A DNA stretch of 64,000 nucleotides, taken from the IMG/VR virus record IMGVR_UViG_2844225640_000006, positions 8,495 to 72,494 of that record; one strand, 5' to 3'. Origin of the DNA: a virus (taxonomy: Duplodnaviria; Caudoviricetes). Within the stretch, counting starts at the first letter, position 1. The number at the start of each line of letters is the position of its first letter. Below, in pieces: positions 1-64,000 of the stretch. The notes under the pieces are model-generated. The model was given only the letters and a program-made list of their open reading frames with translations. It did no database searches and was not told the origin of the DNA. Made by a program: the position numbers and the translations under genes.

Positions 1-147
1 GCCGAGGTTCTTGGCCCCGGCAACACCGTTCTTCCCAAGCTTGGCAATCGAGGACTCGAGACCCTTGAGGGCTTCCGTGGATTTCTTGGATGGGCCGCTG
101 ACGGAATCGATCAGCTGAAGACGAAGAGTGGCTACCCGAGATGCCAT
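1..147 (-). CDS. Tail tape measure protein, N-terminus (runs off the window)
   Basis: Read manually: ATG at 147 gives MASRVATLRLQLIDSVSGPSKK...; lies directly after the tail chaperone genes. Confidence 0.7.
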   Translation of the reverse strand, partial: MASRVATLRLQLIDSVSGPSKKSTEALKGLESSIAKLGKNGVAGAKNLG

Positions 148-157
148 GACTATCCAC

Positions 158-349
158 CTACATTATCTGGATAGCCTCTTCCCAAAGCCCGACAAGCTGA
201 GGAAACGTCATTTCCAGAATGGATTCAAACGTTACCCCGCCGCTGGTTTCACGCATCACCTTGAAGGAGATAGCCAGCCAAGCGTCTATTCTTGCGGGGA
301 TGGGGTCTCCGTAGCCCCCTCTCGGGGCAACGTTGACTGTGCGAAAAAA
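158..349 (-). CDS. -1 frameshift extension of the tail assembly chaperone (P2 gpE'-like)
   Basis: Slippery T TTT TTC at about 343-349; the -1 frame ends ...ESILEMTFPQLVGLWEEAIQIM, resembling the gpE' C-terminus. Confidence 0.65.
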   Translation of the reverse strand, partial: FFRTVNVAPRGGYGDPIPARIDAWLAISFKVMRETSGGVTFESILEMTFPQLVGLWEEAIQIM

Positions 350-729
350 CCTTCTTGCGCCGCCTCCACGCGGGATGCGTCGACAAAGTCGAGGCTCTCG
401 AGGACAACGGCCGGCGCGCTCACCCACGGCATGTCGACCTTTTCGTCGGCCCCCTTGCCATGTTGCTTAACCGCCTCGGCGCATTCCTGAAGGTAGTCTC
501 GCCACTCCCGCATGATCGGGCGGCGGACGGTAATTTCGCTGTAGACGACGCCGTCGTACTCGACAGGGAAGTCGAGAGACACGACCATCTCCCGTCGTCC
601 GCCGTCGCCAACAAAACGAGGAGGTTGCTTTGCAACGGCCTCCTGCAACGTCTTGGCTTCTGCATTGCGAGCTTCCACCCTCGCGAGTTCCTCTCGGCTG
701 AGAGACTTCGTGACCTGGTTCATGACCAC
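286..729 (-). CDS. Tail assembly chaperone (gpE/gp41-like)
   Basis: LDFPVEYDGVVYSEITVRRP motif; between tube and tape measure. Confidence 0.75.
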   Translation of the reverse strand: MVMNQVTKSLSREELARVEARNAEAKTLQEAVAKQPPRFVGDGGRREMVVSLDFPVEYDGVVYSEITVRRPIMREWRDYLQECAEAVKQHGKGADEKVDMPWVSAPAVVLESLDFVDASRVEAAQEGFFAQSTLPREGATETPSPQE

Positions 730-753
730 TCTCCTGAAATGAAAACGCCCGGC

Positions 754-1263
754 TTAGTAGCCGAGCGCCTGATTGAGTTCGGCGAGCTGGTTCACGCCGT
801 TGATGATGCGTTTCGGAGGCCACGCCTGAAGCTCGTGGACGACGTCGATGCCGGTCTCGTAACGCATGTACTTGATGCTGTTCATCACGAACTCGACGCC
901 GCCCTTTTCGCCACGCTGCCAGCGATCACGGGAGCTGCCGTTGATCTGGCCTTCGACGATGCAGACGTGCGCGTCGATCCCGCCGTCCAGCTCACGGAGC
1001 ACACCGCCACGGAACGTGACGCGAGTGGTCAGACCCGGACGGAGCGCCATGCGCTTCATGATGTCGGGATTGTGGCCCGCCATCTTCACGGTGACTTCGA
1101 GTGCTTCGATGGCCGACATCGCCTGAGAGACGCCAAGATCCATACCGCCGCCGCGATAGTCCTGAGTCATCGGACGGGGAAGGGGCAGGTCCACCTCTTC
1201 CGTGTCGATACCGAAGTCGAGGCCATCCAGGAACATGGTGAAGCCTTGCAAAATATGCCGCAT
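754..1263 (-). CDS. Major tail tube protein (P2 FII-like)
   Basis: 169 aa, LP...YRGGGMD motif; follows the sheath. Confidence 0.9.
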   Translation of the reverse strand: MRHILQGFTMFLDGLDFGIDTEEVDLPLPRPMTQDYRGGGMDLGVSQAMSAIEALEVTVKMAGHNPDIMKRMALRPGLTTRVTFRGGVLRELDGGIDAHVCIVEGQINGSSRDRWQRGEKGGVEFVMNSIKYMRYETGIDVVHELQAWPPKRIINGVNQLAELNQALGY

Positions 1264-1295
1264 TGGAATTTCTCCTTATCGCGCGGGAGGTTGTG

Positions 1296-2765
1296 TTACG
1301 CCGTCTGAAGGGCAGTGCCAGCCAGACGGGCGATTTCACGAGCGGCATTCTCGGCAAGGACCGTGTAGTAGCCGGTGTTGCGCGAGAACATGAACGTGAT
1401 GTGCTCGATCGGAGCAGGGGCTTCAGCGTCGTAGCTGATGTAGAGGTGACCGGAGGCCCAGGTTTCCTTGGTGTTCAGGCTGGAATCCAACCACACACGA
1501 CCGCCGAGCGTTGCGCCCATAGCTGCCCAACGACGCAGTGCCGAGTTCACGGTCTCCGCAATGTCGGTCAGGTTCTGGAGGCTGAACGGCTTGTCGATAA
1601 AGGCTTCCGAAGCGATCTCGACCGAGTCGATGATCGTGTCGTGTGCACGGCGCACCGACCAGAAGTTCTTCAACGAGTCCGACGATGGCACCCGGCTGCC
1701 CCACAGCTTGAAGCCACCGCTCGGTGCACGCACGATTGCGGCAATGGCGTTCTTATTGAGGAGCTGCGATTCAGCCGCAGGGTCCGTGATCGAATGGTCG
1801 ATCGGGCGGGAGATGCCGACGATGCCTTCCACAACGTGGTTCGACGGGGAAACCCAGAAGCCTTCGCTGTAGTCAACGCGGGCTTGCAGGCCAGCCACAC
1901 GGGCCGAAGCAGGCTCGTTTACAGCTGCAGCATCTTTGAACACCTTGACCATCGGTTCGACGATCAGAAGGCGGTCGGTGTCGTAATCCAGGCGATCCTG
2001 AATGGCGGCCGAGGTATTGGTCGCCGTGGAGTCCTTGATAACGCCAGCGCGGAAGCGGTTCGCCAGAGTCAGCAGCTCGACCGTTACAGGGTTTGCCACC
2101 GTGCCAACCGTAGCCGTTGCAGTTGCGGCTTCCGTTGCTCCGCCACCGGTCAGGGTGATGGTAGGTGCGGCCGTGTAACCGAAGCCCGGCTTGGTGATGA
2201 CGATCTCGTCGACAACGCCCGTCGTCGAATTGATGGTTGCGACGGCCTCAGCGCCAGAGCCAGCGCCACCGGTGATCGTCACAGTCGGGGCCGAGGTATA
2301 GCCCGTGCCTCCTTCCGTAACCGAGATGGTCGCGATACCATCGGTCGGACGGGACGAGGTGAAGCCCGGTGCAATCAGCAGCTTCGGTTTCAGGCCGTGC
2401 TCACTCTGCGCAGTGCGCAGTGCGTGCATGCCCTTGTAAGTCGTCGAGTTGCCGATGATGTTCGACATGGTCTCGTTGATGTTCGCGCCGGGTTCAACGC
2501 GGACAACAAGGATCGTCTGCGAAACACGAGACGCCTGATCGAAGATGCCGTCGATGGCATCCTTCAGCGTACCGGCAGCGCCGAGGCCCTCGACTTCGCC
2601 ATTTGCGCCGTAGATCGGGACGACTGTGTCAAGCGGCCAGAGATCATCGGAGGCGTCAGGCGCCGTGCCAATCAGGCCGATGATACCGGTGTCGATGGTT
2701 TCAACCGGGCGAGGGCCGTTGTTCTGCTCGACCGTTTCGACGCCGTGAAGATAGATGTCTGCCAT
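1296..2765 (-). CDS. Contractile tail sheath protein
   Basis: YLHGVE N-terminus, LIAPGF, GFWVSPSN, WGSR, SVRR motifs; insert with two GxGYTxAPT repeats. Confidence 0.95.
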   Translation of the reverse strand: MADIYLHGVETVEQNNGPRPVETIDTGIIGLIGTAPDASDDLWPLDTVVPIYGANGEVEGLGAAGTLKDAIDGIFDQASRVSQTILVVRVEPGANINETMSNIIGNSTTYKGMHALRTAQSEHGLKPKLLIAPGFTSSRPTDGIATISVTEGGTGYTSAPTVTITGGAGSGAEAVATINSTTGVVDEIVITKPGFGYTAAPTITLTGGGATEAATATATVGTVANPVTVELLTLANRFRAGVIKDSTATNTSAAIQDRLDYDTDRLLIVEPMVKVFKDAAAVNEPASARVAGLQARVDYSEGFWVSPSNHVVEGIVGISRPIDHSITDPAAESQLLNKNAIAAIVRAPSGGFKLWGSRVPSSDSLKNFWSVRRAHDTIIDSVEIASEAFIDKPFSLQNLTDIAETVNSALRRWAAMGATLGGRVWLDSSLNTKETWASGHLYISYDAEAPAPIEHITFMFSRNTGYYTVLAENAAREIARLAGTALQTA

Positions 2766-2787
2766 TGGATCAGCTCCGTGGAAATGA

Positions 2788-2846
2788 CAAAGCCCGGCGC
2801 GATGGCCGGGCTAGATGAGACAAAGAAAAACCCGCACGAGGCGGGC
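2788..2846 (-). terminator. Two tandem intrinsic terminator-like hairpins between fibre and sheath genes
   Basis: AGCCCGGC..GCCGGGCT and CCCGC..GCGGG stems, each followed by T runs on the minus strand. Confidence 0.55.
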
Positions 2847-2920
2847 AATGATGTGGTTATCGATGCAGGGGTCGCGATATCTCGAAGCGATGTATGCCTC
2901 GTCGATCTGAATTTGTTAGA

Positions 2921-3919
2921 CTAAAGCTCCGCGTCTAATCCATACACCCTGCCAATTATAAAGGCGTCCCCTGCCGCTGCTGACGTGATTGTTATGCGAC
3001 CACCATAAGGACTGGGGTTATCAAGGACGTTATTATTTATGTTTGACGTACTGCCTGCACTAATCAAGGTAGCGGTCGGAGTTGCCTGCATCTCGGGCCA
3101 GTTCAACGAATTATGGGCAAACTGTCCTGATGCTGTCGAAATGAAGCGGACGTTTGCTTGTACCCTTTGATAATACCGCTGACACAATGCCAACTCCTGC
3201 TGGATGTGGCGCGGCGAAAATGGGTCATCTTCGGCAGTGACGTCCCCTTCGACAAGAGACACCCGGGCAATCTCGATTGTGCCAGATTGCACCCCGACCC
3301 CTTCGGTCAAAGCGTCATAAGATGAACCACCCGAGAAGATGAAATTAAGCTGTAGGCTGTTATCGTAATTGGTGCCGAGGATCAGATCATCGATTGCCGG
3401 CACGTCGACCACATGGGTGAACTTCTGCCATGTCCTGGCCATCGTGTGTTTTTTGCCTGCGAAAGATGCCGAGGGGGACGGAGTTCCGCCCGTCCCAGGA
3501 ACTCGATAAAATGCTGAAGCCATCTTCAGCCCGGACAACGAGGCACGAGCCCAAAACGAAAGCGTAAAGCGCCGACCCGCATAAGCCCGAAGCCCCTCCA
3601 CCCTCTGATATGCGGTGACAACATCGCCAGACACGGCACCGCCTGCAAAGGTCACCGAAACATAGCCAAGCCCGCCGAGAGGCTTCCCCTCGTGAGGATC
3701 GCTGCCGCCGGGTAGGAACTTCCCCTGCAAAACCGTCATGGTGCTGCCGGATATTATAAACCCCCACCGATCAACCGAGTGGTAGCCGTCCAAGGTCTGC
3801 GATGATCCGCGCTGCCATATATCAAAGTCGCCATTGATGATCTTGTTGCGATACGCTCCAAGGTCCGCCGTTATCCCACGCCCTCGGCCCGCCTGCGAAA
3901 GATCGAAAGCTTTACTCAT
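2921..3919 (-). CDS. Short tail fibre / receptor-binding paralog
   Basis: RNKIINGDFDIWQRG, ELALCQRYY and terminal DAEL shared with 4477-6642. Confidence 0.8.
   Translation of the reverse strand: MSKAFDLSQAGRGRGITADLGAYRNKIINGDFDIWQRGSSQTLDGYHSVDRWGFIISGSTMTVLQGKFLPGGSDPHEGKPLGGLGYVSVTFAGGAVSGDVVTAYQRVEGLRAYAGRRFTLSFWARASLSGLKMASAFYRVPGTGGTPSPSASFAGKKHTMARTWQKFTHVVDVPAIDDLILGTNYDNSLQLNFIFSGGSSYDALTEGVGVQSGTIEIARVSLVEGDVTAEDDPFSPRHIQQELALCQRYYQRVQANVRFISTASGQFAHNSLNWPEMQATPTATLISAGSTSNINNNVLDNPSPYGGRITITSAAAGDAFIIGRVYGLDAEL
3198..3266. repeat. 69-bp exact direct repeat, copy 1 (copy 2 at 4826-4894)
   Basis: Identical DNA encoding RVSLVEGDVTAEDDPFSPRHIQQ in both fibre genes. Confidence 0.9.
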
Positions 3920-3944
3920 TTGAAAGTCTCTCCTCTCGCGCAGG

Positions 3945-4475
3945 CTATGCGGTGACCGCAGGCCAATACTGGTTGTCGGTATAATCGACAGGGATTTCAG
4001 GCATGTCTTTCAAGACGCGAGCCGCAAAGATATGGGCCTGCTTATGGGCCAAGGCAGCCTGACCGAATGCGATCATCATTTGGGCGTCCATTGGTGCAGT
4101 CGAGTTGTCTGCTGCAATCCAAAGGAAATCGCTGTCGCCTCCGTCCCATCGGTAGTCGCCAGCCTGCGCCCCATTGATGACGGCCGTGAGCGCAGCGGAG
4201 TAAGCGCCGAGGATGTTTTCGCGGTCCTCCGGTCGCGTCTGGTACATGGCGCCGCCAAAAGAAAAACCGCCGTCAATGCGACGATCTCTTTCCCGGTCAA
4301 CGTCCGCCGAAGATGGCGGCGGCGCTTCATACGGCTCAATCGAATTCCCGTCCGCTTCCCATTCCGCAAGCATGACGCGGTGTCGGTTTCCCATGTCGTC
4401 AGGGACGGACATTTCCACGCCGTCGATGACTGTGACGATGGAGCCATGTTCGGTGTATTTTGCATGTGTGATCAT
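3945..4475 (-). CDS. Tail fibre assembly/chaperone protein (DUF4376-like)
   Basis: ERDRRIDGGF, WIAADN and terminal YWP motifs; sits between the fibre genes. Confidence 0.7.
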   Translation of the reverse strand: MITHAKYTEHGSIVTVIDGVEMSVPDDMGNRHRVMLAEWEADGNSIEPYEAPPPSSADVDRERDRRIDGGFSFGGAMYQTRPEDRENILGAYSAALTAVINGAQAGDYRWDGGDSDFLWIAADNSTAPMDAQMMIAFGQAALAHKQAHIFAARVLKDMPEIPVDYTDNQYWPAVTA

Positions 4476-4476
4476 G

Positions 4477-6642
4477 TTAAAGCTCCGCATCAAACGTAAT
4501 TCTAGCGTTACCGTACTCGTTAGCTGTCAAAAGCGCCCCGCTAGTATCTCCCATGTCCGAGCCAATTGCTGCGCGTAGTGTCGGGCGGGTTGTGCTACCT
4601 ACGACATTATAAATTGCTGTAAGTGTCGTATTCCCGTTGCTTTTACCTGTGATGAGGCAGAAACCCGACAACGGATTTATGTTGAAGGAAGGCTGAACGC
4701 GCATTGGTTGTGGAAGATTTACCACAATGTCTACTTCTCTGAGTGATCGCCACGCTCCGACCCCTATAGCCGAATAAACGCCTTCACCCAAAGAAACAAA
4801 GTACCGCTGACACAACGCTAATTCTTGCTGGATGTGGCGCGGCGAAAATGGGTCATCTTCGGCAGTGACGTCCCCTTCGACAAGAGACACCCGGCCCAAT
4901 GCGTAGTTGCCCGCATCACGAGGCATCACGGTAATGAACAATTCGAGGTAATCAGCATTTAGTGTGTCTGTCTTCGTGATGTTCGGAATATCTAGAAGAA
5001 CTTGCTTCCGAACAATGCCGCCACCAGATGTGAACGTGGGGATGGTTACTTCATCGATGATACCATCATCCACTGATGATGATAGTCTTCGGGATACCCC
5101 GATCCTAACGTTTGCATTAAATGGTGCGATGAGATCCGCAGTGCAGGTTGCTATTCTCCCCGCAAGCGTTTTGGCACCTTCAATGCGCTGAATGAACGCA
5201 ACCTCTCCTGACGTTGGCGCGACGCCGAAGTTGACTATCAGCATGGAGTTGCCCGGCTCATTATTTGGCAGAACGAACCGACTGACTGTGCACGGCTGGT
5301 TTGTAGTGTTGTAGACGATCCATCTGTCGGACGTGTAGGCTGATGACCCGGCTGGTACCGTGAAGCTTCCCCCGCGCTGCCATATATCAAAACTGCCATT
5401 GATGATCTTGTTGCGGAAGCCTGCGAGAATACCGGCGTCGATGTTGGCGCGGGCTTGACCCCGCTCGGCTGGAGTGTGCGCTTGCGCAACATCAACACAC
5501 ACAGCTTTTTCAGTCAGCGCCTCATCGATCTTGTCGTTGACCTGTTCCTTCGTGTCGTAATCGGTCGAGTCAATCGCCTGATATGCCCACACGTAATAAA
5601 GGTCAGTGTCGGCATAGTCGCCATTGAGAACGACGTCGGGGCTGGTCGCTGTGTAATCGGTGCCTGCAACCTGCAGCACACCGTTAACAAACAGCATGAG
5701 CGAACTGAACCCACCGCCAACCGTAAAGGTTGCGTCGATGAGATCCCCGACAACGCCGGACTCAAAGCGCAAGCCGCCGATAGAAGCCGTAACCGTCGGC
5801 ACGAAAGCCACACCGTCAAAGACGCGGACAACCGAACCGTCCCACCATAGCTGACCTTCAACCGGGGCAGCCGGGGGGACAAGAGGTTCGGCAATCATCA
5901 TGCGGGCCTCGGCCAGCACACCCTGCGTTGCAGTGAGCGCGGACTCCGAACCTGCTTTTGCCGTGACAGACTGATCGCGAGCTTCTTCCGATTTAACTCG
6001 GGACGCCTGTGATGCCGCGGCGCTACTTGCCGAAGCACTCGCCGACCCTTCAGCCGCCGTCTTGGCGAGAAGGGTCTGCTCCAGATATGCCTTCTGGATC
6101 AATGTCGCGGCTGGCAGCGAAGTGATCACCCAATCCGTGTACGGACCACCGGCACCAGTCACTTGTTCGAGCGTGATCGACAGAGCGCCAGTCGAACGGT
6201 TGAACGAGTTGACCTTGGCGAGCGCCCAATTGGCCGTCGTCGATGCACGGGAAAGAGCCAGGTATGGCGTCGGTGCGAAGAACTCACGATCTTCCACCAC
6301 AAGGGTCAGGTTGATCGTAGCTCCATTCGACAGGCTCGCCGAGGACGTGGACATCGCGATGACAGTCCCGCCGGTTACCTTCTGCTCGAACCGTTCGAGC
6401 TTGGCAGTGATTTCCGCCGTGCTCTCGCTGAGAATTTCATCGGCCTGCGCCACGATAGGCGCAAGCTCCTGCTCGATCACGGTGAGGCCGCGAGCGATAA
6501 TTGCGTCGGTGACTTCCCGCTGAATGCCGAGATTTTCTTCGAGGGGCGCCAGTCTAGCCCCGATCGCCTCGATGAGGCCGTCCCAAAGTTGCGTGCTCCA
6601 CGCTTTATTCTGGGTTGAGAGGAAGCTAGACAGGTCAGACAT
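4477..6642 (-). CDS. Long tail fibre protein
   Basis: 721 aa with Ala/Ser-rich stalk, QARANI, RNKIINGSFDIWQRG, ELALCQRYF, DAEL. Confidence 0.85.
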   Translation of the reverse strand: MSDLSSFLSTQNKAWSTQLWDGLIEAIGARLAPLEENLGIQREVTDAIIARGLTVIEQELAPIVAQADEILSESTAEITAKLERFEQKVTGGTVIAMSTSSASLSNGATINLTLVVEDREFFAPTPYLALSRASTTANWALAKVNSFNRSTGALSITLEQVTGAGGPYTDWVITSLPAATLIQKAYLEQTLLAKTAAEGSASASASSAAASQASRVKSEEARDQSVTAKAGSESALTATQGVLAEARMMIAEPLVPPAAPVEGQLWWDGSVVRVFDGVAFVPTVTASIGGLRFESGVVGDLIDATFTVGGGFSSLMLFVNGVLQVAGTDYTATSPDVVLNGDYADTDLYYVWAYQAIDSTDYDTKEQVNDKIDEALTEKAVCVDVAQAHTPAERGQARANIDAGILAGFRNKIINGSFDIWQRGGSFTVPAGSSAYTSDRWIVYNTTNQPCTVSRFVLPNNEPGNSMLIVNFGVAPTSGEVAFIQRIEGAKTLAGRIATCTADLIAPFNANVRIGVSRRLSSSVDDGIIDEVTIPTFTSGGGIVRKQVLLDIPNITKTDTLNADYLELFITVMPRDAGNYALGRVSLVEGDVTAEDDPFSPRHIQQELALCQRYFVSLGEGVYSAIGVGAWRSLREVDIVVNLPQPMRVQPSFNINPLSGFCLITGKSNGNTTLTAIYNVVGSTTRPTLRAAIGSDMGDTSGALLTANEYGNARITFDAEL
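4826..4894. repeat. 69-bp exact direct repeat, copy 2
   Basis: Identical to 3198-3266. Confidence 0.9.
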
Positions 6643-6643
6643 A

Positions 6644-6817
6644 TTAAACCGCCTCGTAATTCTTTACTGCGTCTTTGTCCTGCTCGAGCAGGACGGCAAG
6701 TGCGTCACCGCGGATGCGCGTACTGTTCGACGGGTTGATGATCAAACGGCCAATCTTCACGCTTTTCGCAAGGCTGACCTTGTAGAGCGTAGACGGATCG
6801 ATCTGCGCTTTTGCCAT
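6644..6817 (-). CDS. Small hypothetical virion-operon protein (57 aa)
   Basis: Read manually: MAKAQIDPSTLYKV...; AGGAG SD upstream; fills the gap exactly. Confidence 0.6.
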   Translation of the reverse strand: MAKAQIDPSTLYKVSLAKSVKIGRLIINPSNSTRIRGDALAVLLEQDKDAVKNYEAV

Positions 6818-6835
6818 GTGGCTTTCTCCTAATTG

Positions 6836-6862
6836 AAAAGCCCGGCGCTAAGGCCGGGCTTG
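6836..6862 (-). terminator. Intrinsic terminator-like hairpin
   Basis: AAGCCCGGC..GCCGGGCTTTT; nearly the same stem as at 2790. Confidence 0.55.
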
Positions 6863-6884
6863 GTGAGGTTCGGTCAGTTAACGA

Positions 6885-9170
6885 TTACGGATACGACACA
6901 CTCGTCGCCGCAGAGACGAGGAAGATCGCCAGCGGTGACGTGGTGCTGTAAGTCGTCTTGCGCTTCCACGACGTTACTGCCGTACCGAGCGTCCAGGTGA
7001 AGACTCGACGGATCGAGCCATCGGCCTGCACTTCGTCGGTGACAGCCGTGGCGGCGGTTTCAGTACCGTAGCCGGACCCGGTCAGGATCGAACAGGACAG
7101 GTCATGGTTGACCTCGTCGTAATGCTCGAGCACGAGGATCTCGATGATCTCCGTCACCGGCCCCGGCGCCACCCGTTCCTTCGTGATGTGCACGCCATTC
7201 GTCCGAGGACGAGATACCGTGACATTCGACTGTCCGAGGTTGATGCCCGGCATAAGCTCGGTGGTGCCAAGGAGGACCATGCGAGCGTTGATGTTGGCAG
7301 GAAGATTGAACAGAGGCGAGGCACCGCTCGCAACCGCTTCAATAGTATGCCAGACCGAACCAACCTGAACTTCGTACGAGATCTCGCAGCCATCCGGCAC
7401 GACCTGCTTGGTGAGAAGGTCGATACCGCAGATGCCACCCGAGAGATTCCACGCCGTCAGGTTGACAGTCACACGAGGAGCGCTGAACTGTGCGACGAGG
7501 ATCTCGAAGCAAGCGTCCAGAGAAATGCTACCCTGCGACCAGAGGCCGTCCGTCGATACGAAGAACGATCCCTGCGCGTACTTGTTGTTTTCCGCCACCG
7601 CCAGCCAGTGGTTGCCGGAGGTGATGACGAACCAGCCGTAACGCTTGCCGCCTTCAAGGAAGACCGGTTCGATTGCGAACTTGGTTGCAATCGGGTGTAT
7701 CTTCAGGTCAGCCGCAGCGACTGTTGTAACAGCGAGACAGCTTGCGTAGTTCGGTGCGCCGTTCTCAAACAGCTCGCAGAGAGCCATGCGCACGTCACCG
7801 CCGCCAGCGTCAACGCGGCTGAAGTAAAGGTTCACACCCGTCACCCAACCGGAGCGAGGCATCATGAAGGTGTTGCCTGCCACCTGTCCGGTGTAGGACG
7901 CCTGCACGATTGTTGCCGCCCAATACGGCTCTTCGTAGGTGTCGTAGAAGATCTGGCGAGCGCGCATGATGTAATGCGCAGGGCCACCGGCATCCTGAGT
8001 GAACTCGACGTTATAGGCCGTGCCGTCATTCTGATAGAAGATGCCCTTCGTCTGGTCGTACCGCCCGGTGCCCCACCAAGCTGCGTTGGTGCAGACGAGA
8101 AACGGGTCGCCATAGCGGATGCGAGTCTTCGAGATCGTCTTCAGCGTGTACTCGATGGTCTGAGAACCACCGTTTGCAAGGGCGTGTTCCGTCGACTTCG
8201 ACGTGATCGTGATCAGGTTATTCTCGGTATAGCGTGGCAGAACCATGCCGCCCGTCGATACCTGAATGCTGGTGTCGGACGGTGTGAGAAGGCCGAGGGT
8301 GATCTGCGCCGAGTTATCGTCAGCAAAGCGGATACCTTCTTCCACCTTCGTCACTGACTGCAGGTGTTCGAGATCGCTATCCGTTTCGTCGAGGAAGTAA
8401 TCCGACTTCGAGTAGGACTTACCTTCCGGCATCCCGGTCATTTCCACCACGCGAGCGAGCTGCTCGAGGAGGTAGATCTGCATCTGGCGTGACAGCTTAT
8501 CAGAGTTGGATGCGACCAGCTTGGACACGTCGGTCTTGAGACCTTCGACGACCGGCTGCGTTTCATCCATCCAGCCTTCTAGCACCTGCACGCGGGAGTC
8601 CAGCGACCGCATCGTGGTGATGCGATTGTCCGTGCTCTGCTCGACCAGTACGATTTCCGTCGAGGAGAGTGTCACCCAGGCGATGACCGTATTGGCACTA
8701 TCGACCACCGGCTTCGACGGGGAGGGTGCCTGATCGCCGAGCTGGATTGCCACGTTGACCTTGCGCCATTCAACGGTCGCTGTCGGCTGCGGGTCCACTT
8801 GAGGCGGGTAGACCGAACCATTGACCACGAAATCGCGAGGCTCGGTCCCGTCATTCGCCGTCTGTGCCTGAAGCAGGATCGCAACAATGCGGCGGTTGCC
8901 GGAGGTCGGCATGTGCGCCAGGAGATTGAGAACCGTCGCGTTGTCGCCGCCCGTGAAGAGCTTCCCGTCCTTGAAAAGGATGACAGGTGTTTCAACCGTG
9001 ACCTGCGTCGTTGCCGTCTTGGCGACCGTTGCGCCTGAGTAGCAAGCATCGAGTGCGCCGCTGACTGCTGCCGAGATCAAGGTATCCATGGCATCGCGAG
9101 GGAACTCAGCGAGGTTCTCAAAATCGCTGAGGGTCGCGTTCTGGTTGGCGGTAAAGCGGGCAATCTTCAT
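6885..9170 (-). CDS. Baseplate/tail structural protein
   Basis: 761-aa beta-rich ORF between gpI and the fibre; call by position. Confidence 0.6.
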   Translation of the reverse strand: MKIARFTANQNATLSDFENLAEFPRDAMDTLISAAVSGALDACYSGATVAKTATTQVTVETPVILFKDGKLFTGGDNATVLNLLAHMPTSGNRRIVAILLQAQTANDGTEPRDFVVNGSVYPPQVDPQPTATVEWRKVNVAIQLGDQAPSPSKPVVDSANTVIAWVTLSSTEIVLVEQSTDNRITTMRSLDSRVQVLEGWMDETQPVVEGLKTDVSKLVASNSDKLSRQMQIYLLEQLARVVEMTGMPEGKSYSKSDYFLDETDSDLEHLQSVTKVEEGIRFADDNSAQITLGLLTPSDTSIQVSTGGMVLPRYTENNLITITSKSTEHALANGGSQTIEYTLKTISKTRIRYGDPFLVCTNAAWWGTGRYDQTKGIFYQNDGTAYNVEFTQDAGGPAHYIMRARQIFYDTYEEPYWAATIVQASYTGQVAGNTFMMPRSGWVTGVNLYFSRVDAGGGDVRMALCELFENGAPNYASCLAVTTVAAADLKIHPIATKFAIEPVFLEGGKRYGWFVITSGNHWLAVAENNKYAQGSFFVSTDGLWSQGSISLDACFEILVAQFSAPRVTVNLTAWNLSGGICGIDLLTKQVVPDGCEISYEVQVGSVWHTIEAVASGASPLFNLPANINARMVLLGTTELMPGINLGQSNVTVSRPRTNGVHITKERVAPGPVTEIIEILVLEHYDEVNHDLSCSILTGSGYGTETAATAVTDEVQADGSIRRVFTWTLGTAVTSWKRKTTYSTTSPLAIFLVSAATSVSYP

Positions 9171-10450
9171 AGTGAAGTCCTCTCAATGGGAACCATGCCG
9201 TCCCATTTCTGGTCGGCTGTGAAACTTAGATCGGCTATGCGCATGGGGCGGTAGGTCGCCGTGGTGAACCAGATCTGGTCACGCAGAGAACGCGACTTGT
9301 AGATCGCTTCCCCGACGTCCTTGACGCGCTCGGTCGCTAGACCGATATGGCAATTGCCGACGAAAGCGTGACCGACGTAGCTCCACATTCCCTCTCTGCG
9401 GTAGGTAGCCTTGACCCTGAGCAGAGCGGTGTATGAAGTGAGGCCGATGTAGCTGTAGTTGATGAACGGCGAGAACAGGCCAGCCGCCTGTCCGATCCGC
9501 GCCTTGGTATCATCCAGCAACCGCCAGCGGTCGTAGATGTGGAGCGCAGACGCATCCGAATAGACATGCGTGTAGTTGACGCCGGTCTTGCTTCCCGTCG
9601 CCAGAAAGGCTTCGAGGTAGCGCGCGCTATGCCGTTCGTAGACTCGCTCTGGCGCGATACTCAGCGGAGTCACGCTCTCGACGCCGTGCGGGATCTGCCC
9701 AGAGCCGAAGGTTCCGTCCTGACCGATGGTGATCAGCCGGCCACGGTTCTTGTCGGCGACGTAGGAAAGCCCCACGTAGCAATTGTCCACGACGGTATCG
9801 ATCGGGTTGTAGTCTGCTGGTATGGCAAACGTTGTGACGTCGACCGCCGCATCGCTGCCCCATGTGCCGATCTGGTCGAATGACCGGATCTCGGTCTCCA
9901 CCTCATCCTCGACGATAGTGGCCCGACGCCCGTAGTACCGTGCAGCCTCGTTCTCCATAACGAAGAATCCGCCAACGTAACCCGGCACTGTGCGCAGTCC
10001 ATCTCCGACAGCGAAGGCCGGGCGCTCACCCGGTATGCTGTAAGGATAGAGCCGAAGCTCGGCGAACTGTTCTCGCCATTTGTCGAGCGCCTCAGCCGAA
10101 TAGTCCGTCAGGTACATGCCGACAGGCGGGATGACCGCGTCGTAAATGCTAGCGTCCATATAGGACAGATATTTATTGATCCCCGGCAGCGTGCCCTTCA
10201 GGCCCTTCATGCCGTAGATCTCAGCCGTTATCCGGCGTTTCTTCCACTCCGGCCAGTTGTCTCTCCAGAGATCAACGCCGCGTCCCCATGCAAGGAATGG
10301 AAGGTGCGAGACCGAAGTGAGATACGGGTCGCGCATTCTCTTGACGAGATCGACATCCACCCGATTGACGGAGAAGGCAGCGAGTCCTTCAAGCGCCTTC
10401 TCAAAATCAGTCGCGTTCAGTGGGAGCAAAGACTCTCCGCTATCCATCAC
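9167..10450 (-). CDS. Phage tail protein I (P2 gpI-like), extended
   Basis: SLLPLNAT, LPFLAWGRGVDLW, KGTLPG. Confidence 0.85.
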   Translation of the reverse strand: MMDSGESLLPLNATDFEKALEGLAAFSVNRVDVDLVKRMRDPYLTSVSHLPFLAWGRGVDLWRDNWPEWKKRRITAEIYGMKGLKGTLPGINKYLSYMDASIYDAVIPPVGMYLTDYSAEALDKWREQFAELRLYPYSIPGERPAFAVGDGLRTVPGYVGGFFVMENEAARYYGRRATIVEDEVETEIRSFDQIGTWGSDAAVDVTTFAIPADYNPIDTVVDNCYVGLSYVADKNRGRLITIGQDGTFGSGQIPHGVESVTPLSIAPERVYERHSARYLEAFLATGSKTGVNYTHVYSDASALHIYDRWRLLDDTKARIGQAAGLFSPFINYSYIGLTSYTALLRVKATYRREGMWSYVGHAFVGNCHIGLATERVKDVGEAIYKSRSLRDQIWFTTATYRPMRIADLSFTADQKWDGMVPIERTSL

Positions 10451-11340
10451 GCCACCTCGACGATTACCTCTGGTACATAGACCGTTCCGTACTTGCCCGG
10501 ATCGACATCAGTTGCTGGCTCGATGACCACCACGCTCTCCAGCGCATTGCCGTTATGAGCGGCGGCAATAATCCCGTCTGCGCGCAGCACCGTGCCGATT
10601 GCAGACCGCGAGCTGGCATAATCCTGAATCGAAGCCTTTGCCTTGGCGACGGTCGTGGATACGTCTGGCCCCGTCTGCGCCGTGACCTTCACCCGGATAA
10701 CCTGGCTCACAATCGTGGCCGAGCGCACATAGACATTGTCGGTCAGCGGTCGCCGGGCCTTCGGAGACAGCGCGTCGTAGACCTTCGTGACCACGTCCTG
10801 GCTGACAGTGCCGTCGCCTTCACGCCCGAGGAGGATGACGTCGCACCGATTGTTTTCGCCCTTTATAGCCTCGACCTGCTTGATGCTGCCGTCAGCTGAC
10901 CATGCGAAAAATCGGTATGCATCTTCCGGCCCGGCTGCAGCGTATCCGTCCGGCGCGAGGTTGCGGCGCTGCCGGAACTCCTCATCACTTTCGTAGACGG
11001 GGTTACCTTCATCGTCGTAACGAATGATCCGGCGCGTCATGCCGAAGTCAGCTGCGAAGTTATCGAGATCCGTCCCGGTCGCCGTCGCCAGCATCACAGC
11101 GCGAGCCACCTGATTAGCACGTGCGCGCCAGAGGAGTTCTCGGTATGCGAATGCTTCGATGACGATCTTGACCGGGTCCGTCTCGAGCATCTCGACGTTG
11201 TACGCCGGGAGCTCTGGTTTGGTTTCCCGCACCTTGGCCCACCGCTCTTTGAAGTCGGCGACCATCTCATTCAGGATGGTTTCGTAATCGAGAGTTTCGA
11301 TAACGTCCGGCAGCGGGACAAGTGTCAGGTCGATAGCCAC
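10447..11340 (-). CDS. Baseplate J/gp47 protein
   Basis: LDYETIL, AYRELL, ATGTDLD, ESDEEFR, AGPEDAY. Confidence 0.92.
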   Translation of the reverse strand: MAIDLTLVPLPDVIETLDYETILNEMVADFKERWAKVRETKPELPAYNVEMLETDPVKIVIEAFAYRELLWRARANQVARAVMLATATGTDLDNFAADFGMTRRIIRYDDEGNPVYESDEEFRQRRNLAPDGYAAAGPEDAYRFFAWSADGSIKQVEAIKGENNRCDVILLGREGDGTVSQDVVTKVYDALSPKARRPLTDNVYVRSATIVSQVIRVKVTAQTGPDVSTTVAKAKASIQDYASSRSAIGTVLRADGIIAAAHNGNALESVVVIEPATDVDPGKYGTVYVPEVIVEVA

Positions 11341-11367
11341 GTTCTAATCCTCTCGAAGGGGAAGGCG

Positions 11368-11790
11368 TCAGACCGTACCGACCAGAAGCTTCCCTTCGGA
11401 TTCCGTAAGGGAGAGATAGGCCGCACGTTCGACAGGGTTGGAATAGTCACCGAGATGGCCGTTCTCGAAGAACACGCCGCTCACCTGGAGCCTAACAATG
11501 CCGGGGGTTTCAACATCGAGATTGGCGCGCAGAAGAACGAAGCCAGGTTCCCCGAGCTGCCTGCCTTCCTCGACACGGGCTTCAAGCGCCTGTGCCGTTG
11601 CGACATACAGATCGACGATAGTGTCGACGTTCTGCGGCCTGTCAATGATGCTCGGGAGATCCGAGCCAAACCCGCGCAGCTGAACTCGTTCGCCGAGTTC
11701 CGTTGTCAGAATGGTGACTATGCTCTGCAGGCAGTGGTCCCATCCGAAGAGGCATCGACCGGTTTTAGCGTCAATGCCGACCCGAGCCAT
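11368..11790 (-). CDS. Baseplate wedge gpW/gp25-like protein
   Basis: QSIVTILTT.LGERV.LRGFGS motif. Confidence 0.88.
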   Translation of the reverse strand: MARVGIDAKTGRCLFGWDHCLQSIVTILTTELGERVQLRGFGSDLPSIIDRPQNVDTIVDLYVATAQALEARVEEGRQLGEPGFVLLRANLDVETPGIVRLQVSGVFFENGHLGDYSNPVERAAYLSLTESEGKLLVGTV

Positions 11791-11990
11791 TAGCGCGTCT
11801 TCTTATCCAGAACGACCGGGGATGGCTCAGTCTTCGGAGATTCAGCCTTGACGCTGGCCTCGCCAACCAAGCCCGAGAGGACAAGGTACTTCGCTTCCCG
11901 GTCGGTCAGCTGGATGCGTGCGCCCTTGGCGCGGTGTGCACCTGCGATGAATCCTTCGGCATTCACGACGTAGGTTTTCTTGCTGCTCAT
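11790..11990 (-). CDS. Hypothetical protein
   Basis: Translationally coupled 66-aa ORF in the baseplate cluster. Confidence 0.6.
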   Translation of the reverse strand: MSSKKTYVVNAEGFIAGAHRAKGARIQLTDREAKYLVLSGLVGEASVKAESPKTEPSPVVLDKKTR

Positions 11991-12001
11991 TGATCTGCTC
12001 C

Positions 12002-12568
12002 TTAATTGGACGGAACGTCGGTATTGGCGCCGCCTGGAACGACCCCGCCATGGATGTGTGAGCTGCCGACATTCTTGCCGTCATGCTCCTGCTTCCCACC
12101 GGTCTGGGTGAATCCCTTGCCAGTGAACTGATAGGACGTGCCGTCGACCTCGATGAAGAGACCTTCGGCTGTATGGGTGATGGTGGCCCCGCCGATCACG
12201 ACGCGCTTCTCTGCGCCCTTGTTGTGCGGCTGTGGCGTGTCGTCGGTGAAGCCGCCCTTGATGATGAAGGACTTGCTTAGCTCACCGTCCGGCGAGACCA
12301 GCATGACGCGCTGACCAACCGATGGCGGTGTCCATTCATTGATGTCGCCCGCCTGTTCCGACCATGACGTTGGCGGGGAGTCGATGCCGTGAGCCGTCAC
12401 GATGACCGTGCCATTCTCGTAGTCGACTTCCTTCACGACGCCTTCACGGAACATATTGTTCTGTCGGACAGACATGCGCCGGACGACGTTCTCCATGGAC
12501 TCGAGACGCTCGATCAGCTTGTCGAAGAAAGTGAAAGGGGTCATGTCGGAATCCCTTGATGCTGCCAA
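12002..12568 (-). CDS. Baseplate spike protein (P2 gpV-like); true start probably downstream
   Basis: PPSVGQRV motif and C-terminal HIH metal-binding tip. Confidence 0.85.
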   Translation of the reverse strand: MAASRDSDMTPFTFFDKLIERLESMENVVRRMSVRQNNMFREGVVKEVDYENGTVIVTAHGIDSPPTSWSEQAGDINEWTPPSVGQRVMLVSPDGELSKSFIIKGGFTDDTPQPHNKGAEKRVVIGGATITHTAEGLFIEVDGTSYQFTGKGFTQTGGKQEHDGKNVGSSHIHGGVVPGGANTDVPSN

Positions 12569-13308
12569 ACGATAGGCGTCGTCAGGAGAGGTTGCGTGCC
12601 CGTCGGAGAGCCGATTTTCTCTGCAAGGTCGCGGGTATATCCGAGCATCTTCATCGCCCGGTCATTCGGCGAGTCCGCTGCATTGGCCGTGAGCATGGCG
12701 ACGATGTCGTCAACCCGGTCGCTGTAATCAGGGAAGGCCTGAAGCCTATCGAGAAAACGCTGGATGTCACCGGGAACAACGCCTGCGGCATTCTCCCGGA
12801 TCGCCTTCATTTCCACCGTGACCTGTCGTGCTGCGAGACGCAGACCGCCTTCAACGGATGCGCCACGGCGGCTCACCACAGTCTGATAAGACGGGCAGAG
12901 GTAGTTGAAAACGTCGCTGGCGACAGTGCCCTTGGTCAGCGCGCGGAACATCTGAAGCTCGAGAGCATCCAGCGTCGTTTCAATCTCGCTATCCGTGGAC
13001 GGGCATTCGAGGCTGTATGGCTCAGTGGCGCCGTCCTCGTCCTTCTTCACTGTCTGCACCACCAGCATTTCAAAGGTGAGCGACATGAGACGGTCCTCGT
13101 GGACGCGCCCGGCCTTCGGCCATGGGTCTTTATCGTAGTCGGTGTAAACGACGACACAGGGGAAAACCCTGTCGATCTTCATGTCTTCAACCGGCTCGAT
13201 CTTGGAATCGAAAATGTAAGGGCCAGCCAACGTAGGCCACGGCTCTTCCAGATAATTGTTGAGCGCGCATACAGCGGCCATGCGGGCGAGGCTGCGATAA
13301 ACACTCAT
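12541..13308 (-). CDS. Tail terminator/completion-like protein
   Basis: Position; FPCVVVYTD motif. Confidence 0.5.
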   Translation of the reverse strand: MSVYRSLARMAAVCALNNYLEEPWPTLAGPYIFDSKIEPVEDMKIDRVFPCVVVYTDYDKDPWPKAGRVHEDRLMSLTFEMLVVQTVKKDEDGATEPYSLECPSTDSEIETTLDALELQMFRALTKGTVASDVFNYLCPSYQTVVSRRGASVEGGLRLAARQVTVEMKAIRENAAGVVPGDIQRFLDRLQAFPDYSDRVDDIVAMLTANAADSPNDRAMKMLGYTRDLAEKIGSPTGTQPLLTTPIVWQHQGIPT

Positions 13309-13727
13309 GCCTGACCTCCGAGTTGCACAAGCATCAGGACAACGCGGGATAGACCGTCACGCTGCGAGGAGATGACTTGGAAGTCCGGCAGCTCTGGCCG
13401 GGTAGGGAACGACACTAGGTCGCCCTGTTTCGGCTCCTCGGCGCCAGCCGGGAAATATCGCCGGTCAATCGACAGCTGCGGATCTCTGCCCGATTGGAGC
13501 GAACGCAGATCGTTCGCCTCACGGTAGGATCGACGCACGCCGAGCTGCACGCCGTATTCGACTGAGATGTAGTCGAAGATGCCTTTGCCGTTGACGACCT
13601 TGCGGGCCGTGTCAGGGCCAGGCCTCCCGTTCGGAGTCGACGCTTGCGGCGTAAACACGAACGGGATCGCATTGACCCGGTCGACCGTCTTGCTGATCAC
13701 TCTGTCCATACGGTCGAACGCTGCCAT
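13305..13727 (-). CDS. Head-tail joining protein (lambda FII-like)
   Basis: Position, size, PKQGD...DG motif. Confidence 0.55.
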   Translation of the reverse strand: MAAFDRMDRVISKTVDRVNAIPFVFTPQASTPNGRPGPDTARKVVNGKGIFDYISVEYGVQLGVRRSYREANDLRSLQSGRDPQLSIDRRYFPAGAEEPKQGDLVSFPTRPELPDFQVISSQRDGLSRVVLMLVQLGGQA

Positions 13728-13739
13728 GGCGGGGAATCC

Positions 13740-13940
13740 TTATTTGTCAGCCTTCTTGGCTGGAGCCTTGGGTTCAGCCTTTTCTTCGGCTTTGGCGTCA
13801 TCGGCTTCATTCTTGACTTCCGCGATCAATCCGGCCGCCTTGTAGCCCTTGGCATCTTCATCGGAGAGGGAGATGATGTCCTTCTCGAAAACCGGGCGAC
13901 CTTGAATGATAGTGTCAAGCTTGACGTGGTACTGCTTCAT
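13740..13940 (-). CDS. Small hypothetical head-region protein
   Basis: ATG with GGAG SD; Lys/Ala-rich tail. Confidence 0.55.
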   Translation of the reverse strand: MKQYHVKLDTIIQGRPVFEKDIISLSDEDAKGYKAAGLIAEVKNEADDAKAEEKAEPKAPAKKADK

Positions 13941-13993
13941 TGGTCTCTCCATGCGGAGAGCGGCGGCCTGTTACCAAGCCACCGCGCGCCGGA

Positions 13994-14320
13994 TTAGAAG
14001 TTGTCGTTCAGACGAACGCGGCCAACACCGGAAGGATTGGCAGCATCTTCGATAGCAACGCCGATCTTCGTGTTGCCGGTGGAGACAGTCGTGGCGATGC
14101 CGTCAGTGTCAGCGTAAATCTCTGCGCCGACGGTCCAAGCCTGAGCCGAGGTTTTCGGCAGTTCGTACACACCGCCGAGGGCGAGTTCGAACTCTTCACC
14201 GATTGCTGCTGAGGTGGCTGCGATGCCGAAGATCTTGCCGGCGACGACAAGCGAACCGGAGGAGACGGCGGCTGCCGCGACAATGGTGATAACCTTGCCG
14301 GGCTGAATGAAATTGCGCAT
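13994..14320 (-). CDS. DUF2190-family capsid-associated protein
   Basis: MRNFIQPG...GVYELPK...VRLN pattern following the capsid gene. Confidence 0.8.
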   Translation of the reverse strand: MRNFIQPGKVITIVAAAAVSSGSLVVAGKIFGIAATSAAIGEEFELALGGVYELPKTSAQAWTVGAEIYADTDGIATTVSTGNTKIGVAIEDAANPSGVGRVRLNDNF

Positions 14321-14401
14321 GGGGATACTCCCTTGTTTCGCACAAAAAGAAAAAGGCGCTGAGGGTTAGTCAGCGCCCTTTGGTGAGGTGACCGGAGCCA
14401 A

Positions 14402-16588
14402 TTACTTGGCGGTGCCTGCGTTCTTGTACGCGAAGCGATAATCGGTCAGGCCAACACCGAAGTCGTGAGCCAGCGTGTACTCGACGCCTTCAACGTCGAA
14501 GCCGAGACGCTCGTTCGTACGCGGGGTTTCCGAACCGAGCAGGTGCAGGTAGTGGATACCGCGCCCCATGGTCGACGCCGCATCAGCAAACAGGAACCAC
14601 GCCTTGGTGTTCAGAGCATCAATGCGATGCTCATAGACCGGCTGGATCGAGCGGATTGCCTGCGGGACAACTTCCGCCGTGGTGGTCGGAACGGTAATAC
14701 CGGTGATCAGCTTCTGAGCAACGGTTTCGTTGTCAGCGCCGACGAAGAGGTACTTCGGCGTAACATTGATGGATTCGCCGTCGATGTTCTTCTGCTTGCG
14801 GAATTCCAGGCGAGCCGCTTCAAGGGAAGCCTGATCGATCGCGCTGCCGGTAGAGGCAAGGTTCTTATGGTCCGTGTGGAACAATGCCTTGCCGTCCTTC
14901 AGCTTCAGGACGTTATCGAGGATCGCGCCCCATACAATATCGCCTTCGAGCTTGGCTGCCTTCATGCCCCAATTGGCGACGAGCTGCATGAATGCGTTCA
15001 GCTGGTCGTTGATCAGCATTTCACGGGTGAACCCGATCTTGCGACCGTACGACTGGAGCTTCATGCCTTCTTCGGATTCTTTCACCGTGCCGGACTTGAA
15101 CTCGCCGTGCTCGTTCTTCGGCAGCAGGTCAGGAGCGGAGCCGATGTCGAGCACCTTCGTTTCACGGAAGTCGGAGAGGACCGTCCGGGTTGCGAAGAGC
15201 TGGAAGGTGTTTTCATACAGGCCGTACGCATTGAGAAGCGTCTGCGTCGTGATGTCCTGCAGAATGATCGGGAAGTCCGACGTGCTGTGCAGAGCGCGCT
15301 GAGCGACGTCGTGCATCGAACCACGGGTGGACTCACCGCGAGCACGCAGCAGTTCCTTGGCGATGTCCATAGTCGACATGGCACGCCATTCACGAGCGCC
15401 GTCTTCGAGTTTCGTGACGACGTTGTTGCGATGCAAGATCGCGTTTGCCACCATGCGGCGCATGGTTTCCTGAGCATCCTGCATTCCGCGGGTCTCCACG
15501 ACAGGGAAGGTTGGAGCCTGGTTCTGGCGCTCGACCATCTTGTCGAACAGCGCGTTGCGGAAAGCTTCCACATCCGTGCCGCCGTCAACAGCCGTGCGAA
15601 CCATCTCGTCATTGACTTCGAAGCCTGCCGTGCGGGCAAGGTCATTGATGTCCTTGACGCGCTTGCGCTCAGCGGCAACGGCAGCGCGGGACTGCTCGGC
15701 TACTTCACTCTGACTGACACCGGCCGGCTGCGTTACCGGAGCTGGCTGCTGTGCAGTGCGGGTCTGGACGGCCTCGGCTGCAGCGCGGGCGGCCGCATCG
15801 TCAGCTTCCTTGCGCTGCTTGTCTTCCTCGTCGTATGCGGCGATGAGGCGAGCGCGCAGTGCGTCGTCGGTTTCGCCTTCGTTGCGGGAAAGACCAGCGC
15901 CGAGGGCCAGAGCGTCGAGCTTATCGCCGTTAAAGGACTTAGCTGCATCGCGCTTATTCATGGGTGTTTTCTCCGTGAGAGGTGCGGCCTCGGCCGCGTC
16001 ATGATTTTCCTGGCGAACCAGAACTTTTTCGACGTCCTTGCCAGTCGGCTCGGATCGAGAGATGGCCTCGGCATCCGCCGGTACGGGGACGATGGACAGC
16101 TCCATCGGTTCCCAATCGATGGCCCGGAGGATAGGCAACTGCCCGTCCGAACCTTCGGTCTTTTCGTAGCGGTGGATCTTGTAGCCCACCGAGATCGAGA
16201 GCGGATGTCCGTCCCGCAGATCCTGGAGGATCGCCTCGGCCTTTGCATTGCGTGAGAGCTTGATCAGGGCGTAGCCGCGACCATTCTCGATCCTCACGCT
16301 GCTCGGAATGACCGTGCCGAGACGTGAGTCCATGGACCACTGTTCGTGGGTATCGAGCAGGGACATGGCGTTGAAGCGGTCCATACGGATCGCCTTCTTG
16401 TCCACGGCCAGCTCTTCCATGTAGTAGCCTTCATCCCAGGAATACCGCTTGACCTTGGCGCCGGTTGTCCAGCAAACCTCGACCGTGCGGTCTTCCTCGT
16501 TGAAGGAATCCGAGCGCACCTCACACGCCGCGAAGGGCTTGGGGATGCGGATCTCTTTCTCAAGAGCATCTCTAAGGGCTTTTGGCAT
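14402..16588 (-). CDS. Prohead protease / major capsid protein fusion
   Basis: LLDTH, ISVGY, WEPMELSIVPVPAD protease motifs, linker, then HSTSDFP capsid; GGAGG SD before ATG at 16588. Confidence 0.9.
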   Translation of the reverse strand: MPKALRDALEKEIRIPKPFAACEVRSDSFNEEDRTVEVCWTTGAKVKRYSWDEGYYMEELAVDKKAIRMDRFNAMSLLDTHEQWSMDSRLGTVIPSSVRIENGRGYALIKLSRNAKAEAILQDLRDGHPLSISVGYKIHRYEKTEGSDGQLPILRAIDWEPMELSIVPVPADAEAISRSEPTGKDVEKVLVRQENHDAAEAAPLTEKTPMNKRDAAKSFNGDKLDALALGAGLSRNEGETDDALRARLIAAYDEEDKQRKEADDAAARAAAEAVQTRTAQQPAPVTQPAGVSQSEVAEQSRAAVAAERKRVKDINDLARTAGFEVNDEMVRTAVDGGTDVEAFRNALFDKMVERQNQAPTFPVVETRGMQDAQETMRRMVANAILHRNNVVTKLEDGAREWRAMSTMDIAKELLRARGESTRGSMHDVAQRALHSTSDFPIILQDITTQTLLNAYGLYENTFQLFATRTVLSDFRETKVLDIGSAPDLLPKNEHGEFKSGTVKESEEGMKLQSYGRKIGFTREMLINDQLNAFMQLVANWGMKAAKLEGDIVWGAILDNVLKLKDGKALFHTDHKNLASTGSAIDQASLEAARLEFRKQKNIDGESINVTPKYLFVGADNETVAQKLITGITVPTTTAEVVPQAIRSIQPVYEHRIDALNTKAWFLFADAASTMGRGIHYLHLLGSETPRTNERLGFDVEGVEYTLAHDFGVGLTDYRFAYKNAGTAK

Positions 16589-18134
16589 TGCTGCCTCCGG
16601 TGTTGGAATCGCCTTCCTGGACCCACTGAGACTGGCCTTGCGACGTGACCTTGCGCGGGTCACTGTCGAGCACGACCTTACTCTTCGTCTTATCGACGCT
16701 CTGGTTCCATTGATCGATTTCATTAAGGACTTGCTGCGGATCGCGACCGGTTGCAGCGATGACATCCTGCATGGAACGCTTGCCCATACGGACCTCGGCT
16801 AGATCAGCGCGGGCATCATCAAGGCGAGTGATGCTCGCCACTTCTGGCGGAACCCACTCGACCTCTTCATTCCACGTTTTCGGGATGGACCCGTCCAGAA
16901 TTGCAGCCTGGATAAACCAGTTCCAGATCTTCTGAAGCACCATCGGAATGATGAAGTGCCACTGAACGATCTCCACGAAATTCTGGTATGCCAGTAGGCC
17001 AAGCTTGCCAGAGGCGAAGTTGGCCTGACTGAAATCGCCGGTCATGATTTCGTACGGCATGCGAACGCCAGCTGCGATACTGCGCTGACGTGTGCGGATA
17101 TAAGCTTCAACGCCTGCCGAGATGGCCGGGCTATTGAACTTGATGTCCTTGCCGCCACGCAGCACACCGAACATTCCCGGCTCCATTCTTTCAAATGGGA
17201 AGCCGTAGATGTCCGTGACGCCGACGGGGTCCGCCTTACCCGCTGTCTCGTCGAGGCCGATATTCGGATCGCTTTCGTCGACATCCTCGTCGCCGGGGAT
17301 CACCATGCCGACCATGCAGGACTCGACCTTCTTGCGGATGTTCTCTGCAAGCTCGTAATCCTTCAGGTCGCGGATCTCATTCATCACCGAGTGCAGCCAA
17401 GGCACACCGTGCACCTGATTGTTCTGCGGCTCGTACAGGTGAGCGATCTCGTTTTCTGGAATGAACTTGCTCACCACGCTGTCGAGCCCGCCGGCCAAAT
17501 ATGACAGGCCCGATTTCGGGTGATCGTTGAACATCCAGTAGCCGCGGCGGTTGCCGACAGCATCGAACTCGACGCCCTGAATAATCCGGTTGCCGGGGTT
17601 GCCCGGCGGGACGCCCTGTTTGGTCCAGTCGCAATACTCAGATTCCAGGATCTGGAGCTGAAGAGGGACGGGGAACCCGTCTCCACGACTGCGGACACGA
17701 CGGCGAACGTAGACCTCGCCGTCCTGAACCATCATCCGGGCCATCAGGTAAACGCCGCCGTCGAAGTCCAGACCGGTGCCGGAGAAGCAAACCTTCTTCC
17801 ACTTATTGAACAGCGACATCACCTTCTCGTCTTTGACGCGAGGGGTAATGCCGAAGCCAACGAAGTTGTCGGCGTGCTTTCCTACGATCGTTGTCGCGAG
17901 CGGATTATTGCGGACAAGCTCTCTCGATCGATCCCGGAGGGTCTGACCTGCTTTTCGGATTTCAGCATCCGCTGTGCCCGATACAACGTTGATGCCTTTA
18001 GCAAGGCGTCCGGTTGACGCCCCCTCGTATGAACGAGCACCATCCAGGATCTCCATCCGTCGTCTGTGAGCAGCGCGCGCCGCTCCAGCCCTCGGGTTGA
18101 AATACCCGATGGCCTTATCCAGAAGGTTCGCCAT
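16572..18134 (-). CDS. Portal protein, lambda family
   Basis: LRDRSRELVRNNP, GVEFD, TGDFSQANFAS. Confidence 0.93.
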   Translation of the reverse strand: MANLLDKAIGYFNPRAGAARAAHRRRMEILDGARSYEGASTGRLAKGINVVSGTADAEIRKAGQTLRDRSRELVRNNPLATTIVGKHADNFVGFGITPRVKDEKVMSLFNKWKKVCFSGTGLDFDGGVYLMARMMVQDGEVYVRRRVRSRGDGFPVPLQLQILESEYCDWTKQGVPPGNPGNRIIQGVEFDAVGNRRGYWMFNDHPKSGLSYLAGGLDSVVSKFIPENEIAHLYEPQNNQVHGVPWLHSVMNEIRDLKDYELAENIRKKVESCMVGMVIPGDEDVDESDPNIGLDETAGKADPVGVTDIYGFPFERMEPGMFGVLRGGKDIKFNSPAISAGVEAYIRTRQRSIAAGVRMPYEIMTGDFSQANFASGKLGLLAYQNFVEIVQWHFIIPMVLQKIWNWFIQAAILDGSIPKTWNEEVEWVPPEVASITRLDDARADLAEVRMGKRSMQDVIAATGRDPQQVLNEIDQWNQSVDKTKSKVVLDSDPRKVTSQGQSQWVQEGDSNTGGSNAKSP

Positions 18135-18377
18135 TTAGTACCCCCTGCTGAACGTTGTCAGGATCGTGTGCTTCCTGCGCCGCTGCGGGGTTGCTTCGGC
18201 TTCGAGCTCATCGATGATGGCCTTCATGTCCGCACGACTGCGGTAGGAAACGTCACGTTCCCGGAACTTCACACGGGTGGCGCCGAGGTAATACGCTTCC
18301 TTTAGATCCCGGAGAAAAGCGAGCTTCTCTTCCGGCGTAAACGACAGGGCGTCGTTTTCAGGTTCTTCGGCCATCAC
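18135..18377 (-). CDS. Head-tail joining protein (lambda gpW-like)
   Basis: GATRVKF..RDVSYRS; between TerL and portal. Confidence 0.8.
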   Translation of the reverse strand: MMAEEPENDALSFTPEEKLAFLRDLKEAYYLGATRVKFRERDVSYRSRADMKAIIDELEAEATPQRRRKHTILTTFSRGY

Positions 18378-20443
18378 CAGATGCTCCCTCTGCTACCCCA
18401 AACGCTCGATGGCCGCGCAGGCCGGTTAGGGGCTGGACGGGTCGGTGTTTCTGGCGGCTCGGTAGGTTGAACTTCACGAACGACACGCCTCGAAGGGTTC
18501 ACGTCGTCTCGCAGTTTGGACAGGTTCAGGATCATTGCGCAGGCGCCCTGCATGGATTCACAGTCGAGGAAGTGGTTTTCCTTTGACCGTTGAACCCACT
18601 TCACCTTGCCGCCGGGAGCGCGCATGCGGCTCTCGGAAACGATCTGGCGGGCATAGTCCTCGCTGATGTCCTCGGGCAGATACCACGCCCCTGGCGCATC
18701 ATCGGCCCAACGGATCTTCTGCTGCACCCACGACTTGAAGTAGTCGGTGTCCAGCCGGAGCAGATCCAACCCCTTTTTGATTTCCTTGCCGCCGATCTGG
18801 ATGTCGATCTTGTTAGCCAAGAGCGGCTTGCGCATCGGGTTAGACGATCCCTTCGTCGCCCGCACAAGATGTGGGAATCGACGAGCGAAGGCGTAAACCC
18901 GGTGCTCGGGAACAAGGAACTTCTTGCCGGGCCGATAGCCGGAGTCGACCAGAGCGAGCCTGATAGGCAGACCGTCATAGGTATCCGTTAGCACATTGGC
19001 GAACGTGTCCCAGACCTCCTCGCCTTCAGTCATGCCGTACAGCTCTCGGGCTTCGACCAGCCATGACGTGCCGCCAGCGCCCCACCCACGGATGACGTAG
19101 ATAAGGCGGTCCAGCTGCACGTCGCAGGTTAGCGTCAGAACCTTGACGGCCCCAGGTACTTCCCCCATGACGTAGTCGTCGGTGCATTCCATGACCTCGC
19201 TCCACTCGGGAGCTGCGCCACCACCCGGCGAATAAAGCTCGCCGAAGCCTTGGTTCTTAACCGACTGAACCGCCCGAGGATTACCGGAGCGCACAGCTTC
19301 GACATACGCTGCAGCACGTTCTCCCCACGATTTGAATGGAGAACAGAGGCCGGACACCCAATAGCTAAGCGTCCATGCATCCGGCGGCATTCCGATAACG
19401 TTGCCTTCTAAGTCAACAGACTGACCGGGCGCGACGTAGACGCCGCGATCATTCATCCACTCTTTCGTGGTGATGTCCGCATTGTCCGGTGCCGGGTCGT
19501 TATCAAAGATGAGGCAGCCATTCTTCGGGCACATAAGATGCGCCGTCCGCTGCGCCAATGCAGGAGTCGACGGCAGTTCTCGACCAGCCTCAGACATCGG
19601 CTTGTCCCACGCAAGGCAGGCAAACCGGGGAATGAAATACTCGCCACAGTGAGGGCAGGGCCATGCCCAATGGTATCGAGTCCCCGTCAGCCACAAGCGC
19701 CAGACCGTGGACTTGATCTCATCCGGGTCAACCTCAGACCAGAACTCAAGGCCGCTTTCAGGGTCGGTTTCCACTTCGGCCACCCCCTCGCTTGGCGTTG
19801 ACGTGATGGCGTGAACGAAGGCCGGATAGGTATCACCGCGCGCATCGATCAGGCCGACCGGGTCGCCTTGACCGTTGAGGTTACCCGCCAGCTCGTCCAC
19901 TTCGTCCGTGAGCGCCAGACCAAACGGGTCCGACTTCATCGCCGTGGATGACCCACCATGCGCCAGTCTCAGCGGAACACCGTTGATCAGCTTCTTGGTT
20001 TTCTTCTGCTTGGACTTGGCCGCGACGACATCCTTGAGGCAGGTGCTGCGCATAAGTTCATCAATGCGCGGTTCCCACTGGTTGATGATGAAGTCCTTCG
20101 ACGGGCCGACATACAAGGTCGGAACCGGATGAGTGTCGAGGCGCTCCCCGATCAGATCGAGAAACGTCTCCGACTTGCCAGACTGAGCAGACACCACCAT
20201 GACCACGCGCTTGTGCGTCCGGCCGTGAACAGCCATCGCGAAAGGGATCATGTACGGAGTCTTGTGCGGATTGCGTGGGCCCGGATGACCCGCCGTGTCG
20301 GGATATTCGCGGTTGTCTTTCGCCCATTGGACAGGGTCAGTCCTCGGCCTCGGCGTCAGAAGTTTCCTCACCCGACCGTAGATCCGCGATTTTTTTGGCA
20401 AGACGATCTGCCAATCGGAGCCTTCCCTTGTCGATGATGTCAT
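18374..20443 (-). CDS. Terminase large subunit, lambda gpA family
   Basis: SAQSGKS Walker A, DEVD, TSTP, CPHCG, DVQ, DSGY, NHFLDC. Confidence 0.95.
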   Translation of the reverse strand: MTSSTREGSDWQIVLPKKSRIYGRVRKLLTPRPRTDPVQWAKDNREYPDTAGHPGPRNPHKTPYMIPFAMAVHGRTHKRVVMVVSAQSGKSETFLDLIGERLDTHPVPTLYVGPSKDFIINQWEPRIDELMRSTCLKDVVAAKSKQKKTKKLINGVPLRLAHGGSSTAMKSDPFGLALTDEVDELAGNLNGQGDPVGLIDARGDTYPAFVHAITSTPSEGVAEVETDPESGLEFWSEVDPDEIKSTVWRLWLTGTRYHWAWPCPHCGEYFIPRFACLAWDKPMSEAGRELPSTPALAQRTAHLMCPKNGCLIFDNDPAPDNADITTKEWMNDRGVYVAPGQSVDLEGNVIGMPPDAWTLSYWVSGLCSPFKSWGERAAAYVEAVRSGNPRAVQSVKNQGFGELYSPGGGAAPEWSEVMECTDDYVMGEVPGAVKVLTLTCDVQLDRLIYVIRGWGAGGTSWLVEARELYGMTEGEEVWDTFANVLTDTYDGLPIRLALVDSGYRPGKKFLVPEHRVYAFARRFPHLVRATKGSSNPMRKPLLANKIDIQIGGKEIKKGLDLLRLDTDYFKSWVQQKIRWADDAPGAWYLPEDISEDYARQIVSESRMRAPGGKVKWVQRSKENHFLDCESMQGACAMILNLSKLRDDVNPSRRVVREVQPTEPPETPTRPAPNRPARPSSVWGSRGSIW

Positions 20444-20906
20444 TCAATCTCTGCCGCTCTCGCGGCGCTCCCGTGATCTCGGCTGGCAGGCCGTTGAGGT
20501 AGGAAAGGAATAGACCAGCCAGCTCGTCCGCTACGGACAAGGCTTCATCGAGCGTGATCAGCTCGCGGTCTTTCCTCATACGGTTCATGCGGAGGTCGAG
20601 CGCCTTTTCTTCCCGGACCTTGTCCAGGCTTTCGCTCCCGGTCTTCTTGACCGCGCCATCCTTGAGATGATCGGCATATGCCCGGACGGTATCGCCTATG
20701 GCGTAGCCAACACCCGTCTTCGACAGCACACCATCCGTCGTCATGATGCGAAGGAACCGGTCGCTCACCCGAAGAATCCGGGACATCTCCTGCTGGTTCA
20801 CCACCTGATCGGCGATGTACGACTTCGGAGTTGGTGCCACCGCAACCTTCTTCGGCGCTGCCGCTTTCTTTGCCGCAGGTTTCTTTTTTGCTGCCGTCGC
20901 CATCAT
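20337..20906 (-). CDS. Terminase small subunit (Nu1-like wHTH)
   Basis: VNQQEMSRILRVSDR HTH plus coiled coil; overlaps TerL. Confidence 0.8.
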   Translation of the reverse strand: MMATAAKKKPAAKKAAAPKKVAVAPTPKSYIADQVVNQQEMSRILRVSDRFLRIMTTDGVLSKTGVGYAIGDTVRAYADHLKDGAVKKTGSESLDKVREEKALDLRMNRMRKDRELITLDEALSVADELAGLFLSYLNGLPAEITGAPRERQRLNDIIDKGRLRLADRLAKKIADLRSGEETSDAEAED

Positions 20907-21052
20907 CTCACCCTTGCAAGTTTCTTATCTCGCCGCCGTGCTCGGCGGTTTCCCTGTTCCATCCATGGGGCAGGGGCCGTCGGTACATCGGGAGATATGC
21001 GTTGCTCGCCAGACACGACGAGCAACATCAATGCGGCGACCGCGATCAGCAT
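20903..21052 (-). CDS. Possible 49-aa protein with hydrophobic N-terminus
   Basis: Read manually: MLIAVAALMLLVVSG...; overlaps both neighbours. Confidence 0.35.
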   Translation of the reverse strand: MLIAVAALMLLVVSGEQRISPDVPTAPAPWMEQGNRRARRRDKKLARVR

Positions 21053-21738
21053 TAGAACCTCATGAGTTTTTCGATGCGCTTGCCTACGTGCAGCTCAAGC
21101 TGCTGCGGGCCGACCACCAAGAACGTGTTCAAGGACTCGTCCTCTGGGATTTCCTTCATCAGTGCGGGGCCGAACAGCCGGCGGATCTTGCCGTACTTCA
21201 CCCCCGAGGAGGCGAACTTGCCGCCTGCGCCTCGTGGCTGATTAGGCTTCCGGCCAAAGGTCCAAAGCGCTTTCGGTGCGCGACTTGACGTCCCGGCGCT
21301 CGGTGGCAGCATCGCGTAGAAATTTCCGTCCGCAACAAACGAGCGTTTGAAGATGCGCGGATTGTTCCACACTCCAGACCGGACGGTTCCCCGATCCAGT
21401 CCCTTGCGGCCAACATTCAATCGGCTGGATGATTTCACCGATCGAAGTCCCCGATACTTCTCAATGTCCGTGCCGCCCTTCACACCGAAGATGTCGAAGG
21501 CGAGAATTGCTTTGCGAGAGACGCCCCTCGTACCGGCCACGACGTAGCCCTGATAGTTGCCGGGCTTCAGGTTCATCTGTTTGGTGACTGCCTTCTGCAC
21601 CTTCACTTTGGTGCGACGGCCAGCGTCAACAACGCCACGATGAAGCTCATCTTTGAAGGTGCCTTTAGCCAGGCGCTCCGACAATCGAGTGAAGCTCTTC
21701 AGCGAATTGATGTTTGAAGTGCCGAGCTTGATCTGCAT
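21052..21738 (-). CDS. Minor tail protein Z-like basic protein
   Basis: Basic; resembles lambda gpZ family; GGAGG SD before ATG at 21738. Confidence 0.5.
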   Translation of the reverse strand: MQIKLGTSNINSLKSFTRLSERLAKGTFKDELHRGVVDAGRRTKVKVQKAVTKQMNLKPGNYQGYVVAGTRGVSRKAILAFDIFGVKGGTDIEKYRGLRSVKSSSRLNVGRKGLDRGTVRSGVWNNPRIFKRSFVADGNFYAMLPPSAGTSSRAPKALWTFGRKPNQPRGAGGKFASSGVKYGKIRRLFGPALMKEIPEDESLNTFLVVGPQQLELHVGKRIEKLMRF

Positions 21739-21929
21739 TTCAGCCTCCAAACGATAGCTTTGTTCTAACGATGCCCCGGTGTTTCCGTGGTCGTACGCAA
21801 AATTATTTCTATCGGAGCTAGTCACCCCGTAGAATTTTTTTCTCGAAACTGAGTGCCAAGATCACCCGGACCAAGAGGCCGACCGTCACGGAATCGGAAC
21901 GGTAGAAACAAAATCTTCAAAACCGCTCG

Positions 21930-21985
21930 AATACTGCGCTGCGCCCGACCCGCGGTGCCCCGCCCCCTGCCAGAAGAACCTAACC
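21930..21985 (-). other. Candidate cos (cosQ/cosN-like) packaging site
   Basis: Minus strand AGGTTCTTC..GGGGCGGGGCACCGCGGGT upstream of TerS; resembles lambda GGGTCCT..GGGCGGCGACCTCGCGGGT. Confidence 0.4.
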
Positions 21986-22473
21986 GGCCACGGGGTCTAA
22001 CCCATTGATATGTAATGACATTTGGCGGCGTCTCACGTGGGCGCGCATGAGGCGGGCACGTGGGCGCATGGGTAGGCGCGTGGGTGGCGTGCACGTGGGT
22101 GCGGGCATAGCGCGCCATGAGCGGGCAGGCATGGGCAGGCGCTGGCATGGCGTAGGGTAGGGCAGACGCCTTCCGGCTTCGCCTTCGCTTCGCTCTGCTA
22201 GTCCTGTTAGCGTATGTGGAATGTGGCTATGTGCACCATGCGCGGCGTCCGGCGTCTGGGCCGTACCTTATCGCCGCTGGCAATAATGGCTTATGGGCAT
22301 TTGTTTGACTCGCCGATTTGAGTCCACGCAAGGGGAAAAGTGAAAAGCCTATCCGCTTTGCACCATAGCCAGCGCCCGCCACCTATCGGCCGCATGTGCG
22401 GTTGACAGCCTATGACGCGGCCTTCCTGCCACCATGGCCCGGCCTGTTTTTTGGGAGATTTGGCGGAAATGTA

Positions 22474-22577
22474 ATTCGTTTCGTATAAAATTGTTTTGTT
22501 TGTTTTCAATACGTTAGATACAAAACGTATAATTTATTAAAAATAGCGCTTGCGTTTAATACGATCTGAATTATTCT
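22474..22577 (+). promoter_or_regulatory. AT-rich promoter with three operator-like sites
   Basis: TTGCGT (22550)-16 nt-TATTCT (22572); ATWCR-N3-YGWAT sites at 22474, 22518 and 22559. Confidence 0.55.
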
Positions 22578-22584
22578 ATGTGTA

Positions 22585-23063
22585 TCGAAGCAACGGCAAC
22601 GGGGCAACGATACGCCGAACCGGCAACGGTCTAGCGGGATCTTTGAAAATAAGTCGACGGCTTTTTGCCTTTGCCCTGTTAGGTGGACGTAATGCGAGAC
22701 TGATTCGTCGGTGCGGCATAGCGGGATTGACCAGAGATAAAGGACTCACGAAAAGCGCGGTCGCGAATCGGTGATTGATACGTGTGAAGCCTTACAAGCT
22801 TTGCCAGTCAATCGGGGCCTATGTTCCGGCCTGACTTAACAATAGGACATTTGCAAATATGCGCCGCTGGAAACAGGACGGGCGATAAAGCAAAGCACAA
22901 TAGGCAATATGCGGTTCGGTTGGGATAGTCCGATGTGAAGCTCTGAAAAAGCGCCGCTCTATAAGGCTAGTCCCCGGCAAGCGCCGGATGTTTCGAGATA
23001 AACCATTCAAAGAATTTTCAATGTGAAAAGGCCGGAATTGCTGAAAAAGCTTTCCGGCTTTTT
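22585..23063 (+). ncRNA. Candidate structured RNA or leader of about 480 nt
   Basis: No credible ORF; several nested stems and GNRA loops; bounded by a promoter and a terminator. Confidence 0.35.
23026..23063 (+). terminator. Intrinsic terminator, possibly bidirectional
   Basis: AAAAGGCCGGAA..TTCCGGCTTTTT. Confidence 0.65.
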
Positions 23064-23118
23064 CCGTTGCAATGGCTTGGCAGATAAGGCCGGGCTTTTT
23101 CAACGGAAAGGCAAGGCA

Positions 23119-23310
23119 ATGGATTTTGAAACTGCTATGGAAAGTAACGTCTCAATCAATGCAGCAATAGCCGAATTGGCACGGCACGGACACAAGGCAA
23201 TCGACTTTGACGATTGCGAGCTATTCGATTGTGTATCGGGCGAAACAATCGCCGTTATCAACGGCGGATGCATTGCAGGCAATGCCGTTCTGGCATGGCT
23301 TGGCTACTGA
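23119..23310 (+). CDS. Hypothetical early protein
   Basis: AAGG SD; MDFETAMES... within the ORF track entry. Confidence 0.5.
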   Translation: MDFETAMESNVSINAAIAELARHGHKAIDFDDCELFDCVSGETIAVINGGCIAGNAVLAWLGY

Positions 23311-23404
23311 ATTGCAGCATAAAGGGCAGGGAAAGCCTGCCTTTTGTGAAGCTATTCGGCTTCGATCCCCGCAATTATGCGACAAATGGAAAAGGAAATT
23401 CATC

Positions 23405-23971
23405 ATGGCAAATTTCAAGGTTCTCAAAGGTAACGCGCTCGGTAAAGCTATCGAAGGCCGTGGCGAAGCCATTGCCACGTTCACGGAAAAAGAGCACCAG
23501 CTTGCCTATTCGGCTATCGCTCATTTGGAAGAACACAACGATGCAAAGTATGTGAACGCGCTTTATGCCGTCACGCCGGTTAACTACCGTGCCGGATTGC
23601 GTGCATGGGTAGGCGCTTTTGCAAAGGCGAAGTTTGAAAAGGAATCGCAGACGTTCGTCTATGCGAAGGGCAAGGAATCGAACCTTGAAAAGGCGCTGGA
23701 AATTGCTCCGGCGAACTATGCCAAGGAATCCAACGCCGGCGCGGGCAAGGCGGCTAAGTCGCTTATGGAACGTGTGGAGTCCGCGGCGAAAAAGGTCATC
23801 GAAAATGAAGCTGCAAGCCGTGACGACAAGGCTTTCGCTCGCGCCTTGAATAACTTCCTTGCCATGCACAAGCGTGCCCTGACGCAGCCAAAGGCGGAAA
23901 AGCCTGCGAAGCCTGCCCCACGCCTTATCAAGGCGAAGCCGGAAGCAACGGCGGAAGCGAAGGCCGCTTAA
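23405..23971 (+). CDS. Hypothetical early phage protein
   Basis: AAGGA SD, preceded by an ANYA hairpin; MANFKVLKG... Confidence 0.75.
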   Translation: MANFKVLKGNALGKAIEGRGEAIATFTEKEHQLAYSAIAHLEEHNDAKYVNALYAVTPVNYRAGLRAWVGAFAKAKFEKESQTFVYAKGKESNLEKALEIAPANYAKESNAGAGKAAKSLMERVESAAKKVIENEAASRDDKAFARALNNFLAMHKRALTQPKAEKPAKPAPRLIKAKPEATAEAKAA

Positions 23972-24285
23972 TCTGAAAAATCGACAGGGCCGGGTCCGAA
24001 TAGGGCCCGGCTTTTCCGTGAACCCCTGCAAGGGCGCTTTCGCGCGCCTTTTCACGGCTTCACGCCGAATGCAGACGCCTAGCAGTCTATGTGCCGCCCG
24101 TCATTCGCCGGAAAGGTTCGACCTCCGATATGGTGCAATCCTCTTTTGCACGGGTATGTCACGGAATGCATAGGCGCGATGATATGAGCGGAAAACAGAT
24201 AGGCCATAGAGCCGATGGCACCGCAAAAAGATCTAGCCGCTAGGCGTCTGCGCCCACGCAATCATGCGCTCATGGAGAAATTGTC

Positions 24286-24471
24286 ATGCTTTCACGCCCG
24301 GAATCCGTCCGGCGGCAGGCTGATTATGCGCCTTTCCGCCACCCACATTTTGAGACTGCCAAGGCCGCACAACGTGCCGCTTTCCTGCGCGAGCTCGAAG
24401 AGTCGGTCAAGCGGTCTGACGCCATGCGCGCACGCCTTTCAACCGCTCGCGTCTTGGAGTCACTGCAATGA
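24286..24471 (+). CDS. Hypothetical protein
   Basis: GGAG SD, ANYA hairpin. Confidence 0.55.
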   Translation: MLSRPESVRRQADYAPFRHPHFETAKAAQRAAFLRELEESVKRSDAMRARLSTARVLESLQ

Positions 24472-24830
24472 AAACCATTCTCGCCGCACTCGCCTTCCTG
24501 CCTGTTTCGCTCCCGCATGATACGGCGCCTATTCCGCGCCCCGACATGCCTGCGCAATATGTCGTGGTCGCGTTCGACAAGGGCTTCACAAAGGCAACTG
24601 TCATCGAAGAATTTCGCGACATTGACGACCTCGAAGCATGTGTCGACGTCGCGCAGTCGTCCGGTGAAGGCCAGTGGACTTCATGCGTTCCCGTAACAGG
24701 TGAGGCTGAAGCGTATGCGCTCGCCGAACCAACGGACTCCATCGCCTGCCTTTTGGCCGCAATCCAGCCCACTGACGCGAACCTTGAAGCGTGCACGGGC
24801 ATTCCGGTAGCGGAGTCGATCCATGAATAG
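24468..24830 (+). CDS. Hypothetical exported acidic protein
   Basis: ATGA coupling; MKTILAALAFL signal-like start; four Cys. Confidence 0.55.
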   Translation: MKTILAALAFLPVSLPHDTAPIPRPDMPAQYVVVAFDKGFTKATVIEEFRDIDDLEACVDVAQSSGEGQWTSCVPVTGEAEAYALAEPTDSIACLLAAIQPTDANLEACTGIPVAESIHE

Positions 24831-25020
24831 CGTTTCGACCTGTCATCTCCCACTCGCCGCGCCGGGACTTATCAGCTTCCGGTGCCGCTCGCCTTTTGGC
24901 TGGATCATGATCGGCGCGCACGATCCCGACGACGCCATGTCTCAAGCCCGACGTTCCAGCGAGTCCGCAAGCCGTGACACGCTGCAAATATGGAACGGCT
25001 CGCGCTATGTGCCGGTGTAA
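24823..25020 (+). CDS. Hypothetical protein
   Basis: GGAG SD; coupled to upstream gene. Confidence 0.55.
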   Translation: MNSVSTCHLPLAAPGLISFRCRSPFGWIMIGAHDPDDAMSQARRSSESASRDTLQIWNGSRYVPV

Positions 25021-25024
25021 CGCC

Positions 25025-25216
25025 ATGCCGCGCCATTGGGAAACACACCTATACACCTACGCCGTCGCCTACCAGCAAGGCGACAAGATCAAGCCTGAAA
25101 ACCTTGCCGGTATGCGCCGCAAGGCGCTTTTGCACGGCCATACAGAAGGCCAATGCCTGCGAGTCGAGCAAGATCCCGGCCTTTACATTCGCACCGGACG
25201 CCTAAGCCCGGTCTAA
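25025..25216 (+). CDS. Hypothetical protein
   Basis: MPRHWETH...; fits operon packing. Confidence 0.5.
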   Translation: MPRHWETHLYTYAVAYQQGDKIKPENLAGMRRKALLHGHTEGQCLRVEQDPGLYIRTGRLSPV

Positions 25217-25260
25217 CCCGCACCCCGCACCCTGCAACTATGCACGAAAGGAAACGCGCC

Positions 25261-25515
25261 ATGAGCAACCCCGCTCAAGCCGCCCTGTCACGCGCCGTCA
25301 ACCGCGCAATCGCCAATGGCTCGCCTGTTGTCGTGAACGTCCCGCCGCGTATTGCGCCTGGATACCGCGCCTTTACCGGCCATGTTTTCACGGCAACGCA
25401 AGCGGCGGCTTACAACGCCGCGCTTGACCGATTCGAGCGGTCGCCGAATGAGGCGAACCAGAATGGCGCGCACAATCTTTTCTATTCCATCGCCTTGACC
25501 GGAAAGGAAGCATGA
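25261..25515 (+). CDS. Hypothetical protein
   Basis: AAGGA SD, ANYA hairpin. Confidence 0.6.
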   Translation: MSNPAQAALSRAVNRAIANGSPVVVNVPPRIAPGYRAFTGHVFTATQAAAYNAALDRFERSPNEANQNGAHNLFYSIALTGKEA

Positions 25516-25685
25516 CCGTGCGCAAACTGAAAGCATTTCTGCTTGGGATGCGGGAGTTCCGCCTGTCCATTACATGGGCTGACCCCGCTCGCACCGACGA
25601 CTGCGACTATACCGGGCTTGACGAATCCTACGACAGAGGCCGGGAATTTGCGCACCGTCTGACCCTGCGCGCCTTCGACGGCTGA
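25512..25685 (+). CDS. Hypothetical protein (57 aa)
   Basis: Read manually: MTVRKLKAFLLGMREF...; ATGA coupling. Confidence 0.5.
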   Translation: MTVRKLKAFLLGMREFRLSITWADPARTDDCDYTGLDESYDRGREFAHRLTLRAFDG

Positions 25686-25733
25686 CTACACCTTTCACCA
25701 CCCGCAAACATGCGAAAAGAGGAGATCCGCGCC

Positions 25734-25925
25734 ATGAAAGCGCCCGTTGCATACACATACGTCATATTGAACGAACGTCGCCGCTCGACGGCCCGCTGGT
25801 CGCTGGCAATCCAGTTCCCGAACGGAATCCTTGAGCGCCTCACGACATACAAAAGTCGTTACCGCGCCGTGTCCGCCGCAAAGACTCTCGCCGTCGGCTC
25901 CTGCCGCATAGAGGTGCGCGCGTGA
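25734..25925 (+). CDS. Hypothetical protein
   Basis: GAGGAG SD, ANYA hairpin. Confidence 0.55.
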   Translation: MKAPVAYTYVILNERRRSTARWSLAIQFPNGILERLTTYKSRYRAVSAAKTLAVGSCRIEVRA

Positions 25926-26204
25926 AAGATGCACTCCGCGAACTGGCTGACTTCCTTTGTTACGACGTCATGCCTGCCGTGGTCGTTACGGCCTTCATGC
26001 TTGTTTTCTGGGCTGTCGCGATAGCGATCCTGCCACAATAGTTTGGCCTCTGCCCCCGAGGCTGACTTCCGATCCCTCAAAACCGGAGGTGTCCCATGCG
26101 CCGGGCTTTTAAAGCCGGCTGACCCAACTCGGCGGGAAATCCGCGTGACCGCCCGCCCTCGTAACCGGCGCGCACCCCCTCGCAATCATGCAACAGAGAA
26201 AATT

Positions 26205-26294
26205 ATGTCTTTTGAGACCGTCTTTATCGCCATCGGCTTAATTCATATCGCCGCTTCGCTCGTCGCCTACCGCCTTTTGTTGCGGAGCAGGTAA
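26205..26294 (+). CDS. Small single-TM peptide (29 aa)
   Basis: MSFETVFIAIGLIHIAASLVAYRLLLRSR, preceded by an ANYA hairpin. Confidence 0.4.
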   Translation: MSFETVFIAIGLIHIAASLVAYRLLLRSR

Positions 26295-26331
26295 CGCTTT
26301 CACCCGCAACCATGCATATGAGGAGATCAAC

Positions 26332-27117
26332 ATGAATGCCGCCCTGCCGCTCATTGTGAGCCTGAATTGCGGGTGTTTCTTCCGTGGTCGGTTCCTGATC
26401 GAGACGCCCGAATGCGAAGAGCATCGCAAGCTCGACAGCCTCGACGACGAACCGACCGAGTTCAAGTTCGACCAGCTGTCCGACCGAGCGAAAGAACGCG
26501 CTCGCGAGAAATTCCGCGACGGCTATCTCAACTATGATTGGTGGGATTCTGTCTATGACGCCGCCGTTACCATCGCCGAAATGATGGGCATAGAGATAGA
26601 TGGCACCGCGCGGCAACCATCAATACAGTTCTCCGGCTTCTGGTCGCAAGGTGACGGCGCGTCGTTTTCAGGGCGCTGGACCCCATTGGCCGATCCGCTC
26701 GCCTCGCTCAACAAGGTGATGGAATACGCGCCACTGGACAAGGAACTGCATTCACTCGCCTTCGATCTGGCGTTGCTTTCCGAAGGATGCCGCGATCTCA
26801 TTCCCAATGCCTATGTCCGCGTCACCAACTCTGGATATTATTCACACTCCGGCAGCACGCATTTCGACATTGACCTGCCGCTCCCCGACAACATCGACGA
26901 GGACAACGAACTGCAAGTCATGGTCTATGAAGCCTTGCTCAAGGCTCGCGATCTGGACTTCGACTCATTCGAGGACCGCATCAAGGCAAGCCTGCGCGGC
27001 TTCATGGACTGGATATATGACCAGCTTGAGACCGAGCATGACTGGCTCATGTCCGATGAAAACATTGACGAGGCGCTCGCCGATTACAACTTCGATGAAG
27101 AAGGAGAGTTGCTTTGA
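26332..27117 (+). CDS. Acidic mobile-element protein (family often labelled antitoxin-like; function uncertain)
   Basis: FDQLSDRAKERAR, DWWD, FSGFWSQGDGASF motifs. Confidence 0.6.
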   Translation: MNAALPLIVSLNCGCFFRGRFLIETPECEEHRKLDSLDDEPTEFKFDQLSDRAKERAREKFRDGYLNYDWWDSVYDAAVTIAEMMGIEIDGTARQPSIQFSGFWSQGDGASFSGRWTPLADPLASLNKVMEYAPLDKELHSLAFDLALLSEGCRDLIPNAYVRVTNSGYYSHSGSTHFDIDLPLPDNIDEDNELQVMVYEALLKARDLDFDSFEDRIKASLRGFMDWIYDQLETEHDWLMSDENIDEALADYNFDEEGELL

Positions 27118-27326
27118 TAGCCGAGTTCTCAACCTATCTGCGCATCTTTGACGTGACCACGTTTGTCTCCGCCGCACAAGAACGAGCCAGAAACGAAGGC
27201 GTCGACGAGAATGACGTCAAAGAAATGTACAACGAGTCCAACTTGGACAATTGCCTCATCATGTTGCTCGATCCATCCACGCTTCCCGGTTGCGAAATCC
27301 TCGAAAGTAACGCCGAGATTGCCTGA
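27114..27326 (+). CDS. Hypothetical protein
   Basis: AGGAG SD, coupled TTG start. Confidence 0.55.
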   Translation: MIAEFSTYLRIFDVTTFVSAAQERARNEGVDENDVKEMYNESNLDNCLIMLLDPSTLPGCEILESNAEIA

Positions 27327-27362
27327 CACCCCGCCAACTATGGCACCACAACGGAGACTCCC

Positions 27363-28268
27363 GTGAATATCATGACCAATCCTCAATCCGTTTCCTCGGT
27401 CCTCGCCAGCCGCGCGATGATTGTTTCCCTGTCCATCTCGCAATGGTCAGGCCGTCGCCTTGACCGGCAGATCACCGACGAGGTCAACCAGAACCACGGC
27501 GCTGCCGCCGACGCTGGCCGCTACAACAAATTGCTCCTCCCGAAGGAAGCATTGGCGGAAATCGTATCCATCGTCGGCGAAACCCGCTCGGACTTCCTCA
27601 AACGCACCTTGCCTTGGATGGACAACGGTAGCCGCATCATGGCAAGCGATGCATATTTGCAGCATATGTCATGGGTGCGCGGTCAGGTCGCCAAGTTCGA
27701 CCGGGCTGTCGACAAATTCCTCGCTGACTACCCGCAATATGTGGCCGATGCCCGTGTCCGCCTGAACGGCATGTTCAAGGACGACGACTACCCCGACGCT
27801 CAAATCTTGCGCAGCAAGTTCGGCGTTGCCTGCAAGGTTCTTCCGGTCCCCACCTCGGAAGACTTCCGCGTGGACATGAGCCAGGCACAAGCTGACCGCA
27901 TCCGCGAGGAGATCGAACAGCAAGTCTCCGACGCCACCACGGAAGCGGTGCGTGATGTTTACCGCCGCGTGGCAGACGTCACAGGACGAATGGTCGAAAG
28001 GCTCAACGCCTACAAGCCAGCCGGTCGTCCGGGTGACAAGACGGAAGGCGTGTTTCGCGACAGCCTTGTCGAGAATGTGCGCGATCTGATTAGCGTCTTG
28101 CCCGCGCTCAACATCATTGGCGACCGCGAGCTTTCCGCCATGGTCGAACGGCTCAAGCCATTGGCCGAGCACAATGCGTCGACCCTGCGCGATAGGCCGG
28201 AGATCCGCCGCGACGTAGCCGATGAGGCTCAGAAAATCCTCGACAGCGTCTCCGGCTTCTTGGCCTGA
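27363..28268 (+). CDS. Helical protein, DUF3150-like
   Basis: LSISQWSG, KLLLPKEAL, TLPW, YPD motifs; same operon as MoxR/vWA genes. Confidence 0.55.
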   Translation: MNIMTNPQSVSSVLASRAMIVSLSISQWSGRRLDRQITDEVNQNHGAAADAGRYNKLLLPKEALAEIVSIVGETRSDFLKRTLPWMDNGSRIMASDAYLQHMSWVRGQVAKFDRAVDKFLADYPQYVADARVRLNGMFKDDDYPDAQILRSKFGVACKVLPVPTSEDFRVDMSQAQADRIREEIEQQVSDATTEAVRDVYRRVADVTGRMVERLNAYKPAGRPGDKTEGVFRDSLVENVRDLISVLPALNIIGDRELSAMVERLKPLAEHNASTLRDRPEIRRDVADEAQKILDSVSGFLA

Positions 28269-28280
28269 GACAAATAGAAT

Positions 28281-28494
28281 TGCAGGAGCGAGGCGCCCGC
28301 TCCTGCATTTGGCGTGGCATGGCTTGGTAGGGCGCGGCGGGGCAGCGCATGGCAGGCATGGCATGGCGCGGCGTGGTATGGCTCGGCTTGGCGCGGCAGG
28401 CTAGGCGCGGCTAGGCGAGGCGCGGCGAGGCAAGGCGCGGCGAGGCCGGGCAGGCTCCCACCCAAAAGCCGCCGCTCTCTGAAAAGGGAGCGGC
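28281..28494 (+). ncRNA. GGY-NN pentamer array 1 (three units: 8, 8, 10 pentamers) with flanking hairpins; candidate guide RNA
   Basis: 5-nt periodic GGC/GGT+NN from 28311 to 28457; GGCA delimiters at 28351, 28395, 28449; 10-bp 5' stem 28281-28307; GAAA-loop stem 28471-28494. Confidence 0.75.
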
Positions 28495-28581
28495 ACCTCA
28501 AAGTTCTCCTCTTCACCGGGGAGCCTTTTGAGGTGTCAGAACGGCACTACGAACCCAATGCAATCATGCATCCAAGGAAAC

Positions 28582-29265
28582 ATGTTCATGGCAAAAGCAG
28601 CAACCAAAGTCGAAACCGGAATCACTCTTCCGAAGCTCAACATCCAGCTCATGGAAGTGGTGGTCATCGGCGACTCCCCGCTCATCGTCCACGCTTGGTC
28701 TGAAAAGGCCAAGAAGGAAATGCTGGACAAGCAGTTGAAGGTAGCGAAGGGCGCTCGTGAAGCGAAAGACCCTGTCGCAGACTTCCAGAACACTATGTAT
28801 CGCTTCGAAGACGGCGGTCACGGCTTCCCGTCCATCGCCTTCAAGGCGGCAGCTGTCACCGCTGGCACATCCGTTGCGGGACTCACCAAGATCGCAGCGA
28901 GACAGGCGTTTCATATGCTCGGCGAGAACGCCGACATTGCCGGTGCTTTTGATGGGGCGCAGTCCCGCACGAACCTCGTGCGAATCCTCGGCTCCGAACC
29001 CCAGATGCGTGAAGACATGGTCAGGGTCGGAATGGGCACGGCAGACATCCGCTACCGTGCGGAATACCCGGATTGGCACGCAAAACTGCTCGTTCGCTAC
29101 AATGCAAACGTGCTGTCCGAAGCACAGATTCTCAACCTCATCAACGTGGCAGGCTTTGCTGTCGGCGTCGGCGAATGGCGCCCCGAAAAGGACGGCAATT
29201 ACGGCATGTACCATGTCGCCACCGAGAAGGAACTGAAGGCGCTTGGTGTGCAATCACCGGGCTGA
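28582..29265 (+). CDS. Stand-alone Cas7/RAMP-like protein
   Basis: VVVIGDSPLIVH, FPSIAFKAA, and C-terminal Gly-rich loop GVGEWRPEKDGNYG in RAMP order; AAGGA SD. Confidence 0.7.
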   Translation: MFMAKAATKVETGITLPKLNIQLMEVVVIGDSPLIVHAWSEKAKKEMLDKQLKVAKGAREAKDPVADFQNTMYRFEDGGHGFPSIAFKAAAVTAGTSVAGLTKIAARQAFHMLGENADIAGAFDGAQSRTNLVRILGSEPQMREDMVRVGMGTADIRYRAEYPDWHAKLLVRYNANVLSEAQILNLINVAGFAVGVGEWRPEKDGNYGMYHVATEKELKALGVQSPG

Positions 29266-29271
29266 AACAAT

Positions 29272-29422
29272 ACAGGGTCGCGTTGCCATCGTGGCCCTGT
29301 TTAGGCGAGGTATGGCAGGCAAGGCAGGGCTTGGCTGTGCGAGGCAGGGCGCGGCGGGGCAAGGCCGGGCAGGCTCACCCACCAGCGGCCAAGGGGCAGC
29401 ATTCAACCGCCCCATTTCTTTT
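29272..29422 (+). ncRNA. GGY-NN pentamer array 2 (one 10-pentamer unit); candidate guide RNA
   Basis: Periodic 29304-29376; GGCA at 29314 and 29368; 5' stem 29272-29300; 3' GGGGC/GCCCC stem plus T run. Confidence 0.75.
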
Positions 29423-29448
29423 CAACAACCAACAGAGGAGTAGCTGCA

Positions 29449-29994
29449 ATGGTAAAGATTGCATCTTACGGCTTCGCAGAGGGTTCCCGTTTCCAGAAAG
29501 GCGCGAATACTTCCGCCCCCGAACTGGTCGGTGAACACCTTGAGACTATCCGCAAGGCGAAAGACGGTAAGCTCACACCCGACGACGTGGTGGCCGACGC
29601 TCGTAATCCCAACTCTCCGCTGCATTCGTTCTTTGAGTGGGACGATTCAGCAGCAGCTCATGAGCACCGGCTTCGGCAGGCTCGCCAGCTGATCCGCACG
29701 ATCGTTGTGCGCTATCAGGAAGTCGAGTCCAAGGAACCGATACGGGCCTATGTTAATGTCCGCTCACCCAACAGTGACAATGGGAATGAACCGGACAGCG
29801 ATGAACCACGTCAGTATTACACCGACACGATCGAAGCGCTCTCTGCCCCTGACATGCGAAGGGCCGTGCTTCTCCGGGCAAAGTCCGAGCTTGACGCTTG
29901 GCGCAAGCGATATGCCGACCTCGAAGAATTGTCCATCGTCGTGCGGACCATCACCAAGATGTCCGAAAAAGTCGGCGAACTGGCTGATGCTTGA
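29449..29994 (+). CDS. Partner protein of the RAMP-like locus (phage hypothetical)
   Basis: LTPDDVVADARNPNSPLHSFFEWDD..A..HRL.QARQLI motif; GAGGAG SD; flanked by arrays 2 and 3. Confidence 0.75.
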   Translation: MVKIASYGFAEGSRFQKGANTSAPELVGEHLETIRKAKDGKLTPDDVVADARNPNSPLHSFFEWDDSAAAHEHRLRQARQLIRTIVVRYQEVESKEPIRAYVNVRSPNSDNGNEPDSDEPRQYYTDTIEALSAPDMRRAVLLRAKSELDAWRKRYADLEELSIVVRTITKMSEKVGELADA

Positions 29995-30010
29995 ACCCAA
30001 ACAAATAATT

Positions 30011-30118
30011 GGCGTGGTGGGGCAGGCAGGGCTTGGCATGGCAGGGCTTGGCTTGGCCCGGTGCGTCTCGTTTCGGCAGGCAAACACGGGGATTCGTTCG
30101 CGGCTCCCCTTTTCTTTT
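30011..30118 (+). ncRNA. GGY-NN pentamer array 3 (one 10-pentamer unit) plus terminator; candidate guide RNA
   Basis: Periodic 30011-30083; GGCA at 30021 and 30075; GGGGA..TCCCC-TTTTCTTTT terminator 30088-30118. Confidence 0.75.
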
Positions 30119-30147
30119 CAGCAATCATGCAAACTAAGGAGACGAGC

Positions 30148-30561
30148 ATGAGTGTGCGCAATCTTCCATCGCCTGTTCGATTCCTCCTCATCCCGGTACT
30201 CGGCGACATCAAAGAGGAACGGTTTACGGTTGCGCCCGCCACGGTGGTTCCCCGTGCCAAACTATTGGAGCATGTGCGGACGTTCTTCGACGAACCAATC
30301 GAGCGCGTGAACGTGCTCTATCGGGGCGAGTACCGCGATATGTTCGTCGGCGAGACGTCGGCCATCAACGGTCGCCACATCCGCAATATCCGGGCGACCG
30401 AAGTCTACCGGGCAAATGCGCTGGAAAATCACTGGCGTCTCAATTCACCCGACCCGACAAAGGCGAAGCCTATCGATTTGTCGTGGACACTCGACCCTGA
30501 AATTCTACCGGCCATCTCTGGTCCGGCGGTTCTGTTCCCAGATTATCAAGTGTGGGAATAA
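30148..30561 (+). CDS. Hypothetical protein
   Basis: AAGGAG SD, ANYA hairpin. Confidence 0.65.
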   Translation: MSVRNLPSPVRFLLIPVLGDIKEERFTVAPATVVPRAKLLEHVRTFFDEPIERVNVLYRGEYRDMFVGETSAINGRHIRNIRATEVYRANALENHWRLNSPDPTKAKPIDLSWTLDPEILPAISGPAVLFPDYQVWE

Positions 30562-30578
30562 CCCCGAAAGGAAACCCC

Positions 30579-30758
30579 ATGTTCATCGTAGCGTGGTCCG
30601 TCAATCACGGCGGCAACAACATCGAAGATCATTGGATCGTCGCTGAGACACAGAAACAGGCAGACGCCGAAGCTGCAAAGCTGCAAAAGATCGACAACCT
30701 GCACTGTTGGGCCGTCTCTGAAATCAAAGCAGGCTCCGAGCCTCACTGGCTCTCGTAA
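30579..30758 (+). CDS. Hypothetical protein
   Basis: AAGGA SD. Confidence 0.55.
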   Translation: MFIVAWSVNHGGNNIEDHWIVAETQKQADAEAAKLQKIDNLHCWAVSEIKAGSEPHWLS

Positions 30759-30800
30759 CTCTCAACATCCCGCCAAGCATGGCAAACACGGAGAACTTCT

Positions 30801-31802
30801 ATGAACCTCAAGTCCGCAACGACTCTGCTCAACCACTTCATTGACGCCGACATTCCGGCATTCATGTGGGGCCCTCCCGGCGTCGGCAAGTCCGCTTCGC
30901 TGCATCAGATTGTGACCGAGCGTAAATGGGGAATGGTGGACTTCCGCGCTTCGACCCGTGACTCGGTGGCGTTGATGGGCCTGCCTGATATTTCCGGCGA
31001 GACCACCCGCTGGAAAGTGCCGGACGAATTTCCGCAGGCCGAACGTGACGGCGAGGAAGGCATCCTGTTTCTCGACGAACTGAACGCCGCGCCACCTTCG
31101 ATGATGGCGGCAATGTTTGGCCTGGTCCTTGACCGCAAGGTCGGCGACTACGTGCTGCCCAAGGGCTGGCGCGTAGTTGCGGCTGGCAATCGTCAGGCTG
31201 ACCGTGCTGCGGCACAGCGTATGCCTACCGCTCTCGCTAACCGCTTCGCTCACATCGACGTCGATGCAGATACGAGCGCCGGACATGACAATGTCCACGT
31301 CGAATACTTCAATCAGATCGGCGTTGATCCGCAGCTCATTGCCTTCCTTCGGTTCCGTCCGGCACTGATCCATTCGATGCCGAAGAATGATGAGCGTGCG
31401 TTCCCAACGCCCCGTTCGTGGGAACAGGCGGCGAAGATCCTGAATCTTCCGACGGCACTCCGCCTGCAGGGTGTATCCGCTATCGTCGGTGAAGGCGCTG
31501 CGGCTGAACTGGAAGGATTCCTTCGTGTTTACCAGAACTTGCCTTCGCTAGATCTGGTACTCGCCAATCCGAACAGCGCGCCTATCCCGGAAGACCCGGC
31601 GGCTCGCTTTGCAATCTCCGCTGGCCTTGCCCGTAAGGTTGATGAGCGGTCTTTCGACAACGGCATGGCTTACATGCAGCGCTTGCCTCGTGAGTTCGAG
31701 ATTATGATGTGCGTCGATGCGGTGCGTCGTGAACCGAAGCTCAGCCATACGCAGACGTTCACTTCGTGGGCCATGAGAAACCAAGACGTCACTCTAGGCT
31801 GA
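30801..31802 (+). CDS. MoxR-like AAA+ ATPase
   Basis: GPPGVGKS, LFLDE, AAGN, ALANRF, PTPRSW. Confidence 0.9.
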   Translation: MNLKSATTLLNHFIDADIPAFMWGPPGVGKSASLHQIVTERKWGMVDFRASTRDSVALMGLPDISGETTRWKVPDEFPQAERDGEEGILFLDELNAAPPSMMAAMFGLVLDRKVGDYVLPKGWRVVAAGNRQADRAAAQRMPTALANRFAHIDVDADTSAGHDNVHVEYFNQIGVDPQLIAFLRFRPALIHSMPKNDERAFPTPRSWEQAAKILNLPTALRLQGVSAIVGEGAAAELEGFLRVYQNLPSLDLVLANPNSAPIPEDPAARFAISAGLARKVDERSFDNGMAYMQRLPREFEIMMCVDAVRREPKLSHTQTFTSWAMRNQDVTLG

Positions 31803-31806
31803 TGCC

Positions 31807-32139
31807 ATGGCAGAAATCCGCGCCATCTTCGGCCCTTACAAGACGGAAGAACAGACCTCGCGCATCACTTGGTTCTTCTCCGGCGTCCGAGCGGACGGGG
31901 AGTTCACGGCGTGGTCTCTCCGTTTTCAATTCGATACGCGGCGCTATACGTGCCGCGTCATCAAGAACAAGCAGGCAGCAAAGTATGCCGCGTCCATAAG
32001 TCATAAAGACTTGTTCAGCCTCCCCGAAGCAGCGCGGTCGGAAGTCAGTTGTGGCCGCGTGACGGACATGCTCAAGGCCAAGCTTTCACCAGAGCAAATC
32101 GCTCGGGCTACGGCGCTGGCTATACAATACAGGAGGTGA
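31807..32139 (+). CDS. Hypothetical protein, paralog A
   Basis: Shares IR..FGP and LK.KLSPE.IARATAL with the next gene. Confidence 0.65.
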   Translation: MAEIRAIFGPYKTEEQTSRITWFFSGVRADGEFTAWSLRFQFDTRRYTCRVIKNKQAAKYAASISHKDLFSLPEAARSEVSCGRVTDMLKAKLSPEQIARATALAIQYRR

Positions 32140-32519
32140 TGATGGCCATCATTCGCAGGGTCTTCGGTCCCTTCCACCCTGAACACATCCATCCGGGCAC
32201 GCAGGCTGAGGAGCTGCGATGGCATTTCATCGGCATCAAGGACGACAAGACGACAGCACACTGGACATTGGTCTTTGACCCTCGCAAGCGAACTTATCGG
32301 GTCAACAACAATACCAGCAGCGGCGGCTTGATTGGCCGCAGCCGAAAGGCATTGATCGCCCAAAAGATAGATCCGGGTGTCAATTGTGAGACTGCTCACC
32401 CCGACGCCTGGCTCGACGACTCTCCAGTCATGGAGGGCACCATCACCAGCATCCTGAAATCGAAACTCTCACCAGAGGATATTGCCAGGGCGACCGCGCT
32501 GGTAATCGCAAGGAGATGA
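32139..32519 (+). CDS. Hypothetical protein, paralog B
   Basis: AGGAGG SD; motifs shared with paralog A. Confidence 0.65.
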   Translation: MMAIIRRVFGPFHPEHIHPGTQAEELRWHFIGIKDDKTTAHWTLVFDPRKRTYRVNNNTSSGGLIGRSRKALIAQKIDPGVNCETAHPDAWLDDSPVMEGTITSILKSKLSPEDIARATALVIARR

Positions 32520-32522
32520 ATC

Positions 32523-32816
32523 GTGCTGACTACCGACGTCATCATGAACAACTTCAGGAAGAGCGACCACGCTGACAATCGCTGGAGCTTTGCTCCGCTT
32601 CCCGAAACCGTTCTCAACACGCACCTTTACTACCTTTCGTTCATCAAGCAGGAGCGGCGGTTCATGCTGTCTCGAAAGCAGATCGTGCCCTTCATCCCGA
32701 TCGAAGATGACGAACTCCTGCAGGCGTTCAAGGCGACACTGCATGCAGACGAAGTGGCTGCGTGCATGAGATCCACTCTCGATCAGGGCGTCGACCCGGA
32801 TGACATTCCATTCTGA
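32523..32816 (+). CDS. Hypothetical protein ending DDIPF
   Basis: AGGAG SD; SSB-like C-terminal DDIPF. Confidence 0.55.
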   Translation: MLTTDVIMNNFRKSDHADNRWSFAPLPETVLNTHLYYLSFIKQERRFMLSRKQIVPFIPIEDDELLQAFKATLHADEVAACMRSTLDQGVDPDDIPF

Positions 32817-32831
32817 TACACGGAGGCCAAC

Positions 32832-33989
32832 ATGAAAACCGAAGACAAGATCCTCGCCGCACAGACGTCGCTACTTTGGGACCAGCCATTCTTTGGCGTC
32901 CTCATGCTCCAGCTTAAAAAGGTGCGGGTGGATGACCCGAAGAAGGTCGATACGATGGCGACAGACGGCCGTCATCTCTTCTACCACCCGCCCTTCGTCG
33001 ATGAGCTGAAGAAGGACGAGCTGGTTTTCGTGCTGGCCCATGAGGTCATGCACAACGCCCTGGAGCATCACATCCGACGCCAGTCCCGTAAGCCCGGCCG
33101 CTGGAACGATGCCTGCGACTACGCCATTAACGGCGAGCTGGTCGAATGCAAGGTCGGCAAGATGCCAGAGCGCGGCCTGCTCGAGGCGCGCTTCACCGGT
33201 CTTTCAGCCGAGGAGATCTACCGTATCCTCGACGACGAGAACAACGGCGACGACTCCGCTGAAGGGCAGGGCGATACCGGTGGTTGCGGTGGAACGATGG
33301 ATGGCTGCGCACAGCACGACGAGGCAGCCAAGGCCGAGCTGCGTGCCGAGATGCAAACGCAGATCAGGCAGGCTGCCATGACCGCCAAGGCTGCGCAGGC
33401 TGGTAAACTTCCGGCTGGCGTGCAGCGTATCATCGACGAGCTGCTCATGCCGAAGGTCGACTGGCGGGCTGTTCTCCGCCGCTTCATCGACGAGTCCAGC
33501 ACCCGTGATTTCTCATGGTCGAGGCCGAACCGTCGCCTGCTTCCGCTTGGTCTGGTTACTCCGGGCACAGTTTCGGATGGCGTCAGCCATATCGTGATCG
33601 CGGTTGACACATCTGGCTCGATCGACGAGCCCACGCTCAATGCCTTTGCTGCCGAGGTGCGGGGAGCATTCGAGGAAGGCTCTGTCGACAAGATCGACGT
33701 GGTCTACTGCGATGCAGCCATCAACCACACAGAGCAATTCGAAATGGGCGACGAGCTGTTCATCCGTGCGGTAGGCGGGGGCGGCACTCGCTTCTCGCCT
33801 GTCTTCGAATGGGTGACCGAGAAAGCAGCCGACACCAAGCTGGTGATCTACCTAACAGACTTGCTCTGCAATGACTTCGGCGACGAGCCGCACTGCCCGG
33901 TTATCTGGGCGCACTATGGAACGAAGAGCCAATTTCAGCAGCTCAGCCCCAACGTTCCGTGGGGTGAGTGCGTACACATCGAGCCTTAG
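32832..33989 (+). CDS. DUF2201-type metallopeptidase-vWA protein
   Basis: TMATDG, HEVMH, N.ACD.AIN, MIDAS DTSGS, GGGGTRF, YLTD. Confidence 0.9.
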   Translation: MKTEDKILAAQTSLLWDQPFFGVLMLQLKKVRVDDPKKVDTMATDGRHLFYHPPFVDELKKDELVFVLAHEVMHNALEHHIRRQSRKPGRWNDACDYAINGELVECKVGKMPERGLLEARFTGLSAEEIYRILDDENNGDDSAEGQGDTGGCGGTMDGCAQHDEAAKAELRAEMQTQIRQAAMTAKAAQAGKLPAGVQRIIDELLMPKVDWRAVLRRFIDESSTRDFSWSRPNRRLLPLGLVTPGTVSDGVSHIVIAVDTSGSIDEPTLNAFAAEVRGAFEEGSVDKIDVVYCDAAINHTEQFEMGDELFIRAVGGGGTRFSPVFEWVTEKAADTKLVIYLTDLLCNDFGDEPHCPVIWAHYGTKSQFQQLSPNVPWGECVHIEP

Positions 33990-33998
33990 GAGGAATAA

Positions 33999-34634
33999 TT
34001 GCCCATCTTACTCGACCTGACTGGCCAGCAGTTTGGCCGGTTGATTGCTATAGCCAGAGATCCAACCGCACGCCCTACACGCTGGTCATGCAGATGTGAG
34101 TGCGGCAACACGAAAGTCGCTGCCACGAACGACCTCAGGCAGGGGAAAACGAAATCCTGCGGCTGCTTGAGAGTTGAAGTGACCGGGGGAAAGAACCGCA
34201 CCCACGGTCTGCGACAGCACCCCCTCTACGATGTATGGCAAAGCATTAAAGACAGGTGCCTAAATCCTAACAATCCTCAGTTCAAAGATTATGGCGGGAG
34301 AGGAATAAAAATCTGCGATGAATGGGCGCACGATGGCGCTGCGTTCATCGCATGGGCAGAAGCCAACGGCTACCGCGCCGGCCTCATCATCGATCGCGAG
34401 AATAACAATTGGGGATACAGCCCCGAGAATTGCCGGTTCGTTACGCGGAAGACCAGCAACCGCAACAAGCGGAACACCAACTACATCGACACTCACCTCG
34501 GTCGCATGATGCTGGCTGAAGCGGTCGAGATCTCCGGCTTGGGCAGGGACACCATCCGACGCCGCTTAAAGTTGGGATGGCCCGCATCAAAGATCCTTCA
34601 GCCCGCCCGAGCGATGAAGAAGAGCAGCAAATAA
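33999..34634 (+). CDS. HNH-type homing endonuclease-like protein
   Basis: DLTGQQFGRL, C.CECG, SCGC, YGGRGI.IC.EW, IDR.NN..GYSPENCR. Confidence 0.8.
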   Translation: MPILLDLTGQQFGRLIAIARDPTARPTRWSCRCECGNTKVAATNDLRQGKTKSCGCLRVEVTGGKNRTHGLRQHPLYDVWQSIKDRCLNPNNPQFKDYGGRGIKICDEWAHDGAAFIAWAEANGYRAGLIIDRENNNWGYSPENCRFVTRKTSNRNKRNTNYIDTHLGRMMLAEAVEISGLGRDTIRRRLKLGWPASKILQPARAMKKSSK

Positions 34635-34663
34635 CCCACCACCCGGCATGAAAGGATAATTCC

Positions 34664-34975
34664 GTGCCCCACACACAAGGACCGTGGGCGGTCGACGACT
34701 GCCCGCTCGACATCGAACATGCCTGCACCATGCTCAAGGTCGATGCCAATACGCCACGAGAATGGGTGGGTATCTGCACCCCTCGCGATGCGGACGGCAA
34801 CTACGAGCACGTTGCTTACTGCCACATATCGAATGCTCCGGTGATCGCAGCCTCCACAGTGATGCTGGATCTCCTGCGCCGCAATCTCAATGCGTGGGAA
34901 GACGAAGAGGATTCCGTGCAGGAAGAGCACGAGGAACTGATCGTCGATCTGCGCCAGTTTCTGAAGGACAAGTGA
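34664..34975 (+). CDS. Hypothetical phage protein (HT.GPW family)
   Basis: HTQGPW...NA..IAA motif. Confidence 0.65.
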   Translation: MPHTQGPWAVDDCPLDIEHACTMLKVDANTPREWVGICTPRDADGNYEHVAYCHISNAPVIAASTVMLDLLRRNLNAWEDEEDSVQEEHEELIVDLRQFLKDK

Positions 34976-34976
34976 C

Positions 34977-35189
34977 ATGCCTAGCTATCTCGTCACATGG
35001 GAGATCGACATCGATGCCGAGACCGCACATGACGCGGCTCGGCAGGCACATGAGATCGTCCGCCGGCCGGATACATCGGCCAATGTCTACAAGGTCATCG
35101 AACATGACAGTAGCAGCGAGACGGTAACGGTTGATCTTGAAGAGGACGCGCCTCCACCGCCTCCAGATTGGAACGTGCGTCATGGTTAG
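34977..35189 (+). CDS. Hypothetical protein
   Basis: ORF packing in the operon. Confidence 0.55.
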   Translation: MPSYLVTWEIDIDAETAHDAARQAHEIVRRPDTSANVYKVIEHDSSSETVTVDLEEDAPPPPPDWNVRHG

Positions 35190-35236
35190 CCAGCACCTTC
35201 GAAACACCACTCGCAATCATGCGAAAGGAAGAGAAC

Positions 35237-35821
35237 ATGACGACCAAGTTCCGCGATCAACAAAGCTTCAACCACCTCCAGATGGAGGCAGCTCTCTGTG
35301 CCTGGGAATGGATGCTGGAGAACAACACGCACGAGATATTCAACGGTATGTTCGATAGCCATGGCTACGGCGCGATGCGCCATTGCGCCATGCAGGCCGG
35401 CGACATTGCCAACCTGGTTTACAAGCATATGGAAGTGCGGGGTTACGAGTTCGTCGACGCCTACGATTGGGAGTTCGTGCCGGGCGTGCTGCTCCGACTG
35501 GATTGGGAGAAGCTCTTCATGGACAACCAGTACAACGAAGAGCCTTACCAGCCTGACATTCACGCCATCTTCTGCGCCATGGTCTCCGCCGACTTGGCAG
35601 CTCACACCGACCCGCAGCGCCGCAGCTTCCAGAAGAAAGAAGACACTGCAATCTGGATCACCAAGGCCCGTGCTGAAGCCGAGAAGCAATGGGGCTACAG
35701 CGATCTCGTCTCCGATCACCCGGAGAAGGTGACGGCTGCCATGGAGCGCGACGAAGATCCGGCCGAGTTCATCAAGTGGCTCGGCGAGAAATACAATCTC
35801 ACTCCGGCGCCGGGGTTGTGA
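35237..35821 (+). CDS. Hypothetical protein
   Basis: AAGGA SD, ANYA hairpin. Confidence 0.65.
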   Translation: MTTKFRDQQSFNHLQMEAALCAWEWMLENNTHEIFNGMFDSHGYGAMRHCAMQAGDIANLVYKHMEVRGYEFVDAYDWEFVPGVLLRLDWEKLFMDNQYNEEPYQPDIHAIFCAMVSADLAAHTDPQRRSFQKKEDTAIWITKARAEAEKQWGYSDLVSDHPEKVTAAMERDEDPAEFIKWLGEKYNLTPAPGL

Positions 35822-35824
35822 CGC

Positions 35825-36010
35825 ATGCAAGACTTCGTCGTCACAATGACCCTCGAACTCGTCGTTGAAGCCGACAACCCCGGCTCGGCTGTGTCCGATA
35901 CGGTCATCCGCCTGCAGAAATTGCTTGAAACTCACGACCCGCTGCTGTTGAGTTCTATGCTACGGGAGGCGGTTGCTTATACAGCTGCCAAATCTCCCTG
36001 TAGGATTTAG
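35825..36010 (+). CDS. Hypothetical protein
   Basis: ORF packing in the operon. Confidence 0.45.
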   Translation: MQDFVVTMTLELVVEADNPGSAVSDTVIRLQKLLETHDPLLLSSMLREAVAYTAAKSPCRI

Positions 36011-36028
36011 CGGGCAAGGGAGGCTCAA

Positions 36029-36235
36029 ATGGAAGAAGGCTTTTTCCATTCACCATTCAACATCATCGCTATTGGAATCATTCTCTTCTTCTATTTCATG
36101 CCGACGATCTTTGCATTTCGCCACGGACGACCCGACTCGTGGGCTATATTGATTATCAATACAGCTTTCGGGTGGACGCTTATCGGTTGGATTGGCTCGA
36201 TGTTCTGGTCGATGGCTCCTGTCCAACGGCAGTAA
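36029..36235 (+). CDS. Superinfection immunity protein (T4 Imm-like)
   Basis: YFMPT.FA..H...AI.IIN...GWTLIGW...WS pattern; GGAGG SD. Confidence 0.85.
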   Translation: MEEGFFHSPFNIIAIGIILFFYFMPTIFAFRHGRPDSWAILIINTAFGWTLIGWIGSMFWSMAPVQRQ

Positions 36236-36256
36236 TGCACTCCTCATAAACACACC

Positions 36257-36289
36257 AAAGGCCGGGTCATTCGCCCGGCCTTTTCTTTT
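36257..36289 (+). terminator. Intrinsic terminator
   Basis: AAAGGCCGGG..CCCGGCCTTTTCTTTT. Confidence 0.7.
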
Positions 36290-36330
36290 CTACCCCCTCG
36301 CAATCATGCGACCCCACGGAGATCTATACC

Positions 36331-37491
36331 ATGAGCAATATCGACAACGTCACCGCCACTGTTTCGACTGCTTCTCTCAACTACTCGGTTTTCAGGAAGG
36401 CTATTGAGAACGCCTGCAAGATCGTCGAACGTCGCAACATCATCCCCGTTCTCGATACCGTCCTCATCAAGGCGACGACGAATGGCGTCTATGTTCTCGG
36501 CACTGACCTCGACATCTGCACCACGACCTTTGTGCCGGGCAATGTATCCAAGGACTTCACCGCTCTGGTCGATGCTCACAAGCTCAAGGCCACAATGGAT
36601 AAGGTGAAGGATGCTCCGGCCATCAACTTCGCCATGTCGCAGAAGAAGCTCACTGCCAACATCGGGAAGCTGAACCTGACATTGAAGCAGGATATTCCAG
36701 CCGAAGATTTCCCTGAAAGCCACGCCTTCCGGGACCGGTTGAGTGAGTCAAACCATACGTTCACGCTGCCGTCAGCCACGCTGCTCAAAATCCTCAACAA
36801 GGTCCAGTTCGCTATCTCCACGGAAGAGACGCGGTACTATCTCAACGGCGTGTATATGCACGTCATCGAGAACTCGCACCACATCACCTTCGTCGCCACG
36901 GACGGCCACCGGCTGGCTCGATATGAGATGCCTGCGCCAGAAGGCGCAAACGGTATCCCCGCTGTCATCATCCCTCGCAAGACAATTGTTGAACTGATGC
37001 GGCTCCTCAAGCGCAAGGGCTGCCCGGAAGAAACGATGATCACGGTTTGCAAGACCGGCGTTCGGTTCACTGTCGGCGAGGACGAGACCGTGGACAGCAA
37101 GGTCATCGACGGACAATTCCCGGATTACACCCGCGTCATCCCTATGAACAACGATCACCACGCCACGATCTATCCGGCTTCCTTCATTGACGGCGTCAAG
37201 CAGGCCAGCGCGGTTCTCCCTTCAAAGGGCGGCTCGGTCTCGGTCAACTTCCTGCGGGGGATAGCCTCTCTCACGTGTCGTGATGTCGACTTCGGTGAAG
37301 CATCCGTCGATGTCTCGATTGAGAACGAGCGGTCGCTGGAGATCGGATTCAACGCCCAATACCTGATCGACATCCTTTCGCACGTCGATGGTGAAGCGAA
37401 GTTCATGCTCATGGGCGCTGGAGATCCGGTCGTCATCCGCAACTCGGACGATGATTACCTGACCTTCGTTCAGATGCCGACGCGCATCTAA
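36331..37491 (+). CDS. dnaN: Phage-encoded DNA polymerase III beta clamp
   Basis: RNIIPVL, TDLD, EETRYYLNG, ATDGHRL, IIPRK, IDGQFPDY.RVIP, GFNAQYL, MP.R. Confidence 0.93.
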   Translation: MSNIDNVTATVSTASLNYSVFRKAIENACKIVERRNIIPVLDTVLIKATTNGVYVLGTDLDICTTTFVPGNVSKDFTALVDAHKLKATMDKVKDAPAINFAMSQKKLTANIGKLNLTLKQDIPAEDFPESHAFRDRLSESNHTFTLPSATLLKILNKVQFAISTEETRYYLNGVYMHVIENSHHITFVATDGHRLARYEMPAPEGANGIPAVIIPRKTIVELMRLLKRKGCPEETMITVCKTGVRFTVGEDETVDSKVIDGQFPDYTRVIPMNNDHHATIYPASFIDGVKQASAVLPSKGGSVSVNFLRGIASLTCRDVDFGEASVDVSIENERSLEIGFNAQYLIDILSHVDGEAKFMLMGAGDPVVIRNSDDDYLTFVQMPTRI

Positions 37492-37583
37492 CCACCCTCC
37501 GTCACACCTCAACACCCACTGCGATGGCGCTCCTCTCGGGGCGCCATATCGGGGCGTGTTGCCCTTTTTCAACGGAGAACAAT

Positions 37584-38549
37584 ATGAAAAAGTTTAGCAT
37601 CATCTTCATCGCATCCCTCGCTCTTTCGACCTCGTCTGCCCTTGCTTCCGATGGCTGCACCGGCAGTGCCACGCTTATGAAGTGGCTTCAGGGTTGCCGC
37701 GATCTTCCGAGCAGCGTGCGGGTTATCGACCACTCCGGTGGCGACCGCACCCCAGGCGCTAAGAGCTCCTCGGGTGGTAACGGTGCAGCCAGTGGCGGAG
37801 AGTCCAGCGCCAATGCTGGCGGCAATTCCGGCGGAACCAGCGGCACTACCAACAACGGCAACTCCGGCGGCTCCAGCAATGCTGGCAACTCTGGCGGCGG
37901 CAGCAACGGCGGTTCGAACTCCGGCAGCACTGGCGGCGGCAGCAACGGCGGTTCGAACTCCGGCAGCACTGGCGGCTCCACGGGTGGAAACACTGGCGGC
38001 TCCGGCAATTCCGGTGGCGATACTGGTGGTAACTCCGGCGGTGATACCGGTGGGAACAACGGTGGAAACACTGGCGGGGATACCGGCGGTAACACCGGAG
38101 GCGGCAGCGACAACGGCGGCGGCGACACCGGTGGCAATACCGGCGGAGGTGACAACGGCGGTGGCGGTGACACTGGCGGGAACAACGGCGGTGATAATGG
38201 CGGTGGCGACACTGGCGGCGGTGACACTGGCGGGAACAACGGTGGCGACAACGGAGGGGATAATGGTGGCGACACCGGCTCCGGCGGTAACAACGGCGGC
38301 CACAATGGCGGAGACCACACCGGCAACGGCCCAGGTAATGGCAATGGCAACGGCGGCAACCACGGCAATGGTGGCGGAAACAACAACGGCTCCGGTCCAG
38401 GTTCGGGTAACGGCGGCCACAACAACGGCAATGGCAACGGTAACGGTAACGGCCATGGCAACAGTGGTGGCAATGGTCACGGCAATGGCGGTGGCGGCAA
38501 TGGAAACGGAGGCGGTAATGGCGGTGGCGGAAAGGGTGGCCGCCACTAA
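37584..38549 (+). CDS. Secreted Gly/Asn/Asp/Thr-rich low-complexity protein
   Basis: Signal peptide MKKFSIIFIASLALSTSSALA, two Cys, then GG(D/N)(T/N) repeats; GGAG SD. Confidence 0.7.
   Translation: MKKFSIIFIASLALSTSSALASDGCTGSATLMKWLQGCRDLPSSVRVIDHSGGDRTPGAKSSSGGNGAASGGESSANAGGNSGGTSGTTNNGNSGGSSNAGNSGGGSNGGSNSGSTGGGSNGGSNSGSTGGSTGGNTGGSGNSGGDTGGNSGGDTGGNNGGNTGGDTGGNTGGGSDNGGGDTGGNTGGGDNGGGGDTGGNNGGDNGGGDTGGGDTGGNNGGDNGGDNGGDTGSGGNNGGHNGGDHTGNGPGNGNGNGGNHGNGGGNNNGSGPGSGNGGHNNGNGNGNGNGHGNSGGNGHGNGGGGNGNGGGNGGGGKGGRH
37891..37968. repeat. 39-bp tandem duplication (2 copies)
   Basis: CTGGCGGCGGCAGCAACGGCGGTTCGAACTCCGGCAGCA twice. Confidence 0.85.
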
Positions 38550-38630
38550 CCCATAATCCACACACAACAAGCGGGGCACTTCGGTGCCCCGTCCATCATC
38601 CCGCCAAACATGGCAACCACGGAGATTGAA

Positions 38631-40208
38631 GTGAGCACACTCGTACCCACTGCAACGATCGAACAACTCTGCGCTTATCGCGATGAAGCAATTCGTTTGT
38701 ACGAAGAAGCATTTGAGAAAATAGCCGAAGCATCGACCGCCGTCACGAAGGCAGGCTTGATGTGGGAGGCCGCTTCTCCCGGTAAGCCGAGCCGCCATTA
38801 CGACGGCGCCGAGGAAGTCAAGGAGTTCTTCCGGGCCGTCAACCTGCCTGACCGTGACCGCTATCTGCGCACCGCGCGCCGTCTCATCGACGTTACCGTA
38901 TGGACCCACGTCATCGACATCGCTGGCATCGAACAGCTCATGGACATGCAGGCCAAGAACGAGCTGCGCGACCAGATGAAGTATGTCCCGGAGCGCACCG
39001 GCCGCAATGGTGAGATCATCAATCAGGATGAGATCGACCGCATGCTGCCGCCCGTCACCCCGGAGAACATCTACGCCACGCTCGAGCGATTCCAAGGTGA
39101 TGCCGAGATGATCTTTCGGCGCGGCATCGTCAATGTCTTCACGAAGTTGGACCGTCGCTTCCGTTCGCACGACGGATTCAAGGTCGGCTCGCGCATGATC
39201 ATCGATTACCTGCTGCGCAGCAGCACGCATCTGTATGGTGATCGCGCAGATATGCTGACCGATGTAGAGCGAACGTTCCTCGTGCTCGACGGCAAGTCAG
39301 CGAAGGCCAGCTATGCGGGCATCGTCGAAAAGATCAACCGCGAGAACCCAGGGAAATGGAATCAAGCAGTGCAGTTTGAGGTGGTTTCCGAATACTTCAA
39401 GGTCCGTATCTTCAAGAACGGCAACGCCCATCTCTGGTTCAGCCGCAAGGATCTGGTGAAGAAGGTCAATGAGATCCTGGCCGACCACTACGGCGAGGTG
39501 ATCGGCGACGGGATGACGAAGGAGGAAGATCCTCTCAAGAACATCAAGACCACACCGGCTCGCTACTTCGGATTCTACCCCACGTCAGACGCGACTGCCG
39601 AAAAGGTTATCAGCCATGTACGCCTGCTCCAGCGAAAGGACGAGCCCCAGATACGCATCCTTGAGCCGTCGGCCGGGACCGGCAACCTTGCCCGACGCTG
39701 CCTTAGCACCCCGGCTGCCCTCGATAAATGGTCCGGCGGCCGCGACCGCTACATAGATCAGTACCGCATGGACAATGTGGTCGACTGTGTAGAGGTGCAG
39801 CCGCACCTAGCTCACCAACTCGAGGCACAGGGCGTCTACGGCCGCGTAGTCTGCGCCGATTTCCTGTCGCTCCGGCCGGATTCGTCTCGCCTCTATGACA
39901 GAGTAGTCATGAACCCGCCCTTCGACCGGGAACGGGACATCGACCACGTCGTGCATGCCATCCAGTTCCTCAAGCCGGACGGGCAGCTCGTCGCCATCAT
40001 GTCGGCCGGGACTGAGTTCCGGCAGACCGCCAAGTCCATAGCCTTCCGCAAGATGATGGAAGACATGGGCGCAGAATGGACTGATCTACCGCCCAATTCC
40101 TTCTCGGACGTGGGCACAAACGTGAACACCGGGTTCATCTCGGTCTGGAAGAACGGACGTAAGAAAACCGGCCGCTACGACAGACCGACTTGGCCGAAGG
40201 TGGGATAA
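38631..40208 (+). CDS. DUF4942-like domain fused to an adenine DNA methyltransferase
   Basis: FKNGNAH, FYPT, LEPSAGTG, MNPPF; GGAG SD favours GTG at 38631. Confidence 0.85.
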   Translation: MSTLVPTATIEQLCAYRDEAIRLYEEAFEKIAEASTAVTKAGLMWEAASPGKPSRHYDGAEEVKEFFRAVNLPDRDRYLRTARRLIDVTVWTHVIDIAGIEQLMDMQAKNELRDQMKYVPERTGRNGEIINQDEIDRMLPPVTPENIYATLERFQGDAEMIFRRGIVNVFTKLDRRFRSHDGFKVGSRMIIDYLLRSSTHLYGDRADMLTDVERTFLVLDGKSAKASYAGIVEKINRENPGKWNQAVQFEVVSEYFKVRIFKNGNAHLWFSRKDLVKKVNEILADHYGEVIGDGMTKEEDPLKNIKTTPARYFGFYPTSDATAEKVISHVRLLQRKDEPQIRILEPSAGTGNLARRCLSTPAALDKWSGGRDRYIDQYRMDNVVDCVEVQPHLAHQLEAQGVYGRVVCADFLSLRPDSSRLYDRVVMNPPFDRERDIDHVVHAIQFLKPDGQLVAIMSAGTEFRQTAKSIAFRKMMEDMGAEWTDLPPNSFSDVGTNVNTGFISVWKNGRKKTGRYDRPTWPKVG

Positions 40209-40245
40209 GAGGGTAAGTGTGAGTCAGTAACAACGAGGGATTCCC

Positions 40246-40698
40246 ATGTCGCAGAAACCATCATCGAAGCTTATCGCCAAGGCGCTACCCAAGGGTGACC
40301 GCTTCACCGGACAATTTTCATTACCCGGACTGATCCCCGATCTCGTGCGGGGTAGGGATGGCAACATCCAATTCTTCGACACGGAACAGCAAGCGTACGT
40401 TGCAGCAATGGAAGCGGTGATCCGTCTCTATGACAGCCGGACCATCGATACCCGCAAGGCTGGCGGCTACCGTCGCCTTACTGGAGCCGAGCTTGCTGTA
40501 TTGCTCGATGAGGTTGACATCACGCCTACCTACTTCGCTGAGATCGTTGGCGTTCCTCAGCACCGGGTCATGAAATGGCTGGACGGAGAGCAGGACATCC
40601 CGCACTCCGCCCATGTACTGGTCAAGCTTATGAAATTGAACGACGACAACTTCCGTGTCGCAGAAGAAATCACAGAAGAATATCGAGAGAGCTCATGA
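40246..40698 (+). CDS. HTH-containing protein
   Basis: FAEIVGV...V.KW..GE..IP. Confidence 0.65.
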   Translation: MSQKPSSKLIAKALPKGDRFTGQFSLPGLIPDLVRGRDGNIQFFDTEQQAYVAAMEAVIRLYDSRTIDTRKAGGYRRLTGAELAVLLDEVDITPTYFAEIVGVPQHRVMKWLDGEQDIPHSAHVLVKLMKLNDDNFRVAEEITEEYRESS

Positions 40699-40955
40699 AA
40701 ACGGCAATCAATCACTTCCGAGTCTGGGTCATTCGTATGGGCTTCAATCAGAAGCAGATAACCGCAGCAGCCAACACGATTGGCATCCAGAACTCGGTCA
40801 CGGCGAGCCTTACTTTCAATGGTAAGCGCGAGCTCACCTTGACCGAGCGCCTTGCGATGTCAGCAAGGCGAGCTGGTTTGCAGCCCTGGACTCCCGACTA
40901 CGACGCCGAACTGACGGAGGCATCTCCGGTACGTCACGATGCCAGCGCTGTTTGA
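40695..40955 (+). CDS. Small HTH-like protein
   Basis: ATGA coupling; MGFNQKQ...AA..IGI. Confidence 0.5.
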   Translation: MKTAINHFRVWVIRMGFNQKQITAAANTIGIQNSVTASLTFNGKRELTLTERLAMSARRAGLQPWTPDYDAELTEASPVRHDASAV

Positions 40956-41646
40956 AAGCAGCGTTGTTCATATAGCCGAGCTGCTTCCCTACCTTATCCA
41001 GACCGTAATGCAGGGCGAGAATCGTCTTCAGTCTCTGCTTCCGCTTGGTCCCTCGCTTGTCTGCCTTCCGGCTTTCCGGCCATAGATCAAGCCATTCATC
41101 CATAACGACAACCGCCTCGAGCATCTGGTAAACCCACTCGTCACCGATGGCACTCTTCAGTCGTTGCAGGATCTTGCGACAGTCCACCTGATAACTGACG
41201 ATGTCCGTCGGGCCGAAGCCTCCGCCGCCTGTTCCTTCAAGGTTGGCTGACTTCAGCACCTTGACCTGCGCTCCCTGAACGAGATCCCTAAAGCGAATGG
41301 CGGTGTGAAACCGCACACCGCCCATTCCATCTTCGTCCGGTCCCAATTCCATTTCCCCATTCGATACCAGAAATTCGATGGGGCTGGCCTGCGCATTAAG
41401 AATCGTAACGGCGTCTCTTACATCGAGGAATGACCGGCGCTCCGGCATAGTGGCGACGACGTCATCTCCTAGCGTGTCGGATGCCATCACCCTGCCAATC
41501 ATTTCATACATCCGCGAGCGCTGCTCATCGAGCTCCTCGCCTCGACCATAGAAGGCGACCAGTGGAAGGACACCTGGCTTGAGCGTTTCGCTCGCTTGTT
41601 CCTTCGCTGCCTTCAGCCGGCCCATCAGTCTCTTGCTGGCAGTCAT
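40834..41646 (-). CDS. Hypothetical protein, last gene of the replication operon (possible late regulator)
   Basis: AAGGAG SD, coupled start; function inferred from position only. Confidence 0.55.
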   Translation of the reverse strand: MTASKRLMGRLKAAKEQASETLKPGVLPLVAFYGRGEELDEQRSRMYEMIGRVMASDTLGDDVVATMPERRSFLDVRDAVTILNAQASPIEFLVSNGEMELGPDEDGMGGVRFHTAIRFRDLVQGAQVKVLKSANLEGTGGGGFGPTDIVSYQVDCRKILQRLKSAIGDEWVYQMLEAVVVMDEWLDLWPESRKADKRGTKRKQRLKTILALHYGLDKVGKQLGYMNNAAFKQRWHRDVPEMPPSVRRRSRESRAANQLALLTSQGARSR

Positions 41647-41975
41647 GTCCGACTCCTTGCGCCCTTCCTCTGCGAACCACGCAGCGGGATAATCTTCATT
41701 GGTATCCGGTCGAGAAGCCCGCCATCGGTAAGCGTTCCGTCGTCTTGCTCCCGGATCTCCAGCAACTCGCTCAGTGCTTTGCTTCGCTCTGAATCTGTCA
41801 TGGCTGAGCGGTTGGCGTAAGGGGAGCGGGTGACCAATCCAGATATTTGTTTCGGCCTTTTCATCAGGACGGTGGCTATGCTCCGCTCCGACATTCCGAT
41901 GACCCACAGCACCCACGCCACATAAACATCGCGATCGGAGTGCTTGATAATCTTCAAGGTTTCTTCTTTGCGCAT
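41643..41975 (-). CDS. Hypothetical HTH-like protein
   Basis: GMSERSIATVL. Confidence 0.55.
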   Translation of the reverse strand: MRKEETLKIIKHSDRDVYVAWVLWVIGMSERSIATVLMKRPKQISGLVTRSPYANRSAMTDSERSKALSELLEIREQDDGTLTDGGLLDRIPMKIIPLRGSQRKGARSRT

Positions 41976-42286
41976 CGCTTTGCCCGTCCTTTGTAGGTTA
42001 CTGAAATCGTGCGGGTCTTGCCCTTCTGCCTCACCGATTCCTTGAACGCGCCTTCCGCTTTAGCCATCTCGGCTCCGGCTATTTCACCGAACCGGTGGAG
42101 ATGGCCGTTGACGTAGCGGACAAGGTGCTTGTTCAATGCTTCGAGTGCGCTCTCCCTTGTCGGGAAGATCTGCGGCTTGCCTCCGACCCCGAGAATGGGC
42201 TTGGCTTCGCCGTCCATTGATGTCCGCAGGAAGGCTTTGAACCCGCCGCTGAACTGCTTCTGCGTGTACGTTTCAAACTGGTTCAT
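41954..42286 (-). CDS. Hypothetical protein
   Basis: GAGG SD before MNQFETY. Confidence 0.55.
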   Translation of the reverse strand: MNQFETYTQKQFSGGFKAFLRTSMDGEAKPILGVGGKPQIFPTRESALEALNKHLVRYVNGHLHRFGEIAGAEMAKAEGAFKESVRQKGKTRTISVTYKGRAKRCAKKKP

Positions 42287-42294
42287 GACTGACC

Positions 42295-43689
42295 TCACAT
42301 CCCTGCCGTGTCTTCCCACAAGGTGGTCTGTGTGACCTGATCCTTGAACAGGGTAAGCTTCCCATCCCAATCGAAGATGTGCCTGTCGCGCGGCGTCCCA
42401 AAGCGGTCCTTCAGTTTGTAGATTTCAATCTTCCCTCTCGAAACCTCGAGGTCTGAGTCCCACTTCTCCCGGCCTTTTCCGTTGGAAGAGGGTGGGTTTT
42501 TCTTCAGCCAGTCGTATCGGTTGAAGTTGGCGAGCATGATGTCCGCGTGTTCTTCGAGCGACCCACCGTAGAAGTCTTCCATCTCAGGCTCCGGGTGCTC
42601 CTTCTGACGAGCTGCCTTGGTGAACTGGCAGAGGCCGATCACAACGCAGTTAAGATCCTTCGCCAATGCCTTGAGATCACGAGCGTTTTCATATGCGCGT
42701 TCGACCGGGTCCATGCGGTTCTTCGTTACACGATCGACCAGCTTCAAGTGATCGACGCAGAGAAGATCAAGGCCGAACTTACGCTTGTGAGCGAAGGCTC
42801 GGCTGCGGATCTGCTGGATGGTCATCTTCGACGGCGACACAATGGTCAGCTTGCGGTCTTGGAAAAACTTCTCCGCCTGCATGAGAGATTCCATCTGCTT
42901 CTCGTCGATGCCGCGCAGGATGTCGCGCATGGAGACGCCGGTCTGCCCGGCCACCGAGCGCGCGACCAGCGCCATGTTGTCCATCTCCAGCTCGAAGAGA
43001 GACGTTGGGTGGGAGACGGAAGAGAACAGCATTTGCTGCATCGCCGCTGCCGTCTTGCCCGAGCCGGGGTTACCGCCCCACAAAACCAGCGATCCCTGTG
43101 GGAAGAGCCCGACCATCTGTTCCAGCCCCTTGAGGCAAGGGCGCAATGCCATGCCGCTTCCGTGCTGTGTCGCAGATGTATAGATCTGTCGGATCGTGCT
43201 CGACACGCTGGCTTCATGCTCAATGGCGGCGTTGCGCGACATATCCGCAAGGCGTTCGGATGCGCGGTCGATGATCTGATCAGGGTCGAGGTTGATGTCG
43301 TTGGCCGACTTCAGGATTCCTTCGGCCAGTGCCTTGATCTTGCGGCGGCTGGCTGTCTTGCGCAGCTCATAGGCATAGTCTGAAAGAGGCAGCTCTTCTT
43401 CACGGCTGGCAACGTGCAGGAGCATGGACAGATAGGCGTCCGGGTCTTGATCGTTGCTCAGCGAGCCGAGACGGCCTGCCACGATGGGAACGCGCACGGC
43501 TCGACCATCACTTGCCAGCTCATAGATCACAGCGAAGATCTTCTGATGATCGTTCGATGCGAACATCTCCATGTTCATCAGCTCCTGGATGTTCCAGTAG
43601 TTGGCTTCGTCCAGGAGGATGGCGCCGAGGATAAGCTGCTCGATCTTGATGTTGCTATAGGTATTGGACGTTACGGATTCGTTGCTCAT
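42295..43689 (-). CDS. dnaB: DnaB-like replicative helicase
   Basis: EQ.ILG, GNPGSGKT, FELEM, VDHL, LKALAKDL, LEEHAD, K.R.G. Confidence 0.9.
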   Translation of the reverse strand: MSNESVTSNTYSNIKIEQLILGAILLDEANYWNIQELMNMEMFASNDHQKIFAVIYELASDGRAVRVPIVAGRLGSLSNDQDPDAYLSMLLHVASREEELPLSDYAYELRKTASRRKIKALAEGILKSANDINLDPDQIIDRASERLADMSRNAAIEHEASVSSTIRQIYTSATQHGSGMALRPCLKGLEQMVGLFPQGSLVLWGGNPGSGKTAAAMQQMLFSSVSHPTSLFELEMDNMALVARSVAGQTGVSMRDILRGIDEKQMESLMQAEKFFQDRKLTIVSPSKMTIQQIRSRAFAHKRKFGLDLLCVDHLKLVDRVTKNRMDPVERAYENARDLKALAKDLNCVVIGLCQFTKAARQKEHPEPEMEDFYGGSLEEHADIMLANFNRYDWLKKNPPSSNGKGREKWDSDLEVSRGKIEIYKLKDRFGTPRDRHIFDWDGKLTLFKDQVTQTTLWEDTAGM

Positions 43690-44776
43690 CGTTCTTCCTC
43701 AAGGTCCACACGTCGAGCCAGTCATCAGGCTCCGGGGACGCATAAATCACTGCTTCGAGGCCAGCCTCTCTGGCCCTCTTCTGAAGTTTCTTGGCCGCGG
43801 CTATGCCGGGTGGATCCACGATCTCTCCGGTCCTCTGGTGCAGGCGATGCCTGTCTCCATCCGCGTAGATCTCAAGGCGCTTGACGCCTTCTGGGATCTC
43901 CAACCCCATCATTCCCGAGGTGGACAACGCGGCCCACACAGAAGCTGGCTTGCTGGACAGGAGCGCTACCCCGAGACCTGTCTCGATGCCTTCCGTCAGC
44001 CGCAGCGTCTCCGTTACCGGCCCCAACCGCACGGCCCCGCCATTTGCAGGACCGAGACCGAGCTTCACCTTCCGGCCGTCCTCATTCACGAGGGCCTTGC
44101 CATTCGGCTGAAGGAAGATTCGCCAGATGGCGATCAGCTTGCGGTCCTTGTTCTGCACGCCGCCAATCAGGGCAGGGTGCTTTGCTCCTTGAAGCGAAAG
44201 CCCCGGATGAAACCGGAGGCTTGGCATCCACTCTGTCCCTTCCGGGAAGTCTGCCAGCTCGATCGAACGAGACCGGAGGTATTCCTCAGCCAGTGTGCCG
44301 ACTATCGGCTTTGCTTCTGCCCAGATGGAGCGAACCGTTTCCGTCTTCCTCTCCATGTCTTTCTGATCTTGTCGGGCGCGCTGCTCGTCGCGCCTTTTGC
44401 GGTCTTGTTCACGCTGGAATCGCTCGCGGCGTTCCTTCTCGGTCTCTTCCCTGCCGGGGAGATTAACCCCGGCGAGAGAGGCCACCATTTCCACCGCCCG
44501 AGGGAATGAAACGCCGTCCAATTCCATGAGGAACTTGAAATGGTTGCCGGTAACGCCGCAGCCGAAGCAATGGTAGCGGCCCTTGCGATCCTCACAGTGG
44601 AACGATGGGCGGTTTTCACCGTGGAAGGGGCAGCAGAACCAATAATCTCCACGGTTCGGCTTGCTCTTCTTGTTGTCGACGCTGGCGCGGGTCCGAATGA
44701 CTTCCGATATTGGGATGCGTTCTCGCAGATCTTCGAGGAAGCTGTCGGTAAACCGGCCGCTACCTCTCTCACGCAT
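43655..44776 (-). CDS. Primase (CHC2 zinc finger + Toprim)
   Basis: CPFHGE..PSF, YHCFGCG, EGIETG, YADGD, DDWLD. Confidence 0.9.
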   Translation of the reverse strand: MRERGSGRFTDSFLEDLRERIPISEVIRTRASVDNKKSKPNRGDYWFCCPFHGENRPSFHCEDRKGRYHCFGCGVTGNHFKFLMELDGVSFPRAVEMVASLAGVNLPGREETEKERRERFQREQDRKRRDEQRARQDQKDMERKTETVRSIWAEAKPIVGTLAEEYLRSRSIELADFPEGTEWMPSLRFHPGLSLQGAKHPALIGGVQNKDRKLIAIWRIFLQPNGKALVNEDGRKVKLGLGPANGGAVRLGPVTETLRLTEGIETGLGVALLSSKPASVWAALSTSGMMGLEIPEGVKRLEIYADGDRHRLHQRTGEIVDPPGIAAAKKLQKRAREAGLEAVIYASPEPDDWLDVWTLRKNDEQRIRNVQYL

Positions 44777-45113
44777 TACCCTGTGCCCCCGCCATATACA
44801 GATCGAGATTGGCAAATATCGCTGCCACCGCAGTGGAACGACGAGCATCGGCTTCCGAGCGCACGTCCTTGCTGAGCGTGTCGTCGTACATATCGGCGAG
44901 AGCGCGGAAGTAATCCACCGCAGCAGTCGCATTAACTTCGGACAGCTCCTCGAGGAACGTGCTGACGCCGACCAGAACGAAAACCATCCCAGAGATGCCG
45001 GTCTCCGCGCAGGCGCGGTTCGTGGCGTGGACCAGATGTCGGTGAACCGCATCGCGGATCGCCTGTTCCTGCTCTGGAGTGACGCGCACCACCGGCTTGA
45101 TTGGATTGCTCAT
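44769..45113 (-). CDS. Hypothetical protein
   Basis: AGGAG SD, coupled. Confidence 0.6.
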   Translation of the reverse strand: MSNPIKPVVRVTPEQEQAIRDAVHRHLVHATNRACAETGISGMVFVLVGVSTFLEELSEVNATAAVDYFRALADMYDDTLSKDVRSEADARRSTAVAAIFANLDLYMAGAQGNA

Positions 45114-45700
45114 AGGAAATTCTCCTGCTGGAAAGACCGTCCGCGATCAAAGGCGTGGTCCGGTTCATTCATGATGCGGAGGGCGTCGAGCATGCACAGC
45201 GCTTCCGCCTCATCCTCAGTCGAGTAAGACCAGCCGTTCTTGTCGCAGTACGTTTTCGCCTGCAGCTTGAACCACTTGGATCTTTCGGCCTGCTTGGCCT
45301 TCTTCATGGCGTCAGGCACACGGAGCTTGCCGTGTGTCTTCGAGCGCCATGTCGAGATCGCTATGAACTGCGGATCCCGCAGCCCCATCGTGTGACACAG
45401 AGTCTGTGCATGGGTAGGCCAGCCCGACGAGAAGATGACCTGCTGCGCATCGATGGCTGACTTGCCACCGGGGGTGCCGTGATCGACGATGGTCATCAGC
45501 TCTATGCCAACGAGCGGGTCGGGCAGGGCGCTCAGCGTGCGCTTCAGGTACTGAACGAAGGTGGCATATGCCTCTCCCGCGCTCTTCTGATTGAACTTCC
45601 AGGTGCCGTGGCGGATGTTCTCTCCACCGGCCAGACAATAAGCAAAGCCCATTGACCGGCCCGGATCGATAACAAGGTAGCTTCCGGGTGAATCGCTCAT
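45110..45700 (-). CDS. RuvC-like Holliday junction resolvase
   Basis: VIDPG, IE, TWR, DEAEAL. Confidence 0.75.
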   Translation of the reverse strand: MSDSPGSYLVIDPGRSMGFAYCLAGGENIRHGTWKFNQKSAGEAYATFVQYLKRTLSALPDPLVGIELMTIVDHGTPGGKSAIDAQQVIFSSGWPTHAQTLCHTMGLRDPQFIAISTWRSKTHGKLRVPDAMKKAKQAERSKWFKLQAKTYCDKNGWSYSTEDEAEALCMLDALRIMNEPDHAFDRGRSFQQENFL

Positions 45701-46263
45701 GCCGGTCGCTCCGCATAGAGAAGACGGGCCGGGGCAGGGAACAGAGGTTTCGGCCCCCAGACGTACCAAGCATGGTCTTCGGTCCCTGTCTGGCCGTTGC
45801 CTTCCCAGCTAATGCGATCGACGAGAACGATCTTTGCGAGGAAGCGTGGGTTGTCAGCGAACAAATGTTTGCGGGTCTTGCCGCTGTCGAACTTCGCTGT
45901 CAGGAGCAGCGCCACATTGCCAGCGCAACGCGCCAGCGCCTTCTCTGCAAACTTGACCGCAGTACGGTTCTGCTTGCCGTAAGGTGGGTTGGTGACGATG
46001 GAGTCGTAGACCTCGTAATCATCCCGGTCAGACAGGAAGTCGAAGATCTCGTCGTGTTCGCGGTAGTAAGTCTCGATGTCAGAGGTGTAGACCTCCGCCC
46101 CGTTGGCCCTCAGCACGTCAGCCATCTTGTGATTTCCGGCCGCTGATTCCCAAACGTTGTATCCGCGCACGGGAAAGTATTTGAGCAGGGCTTCTGTCGC
46201 CCACGCCTCTGTTTCGTAAAGCTCGTTCTTCTTCAGGTCATATCCAGATGCGGTGACGGTCAT
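45697..46263 (-). CDS. Small amino-DNA methyltransferase (NPPY type)
   Basis: YET..W, WESAAG.H, SDI, VTNPPY. Confidence 0.8.
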   Translation of the reverse strand: MTVTASGYDLKKNELYETEAWATEALLKYFPVRGYNVWESAAGNHKMADVLRANGAEVYTSDIETYYREHDEIFDFLSDRDDYEVYDSIVTNPPYGKQNRTAVKFAEKALARCAGNVALLLTAKFDSGKTRKHLFADNPRFLAKIVLVDRISWEGNGQTGTEDHAWYVWGPKPLFPAPARLLYAERPA

Positions 46264-46643
46264 TCTTTCCTCCCGACGGCGCGCATCACGCGCTTTTCCA
46301 TCAGTGCTATTCGTTTGTTGAGCTGTCTGGAGAACCAGACGAGGCGGTACTTGATGGGTTCGCCGGACCTCGGCTCGCTGATGAGCCGCATGAATTTTCC
46401 GTATGGCGTTGAACCCTTGAGGCGGTTGCAGGGAGCACACGCTGCCGCGATGTTGTCCTTGCTATCGAGACCTCCGGCCGACCGCGGCTTGATGTGCTCG
46501 CGGGTTACCTGTTTGACTGTCAGCGGATCGAGACAGTAGATGCACTTGCCGCCCTGCTTCTTCAGCGCCGACTCCCTGTCGGCTCGGGCAAATGCTGCGT
46601 CCAGTTTGGACTGCTGGAACTTCGAAAGACGCCCCTTAGCCAT
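46260..46643 (-). CDS. HNH endonuclease
   Basis: CIYC, EHIKPRSAGG, N...ACAPCNRLKG. Confidence 0.85.
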   Translation of the reverse strand: MAKGRLSKFQQSKLDAAFARADRESALKKQGGKCIYCLDPLTVKQVTREHIKPRSAGGLDSKDNIAAACAPCNRLKGSTPYGKFMRLISEPRSGEPIKYRLVWFSRQLNKRIALMEKRVMRAVGRKE

Positions 46644-46801
46644 GGTCTCACCATGGAATCCGAGGTCGTCCGCGTGGTGACGAAACCATCGCGAGAACCT
46701 TTCAGTATGATTGGGTGAGGTATCCGGTCTTACCGGTGAGCCGCGGCGCCGTAGCGCCGGGCTTATCTCTCAGATGGCATAAGTGCCGGGTTACACTGGC
46801 C

Positions 46802-47062
46802 TTAACGGACAGGCGCGGGGATGTCGCATCCAGGCGTCGAGCCGTTATCGATAACGATCTGAGCCGCCTCAGTGACATGATCGAGGCGCTGATCGTCAAA
46901 CCAGCAGCCCTCGGGCTTTTTCGTGGTGTCTTCGCTAACTGGCTGAAGAAGGGTTTGAGCGCACCCGGTGATGTATTCGCAATGGCCGGTAGCCACACCT
47001 TTGAAGCCAGTGATCTTGTCTGTGTAAGTATTTCCAAGGATGATGTTCATCTCAATCTCCAT
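46802..47062 (-). CDS. Hypothetical phage protein
   Basis: DKITGFKG...Y.TGC...WFDD.RL. Confidence 0.65.
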   Translation of the reverse strand: MEIEMNIILGNTYTDKITGFKGVATGHCEYITGCAQTLLQPVSEDTTKKPEGCWFDDQRLDHVTEAAQIVIDNGSTPGCDIPAPVR

Positions 47063-47104
47063 ATGTCTGGCATTATTGCCGGGGTGAATGCTGTAGGCTT
47101 TAGG

Positions 47105-47665
47105 TCAGATGGTCTTTTGGAAGTATTCTGCGCAGTCTTCGGCGTATGCCTGTCCAGTGTTGCGCCCGTTGAGTGCTGCTCGCCCCTTCGCCAAGATAGT
47201 CTGTATGTCTTCGTTGCGTTTGATGGCGGCGGCCGTCTTACCTGCCTTTAAATTGCCTACCGACGCCCATTCCATATCCGTAGCGCCGACCTTCGCTACA
47301 TAAACGCACATCCTCTTTTTCCTAGCGACGGTGATGAGAGTCCCGAAGGTTCTCCAGAGGGATTCGATGTCATTGGCGCCGTGAACCGCTGCCTCCTGTG
47401 CCATCTGGCCGAGCTGGCTTGAGGCGTAGCGCCGCTTCCCCTTCGGGGTGTGCAGTTCAACCATTTTCCGATCAAGGGTTCGACCCGCGCCATCGAACGC
47501 AGCTATCATGGCGTCTATAATCTCAACGCCCACATCAATATTCATTTGGCGGCTGCCAACGCCGAGAATGTGGCGGTTCTTTTTCTGTGAGAAATCGCAG
47601 ACAGTTTCAGCGTGCCTGCGGAAGTCGTCGCGAAATTCCTTCTCGCTCACAATGCGATTAGTCAT
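47105..47665 (-). CDS. Hypothetical protein
   Basis: AAGGA SD, coupled. Confidence 0.55.
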   Translation of the reverse strand: MTNRIVSEKEFRDDFRRHAETVCDFSQKKNRHILGVGSRQMNIDVGVEIIDAMIAAFDGAGRTLDRKMVELHTPKGKRRYASSQLGQMAQEAAVHGANDIESLWRTFGTLITVARKKRMCVYVAKVGATDMEWASVGNLKAGKTAAAIKRNEDIQTILAKGRAALNGRNTGQAYAEDCAEYFQKTI

Positions 47666-48617
47666 GGTGATAATCCTTTATGGTTGTCAGGAGCGCGAGT
47701 GAATAGTCGACCATGGACATATACTCGTCGACGGTCACTCGCGAATGGGAAGCGATGTGCTGGTAGACTGCCACGGGAGAGGCTTTCACCGTGGCGATGT
47801 TGCGGATCGCACCGAATACAGAGATAGCGCGGTCCTTATCGGACGCGGTTTCGATAAAATCCGCGTCCTGATATTCATCATGCTCGGCATCGATCTCTGC
47901 TTTCTCTTCGTCAGTAAGATCGCGAGCGAAAGGAACTATTTCGGCCGTGTGGCCTTCGACAATGGCGACAGGCTTAGGCTTGCGAAGCTCCGCGTTCTCC
48001 AGCTGGAGGCGGCGGATCTCATCTTTAAACCCGGCTTCGATCTTTTGAGCCGCCTCGGTGACCGCAATGGAAACCCGCTCGTCCATCTCCTTTTCGACGG
48101 CGGAAGCCTTGCTCTCTGCCTCCTCAGCATCCTTCACCGCGAGATCTTTACCCCTTTCGAGCGCATTAGATTGCTTCTCGAGGTCTGATATGCGGGTCCG
48201 AAGCTCCTTTACTTGAGCAGCCGTAAAGACTTCACCGGCAGAAACACGTTCTGCGATAATGGCCTGAATGTCAGGTCCGGCTTTGGCTACTTCAGAGAGG
48301 GTAGATGTTTTCATGTTTATCAATTTGATAAACATTTCAGGCTGTATTCCATTCGCGATCTCTATCATGCGATAGGCGCTTGCTTGCGGGATATGCGGGA
48401 GGCGACGCGCCAACCACTTAACAAACCCCTCATCGCCACCTTTATACCTGTGTAGTTCTTGCGATTTTGCCAGCTCGCGTCCGATGTCTATTATGGCATC
48501 ACGCTGAATACGATCGACGTTCTGTGCATGCTGCTCGATCCGCTGATTAACATCATTAGCGTCAATTGCCGTGCCCGTGAATTCCTCAAGGTCTGTTTGA
48601 TGTGGCATGGCGTTCAT
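47658..48617 (-). CDS. DUF3102-like domain plus coiled coil
   Basis: IIDIGREL...F.KW......SAYRM..IA. Confidence 0.55.
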   Translation of the reverse strand: MNAMPHQTDLEEFTGTAIDANDVNQRIEQHAQNVDRIQRDAIIDIGRELAKSQELHRYKGGDEGFVKWLARRLPHIPQASAYRMIEIANGIQPEMFIKLINMKTSTLSEVAKAGPDIQAIIAERVSAGEVFTAAQVKELRTRISDLEKQSNALERGKDLAVKDAEEAESKASAVEKEMDERVSIAVTEAAQKIEAGFKDEIRRLQLENAELRKPKPVAIVEGHTAEIVPFARDLTDEEKAEIDAEHDEYQDADFIETASDKDRAISVFGAIRNIATVKASPVAVYQHIASHSRVTVDEYMSMVDYSLALLTTIKDYHHD

Positions 48618-49102
48618 TCCGGCGCCTCCTCGCTCATTGATGCAGAGAGATCCTTGTTGGCAAGCTCGGTGCCGTCATTGAAACCCTTCTGCCAGTTCTG
48701 GAACTCCTGCGAGCCCGGCTGGTACGGGTTGGTCGCGCTCTTGCGACGGCGCCCGGCTGCGAAGCCTTCGTCGTAGGCCCGGTCTTCCTGCGGTGTCCGA
48801 TCCTTGTCGAGGATGTCGAGCTGGCGGCCGAGCTGGTGACCGAACATGCGGGCGATACGGAGCTTGCGTTCGAAGTCGGCAATAACCTGACCGACGTCCT
48901 TGTCCTCGAGGGACTTGGCAAAATCGTAGTCCTTCTTGGACCAGCCGAGATCCTTCAGCCGCTTGTATTCGGCGTTCATGTCGCCCTTGGTGCCGGCCAT
49001 ATCCGACTCCATGCTCTTCAGGTTTGCGAAGCCTTCGAGGAACTTCTGCTCTTCGTAGAGCTCCTGTTCAGTCTTGGTGTTGTGGTCTCTGGTCATCATC
49101 AT
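48614..49102 (-). CDS. GapR/DUF2312-like N-terminus with RMF-like C-terminal motif
   Basis: E....KGD....Y...K..GW..K; AYDEGF.AG....NPY......W.KG. Confidence 0.5.
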   Translation of the reverse strand: MMMTRDHNTKTEQELYEEQKFLEGFANLKSMESDMAGTKGDMNAEYKRLKDLGWSKKDYDFAKSLEDKDVGQVIADFERKLRIARMFGHQLGRQLDILDKDRTPQEDRAYDEGFAAGRRRKSATNPYQPGSQEFQNWQKGFNDGTELANKDLSASMSEEAPE

Positions 49103-49108
49103 GCACCT

Positions 49109-49441
49109 CTATTTAGGTTGCTTCTTAATTCTGAGACGCTTTCGCGCCTCGTCTATCGAGACCCCTGATTTCAGGAGGTCGTAGTAAGCCGCCTCCTGAT
49201 GAGGAGGTACGTAAAATCCCCTGCGGGATGTCTTGTAACTCTGGATATGAGGAGGAGCCTCGAATACTTTTTCGCCTGCATTATCAGCAGTTAGCTCAAG
49301 CTTCTTGATGCGTCGGATCACCTGTATCCGGTGCACACCAAGGAGGTTGGCGATAGTACGAGTAGGAGTATTTTTGCGTACGAGGGACCGCAGTTCTCGA
49401 TCGAGTTCAGCGGTCCAAATCAGGTTGCCTGTGCCAACCAT
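49109..49441 (-). CDS. GcrA-like HTH protein
   Basis: WT.E....L..L......IA..LGV.R..VI.R...L.L. Confidence 0.5.
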   Translation of the reverse strand: MVGTGNLIWTAELDRELRSLVRKNTPTRTIANLLGVHRIQVIRRIKKLELTADNAGEKVFEAPPHIQSYKTSRRGFYVPPHQEAAYYDLLKSGVSIDEARKRLRIKKQPK

Positions 49442-49447
49442 CGGGGC

Positions 49448-49747
49448 TCACTCCCCAACAGGATCACGCAAAGTCTCATCACTCGGAATGTCGAACCCGA
49501 GCTCCTCCGCTGCCGCAAGGCATGTGAGGACAATGAGACCCGTGCAAAGTTTTTCCTTTTTCTCTTCAGCTCTGAAGACGGAAACCTGCGTGCTTCCAAT
49601 ACGCTCGGCAAATGCCATCTGGCTTTCGCCGAGTTCATTGCGGACGAACTTTATCTGACGACCAGTCAGGGTAAGCTGCTCAACTTCCGCCATAACTTGT
49701 TTGTATCGGGTCAGGATGTCGTGGAATTTGGTGGTGTTATCTCGCAT
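49448..49747 (-). CDS. Cro-like XRE regulator
   Basis: IKFVRNELGESQ.AFAERIG..Q.SV.R.E; divergent from cI. Confidence 0.8.
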   Translation of the reverse strand: MRDNTTKFHDILTRYKQVMAEVEQLTLTGRQIKFVRNELGESQMAFAERIGSTQVSVFRAEEKKEKLCTGLIVLTCLAAAEELGFDIPSDETLRDPVGE

Positions 49748-49773
49748 TGTTATTCACTCCGTGTTGAATATGT

Positions 49774-49815
49774 AATACAATGCGAATTGGCTATGGTAAA
49801 TACGAAACGTATTTA
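49774..49815. promoter_or_regulatory. Operators of the cro/cI switch
   Basis: Perfect palindrome TAAATACG-AAA-CGTATTTA (49797-49815) and a degenerate copy at 49774-49788. Confidence 0.7.
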
Positions 49816-49835
49816 ATTTGTCAGGAGACTTCGTT

Positions 49836-50498
49836 ATGCATCAAGAAGAGCCGTTCCATCGCCTCAAGGTGGCGCGAGTAAACGCTGGCTATAAGTCGGC
49901 AACGGATGCCGCCCGTAGTATGGGCGTGAAGGTTGTCACATACACAGCGCATGAAAATGGCACACGCGGATTTGATAAGGACGCCCTCTTATACGCAAAG
50001 CATTACGGCGTTGACCCTGCGTGGCTGCTATTCGGGACCGTCCCATTGGCCGATCCAGCCGATGACGAAGGGCAGGCCGCTCGTTTGAAGGCGAAATCCA
50101 ACGCGGCAGAACTTATCAGATCCACAAACCTCGATGAGTTTTGGGATATGCCGAAGGACTTCCTTGAAGTCGGTCTTGATATTCACAATGACTGCGCGCG
50201 CGTCATGGAGATCGTCGGCGACTATATGTACGATCCGTATAATCCGACTGCTCCTGGCTCACTCTTTCCGGGTGATAGCGTCATCATTGACATGAATGAC
50301 ACACGCCCCACTCCTCCCGGAGCATTCGCTGTGTATGATGGTGATGCCGTTTCGGTGAAGATGGTCGAAGTCCTTCCGTCTGAAGGCCCGCCGCTCGTTC
50401 GGATCACCGGCAGGAATCCTCGATATGAAGGCTACGAACGGAGTGCCTCGGACGTGCCGATTGTCGGTCGAGTTAAGGCGAAGGTGACGATGCTGTGA
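49836..50498 (+). CDS. CI-like repressor (HTH + S24-like domain)
   Basis: RLK.AR...G, HENG.R, WLLFG, PGD.VIID, VK, NPRY, IVGRV; AGGAG SD. Confidence 0.88.
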   Translation: MHQEEPFHRLKVARVNAGYKSATDAARSMGVKVVTYTAHENGTRGFDKDALLYAKHYGVDPAWLLFGTVPLADPADDEGQAARLKAKSNAAELIRSTNLDEFWDMPKDFLEVGLDIHNDCARVMEIVGDYMYDPYNPTAPGSLFPGDSVIIDMNDTRPTPPGAFAVYDGDAVSVKMVEVLPSEGPPLVRITGRNPRYEGYERSASDVPIVGRVKAKVTML

Positions 50499-51042
50499 CG
50501 TGCCAACTTTCGTTTTTCTTCGTTTCGCCGCGCATTTTTTTGGAATGAGATTTTAGCAATAATATTAAAGGCTTGAGCACTCCATAGGCTCATACCCAGA
50601 AACCAATCTACTTTACGATTCTATATGGGTTCACCGTCTATGCTCGATTGAGAGATCGTCGTGACTCCCACAGACCAAGAACCCCGCCATGAATAACATG
50701 GAAGGGCTCCTGGAGTAGGAGGGGTAGTCCATGCCCGACCGAGCCGACCGCCGCTTATCCCACAGGTAACGGCGGGGTTGCTCGCCTTACCATCTTGGCC
50801 TCTTTTTCGTGAGCACTCACGCCGATCAGGGCAGACCACCAGCTTTCGCCGCCAGAAACCCTTTGAGCCAGATCGAATCCCGTTCCTTGCTCAATCATCT
50901 ACTGCACGGCCGAACCGGTTTCCGTCATACCTTGCAGCAGACTGGACGGCTCATTCATTTTGTCTTGAGGAAATACGTGACGTATGATATTCAATCGTCA
51001 CTGGATTTCCTCGTCGGCTAAACGAACAATCTCTCCAGTCGC

Positions 51043-51083
51043 GGCCCCGTGCATTTGCTAGATGCAGCGGGGCCTTTTCTTTT
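51043..51083 (+). terminator. Intrinsic terminator
   Basis: GGCCCCG-TGCAT..ATGCA-G-CGGGGCC-TTTTCTTTT. Confidence 0.7.
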
Positions 51084-51108
51084 ATGCTCCTTTTTTTTGC
51101 GCTTCGTC

Positions 51109-51158
51109 AATACGTTTCGTATTTTATTTGTTGACACATACGATGCGAATAGTATTAT
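51109..51158 (+). promoter_or_regulatory. Sigma70-type promoter with two operators
   Basis: TTGACA (51131)-16 nt-TATTAT (51153); AATACG-TTT-CGTATT at 51109; ATACG-ATG-CGAAT in the spacer. Confidence 0.7.
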
Positions 51159-51190
51159 GCAATTCATAGCGTAGATTTCGAGCCGACGAA

Positions 51191-51364
51191 ATGAACACCA
51201 ACATTCTGAATGCAGCACAACGTGCGTCTGACCGACGCGCGCAGATGGAAGTCGCTATTCGCGCCTGGCATCAGGGCCTCCCGCTCACGACAGAGCAGAA
51301 GGATCTGATCCACGAGGCAGGAGTGGTTTCTCTCGCCCACGACATGCGGCTTCCCGATGAATGA
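51191..51364 (+). CDS. Small hypothetical protein (57 aa)
   Basis: Read manually: MNTNILNAAQRASDRR...; first ORF after the promoter. Confidence 0.45.
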   Translation: MNTNILNAAQRASDRRAQMEVAIRAWHQGLPLTTEQKDLIHEAGVVSLAHDMRLPDE

Positions 51365-51563
51365 CGAGTGGGAAATTCAGGCTGGCTTCGAGCTCTACAA
51401 GCAGTTCATCCGCGGCGGTTACGGCTCCTGCATGGAGGTCACCGTCAAGGGGAAGAAGGTCCGGGAAACCCCGGAACAGGCGTGCGTCCGAAGATGGCGC
51501 CGACTCAGAGACACCGTCCGCGAAGGGTTCATCGCGGAAGGCCGGAAGCAGCAAGAAACTTGA
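51357..51563 (+). CDS. Hypothetical protein
   Basis: Overlaps the previous stop. Confidence 0.45.
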   Translation: MNDEWEIQAGFELYKQFIRGGYGSCMEVTVKGKKVRETPEQACVRRWRRLRDTVREGFIAEGRKQQET

Positions 51564-51573
51564 GGTTCATATA

Positions 51574-52851
51574 ATGAAAGTCATCTCTTTTCAGGCCGAG
51601 AACATAAAGAAGCTCGTTGCCGTTGAGATTAAGCCAGAGGGCAACCTCGTTGAAATCACCGGGAAGAACGGGCAGGGCAAGACTTCTATCCTTGATGCGA
51701 TCTGGTGGGCCTTGGATGGCAACAAGGTCATCCAGTCCAAGCCAGTGCGTGATGGAGCTGAGGCTGGCTTCATTCGCCTCGACCTTGGCGACTATGTCGT
51801 CACCAAAAAGTTCAAGGTGAAGGCCGACGGCGATATAACGATCTCGCTCACCGTCGAAAACCGGGACGGAGCGAAGTTTGGCAGCCCGCAGGAACTGCTC
51901 AACCGCTTCCTCGGCGACCTTACCTTCGACCCGCTCTCTTTTTCCCGTATGCGAGCGCAGGATCAGGTCAAGGCGCTCCGGTCTCTGGTCAAGGACTACG
52001 ACTTCGATGCCGCTGACAAGGAATCCAAGGAGCTTTTCACCGAGCGCACGGACGTCAACCGTTCGATCCGCGACCTGAAGGCTCGTATCGAGTCCATCGT
52101 CATCCCTGAGTGCGGTGTCTCTGAAAAGGTCAGCGTTGAAGACCTCGTGCAGGATCTTCAGAAGGCCATGGATCACAACTCCGCCGTGACAGCCGCCGAA
52201 AGCAAGGCGCAGGCCATCAACGCTGACATCGAGCGCACCCGCAATTCGATCTCCACCAAGAAGCAAGCAATTAACGATCTCCAGCATGCGCTTAATCAAG
52301 AAGAGCTGCGGATCGAGGAGCTTAACGACGAGCTTGACGGCATCGAGATCGCAGACCGCATCGATACCAACCCGATCCGCGAGAAGATTTCGGAAGCGGA
52401 TGAGATCAATGGCGCTCTGACCCAAATCAAGGCCCGCGAAGAGCTCGTCGACCAGATGAAGGCTCTCCAGCAGAAGAGCGACGAGCTCACCAAGGGCATC
52501 GATGTCATCAACCAGGCATCCGCGAACGCCGTCGTCGCAGCGAACCTGCCCATTGCCGGCCTTCAGCTCACGGACGAGGCTGTCATCCTTAACGGCCAGC
52601 CGTTTGATCAGGCAAGCGACGCCGAGCAGCTCCGCGCATCTATCGCGGTGGCGGCTGCGATGAATCCGACGCTCCGGGTTATCCGTGTACGTGACGGCTC
52701 ACTGCTCGACGCGGACTCGATGGCCTTGCTGACCGAGTTTGCACAGGAAAACGACACGCAGGTGTGGATCGAGACGGTTTCGTCCGGCCGCGAGACGGCT
52801 GTGGTGATCGAAGACGGGCACGTCGCCTCTGGTTTGGAGGCAGCAGAATGA
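51574..52851 (+). CDS. SMC/Rad50-like coiled-coil ATPase
   Basis: ENIK, GKNGQGKT, long coiled coil, ASDAEQ signature-like, VRDG.LLD. Confidence 0.85.
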   Translation: MKVISFQAENIKKLVAVEIKPEGNLVEITGKNGQGKTSILDAIWWALDGNKVIQSKPVRDGAEAGFIRLDLGDYVVTKKFKVKADGDITISLTVENRDGAKFGSPQELLNRFLGDLTFDPLSFSRMRAQDQVKALRSLVKDYDFDAADKESKELFTERTDVNRSIRDLKARIESIVIPECGVSEKVSVEDLVQDLQKAMDHNSAVTAAESKAQAINADIERTRNSISTKKQAINDLQHALNQEELRIEELNDELDGIEIADRIDTNPIREKISEADEINGALTQIKAREELVDQMKALQQKSDELTKGIDVINQASANAVVAANLPIAGLQLTDEAVILNGQPFDQASDAEQLRASIAVAAAMNPTLRVIRVRDGSLLDADSMALLTEFAQENDTQVWIETVSSGRETAVVIEDGHVASGLEAAE

Positions 52852-53078
52852 AAATCAAGATCATCGCTGGCGCAGAGCCTCACCGTGAAGGCGAGTATCC
52901 TTGGTCCTATATGGTCGGATGCGACGGGGTTACCGAGATCGTCGAGGAGGACCAAAACCTCGGCACGTACGGAATCACTTGGTTCGTCGTGAAGAGTGGC
53001 GATGCCGTTATCGCAAAGATGAACGCGCTCTACGTCGCTAATATCACGCTCTTTCCTGTGGAAGGCGGTGCGAAATGA
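52848..53078 (+). CDS. Hypothetical protein
   Basis: GGAGG SD, ATGA coupling. Confidence 0.55.
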   Translation: MKIKIIAGAEPHREGEYPWSYMVGCDGVTEIVEEDQNLGTYGITWFVVKSGDAVIAKMNALYVANITLFPVEGGAK

Positions 53079-54205
53079 CCGACCTCAACTTCATCCCGAA
53101 CGCGGACGGAACTTACACGCTACCGCCCGGCATTTACTTTGATCTGCCAGAGGCGGTTTACCATGCTGACACTTCGCTCGGCTCGACGTCCATCAAGGAT
53201 CTGGCGTCCAAGCCATGCAAGTGGCAGTACGACCGGCTCCGTCCTCGTCGCGAAGTCGAGCAGGAATACCTGATCTGGGGCAGCGCATGGCACTGCCGCG
53301 TTCTGGAAGGCAAGGAAGAGTTCGATAAGCGGTATGCGAAGCCGCCGCGACCGCATGACTACCCGGAAGCGTTGAACACGACCGACCAGATCAAGGACTT
53401 CCTTCGCATGCACGGCCAGAAGCTCACCGGCACCAAGCCTGAGCTGACTGCAAGGGCGCGCGAGCTTGATGAATGCCCGCCATTCTTCGACGAGATCCTT
53501 GCACGCTGGCAGGCCGAGCATCCGAACCATGTCGAGCTGACTGACCGGCAGGTGGTCGAGATCGAGGACGCCGTTGCGAACATGGAGCGTGATCCGATCC
53601 TCACTTCCGTCATGACGGCTGGCTCTCTGGTCGATGGTGCCGCTGAAATGTCCATCTTCTGGGTGGATGAGCGTGGAATCCGCCGCAAGTGCCGCCTCGA
53701 CTACTCGCTTGCCCCCGCCGGTGAGCGCGTCAAATCTCTGATCGTCGACCTGAAATCGTTCAACTCGTTCAAGGGCGGCTCGGACGAAGAGGCGGCAGTG
53801 CTCAAGGTTCATGAGATGGCCTACGACGTGCAGGTCGCCGCGTATCTGGAAGGATATGTGGCCGCACGCAAGCTTCTCGAGCAGGGAATGATCTTCGGAA
53901 CGCCTCCGCGAGGGGAATACCTGCATTCGTTCCTGCACTCGCAGGGGATCGATTGGGTATGGGTGATGATGCGCCGCGACAACGGCATGGTGCCGGTCAC
54001 GCTGTCCGTCGACACCGAGGACAAGATGTTTGTCCACGCGAAGAACATCGTCGGGGACGCTCTCGATACCTACCGCTTCTATCTCGACCGCTACGGGCCG
54101 GACCAGCTGTGGACTCCGCCGCCGAAGGTTCCGCTGCGCCTGAACCACTCCGTCATGCCTACCTACAACCGAGGAATACAATATGAGCAACCTAATCACC
54201 GTTGA
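53075..54205 (+). CDS. RecE/ExoVIII-like PD-(D/E)xK exonuclease
   Basis: YHAD, GSAWH...LE, KCRLD, IVDLKS, Y..Q.A.Y. Confidence 0.85.
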   Translation: MTDLNFIPNADGTYTLPPGIYFDLPEAVYHADTSLGSTSIKDLASKPCKWQYDRLRPRREVEQEYLIWGSAWHCRVLEGKEEFDKRYAKPPRPHDYPEALNTTDQIKDFLRMHGQKLTGTKPELTARARELDECPPFFDEILARWQAEHPNHVELTDRQVVEIEDAVANMERDPILTSVMTAGSLVDGAAEMSIFWVDERGIRRKCRLDYSLAPAGERVKSLIVDLKSFNSFKGGSDEEAAVLKVHEMAYDVQVAAYLEGYVAARKLLEQGMIFGTPPRGEYLHSFLHSQGIDWVWVMMRRDNGMVPVTLSVDTEDKMFVHAKNIVGDALDTYRFYLDRYGPDQLWTPPPKVPLRLNHSVMPTYNRGIQYEQPNHR

Positions 54206-55430
54206 TTCAGTCGGCGGATTTCTTGACCAGATCCGGGGGGACATCGAGCCCCTCGTTATCGACAGCGGCAAGAGCTTCGACCGCCTCAAGTCGGTGTTTC
54301 TGATTGCCGTGCAGCAGAACCAGGACATCCTGAAGTGTTCGACGACGAGCATTAAGCGGGAGATCCTGAAGTGCGCTGCAGACGGTCTTGTCCCGGACAA
54401 CAAGGAAGCCGCGATGATCCCCTACAAGGGGGAGCTTCAGTACCAGCCCATGGTGATGGGCATCATCAAGCGGGTGAAAGAGCTCGGCGGCGTCTTCTCC
54501 ATCGTCTGTAAGCTGGTCCACGAGAATGACGAGTTCGTGCTCAACGAGGCCGACCCTGACTCCTTGCTCCACAAGTCAAACCCATTCGCCACGGCTAAGG
54601 ACCGCGGCGCTGTAACTGGCGGCTATGCCGTTTTTCGCGATGACCAGAAGCGGGTGATGCACCTTGAAACGATGTCCATCGAAGACTTCGTGAAAGTGCG
54701 CAACGCGTCGAAGGCTCCAGACTCTCCAGCGTGGAAGAACTGGACGAACGAGATGTACCGCAAGGCAGTGCTTCGTCGCGGCTCCAAGTACGTCCCGATC
54801 AACAACGACAAGATCCGTGCGCTGCTCGAACGTCAGGACGAAATGTTCGACCAGTTCAATACTGCGCGTCAGACCGAGCGGGTGAATCCATTCACTGGCG
54901 AAGTCATCGAGCACGACCAGACCAAGATCGTCACCGACCAAAGCCAGACCGGCGTCAAGATGGACGCAGGAGCGTCTCAGGAGCGCGAGAAGGAACCAGC
55001 CAAGCAATCGCAGCCAAAGTCGGAGCAACGCTCTGAGCAGGCCAGCCAGACCGGACAGGGCAGCAAGCCGAAGCAGGAAGCCAAAAAGGAGGAACCGTCT
55101 GGCCCTCCGTCCGCACCGGACGACATCATGATCCAGCGTGAGGACCACGACATCATCCTCGAAGGTTGCGAAAAGCTGCTCGGTATCGCGCTCGACATGG
55201 GTATCGACGCACCAGACCGCCGAGGTGTGCTGAAGCAGGCGGCTCAACATTGGGCATCTGCAACGCCGGAGTACGCGAAGCCACTCATGAAGGCATGCAT
55301 CGACATGACCGATTGGGCAATCAAGCGAGACGCCGACAAGCTGGCATGGTCAGCCGAGCACGCGATGTTCGTCCACAAGGTGAAGAGCCTTCTCGGCGTC
55401 GAGAAGCTGAACGTCGGGAAATACCCGTGA
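54183..55430 (+). CDS. recT: RecT-family single-strand annealing protein
   Basis: ILKCS..S, GL.PD..EA..IPY, W.....EMYRK.VLRR..K..P. Confidence 0.88.
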   Translation: MSNLITVDSVGGFLDQIRGDIEPLVIDSGKSFDRLKSVFLIAVQQNQDILKCSTTSIKREILKCAADGLVPDNKEAAMIPYKGELQYQPMVMGIIKRVKELGGVFSIVCKLVHENDEFVLNEADPDSLLHKSNPFATAKDRGAVTGGYAVFRDDQKRVMHLETMSIEDFVKVRNASKAPDSPAWKNWTNEMYRKAVLRRGSKYVPINNDKIRALLERQDEMFDQFNTARQTERVNPFTGEVIEHDQTKIVTDQSQTGVKMDAGASQEREKEPAKQSQPKSEQRSEQASQTGQGSKPKQEAKKEEPSGPPSAPDDIMIQREDHDIILEGCEKLLGIALDMGIDAPDRRGVLKQAAQHWASATPEYAKPLMKACIDMTDWAIKRDADKLAWSAEHAMFVHKVKSLLGVEKLNVGKYP

Positions 55431-55510
55431 CCGCATAGATCGTGGCGCCGACCTCTCGGCGTCACCCACCCTTCAAGCATGAAGTACGTAGTGAAATTGA
55501 GGAACACACC

Positions 55511-55816
55511 ATGAAGACTTTCGGTGCTGAGGCCCGTGACCTCTCATATGAAATCTCCGAACGGGAGCTTGAGCTCCAACTGCTGACCGAGTTCCAGGAG
55601 AAGGGAGGGCAGTTTCGCCTTTCCATTACCTGCGACCACCCTGACGACTACGTCAAGAACCTCATCCAGCGAAAGGCGCGCGACGAGTTCATGCTCAGGA
55701 CGGTCATGAATTACATGGTCAAGCAGGCCAAGCTGGACTTGAACGAGGCCGTGCTGAAGCTTCGCGTTCATGCCTCGTCACACAACAAGGCGAACGAAAG
55801 CGAGGCTCAGCCATGA
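55511..55816 (+). CDS. Hypothetical protein
   Basis: GAGGA SD. Confidence 0.55.
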   Translation: MKTFGAEARDLSYEISERELELQLLTEFQEKGGQFRLSITCDHPDDYVKNLIQRKARDEFMLRTVMNYMVKQAKLDLNEAVLKLRVHASSHNKANESEAQP

Positions 55817-56547
55817 AGATCCGCTGCATCGATTTCGAAACCACAGGGAAGATTGAAGAGCGGGAGAAGGGGAAGCCAGTTGGCATCTGCGAGTTCGGGT
55901 TCGCCGACGTCGACGGCAGCACCGGCGCTGTAAGCAAGCCAGTGTCTTCGCTCATCAACTGCGGAATCGCCATGCCGCCCGAAGCGCGCGCCATCCACCA
56001 TATTTCAGACGAGGATGTTTCTGAATCACCAACGCCGGACTTCGCGTTCAAGTCTTTGATGGACGGCATGGAACCGGGCGACGTCTTCTGCGCACACAAC
56101 GCAGCGTTTGAGCAGGCGATCTTCACCGGCAGCACGTTCCCCTGGATCTGCACCATGCAGTCAGCAAAGCATCTGTGGGAAGACGCACCGGGCTACAGCA
56201 ACCAGACGCTGCGCTACTGGCTTGGAGTGGATGCCGATTTCGAGTGGCCTCCTCTGGCGATGCCGCCACACCGCGCCGGGCCCGACGCCTACGTTACGGC
56301 TCACATCCTGTCACGGATGGTCAAGGACAAGCATCCATCGGTCCTCATTCAGCTGACCAATACACCGGTTCTCCTGAAAACCGTGGGCTTCACAAAGGAT
56401 CATTACGGCAAGCTCTGGTCCGACATGGACCGAGGTTTCCTCGAGTGGTGCGTCGACCCTCGCAGGGACAACCTCAGCCCCGAGATACGGCACACCGCAC
56501 GTCACTGGCTCAACAAATTGACGATGTCCGGCACTCCATTCGCATAG
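55813..56547 (+). CDS. DEDDh 3'-5' exonuclease (ExoX-like)
   Basis: IDFETTG, AIHHI, AHNAAFE, HRA.PDAY. Confidence 0.88.
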   Translation: MKIRCIDFETTGKIEEREKGKPVGICEFGFADVDGSTGAVSKPVSSLINCGIAMPPEARAIHHISDEDVSESPTPDFAFKSLMDGMEPGDVFCAHNAAFEQAIFTGSTFPWICTMQSAKHLWEDAPGYSNQTLRYWLGVDADFEWPPLAMPPHRAGPDAYVTAHILSRMVKDKHPSVLIQLTNTPVLLKTVGFTKDHYGKLWSDMDRGFLEWCVDPRRDNLSPEIRHTARHWLNKLTMSGTPFA

Positions 56548-56557
56548 GCACATTCCG

Positions 56558-56758
56558 ATGACTTACCAAGTTCTCGCCGTCTACCTGCACGGCACACATG
56601 CTGAAACCCAATATTACGTGGCAAAGGATTCCGTCACGGTGCAACAGATCCTGCGGGGCGACGATAGTGGTGTCGTCTGCCTCGTCCTTCAGCCCGAGAA
56701 GGCAGGGTTGATTGCTCACTTGCTGAACACTTCCGATGAGCAGCCCAAAGGTTCGTAA
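56558..56758 (+). CDS. Hypothetical protein
   Basis: Operon packing. Confidence 0.45.
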   Translation: MTYQVLAVYLHGTHAETQYYVAKDSVTVQQILRGDDSGVVCLVLQPEKAGLIAHLLNTSDEQPKGS

Positions 56759-57161
56759 GCGGATTCCAGACCGGGTGAAGCTCGAGGCCGCGCTGCGAAG
56801 GTTCGGCCTCACGATCAAAGAAGTCGAGTTCGATCACAGCCCGGCTCTGGCGCTCAGACCAATCAATCCTCTGACCGGCGACACGATCCCGCCGGCCAAC
56901 GACCCGGACCACATCGACATGCTTCTCACCCAGGAACACCGGGTCAAGACATTCGGGCGAGGGGGAGAGAAGCGGATTACCACCGCCGATGGAGACATCG
57001 GAAAGATCGCGAAGGTCCGCAGGCTCACCAAGCAGCAAGAGGCGTACCGCCAGCGCCTTATCGCAAAGGCCACCGGACAGGAACAGCCGCCACGCAAGAG
57101 CAAATGGCAAAGCCGTCCACTTGGGAAACGCAAAACAATTCAGAGGGATACATCCGAATGA
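56736..57161 (+). CDS. Degenerate HNH-like protein
   Basis: EFDH...L, H..KT, D...IAK..R; no Cys pairs. Confidence 0.5.
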   Translation: MSSPKVRKRIPDRVKLEAALRRFGLTIKEVEFDHSPALALRPINPLTGDTIPPANDPDHIDMLLTQEHRVKTFGRGGEKRITTADGDIGKIAKVRRLTKQQEAYRQRLIAKATGQEQPPRKSKWQSRPLGKRKTIQRDTSE

Positions 57162-57295
57162 CGATGTTTCGCATTCACACCCGGTCATCTGGAACGTTCG
57201 ACGTCGAAGCCAAAGACCCGAACCACGCCCGGAAGATCTTCCTGGCTGAGAACGAGAAGATGATCATCACCAAGATCAAAGTCGTGAAGGGATAA
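57158..57295 (+). CDS. Small hypothetical protein
   Basis: GAGG SD, ATGA coupling. Confidence 0.45.
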   Translation: MTMFRIHTRSSGTFDVEAKDPNHARKIFLAENEKMIITKIKVVKG

Positions 57296-57299
57296 TGAA

Positions 57300-57635
57300 A
57301 TGAGACTGCCCGACTTTCTGCGCCGCTCCGACGATGCTTCCTTCGCAGAGGCAGAGCGCACTATAGCCAGCACACTCCTGACCGACCTCGACGTGCGGAC
57401 ACGCTTAGAACGAGAGCGTGACAATGCTGCGACCCGCCTGGACACGCTTCAGGCGGAGCGTCTGAGGATAGCCGAGCGGATTTCGTCCGCGACCACGGAC
57501 CTCCGCGAGCTGGATCGCATCATCGCTGGCATGGAAGCGCACCTGCGCACCTTAGATGTACCTTCCATCGTTGAGTACGACCCTGATCAGATGGTCGCCG
57601 CGACCGCAATCTGTGCCGAGGAGGTGCGACAGTGA
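57300..57635 (+). CDS. Hypothetical coiled-coil protein
   Basis: Heptad-like composition. Confidence 0.55.
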   Translation: MRLPDFLRRSDDASFAEAERTIASTLLTDLDVRTRLERERDNAATRLDTLQAERLRIAERISSATTDLRELDRIIAGMEAHLRTLDVPSIVEYDPDQMVAATAICAEEVRQ

Positions 57636-57841
57636 TGTACGTTCTCGTCATTTGCGCTGGCATTTCAGCGATGGGCTGCGGGGTTTACGAGCGATCGGAA
57701 CCGATGACTCAGACCGATTGTTACGGCGCTCTCGAAGCTCTGCGCTTTGATGTCGACGCCTCCGGGGATACCCGCCGCTCGGCTTACGCCCTTTGCAAGC
57801 CTGTCAATCCATCACCGGCACCGAAGGGAGAGGGCGAATGA
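57632..57841 (+). CDS. Small Cys-containing hypothetical protein
   Basis: AGGAGG SD, coupled. Confidence 0.5.
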   Translation: MMYVLVICAGISAMGCGVYERSEPMTQTDCYGALEALRFDVDASGDTRRSAYALCKPVNPSPAPKGEGE

Positions 57842-58077
57842 GATCATTCACGACCTACGGCGTCACCCGCACTTTCGGCGGCACAACTTACCGCGTGGAG
57901 GGACTCTCGTCCCATGAGGAGGCCCTGATGCGCGTTCACAAGCGCGCTTTCGAGGATGGCAATTGGTCGCCTCCAAAGCTCCGGGAGAAGTGGTGGCAGT
58001 TCTGGCGACCGCGTGAGCACGACATAATCGAAGCGCACTTCGCTGCGCTGGAGGCATTGAACGGGGAGGGCGAATGA
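57838..58077 (+). CDS. Hypothetical protein
   Basis: GAGG SD, coupled. Confidence 0.5.
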   Translation: MRSFTTYGVTRTFGGTTYRVEGLSSHEEALMRVHKRAFEDGNWSPPKLREKWWQFWRPREHDIIEAHFAALEALNGEGE

Positions 58078-58325
58078 TCATGAGAAGCCGTGTCCCACAT
58101 TACGTGGCTCGCCGACTCCGCCAGCTCGTCAGTATCATTGAGGATGGCACCAGCCACAAAGCGGACGACCTCGCGGTCATCCTCGATACGTCACCTCGCA
58201 CGATCTATCGGGACATTTCCCTTCTTCGTCGTCACGGCTGGAATATCCCCGGAGAAGCTGGCGTCGGTTACATCTTCAAAGGGAAGGGGTCTTTCGACGT
58301 CCTGTCCGCTGCGGGAGGCGTGTGA
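58074..58325 (+). CDS. Stand-alone winged HTH (YafY/WYL-regulator N-terminal type)
   Basis: ADDLA..L.TSPRTIYRDI..L...G..I.GEAGVGY. Confidence 0.75.
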   Translation: MIMRSRVPHYVARRLRQLVSIIEDGTSHKADDLAVILDTSPRTIYRDISLLRRHGWNIPGEAGVGYIFKGKGSFDVLSAAGGV

Positions 58326-58729
58326 CAATGGCCCAACTAGTCCCGTCCCCACACGATAAATCTAAAGGAATCCAAGACATGAGCTCAAACAACGATGCCA
58401 GCCATACGGCCCTCGAGGTCTACGTCGTCGGAGACCGCACGATGGAGAAAGTGTTCAGACCTGCCGGGTTAACGAACGTCTCCGATCTGCAGGCAGTATT
58501 CGATGCGGTTGAGAAAGCTTTGACAGAGCCGGATCTACCGTTTCGCCACGACGATATCAAGCGCGGGCTGATCCTCTTCCGCACAAGCAACAACGCACAC
58601 GGCTATACGAACTTCGTATCGTTGACGGCCAAGGTCGACGCTCTCCCGCAGATTGCAAAGGACGAACTGGCGGACCTGATGCGGAGTATTGCCAGTGGGT
58701 TGTCACCTGCGTCGGAGGGGGTGAAATGA
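58322..58729 (+). CDS. Hypothetical protein
   Basis: Operon packing; start uncertain. Confidence 0.5.
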   Translation: MTMAQLVPSPHDKSKGIQDMSSNNDASHTALEVYVVGDRTMEKVFRPAGLTNVSDLQAVFDAVEKALTEPDLPFRHDDIKRGLILFRTSNNAHGYTNFVSLTAKVDALPQIAKDELADLMRSIASGLSPASEGVK

Positions 58730-59082
58730 GCAAGCTATTCAAGGTAAAAGACCCCGGACATTTTGGTGATTGTGTCGTCGGCAAATTCAAGACCATTGAT
58801 GAAGCCATAAAGTGCGCCGAGGAAGTTCTCGCGGAGTACAGACAGGGTAGCCGCAACGATGGCGAATGGTCCACGGACACCGAAGAAATCAGAGTTGTTC
58901 TAGGCAAAACGGTCGTTGCTCGCGCTGTAGAATGCGATGTGATCGAGCGTCCAGACGATGTTGACGAAGACGGTTATTCGCCTTCCGAAGACCTATGGTT
59001 CAACAGCGTAGATCGGTACTGCGATTATAAGATCGAACGCGTTGCCACCCACCCATCAGGAGGCGACCGTCATGGCGAGTGA
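58726..59082 (+). CDS. Acidic hypothetical protein
   Basis: GGAGG SD, coupled. Confidence 0.55.
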   Translation: MSKLFKVKDPGHFGDCVVGKFKTIDEAIKCAEEVLAEYRQGSRNDGEWSTDTEEIRVVLGKTVVARAVECDVIERPDDVDEDGYSPSEDLWFNSVDRYCDYKIERVATHPSGGDRHGE

Positions 59083-59701
59083 ACTGACGCTGGAACAAAA
59101 AACATGGCATCAACTCGAATGCGCGGCCAACAGTGTAGGCGGTATTGAAGTTGCTATGGTCAGCCTTCCGATTGCACAAGTGAAAGCTCTAGTCGAAGGC
59201 AGAAACACCCGCCCCGCGCCTGCCGCTACAGATACGGAACTGGAGACGGTAGCGCATCAATACCGATGGGGCGGCGATCCTAAATGGAGGTATTTCGGGC
59301 CGATCTTTGCTGACGAGCCGAGAGAAACCCGCGCACTTTGTACCCGCTCGCAGGCTAAGGAGCTATTGGCGGCGGAACGGGCGGAGAAGGAGATTGCCGA
59401 GCGCAACCGTGATGCTGCCCGTGAAAACTTCCTGACCATGCAGAAGTCGGCTGCAAAGCTCTTGGAACGCGCCGAGAAGGCCGAAGCCGACAACGCGGCG
59501 CAGGCAGCGCGGATTAAGGAGTTGACTGGGGATCGTGATAGCTGGCGGCGAGTTGCGGAAAAATTAGCGGGTGAGAAACAAGCCCTCGAAGCCAAGCTCG
59601 CGGCTGCAACAGACCTTATTTCACGCGCTAAGGAAATCATTCCAGACAGTTATATCAATTGGCACGATTTCGCCCGCGCCGCGCTGGGAGGGAAGCCATG
59701 A
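59072..59701 (+). CDS. Hypothetical coiled-coil phage protein
   Basis: AGGAGG SD before MASELT. Confidence 0.55.
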   Translation: MASELTLEQKTWHQLECAANSVGGIEVAMVSLPIAQVKALVEGRNTRPAPAATDTELETVAHQYRWGGDPKWRYFGPIFADEPRETRALCTRSQAKELLAAERAEKEIAERNRDAARENFLTMQKSAAKLLERAEKAEADNAAQAARIKELTGDRDSWRRVAEKLAGEKQALEAKLAAATDLISRAKEIIPDSYINWHDFARAALGGKP

Positions 59702-60798
59702 CGGTCTGGTCACCTCAGCAGAATGAAGCACTGTCAACCGCCGGCGCTTGGCTGCGCATTCGGCATCAGCCAACGTTCTACCTTGCTGGTTTCGCCGGAG
59801 CCGGGAAGTCCACGCTCGCAATGCACCTCGCCAGTTATGCCAAGGGCGATGTTGCCTTTGCTGCTTTCACTGGCAAGGCGGCTCGGGTTATGCGCTCGAA
59901 AGGATGTCGTGGCGCCAAGACGATTCACGCATTGATCTATAACACAGAGGTCAACGAATCCACCGGCGAGGTTCGCGTCACCCTGAAAGATCCTGGCGCC
60001 CTCGATAAATACGGCCTCATCGTTATCGACGAGTGCTCGATGGTGAATGAGGAAATGGGCAAGGATCTTCTGTCGTTCGGCCGGCCGGTCCTCGTCCTCG
60101 GCGATCCTGCTCAGCTCCCGCCTGTCTCGGGCGGTGGTTACTTCACCGCACGCAAGCCGGACTACATGCTGACAGAGGTTCACCGACAGGCAGCTGAAAG
60201 CCCGATCCTCCGGCTTGCAACGGAAATCCGGGAAGGTCGGTACAAGGGAGACGAGATCAACGCCGACGGCTTGATTGTTACCAGCCGGAAGAACCTCGAT
60301 GGTCAGCTCGTCACTGAAGCCGACGTAGTCATCGTCGGGCGCAATGATACCCGGCAGCAATACAACCGACGCCTGCGCGAGATTGCCGGGAAGACAGATC
60401 CGTTCCCGCTTACCGGCGAACCCCTGATCTGCCTGCGCAATGATCGGTTCGCCAAAATATTCAACGGCGACATCCTGACCGTCGGCAAAAAGAAGGTCGG
60501 CAAGAAGTCCGTCCAGCTCTGGATGGATGACCCGGAAGGCGAACGCCCAACCACGAAGGTTAGCGTTCGGAAGGAGTTCTTCGAGGACGATGTGGCTGCT
60601 GCCAAGCTTCCGTTCAAAGAGGTTCGAGGCACGCAGCAGTTCACCTTCGGCTACGCCATCACTTGCCACAAGAGTCAGGGCAGCCAGTGGGACAAGGTTT
60701 GCGTCTTCGACCAAAGCCACGCCTTCCGCGAGGATAGAGATCGCTGGTTATATACAGCCGCCACAAGGGCGTCAGAGCACCTGACGCTCGTCGTATGA
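59698..60798 (+). CDS. RecD/Dda-like SF1B helicase
   Basis: GFAGAGKS, TGKAA, IDECSMV, GDPAQLPPV, HRQA, YAITCHKSQGS, YTA.TRA. Confidence 0.92.
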   Translation: MTVWSPQQNEALSTAGAWLRIRHQPTFYLAGFAGAGKSTLAMHLASYAKGDVAFAAFTGKAARVMRSKGCRGAKTIHALIYNTEVNESTGEVRVTLKDPGALDKYGLIVIDECSMVNEEMGKDLLSFGRPVLVLGDPAQLPPVSGGGYFTARKPDYMLTEVHRQAAESPILRLATEIREGRYKGDEINADGLIVTSRKNLDGQLVTEADVVIVGRNDTRQQYNRRLREIAGKTDPFPLTGEPLICLRNDRFAKIFNGDILTVGKKKVGKKSVQLWMDDPEGERPTTKVSVRKEFFEDDVAAAKLPFKEVRGTQQFTFGYAITCHKSQGSQWDKVCVFDQSHAFREDRDRWLYTAATRASEHLTLVV

Positions 60799-60810
60799 AA
60801 GGATTTGGAA

Positions 60811-61266
60811 ATGACGGTTTTATCAGCGCAATCAATTCGTAAGCGAAATATCTTCGAGCCGTTTCACGAGCGCACTGTGATGAACGGAATGACTTTCGGA
60901 CTCGGCCCGGCAGGGTATGACGTCAGGATCGCTGAGGAGATCGTGCTTTACAATGGCAGGTCAGTTCTCGCCAGCACTGTCGAGCACTTCACCATGCCAT
61001 TCGACTGCTTGGCTTACGTGAAGGACAAAAGCACATGGGCGCGGCGGTTCGTCCTCGTGCAGAACACAGTCATTGAGCCTGGCTGGCGTGGGTTTCTGAC
61101 TCTTGAGATCACCTGCGACGGGGATCAGATGGTCACAATACCCGCCGGGTCACCCATCGCGCAGGTCGTTTTCCATAAACTGGATGAACCAACAGAAAGC
61201 CCATACGCAGGGAAATATCAGGACCAAGCAGCAGGGCCACAGCCGGCAAGACTTGAAGGGCTCTGA
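60811..61266 (+). CDS. dcd: dCTP deaminase
   Basis: GYDVR, KSTWAR, IEPGWRG.LTLE, IAQ..F, Y.GKYQ.Q. Confidence 0.88.
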   Translation: MTVLSAQSIRKRNIFEPFHERTVMNGMTFGLGPAGYDVRIAEEIVLYNGRSVLASTVEHFTMPFDCLAYVKDKSTWARRFVLVQNTVIEPGWRGFLTLEITCDGDQMVTIPAGSPIAQVVFHKLDEPTESPYAGKYQDQAAGPQPARLEGL

Positions 61267-61300
61267 CCCTTCGCTCCCTCCAAGTATGGAACCCACGGAA

Positions 61301-61525
61301 ATGAAAACATCAAATTCAGCAACAGCGAATGAAAATCATGGCGGCTCTTCGGGCCGCCGCATCCGTCCGAGTGAGCACGCTCTTCGCATTGCCCTGCGCA
61401 CAGCCAAGGCTGAAGGCATGGTTGTGGATAAGCTGTGCGTGACGGGTGGGTATATCGAAATCCATTTCGGAGGCGTTGAGGTCGAGTCGTCCGATGGAAA
61501 TCATGGAGACCTCGATAAATGGTAG
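61301..61525 (+). CDS. Small protein upstream of the integrase (excisionase candidate)
   Basis: Overlaps the integrase start; function inferred from position. Confidence 0.4.
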   Translation: MKTSNSATANENHGGSSGRRIRPSEHALRIALRTAKAEGMVVDKLCVTGGYIEIHFGGVEVESSDGNHGDLDKW

Positions 61526-62601
61526 AGGCTGCTATGAAAGTAGAGTTCCCCGGTCTTCTGAAGGAAGCCATGGCGTCCGGGCATATCCGGTATCGCGTCC
61601 GCCCGAAAGGCGACAAGACAAAGCGCATACGAATATTCTGCGAGCCGGGTGACGACGACTTTCAACGGCAGTATCTGATCGCTCGCTCAGGGGACCAGCC
61701 CAAGCCACTGCAGAAAGCTTCCGAAGTCGCGAAGCCGAAGTCAATTGGATGGCTGGTCTCCAGCTATATGGAATATCTCGAAGCGAGGGTGGTCGCTGGA
61801 ACTTCCAGCGGCAAGACCCTGAAAAAGAAACGCAATCTTCTCAACCGTCTGCTGACGAATCCTGATCGCGTGATGCTAATTCCGCAGGAAAAGTTATTCG
61901 AGATGCAGGACAAGATGGGATCGACGCCAGCCCAGGCCGACGCTTTCATTGAAGCCGTCGGTGTCATGTATGATTGGGCGAAGAAGCGGAAGCTCGTAAG
62001 CAGCAACCCGGCAAGGGGCATCGATAAGGTGTACGTCAAGGGAGACGGGGCTACTCCGTGGAAGGCGGCAGATGTGAAGGCATTCTTCGCCAAGCACAAG
62101 CCGGGCAGCAAGGCGCACGTTGCCATGTCGGTCCTACTGTGGACCGGTTGTCGCGTCGAGGATCTCACCGTTCTCGGCCGGAAGAACGAATGCGTCATCG
62201 AGGGCGTGGAGGCCGTCCGTTGGCAGCCGAGCAAGAAGGGATCTTCCGAAGTGACCGTTCCGCTTCTGCCTGCCCTGAAGACGGCCACCCGCGCGCCTAC
62301 GGTTCAAGGCGGCACCTATGTTCTTGGTCGTGGCGGCAAGCCCTTTGCAAGCGGTGACAGTATGTCGGCGATGTTTAAGCGGTGGTGCAAGGATGCCGAC
62401 CTGCCGACGCTGTCAGCTCACGGCGTTCGCAAGGGACTCGCTGAACTGTTGGCCGAGCAGGGCTGCAGCCAATATGAGATCATGGCTATCCTCGGCCATT
62501 CCGAAGCAAAAACATCCGAGGTTTATACCCGGAGAGTCGAGCGTTGGAAGCTGGCTCTTGGCGCCATGGAACGAGTAGATGTGTCCCACGCATGGTCTTG
62601 A
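61519..62601 (+). CDS. int: Tyrosine integrase
   Basis: TGCR, K, HGVRK, LGH, Y catalytic set; adjacent to tRNA. Confidence 0.92.
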   Translation: MVEAAMKVEFPGLLKEAMASGHIRYRVRPKGDKTKRIRIFCEPGDDDFQRQYLIARSGDQPKPLQKASEVAKPKSIGWLVSSYMEYLEARVVAGTSSGKTLKKKRNLLNRLLTNPDRVMLIPQEKLFEMQDKMGSTPAQADAFIEAVGVMYDWAKKRKLVSSNPARGIDKVYVKGDGATPWKAADVKAFFAKHKPGSKAHVAMSVLLWTGCRVEDLTVLGRKNECVIEGVEAVRWQPSKKGSSEVTVPLLPALKTATRAPTVQGGTYVLGRGGKPFASGDSMSAMFKRWCKDADLPTLSAHGVRKGLAELLAEQGCSQYEIMAILGHSEAKTSEVYTRRVERWKLALGAMERVDVSHAWS

Positions 62602-62667
62602 TGTGGGACACCTCAAAAACTAAGGTGTTGATTTCTTGGGAGAAAACCACTGCATAAGAGTGGTAAA

Positions 62668-62752
62668 TGGTGCGGTCGAGAAGACTCGAACTTCCACGGG
62701 TTGCCCCACAGCGACCTCAACGCTGCGCGTCTACCAATTCCGCCACGACCGC
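62668..62752 (-). tRNA. tRNA-Leu (anticodon GAG), 85 nt, CCA encoded; probable att site
   Basis: GCGGTCGTGGCGGAATTGGTAGACGCG-CAGCG-TTGAGGT-CGCTG, long variable arm, GTTCGAG, CGACCGCACCA. Confidence 0.97.
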
Positions 62753-63055
62753 CCGTGGTAGAAGCCGAATTGCTCCGGCGAGTGGGCATTTAGCAAATCA
62801 CCTTGGGGTGCACAAGCCCCATCTGCATCATCAGCCAATCTTTTTCGAAAAGAATGTGAAAAACCGCGTCGCGTTCACCATCACCAATACTGGGAACCCT
62901 TATTTTGCGGGCTTTTTCAAAGGCTTCCCTCGGATGATATTTTTTCAGAAAATCTTCACAGAGCCCGTCTTGGGAGCGCAAAAACAGCTGACACGATCAG
63001 CAAGTCCGAAGAATCGCGAATCCTCGCTCCAGAAGATTCGTGAAAAACTGAAAAA

Positions 63056-64000
63056 TCAGCCCGCTATGCCCTGAAGACGCCGGATATCCTCCAGACGTTT
63101 GATCGTTTCGACATATCCGGCATCGATTGCCTCGGAAGCGCGGTGAAAATCTGCAAGGCCAATCTGGCCAACCACAGGCATCAGCGAAAGGTCTGGTGGA
63201 TCGCCCGCCATACGTGCACGGGAAATGCGGTCCTGGATGATGTTGAAGGCGTCCATCATCACGCCGGTGATTCCCAGACGCGCTTCCTTTTCGCCATGGA
63301 CAGCGCCGGGCAGACTTTCCTGACGCATCTGCGCGTGTTTGATGACCGCTGCGCGGCCATACTGATCGTAATGAAGGTTGACCGCCAGAACGAGCCGCTG
63401 CTCATAGGCGCGGCAAACGGAAACCGGCACAGGATTGACAAGCGCACCGTCGACAAGCACGCGCTCGTCCCAGCGCACGGGTTCAAACACGCCGGGCAGG
63501 GCATAGGAAGCCCGCATGGCATCCACAAGCGGCCCCGACGACAGCCATATCTCATGGCCGGTACGCAACTCCGTGCAGACCGCCACAAAGGGCCGTGTAA
63601 GCTCTTCTATCCGCAGGCCATCGAGATGTTCACGAAGGCGTCCATCGAGCTTCATGCCGCCGAAAAGACCGCTGCCGCGAAAGGTAATGTCGAGGAGATT
63701 GAACATGCGGCGTCGGGTCAGGCTGCGGGCGAATTCTTCCAGCTCGTCCAGCTTGCCCGCCAGATAACAGCCCCCGACAAGCGCGCCGATGGATGTGCCG
63801 GCAATCATTTCGATTTTGATATTGGCCTCGTCCAGCGCGCGCAGCACACCGATATGCGACCAGCCGCGTGCAGCACCGCCGCCAAGCGCCAGCGCAATCT
63901 TGCGCGGCTCACGCTTGATTTCAGGCTTCTCAATGACTTCCTGAGCAGGTGCTTCGACGTCTACACTGACAGTCCTGCGCCTTACCCCCCAGTTAAGCAT
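63056..64000 (-). CDS. Host patatin-like phospholipase (RssA-like)
   Basis: GGGAARG, GTSIG, DGA motifs. Confidence 0.9.
   Translation of the reverse strand: MLNWGVRRRTVSVDVEAPAQEVIEKPEIKREPRKIALALGGGAARGWSHIGVLRALDEANIKIEMIAGTSIGALVGGCYLAGKLDELEEFARSLTRRRMFNLLDITFRGSGLFGGMKLDGRLREHLDGLRIEELTRPFVAVCTELRTGHEIWLSSGPLVDAMRASYALPGVFEPVRWDERVLVDGALVNPVPVSVCRAYEQRLVLAVNLHYDQYGRAAVIKHAQMRQESLPGAVHGEKEARLGITGVMMDAFNIIQDRISRARMAGDPPDLSLMPVVGQIGLADFHRASEAIDAGYVETIKRLEDIRRLQGIAG

Follow-up and report, generated by a model that had tools for sequence, protein, structure and literature searches.

A probable VIPR locus with chained, tail-less guide arrays in a temperate myovirus-type prophage

Systems called VIPR (Viral Interference Programmable Repeat) are RNA-guided DNA silencers that were first described in a pair of 2026 preprints (10.64898/2026.04.26.720920; 10.64898/2026.04.26.720927). 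As a class of RNA-guided DNA recognition they are newly described, and they are proposed to predate CRISPR. According to the first preprint, the protein Vipr polymerises on GGY/NN vrRNAs in which the NN dinucleotide pairs with DNA, and every third base of the target is skipped (10.64898/2026.04.26.720920). Vipr itself is a minimal RAMP built of an RRM core, a glycine-rich loop, and a thumb. This '1 nt skip rule' was shown experimentally, and the skip tends toward the codon wobble position (10.64898/2026.04.26.720920; 10.64898/2026.04.26.720927). Bench support for the rule is reported for type II only, and the same rule is applied to types III and V (10.64898/2026.04.26.720920). The accompanying survey covered 664 loci, seven types, and six vap families, with vrRNA guides of 9-16 units and without self-targets (10.64898/2026.04.26.720920). 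One architecture, called 'staggered vrRNA arrays' in the legend of Fig. S18, consists of vrRNAs that each start on the last nucleotide of the one before, a 1-nt overlap. According to the paper, small-RNA sequencing confirmed the ribozyme-interspersed and single-guide architectures only, not the staggered one (10.64898/2026.04.26.720920).

VIPR resembles the backbone of Class 1 CRISPR systems, a Cas7/Csm3 filament on crRNA, in its RAMP fold and in the use of one protomer for each fixed step of RNA. In both, a thumb periodically breaks the guide-target duplex, as described in the cryo-EM VIPR paper. However, a VIPR locus contains neither a repeat-spacer array nor cas genes; the guide itself is the repeat. 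Furthermore, only 2 of every 5 guide bases pair in VIPR, whereas 5 of 6 pair in Class 1 CRISPR.

The locus described here lies in a window of 64,000 nucleotides, the whole stretch of DNA that was analysed, taken from an IMG/VR provirus record. The region 28311-30079 is very probably a VIPR locus of a temperate myovirus-type prophage, guide arrays included. It is a member of an already known kind of system and not a new kind.

Anatomy of the probable guide arrays

The provirus carries genes for tail sheath, baseplate, portal, head, terminase, and integrase together with a tRNA, and the arrays sit in the early/replication region of the prophage. Direct reading of the sequence and a script parse identified three strand-specific, intergenic arrays of GGCNN pentamers at 28311-28455, 29304-29374, and 30011-30079. 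The motif GGCNNGGCNNGGCNNGGC, with up to one mismatch, matched the window 35 times, compared with a mean of 0.98 and a maximum of 4 in 100 shuffles. All but one of these matches (34 of 35) were on the + strand inside the three arrays. Over the whole 72.5-kb record, a 5-unit pattern gave 28 forward matches and none in the reverse direction or in the control.

GGCAGGC serves as punctuation in all three arrays, and each array contains one block of exactly 10 variable NN dinucleotides located between GGCAGGC motifs that are exactly 54 nt apart. The initial annotation had read these three blocks as NN 10-mers, and every letter of its reading proved exact by direct reading and script parse. There are further units beyond these 10-mers: two 9-unit blocks in array 1, and a 3-unit stub that opens arrays 2 and 3. 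Along the + strand, which carries all of it, the locus runs from a first vrRNA array through vipr, a second array, and vap to a third array. Its parts are as follows.

28311..28355, + strand: vrRNA 1a, 9 GGYNN units (GT AT TT AG GC GG AG AT, then AG), without an upstream GGCAGGC boundary and with one CGC scaffold
28355..28399, + strand: vrRNA 1b, 9 units (AT AT GC GT AT TC TT GC, then AG)
28399..28453, + strand: vrRNA 1c, 11 units (TA GC TA GA GC GA AA GC GA CG, then AG), a GGC scaffold in every unit; the first annotated 10-mer
28582..29265, + strand: vipr, encoding a RAMP-fold protein of 227 aa that is homologous to SUSP1 Vipr by its sequence; phrog_4652
29304..29318, + strand: 3-unit stub of array 2 (GA, AT, AG), GGCAGGC boundary at its end
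29318..29372, + strand: vrRNA 2b, 11 units (AA AG TT TG GA AG GC GG AA CG, then AG), one scaffold unit TGC; the second annotated 10-mer
29449..29994, + strand: vap, 181-aa viral accessory protein; phrog_15946
30011..30025, + strand: 3-unit stub of array 3 (GT, GG, AG), GGCAGGC boundary at its end
30025..30079, + strand: vrRNA 3b, 11 units (AG TT AT AG TT TT CC GC TC TC, then AG), the last three variable units on decayed scaffolds (GGT, GTC, GTT); the third annotated 10-mer

The first and last G of vrRNA 1b are common to its neighbouring guides, which are therefore staggered with a 1-nt overlap. Every guide has a constant GGCAG end because successive guides share one G at GGCAG/GC. The 1-nt overlap that results is the one given for staggered vrRNA arrays in the figure legend. 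Internal guides abut directly at GGCAGGC, and the structured 3' tail (pseudoknot) of type II is absent; the sequence 3' of the last boundary differs among the three arrays and among loci. Such tail-less, G-sharing arrays would imply a mode of processing not known from bench work. The chained tail-less architecture was present in at least 119 IMG/VR contigs and in cultured phages of Mycobacterium smegmatis and Gordonia terrae. These phages are tractable, which opens this clade's processing and skip rule to bench tests.

Rfam returned nothing on the arrays, either at gathering scores over the whole window or at E <= 10 over 28200-30200, and a full-text literature search on GGCNN returned unrelated papers only. 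Among sequencing runs searched with sampled words of the locus, none contained more than 30% of the words, and no usable RNA run was among them. A coding pentapeptide repeat was rejected, as the 4-nt GGCA units break every reading frame. Primase or Chi-like DNA sites were an early idea that was dropped upon the Vipr match.

Vipr, Vap, and their linkage to the repeats

The gene at 28582-29265 is a Vipr homologue, judging from sequence comparison. Its product matched PDB entry 36pp_D ('SUSP1 Vipr protein') with an E-value of 0.0014 as a single sequence, and the family profile matched the same entry with an E-value of 3.9e-11 over profile positions 16-190 of 194. An hhalign comparison of the family with the SUSP1 genome's own gene gave a probability of 97.8% and an E-value of 1.3e-12 over 162 columns. 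The fold corroborates this assignment: the top Foldseek rows for the AF2 model (pLDDT 84.1) were Csm3/Cas7 RAMPs, with a best E-value of 1.7e-5 and 38 PDB matches at E <= 0.001. Family residues H37, R159, and E198-W199-R200 align with SUSP1 H17, R138 (thumb), and D177-W178-R179 (G-loop). In the cryo-EM paper of the preprint pair (10.64898/2026.04.26.720920, 10.64898/2026.04.26.720927), these SUSP1 residues are the contacts of G1, G2, and Y3. G195, G197, and R200 are invariant in the family, and E198 and W199 are kept in at least 90% of its sequences. The nearest Vipr (78% identity) belongs to Rhizobium leucaenae, and for this reason the host is probably a member of Rhizobiaceae.

Vap homologues occurred at 144 of 188 loci and share the motif SPLHxxFEWDDxxAAxxYRLxQARxLIR. 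What kind of protein is Vap? The AF2 model has a pLDDT of 89.6, and a Foldseek search of the PDB returned no row below E 0.3. With VIA-align, the C-terminal helical hairpin (133-181) was the sole match (Z 7.6 or less), and the Atlas search gave weak rows of viral hypothetical clusters and winged-helix-like proteins (TM 0.33-0.39). The best E-value of the Vap profile against the PDB was 0.28. When aligned by hhalign with the SUSP1 gene 28031-28471, which was taken as vap1 from its position beside vipr, the Vap family profile gave a probability of 0.1%, and the two are unrelated.

Evidence that the repeats and the two genes belong together comes from relatives. A search with nothing but the DNA repeat pattern retrieved 119 IMG/VR loci, of which 85 encoded a homologue of Vipr and 80 one of Vap; the other genes of the window recurred in 0-2 of the 119. 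Of 64 loci found through Vipr, 44 had arrays of at least 6 units on the strand of the gene and none had them on the other strand. Gene calls around the arrays of relatives are crude and were made with the arrays masked, as spurious ORFs run through the repeats. A total of 539 guides were parsed, and their lengths peaked at 9-11 units. The scaffold was GGC in 77.4%, GGT in 10.9%, and GGY in 88% of 4681 units from distinct guides, and the entropies of the two N positions in these units were 1.89 and 1.99 bits. Thus, the scaffold is nearly fixed and NN is hypervariable: relatives with 71-80% identical Vipr carried entirely different NN, and exact guide 3b occurred in no other IMG/VR contig. The length and position of arrays also varied freely among relatives. 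Pfam, PHROGs, and NCBIfam detected no Cas families in the neighbouring genes, leaving a two-gene locus without cas genes or a CRISPR array. Taken at the level of sequence, the locus therefore displays the features of VIPR, namely a Vipr RAMP, tandem GGY/NN (YNNGG) repeats of at least 4 units next to vipr, vipr and vap without cas, and a proviral context.

The best point of comparison is Escherichia phage SUSP1, whose VIPR type II system comprises Vipr, vap1, and four vrRNAs. Both have homologous Vipr proteins with the same GGY-contact residues, both are phage-borne with GGY/NN pentamer guides of ~9-12 units that flank the vipr-vap pair on one strand, and both lack self-targets. However, the scaffold is mostly GGC here and GGT in SUSP1, and the accessory protein here belongs to an unrelated family. 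Each guide here runs head to tail into the next and has a G in common with it at GGCAGGC, whereas the SUSP1 units are separate and each has a ~40-nt pseudoknot tail. Having neither vap1 nor the structured 3' tail, the locus is not VIPR type II (the SUSP1 / P. fulva clade). The window adds a clear VIPR example, in the prophage of a probable Rhizobiaceae host, in which the guides are chained and tail-less and the accessory protein differs.

If the locus works as its SUSP1 homologue does, the arrays would be transcribed and processed, and each GGY would be bound by one Vipr protomer. With GGY flipped out by two neighbouring protomers, the NN pair would be exposed. Through its 8-10 NN pairs, the resulting filament would bind NNxNNx... 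stretches of double-stranded DNA and silence their transcription. Rival phages, prophages, or satellites would be the expected targets.

The one-skip rule and the search for targets

The initial annotation proposed that each NN pairs with two target bases and one base is skipped, and that such a 2+1 period could ignore codon wobble. The proposed pairing equals the published VIPR rule, and the published skip does tend to fall on wobble; the right recognition logic was recovered from sequence alone. The predicted enrichment, over shuffles, of matches at 9-10 of 10 positions at one gap size was not seen in the collections searched. The skip rule at this locus, which is not type II, is partly supported, by homology and the literature. 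The composition of 4367 NN is consistent with it, the best fit (Pearson r 0.65) being to sense codon positions 1-2, compared with r of -0.40 to 0.23 for the other five phase/strand models and an any-phase model. The fit is imperfect, C being less frequent at N4 than in the first codon position, and could stem partly from RNA-level constraints.

No natural target of the guides was found in the collections searched, which may lack the rival elements. In the large collections (IMG/VR, metagenomes, Rhizobiaceae), the real guides were scanned at gap 1, and reversed guides served as the Rhizobiaceae controls. Guides 1c, 2b, and 3b had 1, 0, and 0 exact (10/10) one-skip matches in IMG/VR, and a JGI metagenome scan gave 1 such match for guide 1c; two guides of Mycobacterium phage Brocalys had 0 exact matches in IMG/VR. 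The two exact guide 1c matches, one within a gene for a reverse transcriptase and the other within a TTRAP gene, belong to low-GC elements of other hosts. They were judged to be chance because the host type is wrong, the skip falls on codon position 2, and the eleventh unit is unmatched. In 401 Rhizobiaceae genomes at up to 2 mismatches, guide 1c matched 24 places (19 for the reversed control), guide 2b 5 (13), and guide 3b 61 (3). One conserved rpoD site accounts for 43 of the 61 places and one Maf site for 3, and with rows grouped by hand the three guides together gave ~31 independent events compared with 35 in the control. The Rhizobiaceae sites that repeatedly came close to matching guide 1c lie in FGase (hutG-like) and enolase-superfamily host genes. 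Likewise, in 1.4 Mb of VIPR-flanking DNA, 416 clade guides matched no more often than shuffles at any gap from 0 to 3, and no guide matched its own provirus better than shuffles did.

The rpoD site provides one lead. The reverse complement of the third block does read, as had been noticed, as the codon prefixes (D/E)(D/E)AG(K/N)(K/N)L(I/M)(K/N)L, and that of guide 3b agrees with rpoD region 1.1 (DDAVKKMIKL codons) in 18 of its 20 NN bases, all the skipped bases being at wobble positions. If guide 3b were aimed at this gene of the host's primary sigma factor, the temperate phage might throttle host transcription in lytic growth via VIPR; alternatively, the conserved host site might act as a decoy sink, as in reported E. 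coli satellite vrRNAs. Such targeting is very unlikely, and convergence gives it no support: at up to 2 mismatches, only 1 of 416 clade guides (3b itself) matched on six rpoD loci, compared with 4 of 2080 shuffles.

Does this clade read its targets in another way? The staggered, tail-less VIPR-family ribonucleoprotein could use another skip, RNA targets, or only part of the guide, in which case the three predicted target strings would be wrong. Gap 1 was enriched in no search, SUSP1 vap1 and the accessory protein here are unrelated, and Vipr can pair its guide with RNA too, according to the cryo-EM VIPR paper. Nevertheless, another rule is unlikely, given that conservation extends to the residues responsible for flipping GGY and for the geometry, that NN composition follows codon positions 1-2, as expected of a one-skip code blind to wobble, and that published work applies the one-skip rule to types III and V. 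Gaps 0, 2, and 3 also did no better than gap 1, including in the self-target search.

Hairpins and readings without a trans target

Hairpins surround the arrays.

28281..28307, + strand: stable hairpin just 5' of array 1, past the stop of gene 27363-28268 (fold and inverted-repeat scan); fold of 28269-28312 -19.2 kcal/mol, z -3.8
28474..28537, + strand: two strong hairpins between array 1 and the vipr ribosome-binding site; fold of 28449-28581 -52.3 kcal/mol, z -4.35, a stability reached by none of 200 shuffles
29272..29300, + strand: stable hairpin between the vipr stop and array 2; fold of 29266-29305 -18.9 kcal/mol, z -4.6
29393..29422, + strand: short GC hairpin then AUUUCUUUU, weak terminator-like (fold z -1.0; not flagged by the inverted-repeat scan)
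30088..30118, + strand: hairpin then UUUUCUUUU, weak terminator-like, 5' of gene 30148-30561 (fold z -0.1)

TRAP, a ring-shaped protein multimer, acts in cis on a single leader, where it reads (G/U)AG triplets at 5-nt steps along the RNA. The arrays could be cis-regulatory leaders of this kind, in which a multimer bound to GGC on nascent mRNA controls the hairpins and U-runs before vipr, vap, and the next gene, with no target in trans. Each array, just 5' of a gene on the same strand, has a hairpin on one side and a hairpin plus U-run on the other, and TRAP sites have the same triplet-plus-two spacing. However, the neighbouring protein is a RAMP homologous to Vipr and not a TRAP-like ring, and the spacers here carry the information: NN is hypervariable on a fixed scaffold, and arrays are free to vary in length and position among relatives. 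Two of the three downstream hairpins are also no more stable than shuffles. A TRAP-like attenuator, an early idea dropped upon the Vipr match, is thus very improbable compared with a VIPR locus.

A structural or replicative DNA feature without a guide role (promotion of R-loops or G-quadruplexes by a G-rich non-template strand, or simple-repeat expansion) agrees with G-rich, strand-specific arrays in the early/replication region of a prophage, and an origin based on a G-quadruplex or R-loop was likewise dropped upon the Vipr match, but this reading is scarcely credible in view of the exact 5-nt register, the defined 4-nt punctuation, the fixed 54-nt block in three separate arrays, and the co-occurrence with two specific genes in unrelated contigs.

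Repeat arrays and the genes between them

In VIPR (Viral Interference Programmable Repeat) systems, the minimal RAMP protein Vipr is accompanied by an accessory gene (vap) and by guide RNAs (vrRNAs) of 9-16 GGY/NN repeats. According to the reports on these systems, Vipr polymerises with one protomer per repeat and the GGY flipped out, and the NN pairs bind double-stranded DNA while each third target base is skipped. The skip rule came from searches with 0-3 wildcard bases and was confirmed for the SUSP1 system by binding and GFP repression. The skipped bases are mostly codon wobble positions, and the systems target rival phages, prophages, and satellites (10.64898/2026.04.26.720920; 10.64898/2026.04.26.720927; 10.64898/2026.10.15.759431). 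VIPR systems have been sorted into seven types (10.64898/2026.04.26.720920). The locus in the window consists of the following features.

28311-28455, + strand: GGCNN pentamer array 1, intergenic
28582-29265, + strand: vipr, phrog_4652, without a Pfam or NCBIfam family, flanked by arrays
29304-29374, + strand: GGCNN pentamer array 2, intergenic
29449-29994, + strand: vap, phrog_15946, without a Pfam or NCBIfam family, flanked by arrays
30011-30079, + strand: GGCNN pentamer array 3, intergenic

The vipr product had a single sequence match in the PDB, 36pp_D 'SUSP1 Vipr protein' (E 0.0014). A family profile of 28 sequences matched SUSP1 Vipr over almost its full length (E 3.9e-11), and hhalign against the corresponding gene from the SUSP1 genome (KT454805.2, 28474-29061, - strand) gave a probability of 97.8% (E 1.3e-12). 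The latter alignment placed H37, R159, and E198-W199-R200 of the family opposite H17, R138, and D177-W178-R179 of SUSP1, which are described in 10.64898/2026.04.26.720927 as the contacts of G1, G2, and Y3. The best PDB matches of an AlphaFold model of the Vipr homologue (pLDDT 84.1) were Csm3/Cas7 RAMPs (best E 1.7e-5; 38 matches at E <= 0.001).

The GGCNN arrays reported in the initial annotation were confirmed by pattern counts against shuffles and by block parsing. A pattern of four units, searched with up to one mismatch, matched the window 35 times compared to a shuffle mean of 0.98, and 34 of the 35 matches were on the + strand within the three arrays. Across the complete 72.5-kb provirus record, all 28 matches to a five-unit pattern were forward, with 0 in reverse and 0 for the control. 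GGCAGGC motifs punctuate the arrays; in each, a GGCAG unit runs into the following GGC unit through a single common G. Three blocks, referred to as guides 1c (28399-28453), 2b (29318-29372), and 3b (30025-30079), span 54 nt from mark to mark and contain exactly ten variable NN followed by a constant AG, and every letter of the NN strings previously read from them was correct. Array 1 holds two nine-unit blocks besides guide 1c, arrays 2 and 3 each start with a three-unit stub, and the scaffolds in the last three variable units of guide 3b have decayed (GGT, GTC, GTT). The distinct guides of the 539 parsed supplied 4681 units, in which the scaffold was GGC in 77.4% and GGT in 10.9%, and the entropy of the two N positions was 1.89 and 1.99 bits; the commonest lengths of the parsed guides were 9-11 units. 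The NN are quite different in relatives whose Vipr is 71-80% identical, and an IMG/VR search found no second contig carrying the exact guide 3b.

The guides of SUSP1 are separate and GGT-rich with a structured tail on each, whereas those of the window locus are chained with a common G and lack individual tails. Sequences 3' of the last GGCAGGC mark differ among the three arrays and are unusually structured only after array 1 (z -4.35). Vap is unrelated to the gene adjoining SUSP1 vipr (probability 0.1%), and its model (pLDDT 89.6) returned weak winged-helix-like rows only. The window arrays resemble the 'staggered' arrays with 1-nt overlaps that appear in the legend of Fig. S18 of 10.64898/2026.04.26.720920; in the text of that report, small-RNA sequencing confirmed the ribozyme-interspersed and single-guide architectures only. 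These sequence comparisons support the view that the window locus is a VIPR system with the less-studied staggered architecture. A search of sequencing runs for evidence of its expression found none that contained the locus.

Linkage of the repeat, vipr, and vap

Vipr relatives were found in 64 IMG/VR loci. Arrays of at least 6 units were present on the strand of the gene in 44 of the 64 and on the opposite strand in 0. An IMG/VR scan that used only the DNA motif (GGCAGGC with four units) identified at least 119 loci. Among the 119 listed, 85 encoded a Vipr relative and 80 a Vap relative, and the remaining window genes were present in only 0-2. The repeat, vipr, and vap thus make up a single module. 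Vipr, vap, and the DUF3150-like gene were all absent from 26 of the 119 loci listed, many of them short. The last of these genes (27363-28268), which immediately precedes array 1, resembles DUF3150 weakly (E 0.0013, under the Pfam cut-off), and it is outside the conserved module because a homologue occurred in 1 of the 119 loci among the matches listed.

In most low-GC Vipr relatives (IMG/VR loci L062-L072; 35-48% GC, 38-50% identity), the array search used here found no GGC-type arrays of at least 6 units. Their scaffold may be GGT or some other triplet, or the arrays may be situated beyond the stretch examined. The window Vipr was also matched by 33 phage records at 38-43% identity. In two cultured actinophages, Mycobacterium phage Brocalys (NC_031262.1, locus 2097-2344) and Gordonia phage Ecliptus (OP820472.1, locus 3116-3376), GGCAGGC-punctuated GGYNN arrays adjoin a Vipr homologue annotated as 'hypothetical protein', and the annotated start of Brocalys gp45 overlaps the array end. 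Sharing the same architecture, Ecliptus and Brocalys are possible bench systems.

The NN code and its candidate targets

The initial annotation proposed that each NN pairs with two target bases and that one base is then skipped. This code equals the VIPR rule as published and is backed by homology, anatomy, and linkage, but target searches gave no enrichment. Indirect support for a wobble-blind reading comes from the composition of 4367 NN of the clade, which best fits sense codon positions 1-2 of same-locus genes (Pearson r 0.65 compared to at most 0.23 for other phases and strands; mean log-likelihood -2.74 compared to -2.81 to -3.11). The fit is not perfect, and constraints at the RNA level could play a part in NN composition.

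Which sequences do the guides match? Exact one-skip patterns of guides 1c, 2b, and 3b had 1, 0, and 0 matches in IMG/VR, and that of guide 1c had 1 match in JGI metagenomes. One guide 1c match fell in a reverse transcriptase gene and the other in a TTRAP gene, each in a low-GC element. The skips of both fall on codon position 2, and neither match includes the constant eleventh unit. The chance expectation is ~0.1-1 match, an estimate from roughly 1e11-1e12 positions and 20 fixed bases rather than a computed control.

A further search covered the Rhizobiaceae, the family of Rhizobium leucaenae, in a prophage of which the nearest Vipr (78% identity) sits. In 401 genomes, with up to 2 mismatches, reversed patterns as controls, and totals and groupings counted by hand, guide 1c matched 24 places (control 19), guide 2b 5 (control 13), and guide 3b 61 (control 3). 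The guide 3b surplus was mainly one site, as 43 of the 61 places had one conserved sequence; three further places (19/20) belonged to a single Maf gene shared by three related genomes of 46% GC. Recurrent guide 1c matches fell in one FGase gene family (12 genomes) and an enolase-superfamily gene (3 genomes). When conserved sites were counted once, there were ~31 events compared to 35 control matches, and therefore no enrichment in Rhizobiaceae. Since the reversed control is not codon-like, chance is probably understated for guide 3b.

Local searches did not yield the predicted surplus at any one gap size either. For 416 unique clade guides against 1.4 Mb of VIPR-flanking DNA with arrays masked, the best-match distribution was the same as that of shuffled guides at gaps of 0, 1, 2, and 3. 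A search of the prophage itself, also suggested in the earlier reading, gave best matches of 13/16 or 15/20 for five window guides against the whole provirus, never above shuffles (148-500 of 500 shuffles scored as well). This result agrees with 10.64898/2026.04.26.720920, which reports no self-targets of VIPR guides.

Translation of six loci (L218-L223) identified the conserved 43-place site there as region 1.1 of rpoD, the primary sigma factor gene (codons for DDAVKKMIKL); one of the 43 places comes from an unpublished genome and is not relied upon. Read as its reverse complement, guide 3b agrees with this site at 18/20 NN bases, with every skip on a wobble base. Region 1.1 is kept as a lead, a candidate target of guide 3b, because the match is in phase and widely conserved and because 10.64898/2026.10.15.759431 reports decoy sites in the host for E. 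coli satellites. At up to 2 mismatches, 1 of 416 real guides, guide 3b itself, and 4 of 2080 shuffles reached rpoD, and no other clade guide did so. Because this shuffle rate corresponds to ~0.2% per guide per roughly 3 kb of unique sequence, a chance match of one of five guides in the conserved fraction of the genome family would not be unlikely.

Prophage setting

The window is a temperate myovirus-type prophage. Its - strand encodes the tail sheath, baseplate, head protease, portal, and terminase, and the prophage also has a replication/recombination region. An integrase gene adjoins a tRNA gene (62671-62752, - strand) within 61519-62752, and this part of the window probably marks the prophage attachment end. 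Two closely spaced genes downstream of the VIPR locus encode a MoxR-type AAA ATPase (AAA_5; 30801-31802) and a DUF2201 metallopeptidase/VWA protein (32832-33989); genes for an HNH endonuclease, a DnaN-like sliding clamp (36331-37491), and a DUF4942 methyltransferase (38610-40208) come next.

Follow-up and report, generated by a model that had tools for sequence, protein, structure and literature searches.

A probable VIPR cassette with staggered guide-RNA arrays in a variable cargo slot of a prophage

The DNA analysed here, referred to as the window, is a stretch of 64,000 nucleotides from a provirus record of IMG/VR (IMGVR_UViG_2844225640_000006), which comprises 72,494 bases and is 89% complete according to CheckV. 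The provirus encodes a large terminase, a head-protease fusion, tail proteins, DnaB, a primase, a Dda-like helicase and an integrase, and its nearest named relatives come from Rhizobium-like soil bacteria. The locus of interest holds two genes, vipr and an accessory gene, together with arrays of pentanucleotide repeats of the type GGYNN and several hairpins (Table 1).

Table 1. Features of the vipr locus (positions are those of the window; vrRNA and terminator assignments are predictions)
Feature	Position	Strand	Details
Candidate VIPR cassette	28269-30147	+	1,879 bp; three vrRNA arrays, vipr, accessory gene; limits from sister-phage alignment
GC-rich hairpin	28281-28307	.	5' edge of cassette, just past stop of upstream gene; fold of 28269-28312: -19.2 kcal/mol, z -3.8
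vrRNA segment U1	28311-28355	+	9 GGYNN units, one degenerate (CGCAT); GGCAG end
vrRNA segment U2	28355-28399	+	9 perfect units; first G is last G of U1
vrRNA segment U3	28399-28453	+	11 perfect units; GGCAG end, then GC
Structured stretch	28454-28545	+	three hairpins, from array U to vipr; fold of 28449-28545: -47.8 kcal/mol, z -5.0
vipr gene	28582-29265	+	227 aa from ATG 28582, stop 29263-29265; probable start 28588 (225 aa)
Short vrRNA-like segment D1a	29304-29318	+	3 units; GGCAG end
vrRNA segment D1b	29318-29372	+	11 units, one degenerate (TGCGA); GGCAG end, then GC
Hairpin GGGGC...GCCCC, then U-rich run	29393-29422	+	from fold; terminator-like end of putative D1 transcript
Accessory gene	29449-29994	+	vap-like, 181 aa, phrog_15946; ribosome-binding site GAGGAG 7 nt upstream
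Short vrRNA-like segment D2a	30011-30025	+	3 units; GGCAG end
vrRNA segment D2b	30025-30079	+	11 units, two degenerate (GTCTC, GTTTC); GGCAG end, then GC
Hairpin GGGGA...UCCCC, then UUUUCUUUU	30088-30118	+	from fold; terminator-like end of putative D2 transcript

The open reading frame of vipr is genuine. Its second ATG is the more plausible start, because AAGGAA lies 8 nt upstream of it and the ESM Atlas record of the protein begins at that residue. The product belongs to none of the families in Pfam, NCBIfam or PADLOC, and PHROGs assigns it to phrog_4652, a family annotated as of unknown function (E 6e-32). Querying the PDB by sequence returned a single match, chain D of entry 36pp, "SUSP1 Vipr protein" (E 0.0014). 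When we used a profile made of the query and 79 of 150 listed representatives, namely those aligned in one near-full-length stretch, the same chain was matched with an E value of 3.2e-13 over residues 3-189 of 202. A pairwise comparison (blastp) with the copy in the SUSP1 genome (agp039, NC_028808.2) gave 20.8% identity over 202 amino acids at an E value of 2.4e-8. The alignments thus support the vipr product as a full-length homologue of SUSP1 Vipr and a relative of the RAMP proteins.

In the cryo-EM study of SUSP1 Vipr the protein is described as an early-branching RAMP that is built of RRM core, thumb and G-loop (10.64898/2026.04.26.720927), and full-length homology to this solved protein predicts a RAMP fold of these parts and a helical bundle for the Vipr of the window. 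The residues by which SUSP1 Vipr reads the GGY part of its RNA, H17, R138, D177, W178 and R179 (10.64898/2026.04.26.720927), align with H37, R159, E198, W199 and R200 of the window protein. Only position 198 differs, and the change from aspartate in SUSP1 Vipr to glutamate in the window is conservative. In the family alignment of 80 sequences R159 and R200 are invariant (80/80 each), position 198 is E or D in all 80, and H37 and W199 are found in 67 and 56 sequences, respectively.

The same alignment explains the motifs from which a RAMP-like motif order had been proposed in the original prediction. All the motifs quoted there occur in the translation. SPLIVH ends in H37, the counterpart of H17 in the RRM sheet of SUSP1 Vipr, and FPSIAFKAA aligns with the region of helix 1 around E71/M72. 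RYR holds R159, which is aligned with the thumb residue R138, and GVGEWRP corresponds to the G-loop residues D177-W178-R179. The roles of these four motifs fit the SUSP1 Vipr alignment, and it is important to note that the RAMP motif order could be recognised from the sequence alone in a protein left unnamed by all curated profile libraries.

In a collection clustered at 90% identity, 7,544 of 8,000 scored candidates reach an E value of 1e-3 or better. Clustering at 50% identity leaves 3,535 clusters with E <= 1e-3, of which 2,153 have E <= 1e-10 and 430 have E <= 1e-30. Because the family is of this size, the motif match of the window protein is far beyond chance. The closest named relatives, at about 77% identity, are from Rhizobium, Agrobacterium, Mesorhizobium and Sinorhizobium. 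Further members are encoded by phages of Mycobacterium, Gordonia, a cyanobacterium and Pseudomonas, and by genomes or metagenome-assembled genomes (MAGs) labelled Rhizobium, Chloracidobacterium, Spartobacteria, Lachnospiraceae and Aeromicrobium.

With Cas7 of Class 1 CRISPR systems, Vipr has in common the RRM core, the thumb and the glycine-rich loop, and both form helical guide-RNA filaments with one protomer per repeat and periodic flipping of bases, as described in the VIPR preprints (10.64898/2026.04.26.720920, 10.64898/2026.04.26.720927). On the other hand, the guide of a VIPR system is a code of 5-nt repeats and not a contiguous spacer, and the window protein has no match to Pfam RAMPs (PF03787) or DevR (PF01905). 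Judged by these profiles, the vipr product falls outside the curated Cas7/RAMP families. The Pfam profiles for Cas1, RAMPs and DevR/Cas7 had no match anywhere in the 72.5-kb provirus record, and the same profiles did match in control genomes. Tandem Repeats Finder reported no CRISPR-like repeat-spacer array. The gene therefore stands outside any CRISPR-cas operon, as had been stated at the outset.

The protein had originally been called an orphan Cas7/RAMP-like protein. A RAMP relative without a cas operon it is, but it is no functional orphan, since it has guide arrays of its own and a partner gene that accompanies it in 64 of 69 related loci. The same two features argue against the alternative role put forward with that name, a stand-alone Cas7-like decoy that would poison type I or type III CRISPR complexes of the host as an anti-CRISPR. 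In favour of a decoy is that the protein is a phage-encoded RAMP relative with no cas genes nearby; however, the retained residues are specific for GGY RNA, as opposed to the repeat handle of a CRISPR system, the protein did not match the Cas7 profile of any host system, and the phages and genomes in which the family occurs represent hosts with differing CRISPR types. We regard the decoy role as extremely improbable.

The repeats around vipr form seven segments on the same strand, grouped in three arrays, and five of the segments are 9-11 units long; 9-16 units are typical of VIPR systems, with four as the minimum. Each of the seven terminates in GGCAG, which is followed by GC. Neighbouring segments have the last G in common, so that the junction GGCAG|G is an overlap of one base and amounts to a slip in register. 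In the sense of the published definition (GGCAG|G with a 1-base overlap, legend to fig. S18 of 10.64898/2026.04.26.720920), the arrays of the cassette are by sequence a staggered vrRNA array, because their segments are joined by precisely this overlap. The window contains six perfect tracts of at least five GGYNN units on the plus strand and none on the minus strand, compared with a first-order Markov expectation of 0.005 per window. None of the tracts is more than 300 nt away from vipr or the partner gene. Tandem Repeats Finder also places arrays with periods of 5, 10, 15 and 20 at the same three places. The period-5 arrays, which flank the gene on both sides, had gone unmentioned in the original prediction. 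Another stretch, at about 22020-22165, is rich in GG with a loose period of 5 and has a decayed appearance.

The regions next to the arrays are structured. None of 200 shuffled sequences folded as stably as the stretch that connects the upstream array with vipr, and this stretch is possibly either a 3' tail of U3 or the leader of vipr. A terminator scan placed the stem of the hairpin at the 5' edge of the cassette on the minus strand. The terminator-like hairpin downstream of D1b, found by folding, is absent from the list of the consensus terminator scan. An Rfam scan of 28200-30250 gave no family, and a promoter scan gave no sigma-70-like site. Among public sequencing runs, none contained more than 30% of the sampled words; the runs labelled as RNA are assembled contigs and may be DNA.

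To judge how general the arrangement is, we can turn to 69 related loci with 37-80% identity, five from genomes and 64 from viral contigs. A plus-strand tract of at least four units is present in 59 of them, and several of the ten others end just past the genes. When the window is included, tracts of at least five units number 143 on the vipr strand vs six on the opposite strand. The 739 units in 102 unique tracts have entropies of 1.89 and 1.97 bits at the two N positions, and the third position is C in 71% and T in 29%; since the search pattern presupposes GG and Y, the entropy of NN alone is informative. The GGCAG end occurs in 52 of the 102 unique tracts, and in 45 of the 102 the tract continues with the 1-base overlap. 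GGCAG|G junctions are found in loci labelled as MAGs of a Spartobacteria, a Lachnospiraceae and an Aeromicrobium, and in Mycobacterium phage Brocalys.

A homologue of the accessory gene adjoins vipr in 64 of the 69 related loci. The other neighbours in the window, a DUF3150-like gene, an AAA_5 ATPase gene and a DUF2201 gene, are each found in none of the 69. Residues H59, F62, W64, A69 and R74 of the accessory protein are invariant. Neither the single sequence nor a profile matched an entry in Pfam, NCBIfam, PADLOC or the PDB, and structural comparison gave weak winged-helix-like matches with TM scores of 0.33-0.39. The protein is 36% identical to gp46 of Mycobacterium phage Brocalys (E 1e-22) and is dissimilar to SUSP1 Vap1 (blastp E 1.4; 1.0 bit with the A2 profile). 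By extrapolation, the accessory protein probably assists on DNA. VIPR systems have been divided into seven published types, with SUSP1 as type II (10.64898/2026.04.26.720920), and by elimination among these the cassette should belong to a type with a non-enzymatic vap.

One of the closest known systems is the type II VIPR of SUSP1, which consists of Vipr (PDB 36pp), vap1 and four vrRNAs. Both Vipr proteins are homologous over nearly their full length with the GGY-reading residues kept, both systems have GGYNN guides on the strand of vipr, and both are two-gene loci in a phage genome. The systems also resemble each other in the presence or absence of the module among related phages, as a deletion of 1,114 bp comprising vipr-vap1 is described for relatives of SUSP1 (10.64898/2026.10.15.759431). 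The differences are considerable. The window Vipr is merely 20.8% identical, the accessory gene is unrelated to vap1, and the vrRNAs of SUSP1 stand apart from one another and each carry a long structured tail, whereas the segments of the window abut by the 1-base overlap with no tail between them. Moreover, the arrays of the window lie at three positions, before vipr, between both genes and after the second gene.

Another close system is Brocalys, a staggered-array VIPR (gp45-gp46) with the same GGCAG|G junction, in which gp45 is 39% identical to the window Vipr and gp46 corresponds to the accessory protein. In Brocalys the tracts are upstream of gp45 and none was seen in the stretch examined after gp46, while most near relatives of the window locus have arrays only downstream of the second gene, in both cases unlike the window. 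Taken at the level of sequence, the locus has the hallmarks of a VIPR system. It is a further example of a very recently described kind and would not surprise a specialist who knows the work of 2026.

The limits of the cassette can be read from a sister phage (L104), which is 93-97% identical and lacks exactly these 1,879 bases. It aligns to 27331-28269 (93.6%) and 30146-30410 (91.3%) of the window; in the sister phage these blocks are directly adjacent, and at the junction the stop codon of the upstream gene overlaps the next start codon (ATGA). Contigs from two public runs connect 28258 to 30146 with only TCTC between them (85% likeness), and in a third public run 916 different letters occupy this slot (85% likeness). 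Because it is missing from the sister phage, bridged in two runs and replaced by other cargo in a third, the complete system is a discrete insert in a variable cargo slot. Thus, one and the same gene-to-gene slot is empty in the sister phage and carries a different cargo in another relative. None of 16 loci that have the flanking module contained vipr, the partner gene or any tract. The GC content of the cassette (0.59) is not different from that of its flanks (0.577). Since five complete VIPR-bearing viral records have only vipr (about 600 nt) in common with the provirus, the module moves between unrelated phages.

Another reading takes the cassette for an inactive remnant that the prophage carries as passive cargo. 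Degenerate units occur in three of the five long segments (one each in U1 and D1b, two in D2b), two further segments have just three units, and the stretch around 22020-22165 looks decayed. However, both open reading frames of the cassette are intact, each with a good ribosome-binding site, the 9 units of U2 and the 11 units of U3 are all perfect, and the full set of GGY-reading residues is present. In addition, internal degeneracy is frequent in vrRNAs according to the methods of the VIPR preprint (10.64898/2026.04.26.720920). A remnant is, in our estimation, very improbable.

We propose that the insert is a complete VIPR (Viral Interference Programmable Repeat) cassette by which the prophage silences the DNA of competitors, and give this reading a probability of about 0.88. 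It would be a self-contained system, because it has guide-RNA arrays of its own, a syntenic partner gene and the retained GGY-reading residues. In the published model, Vipr polymerises with one protomer per GGYNN unit of the vrRNA, hides GGY and presents NN to double-stranded DNA, so that every third base is skipped and transcription is silenced (10.64898/2026.04.26.720920, 10.64898/2026.04.26.720927). By analogy with SUSP1, the arrays of the window would be transcribed into vrRNAs of about 45-55 nt, with maturation presumably at GGCAG|G, and Vipr would coat each segment with one protomer per pentanucleotide. G1 would be read by H37 and E198, G2 would be clamped by R159 and W199, and the pyrimidine would be held by R200 together with helix 1. 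Pairing with double-stranded DNA would fall to the exposed NN dinucleotides, at sites of the form NN-x-NN-x, every third base being skipped. Such a filament may block transcription of its target, most likely a competing phage, a satellite or a rival VIPR locus. For this clade we infer RNA expression, processing, the pairing rule and the targets.

VIPR entered the literature in 2026 as a possible ancestor of CRISPR effectors, reading DNA by a gapped code. The present locus is a compact and cleanly delimited staggered-array example of 1.9 kb, a class that the preprints mention and on which, in the sections consulted, they report no experiments. With the cassette-free sister phage as a natural isogenic control, the locus should be useful for studying the maturation of tail-less vrRNAs, the role of the second protein and the targets of a prophage-borne system.

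Candidate targets were sought with gapped patterns. Under the rule of a 1-nt skip, no site in the window reaches an NN match of at least 80%; the VIPR systems described in 10.64898/2026.04.26.720920 are likewise reported to lack self-targets. An exact scan of viral contigs gave one match for U3 and none for D1b, D2b or U2, and U3 had one exact match in metagenomes. Both are attributed to chance. The viral match (L071) lies in an AT-rich reverse-transcriptase gene and the metagenome match (L083) in an AT-rich contig, and each lacks both the final AG and a wobble phasing. The 77 guides of related loci, compared with the window and all loci, gave seven matches at 85% or above vs one in the control. 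These were rejected as targets, too, as all are 14-of-16 matches of 8-unit guides and patterns with 0-nt and 2-nt skips gave similar numbers. Cross-targets among the five whole VIPR-bearing viral records did not exceed the control (3 vs 3).

When up to two mismatches were allowed, U3 had 18 matches in the family around a Rhizobium genome (301 genomes). Some ten of these matches share one conserved motif of a host-type gene, the product of which ends in ...FAYDAEKADR, and the best wobble-phased near match, with one mismatch in 20 positions, lies in this gene. The result bears on another reading, in which a Vipr-type ribonucleoprotein has a different job and regulates genes of the prophage or the host, or binds RNA, instead of silencing DNA between elements. 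A recurrent host-type site would agree with this, as would a vap family other than that of SUSP1 and searches that gave no target in a competing element. The reversed control pattern, however, gave 18 matches as well, and the host-gene matches miss the first and last guide units, so that we rejected the gene as a target of U3. Against a regulatory job there is also the lack of any window site at the 80% level, and the locus shares its GGY-reading residues as well as its repeat code with the characterised system. We consider a different job improbable, and competitor silencing by a VIPR cassette is the reading that we prefer.

Within that preferred reading, a more specific scenario would make the cassette a portable weapon of one VIPR system against another, with an accessory protein unrelated to Vap1, with D2b perhaps aimed at the end of a rival array, and with guide ends set by the register slip GGCAG|GY. 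We regard this combination as unlikely. If the ends of the guides are set by the slip and not by a structured tail, the maturation route of the vrRNAs would be unlike that of SUSP1. As to the target, D2b matches 19 of 22 informative positions at 2139-2170 (minus strand) of a related locus (L013), where the last repeats of another VIPR array meet its tail. This lead is plausible, because 10.64898/2026.10.15.759431 describes vrRNAs directed against the vipr genes of rivals and against repeat-tail junctions, and it is suggestive only. In a 399-kb set of VIPR loci, against which five guides were tested, one of 300 shuffled guides reached the score of 19/22. The relaxed 19-position pattern of D2b has three distinct sites in all viral contigs, only one of which is located in a VIPR locus.

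The VIPR cassette, which unites vipr, an accessory gene and the GGYNN vrRNA arrays, is held in a conserved frame, the phrog_5162/DUF3150-like/AAA_5/DUF2201 module. When 16 viral loci (L104-L119), all found through their DUF3150-like protein, were compared, at least three of the four module genes occurred together in 15 of them. The slot occupied by the cassette (window 28249-30146) is filled by another sequence of 916 nt in one related genome, which was represented by contigs of the public sequencing run X1. Because of this differing occupant, the VIPR insertion site appears to accept variable cargo and to exist in three or more states: empty, VIPR or other cargo.

Discrete GGYNN arrays are also located ahead of a distant Vipr homologue in Pseudomonas phage LESphi2 (L085 660-1140, 5′ of P21_9). 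The homologue shows 32% identity across the C-terminal 68 residues. The gene 3′ of the LESphi2 homologue has no similarity to the accessory gene of the window. The LESphi2 locus looks like a different VIPR type, carried by a clinical strain as part of a prophage.

A comparison of the perfect 11-unit vrRNA segment U3 with L077 (1434-2234, minus strand) and about nine other genomes revealed matches at 19 of the 20 tested positions. The site lies in a conserved host-type gene, the product of which ends in ...FAYDAEKADR, and the skip base (the unpaired third base of the gapped pairing) falls on the codon wobble position. Since matches to the reversed-pattern control were equally frequent, we regarded this candidate target as a chance match.

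About 6 kb 5′ of the cassette, inside a long region poor in credible ORFs, there is a loose period-5, GG-rich stretch (window 22020-22165, plus strand) in which GGCAGGC is present twice. Tandem Repeats Finder detected a period-20 repeat at 22034-22084. The stretch may represent a vrRNA-like tract that has decayed or stands alone.

Among the other features of the window, the Gly-rich repeat ORF is without a PHROG match. The occurrence of one 30-nt string at two sites 1.6 kb apart suggests a duplicated segment in the tail-fibre region.

Coordinates of the flanking module and of further window features
Feature	Window position	Strand	Basis
Conserved phage module: phrog_5162 protein, DUF3150-like protein, AAA_5 (MoxR/CobS-like) ATPase, DUF2201 metallopeptidase/VWA protein	26332-34000	+	
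553-aa ORF packed with Gly-rich tandem repeats, periods 12-54	37569-39230	-	Tandem Repeats Finder
Identical 30-nt string, two copies with 1.6 kb between, tail-fibre region	3208-3237 and 4836-4865	+	
Single 787-aa ORF with a match to a fused major head and protease family	14402-16765	-	phrog_4523, E 2e-199
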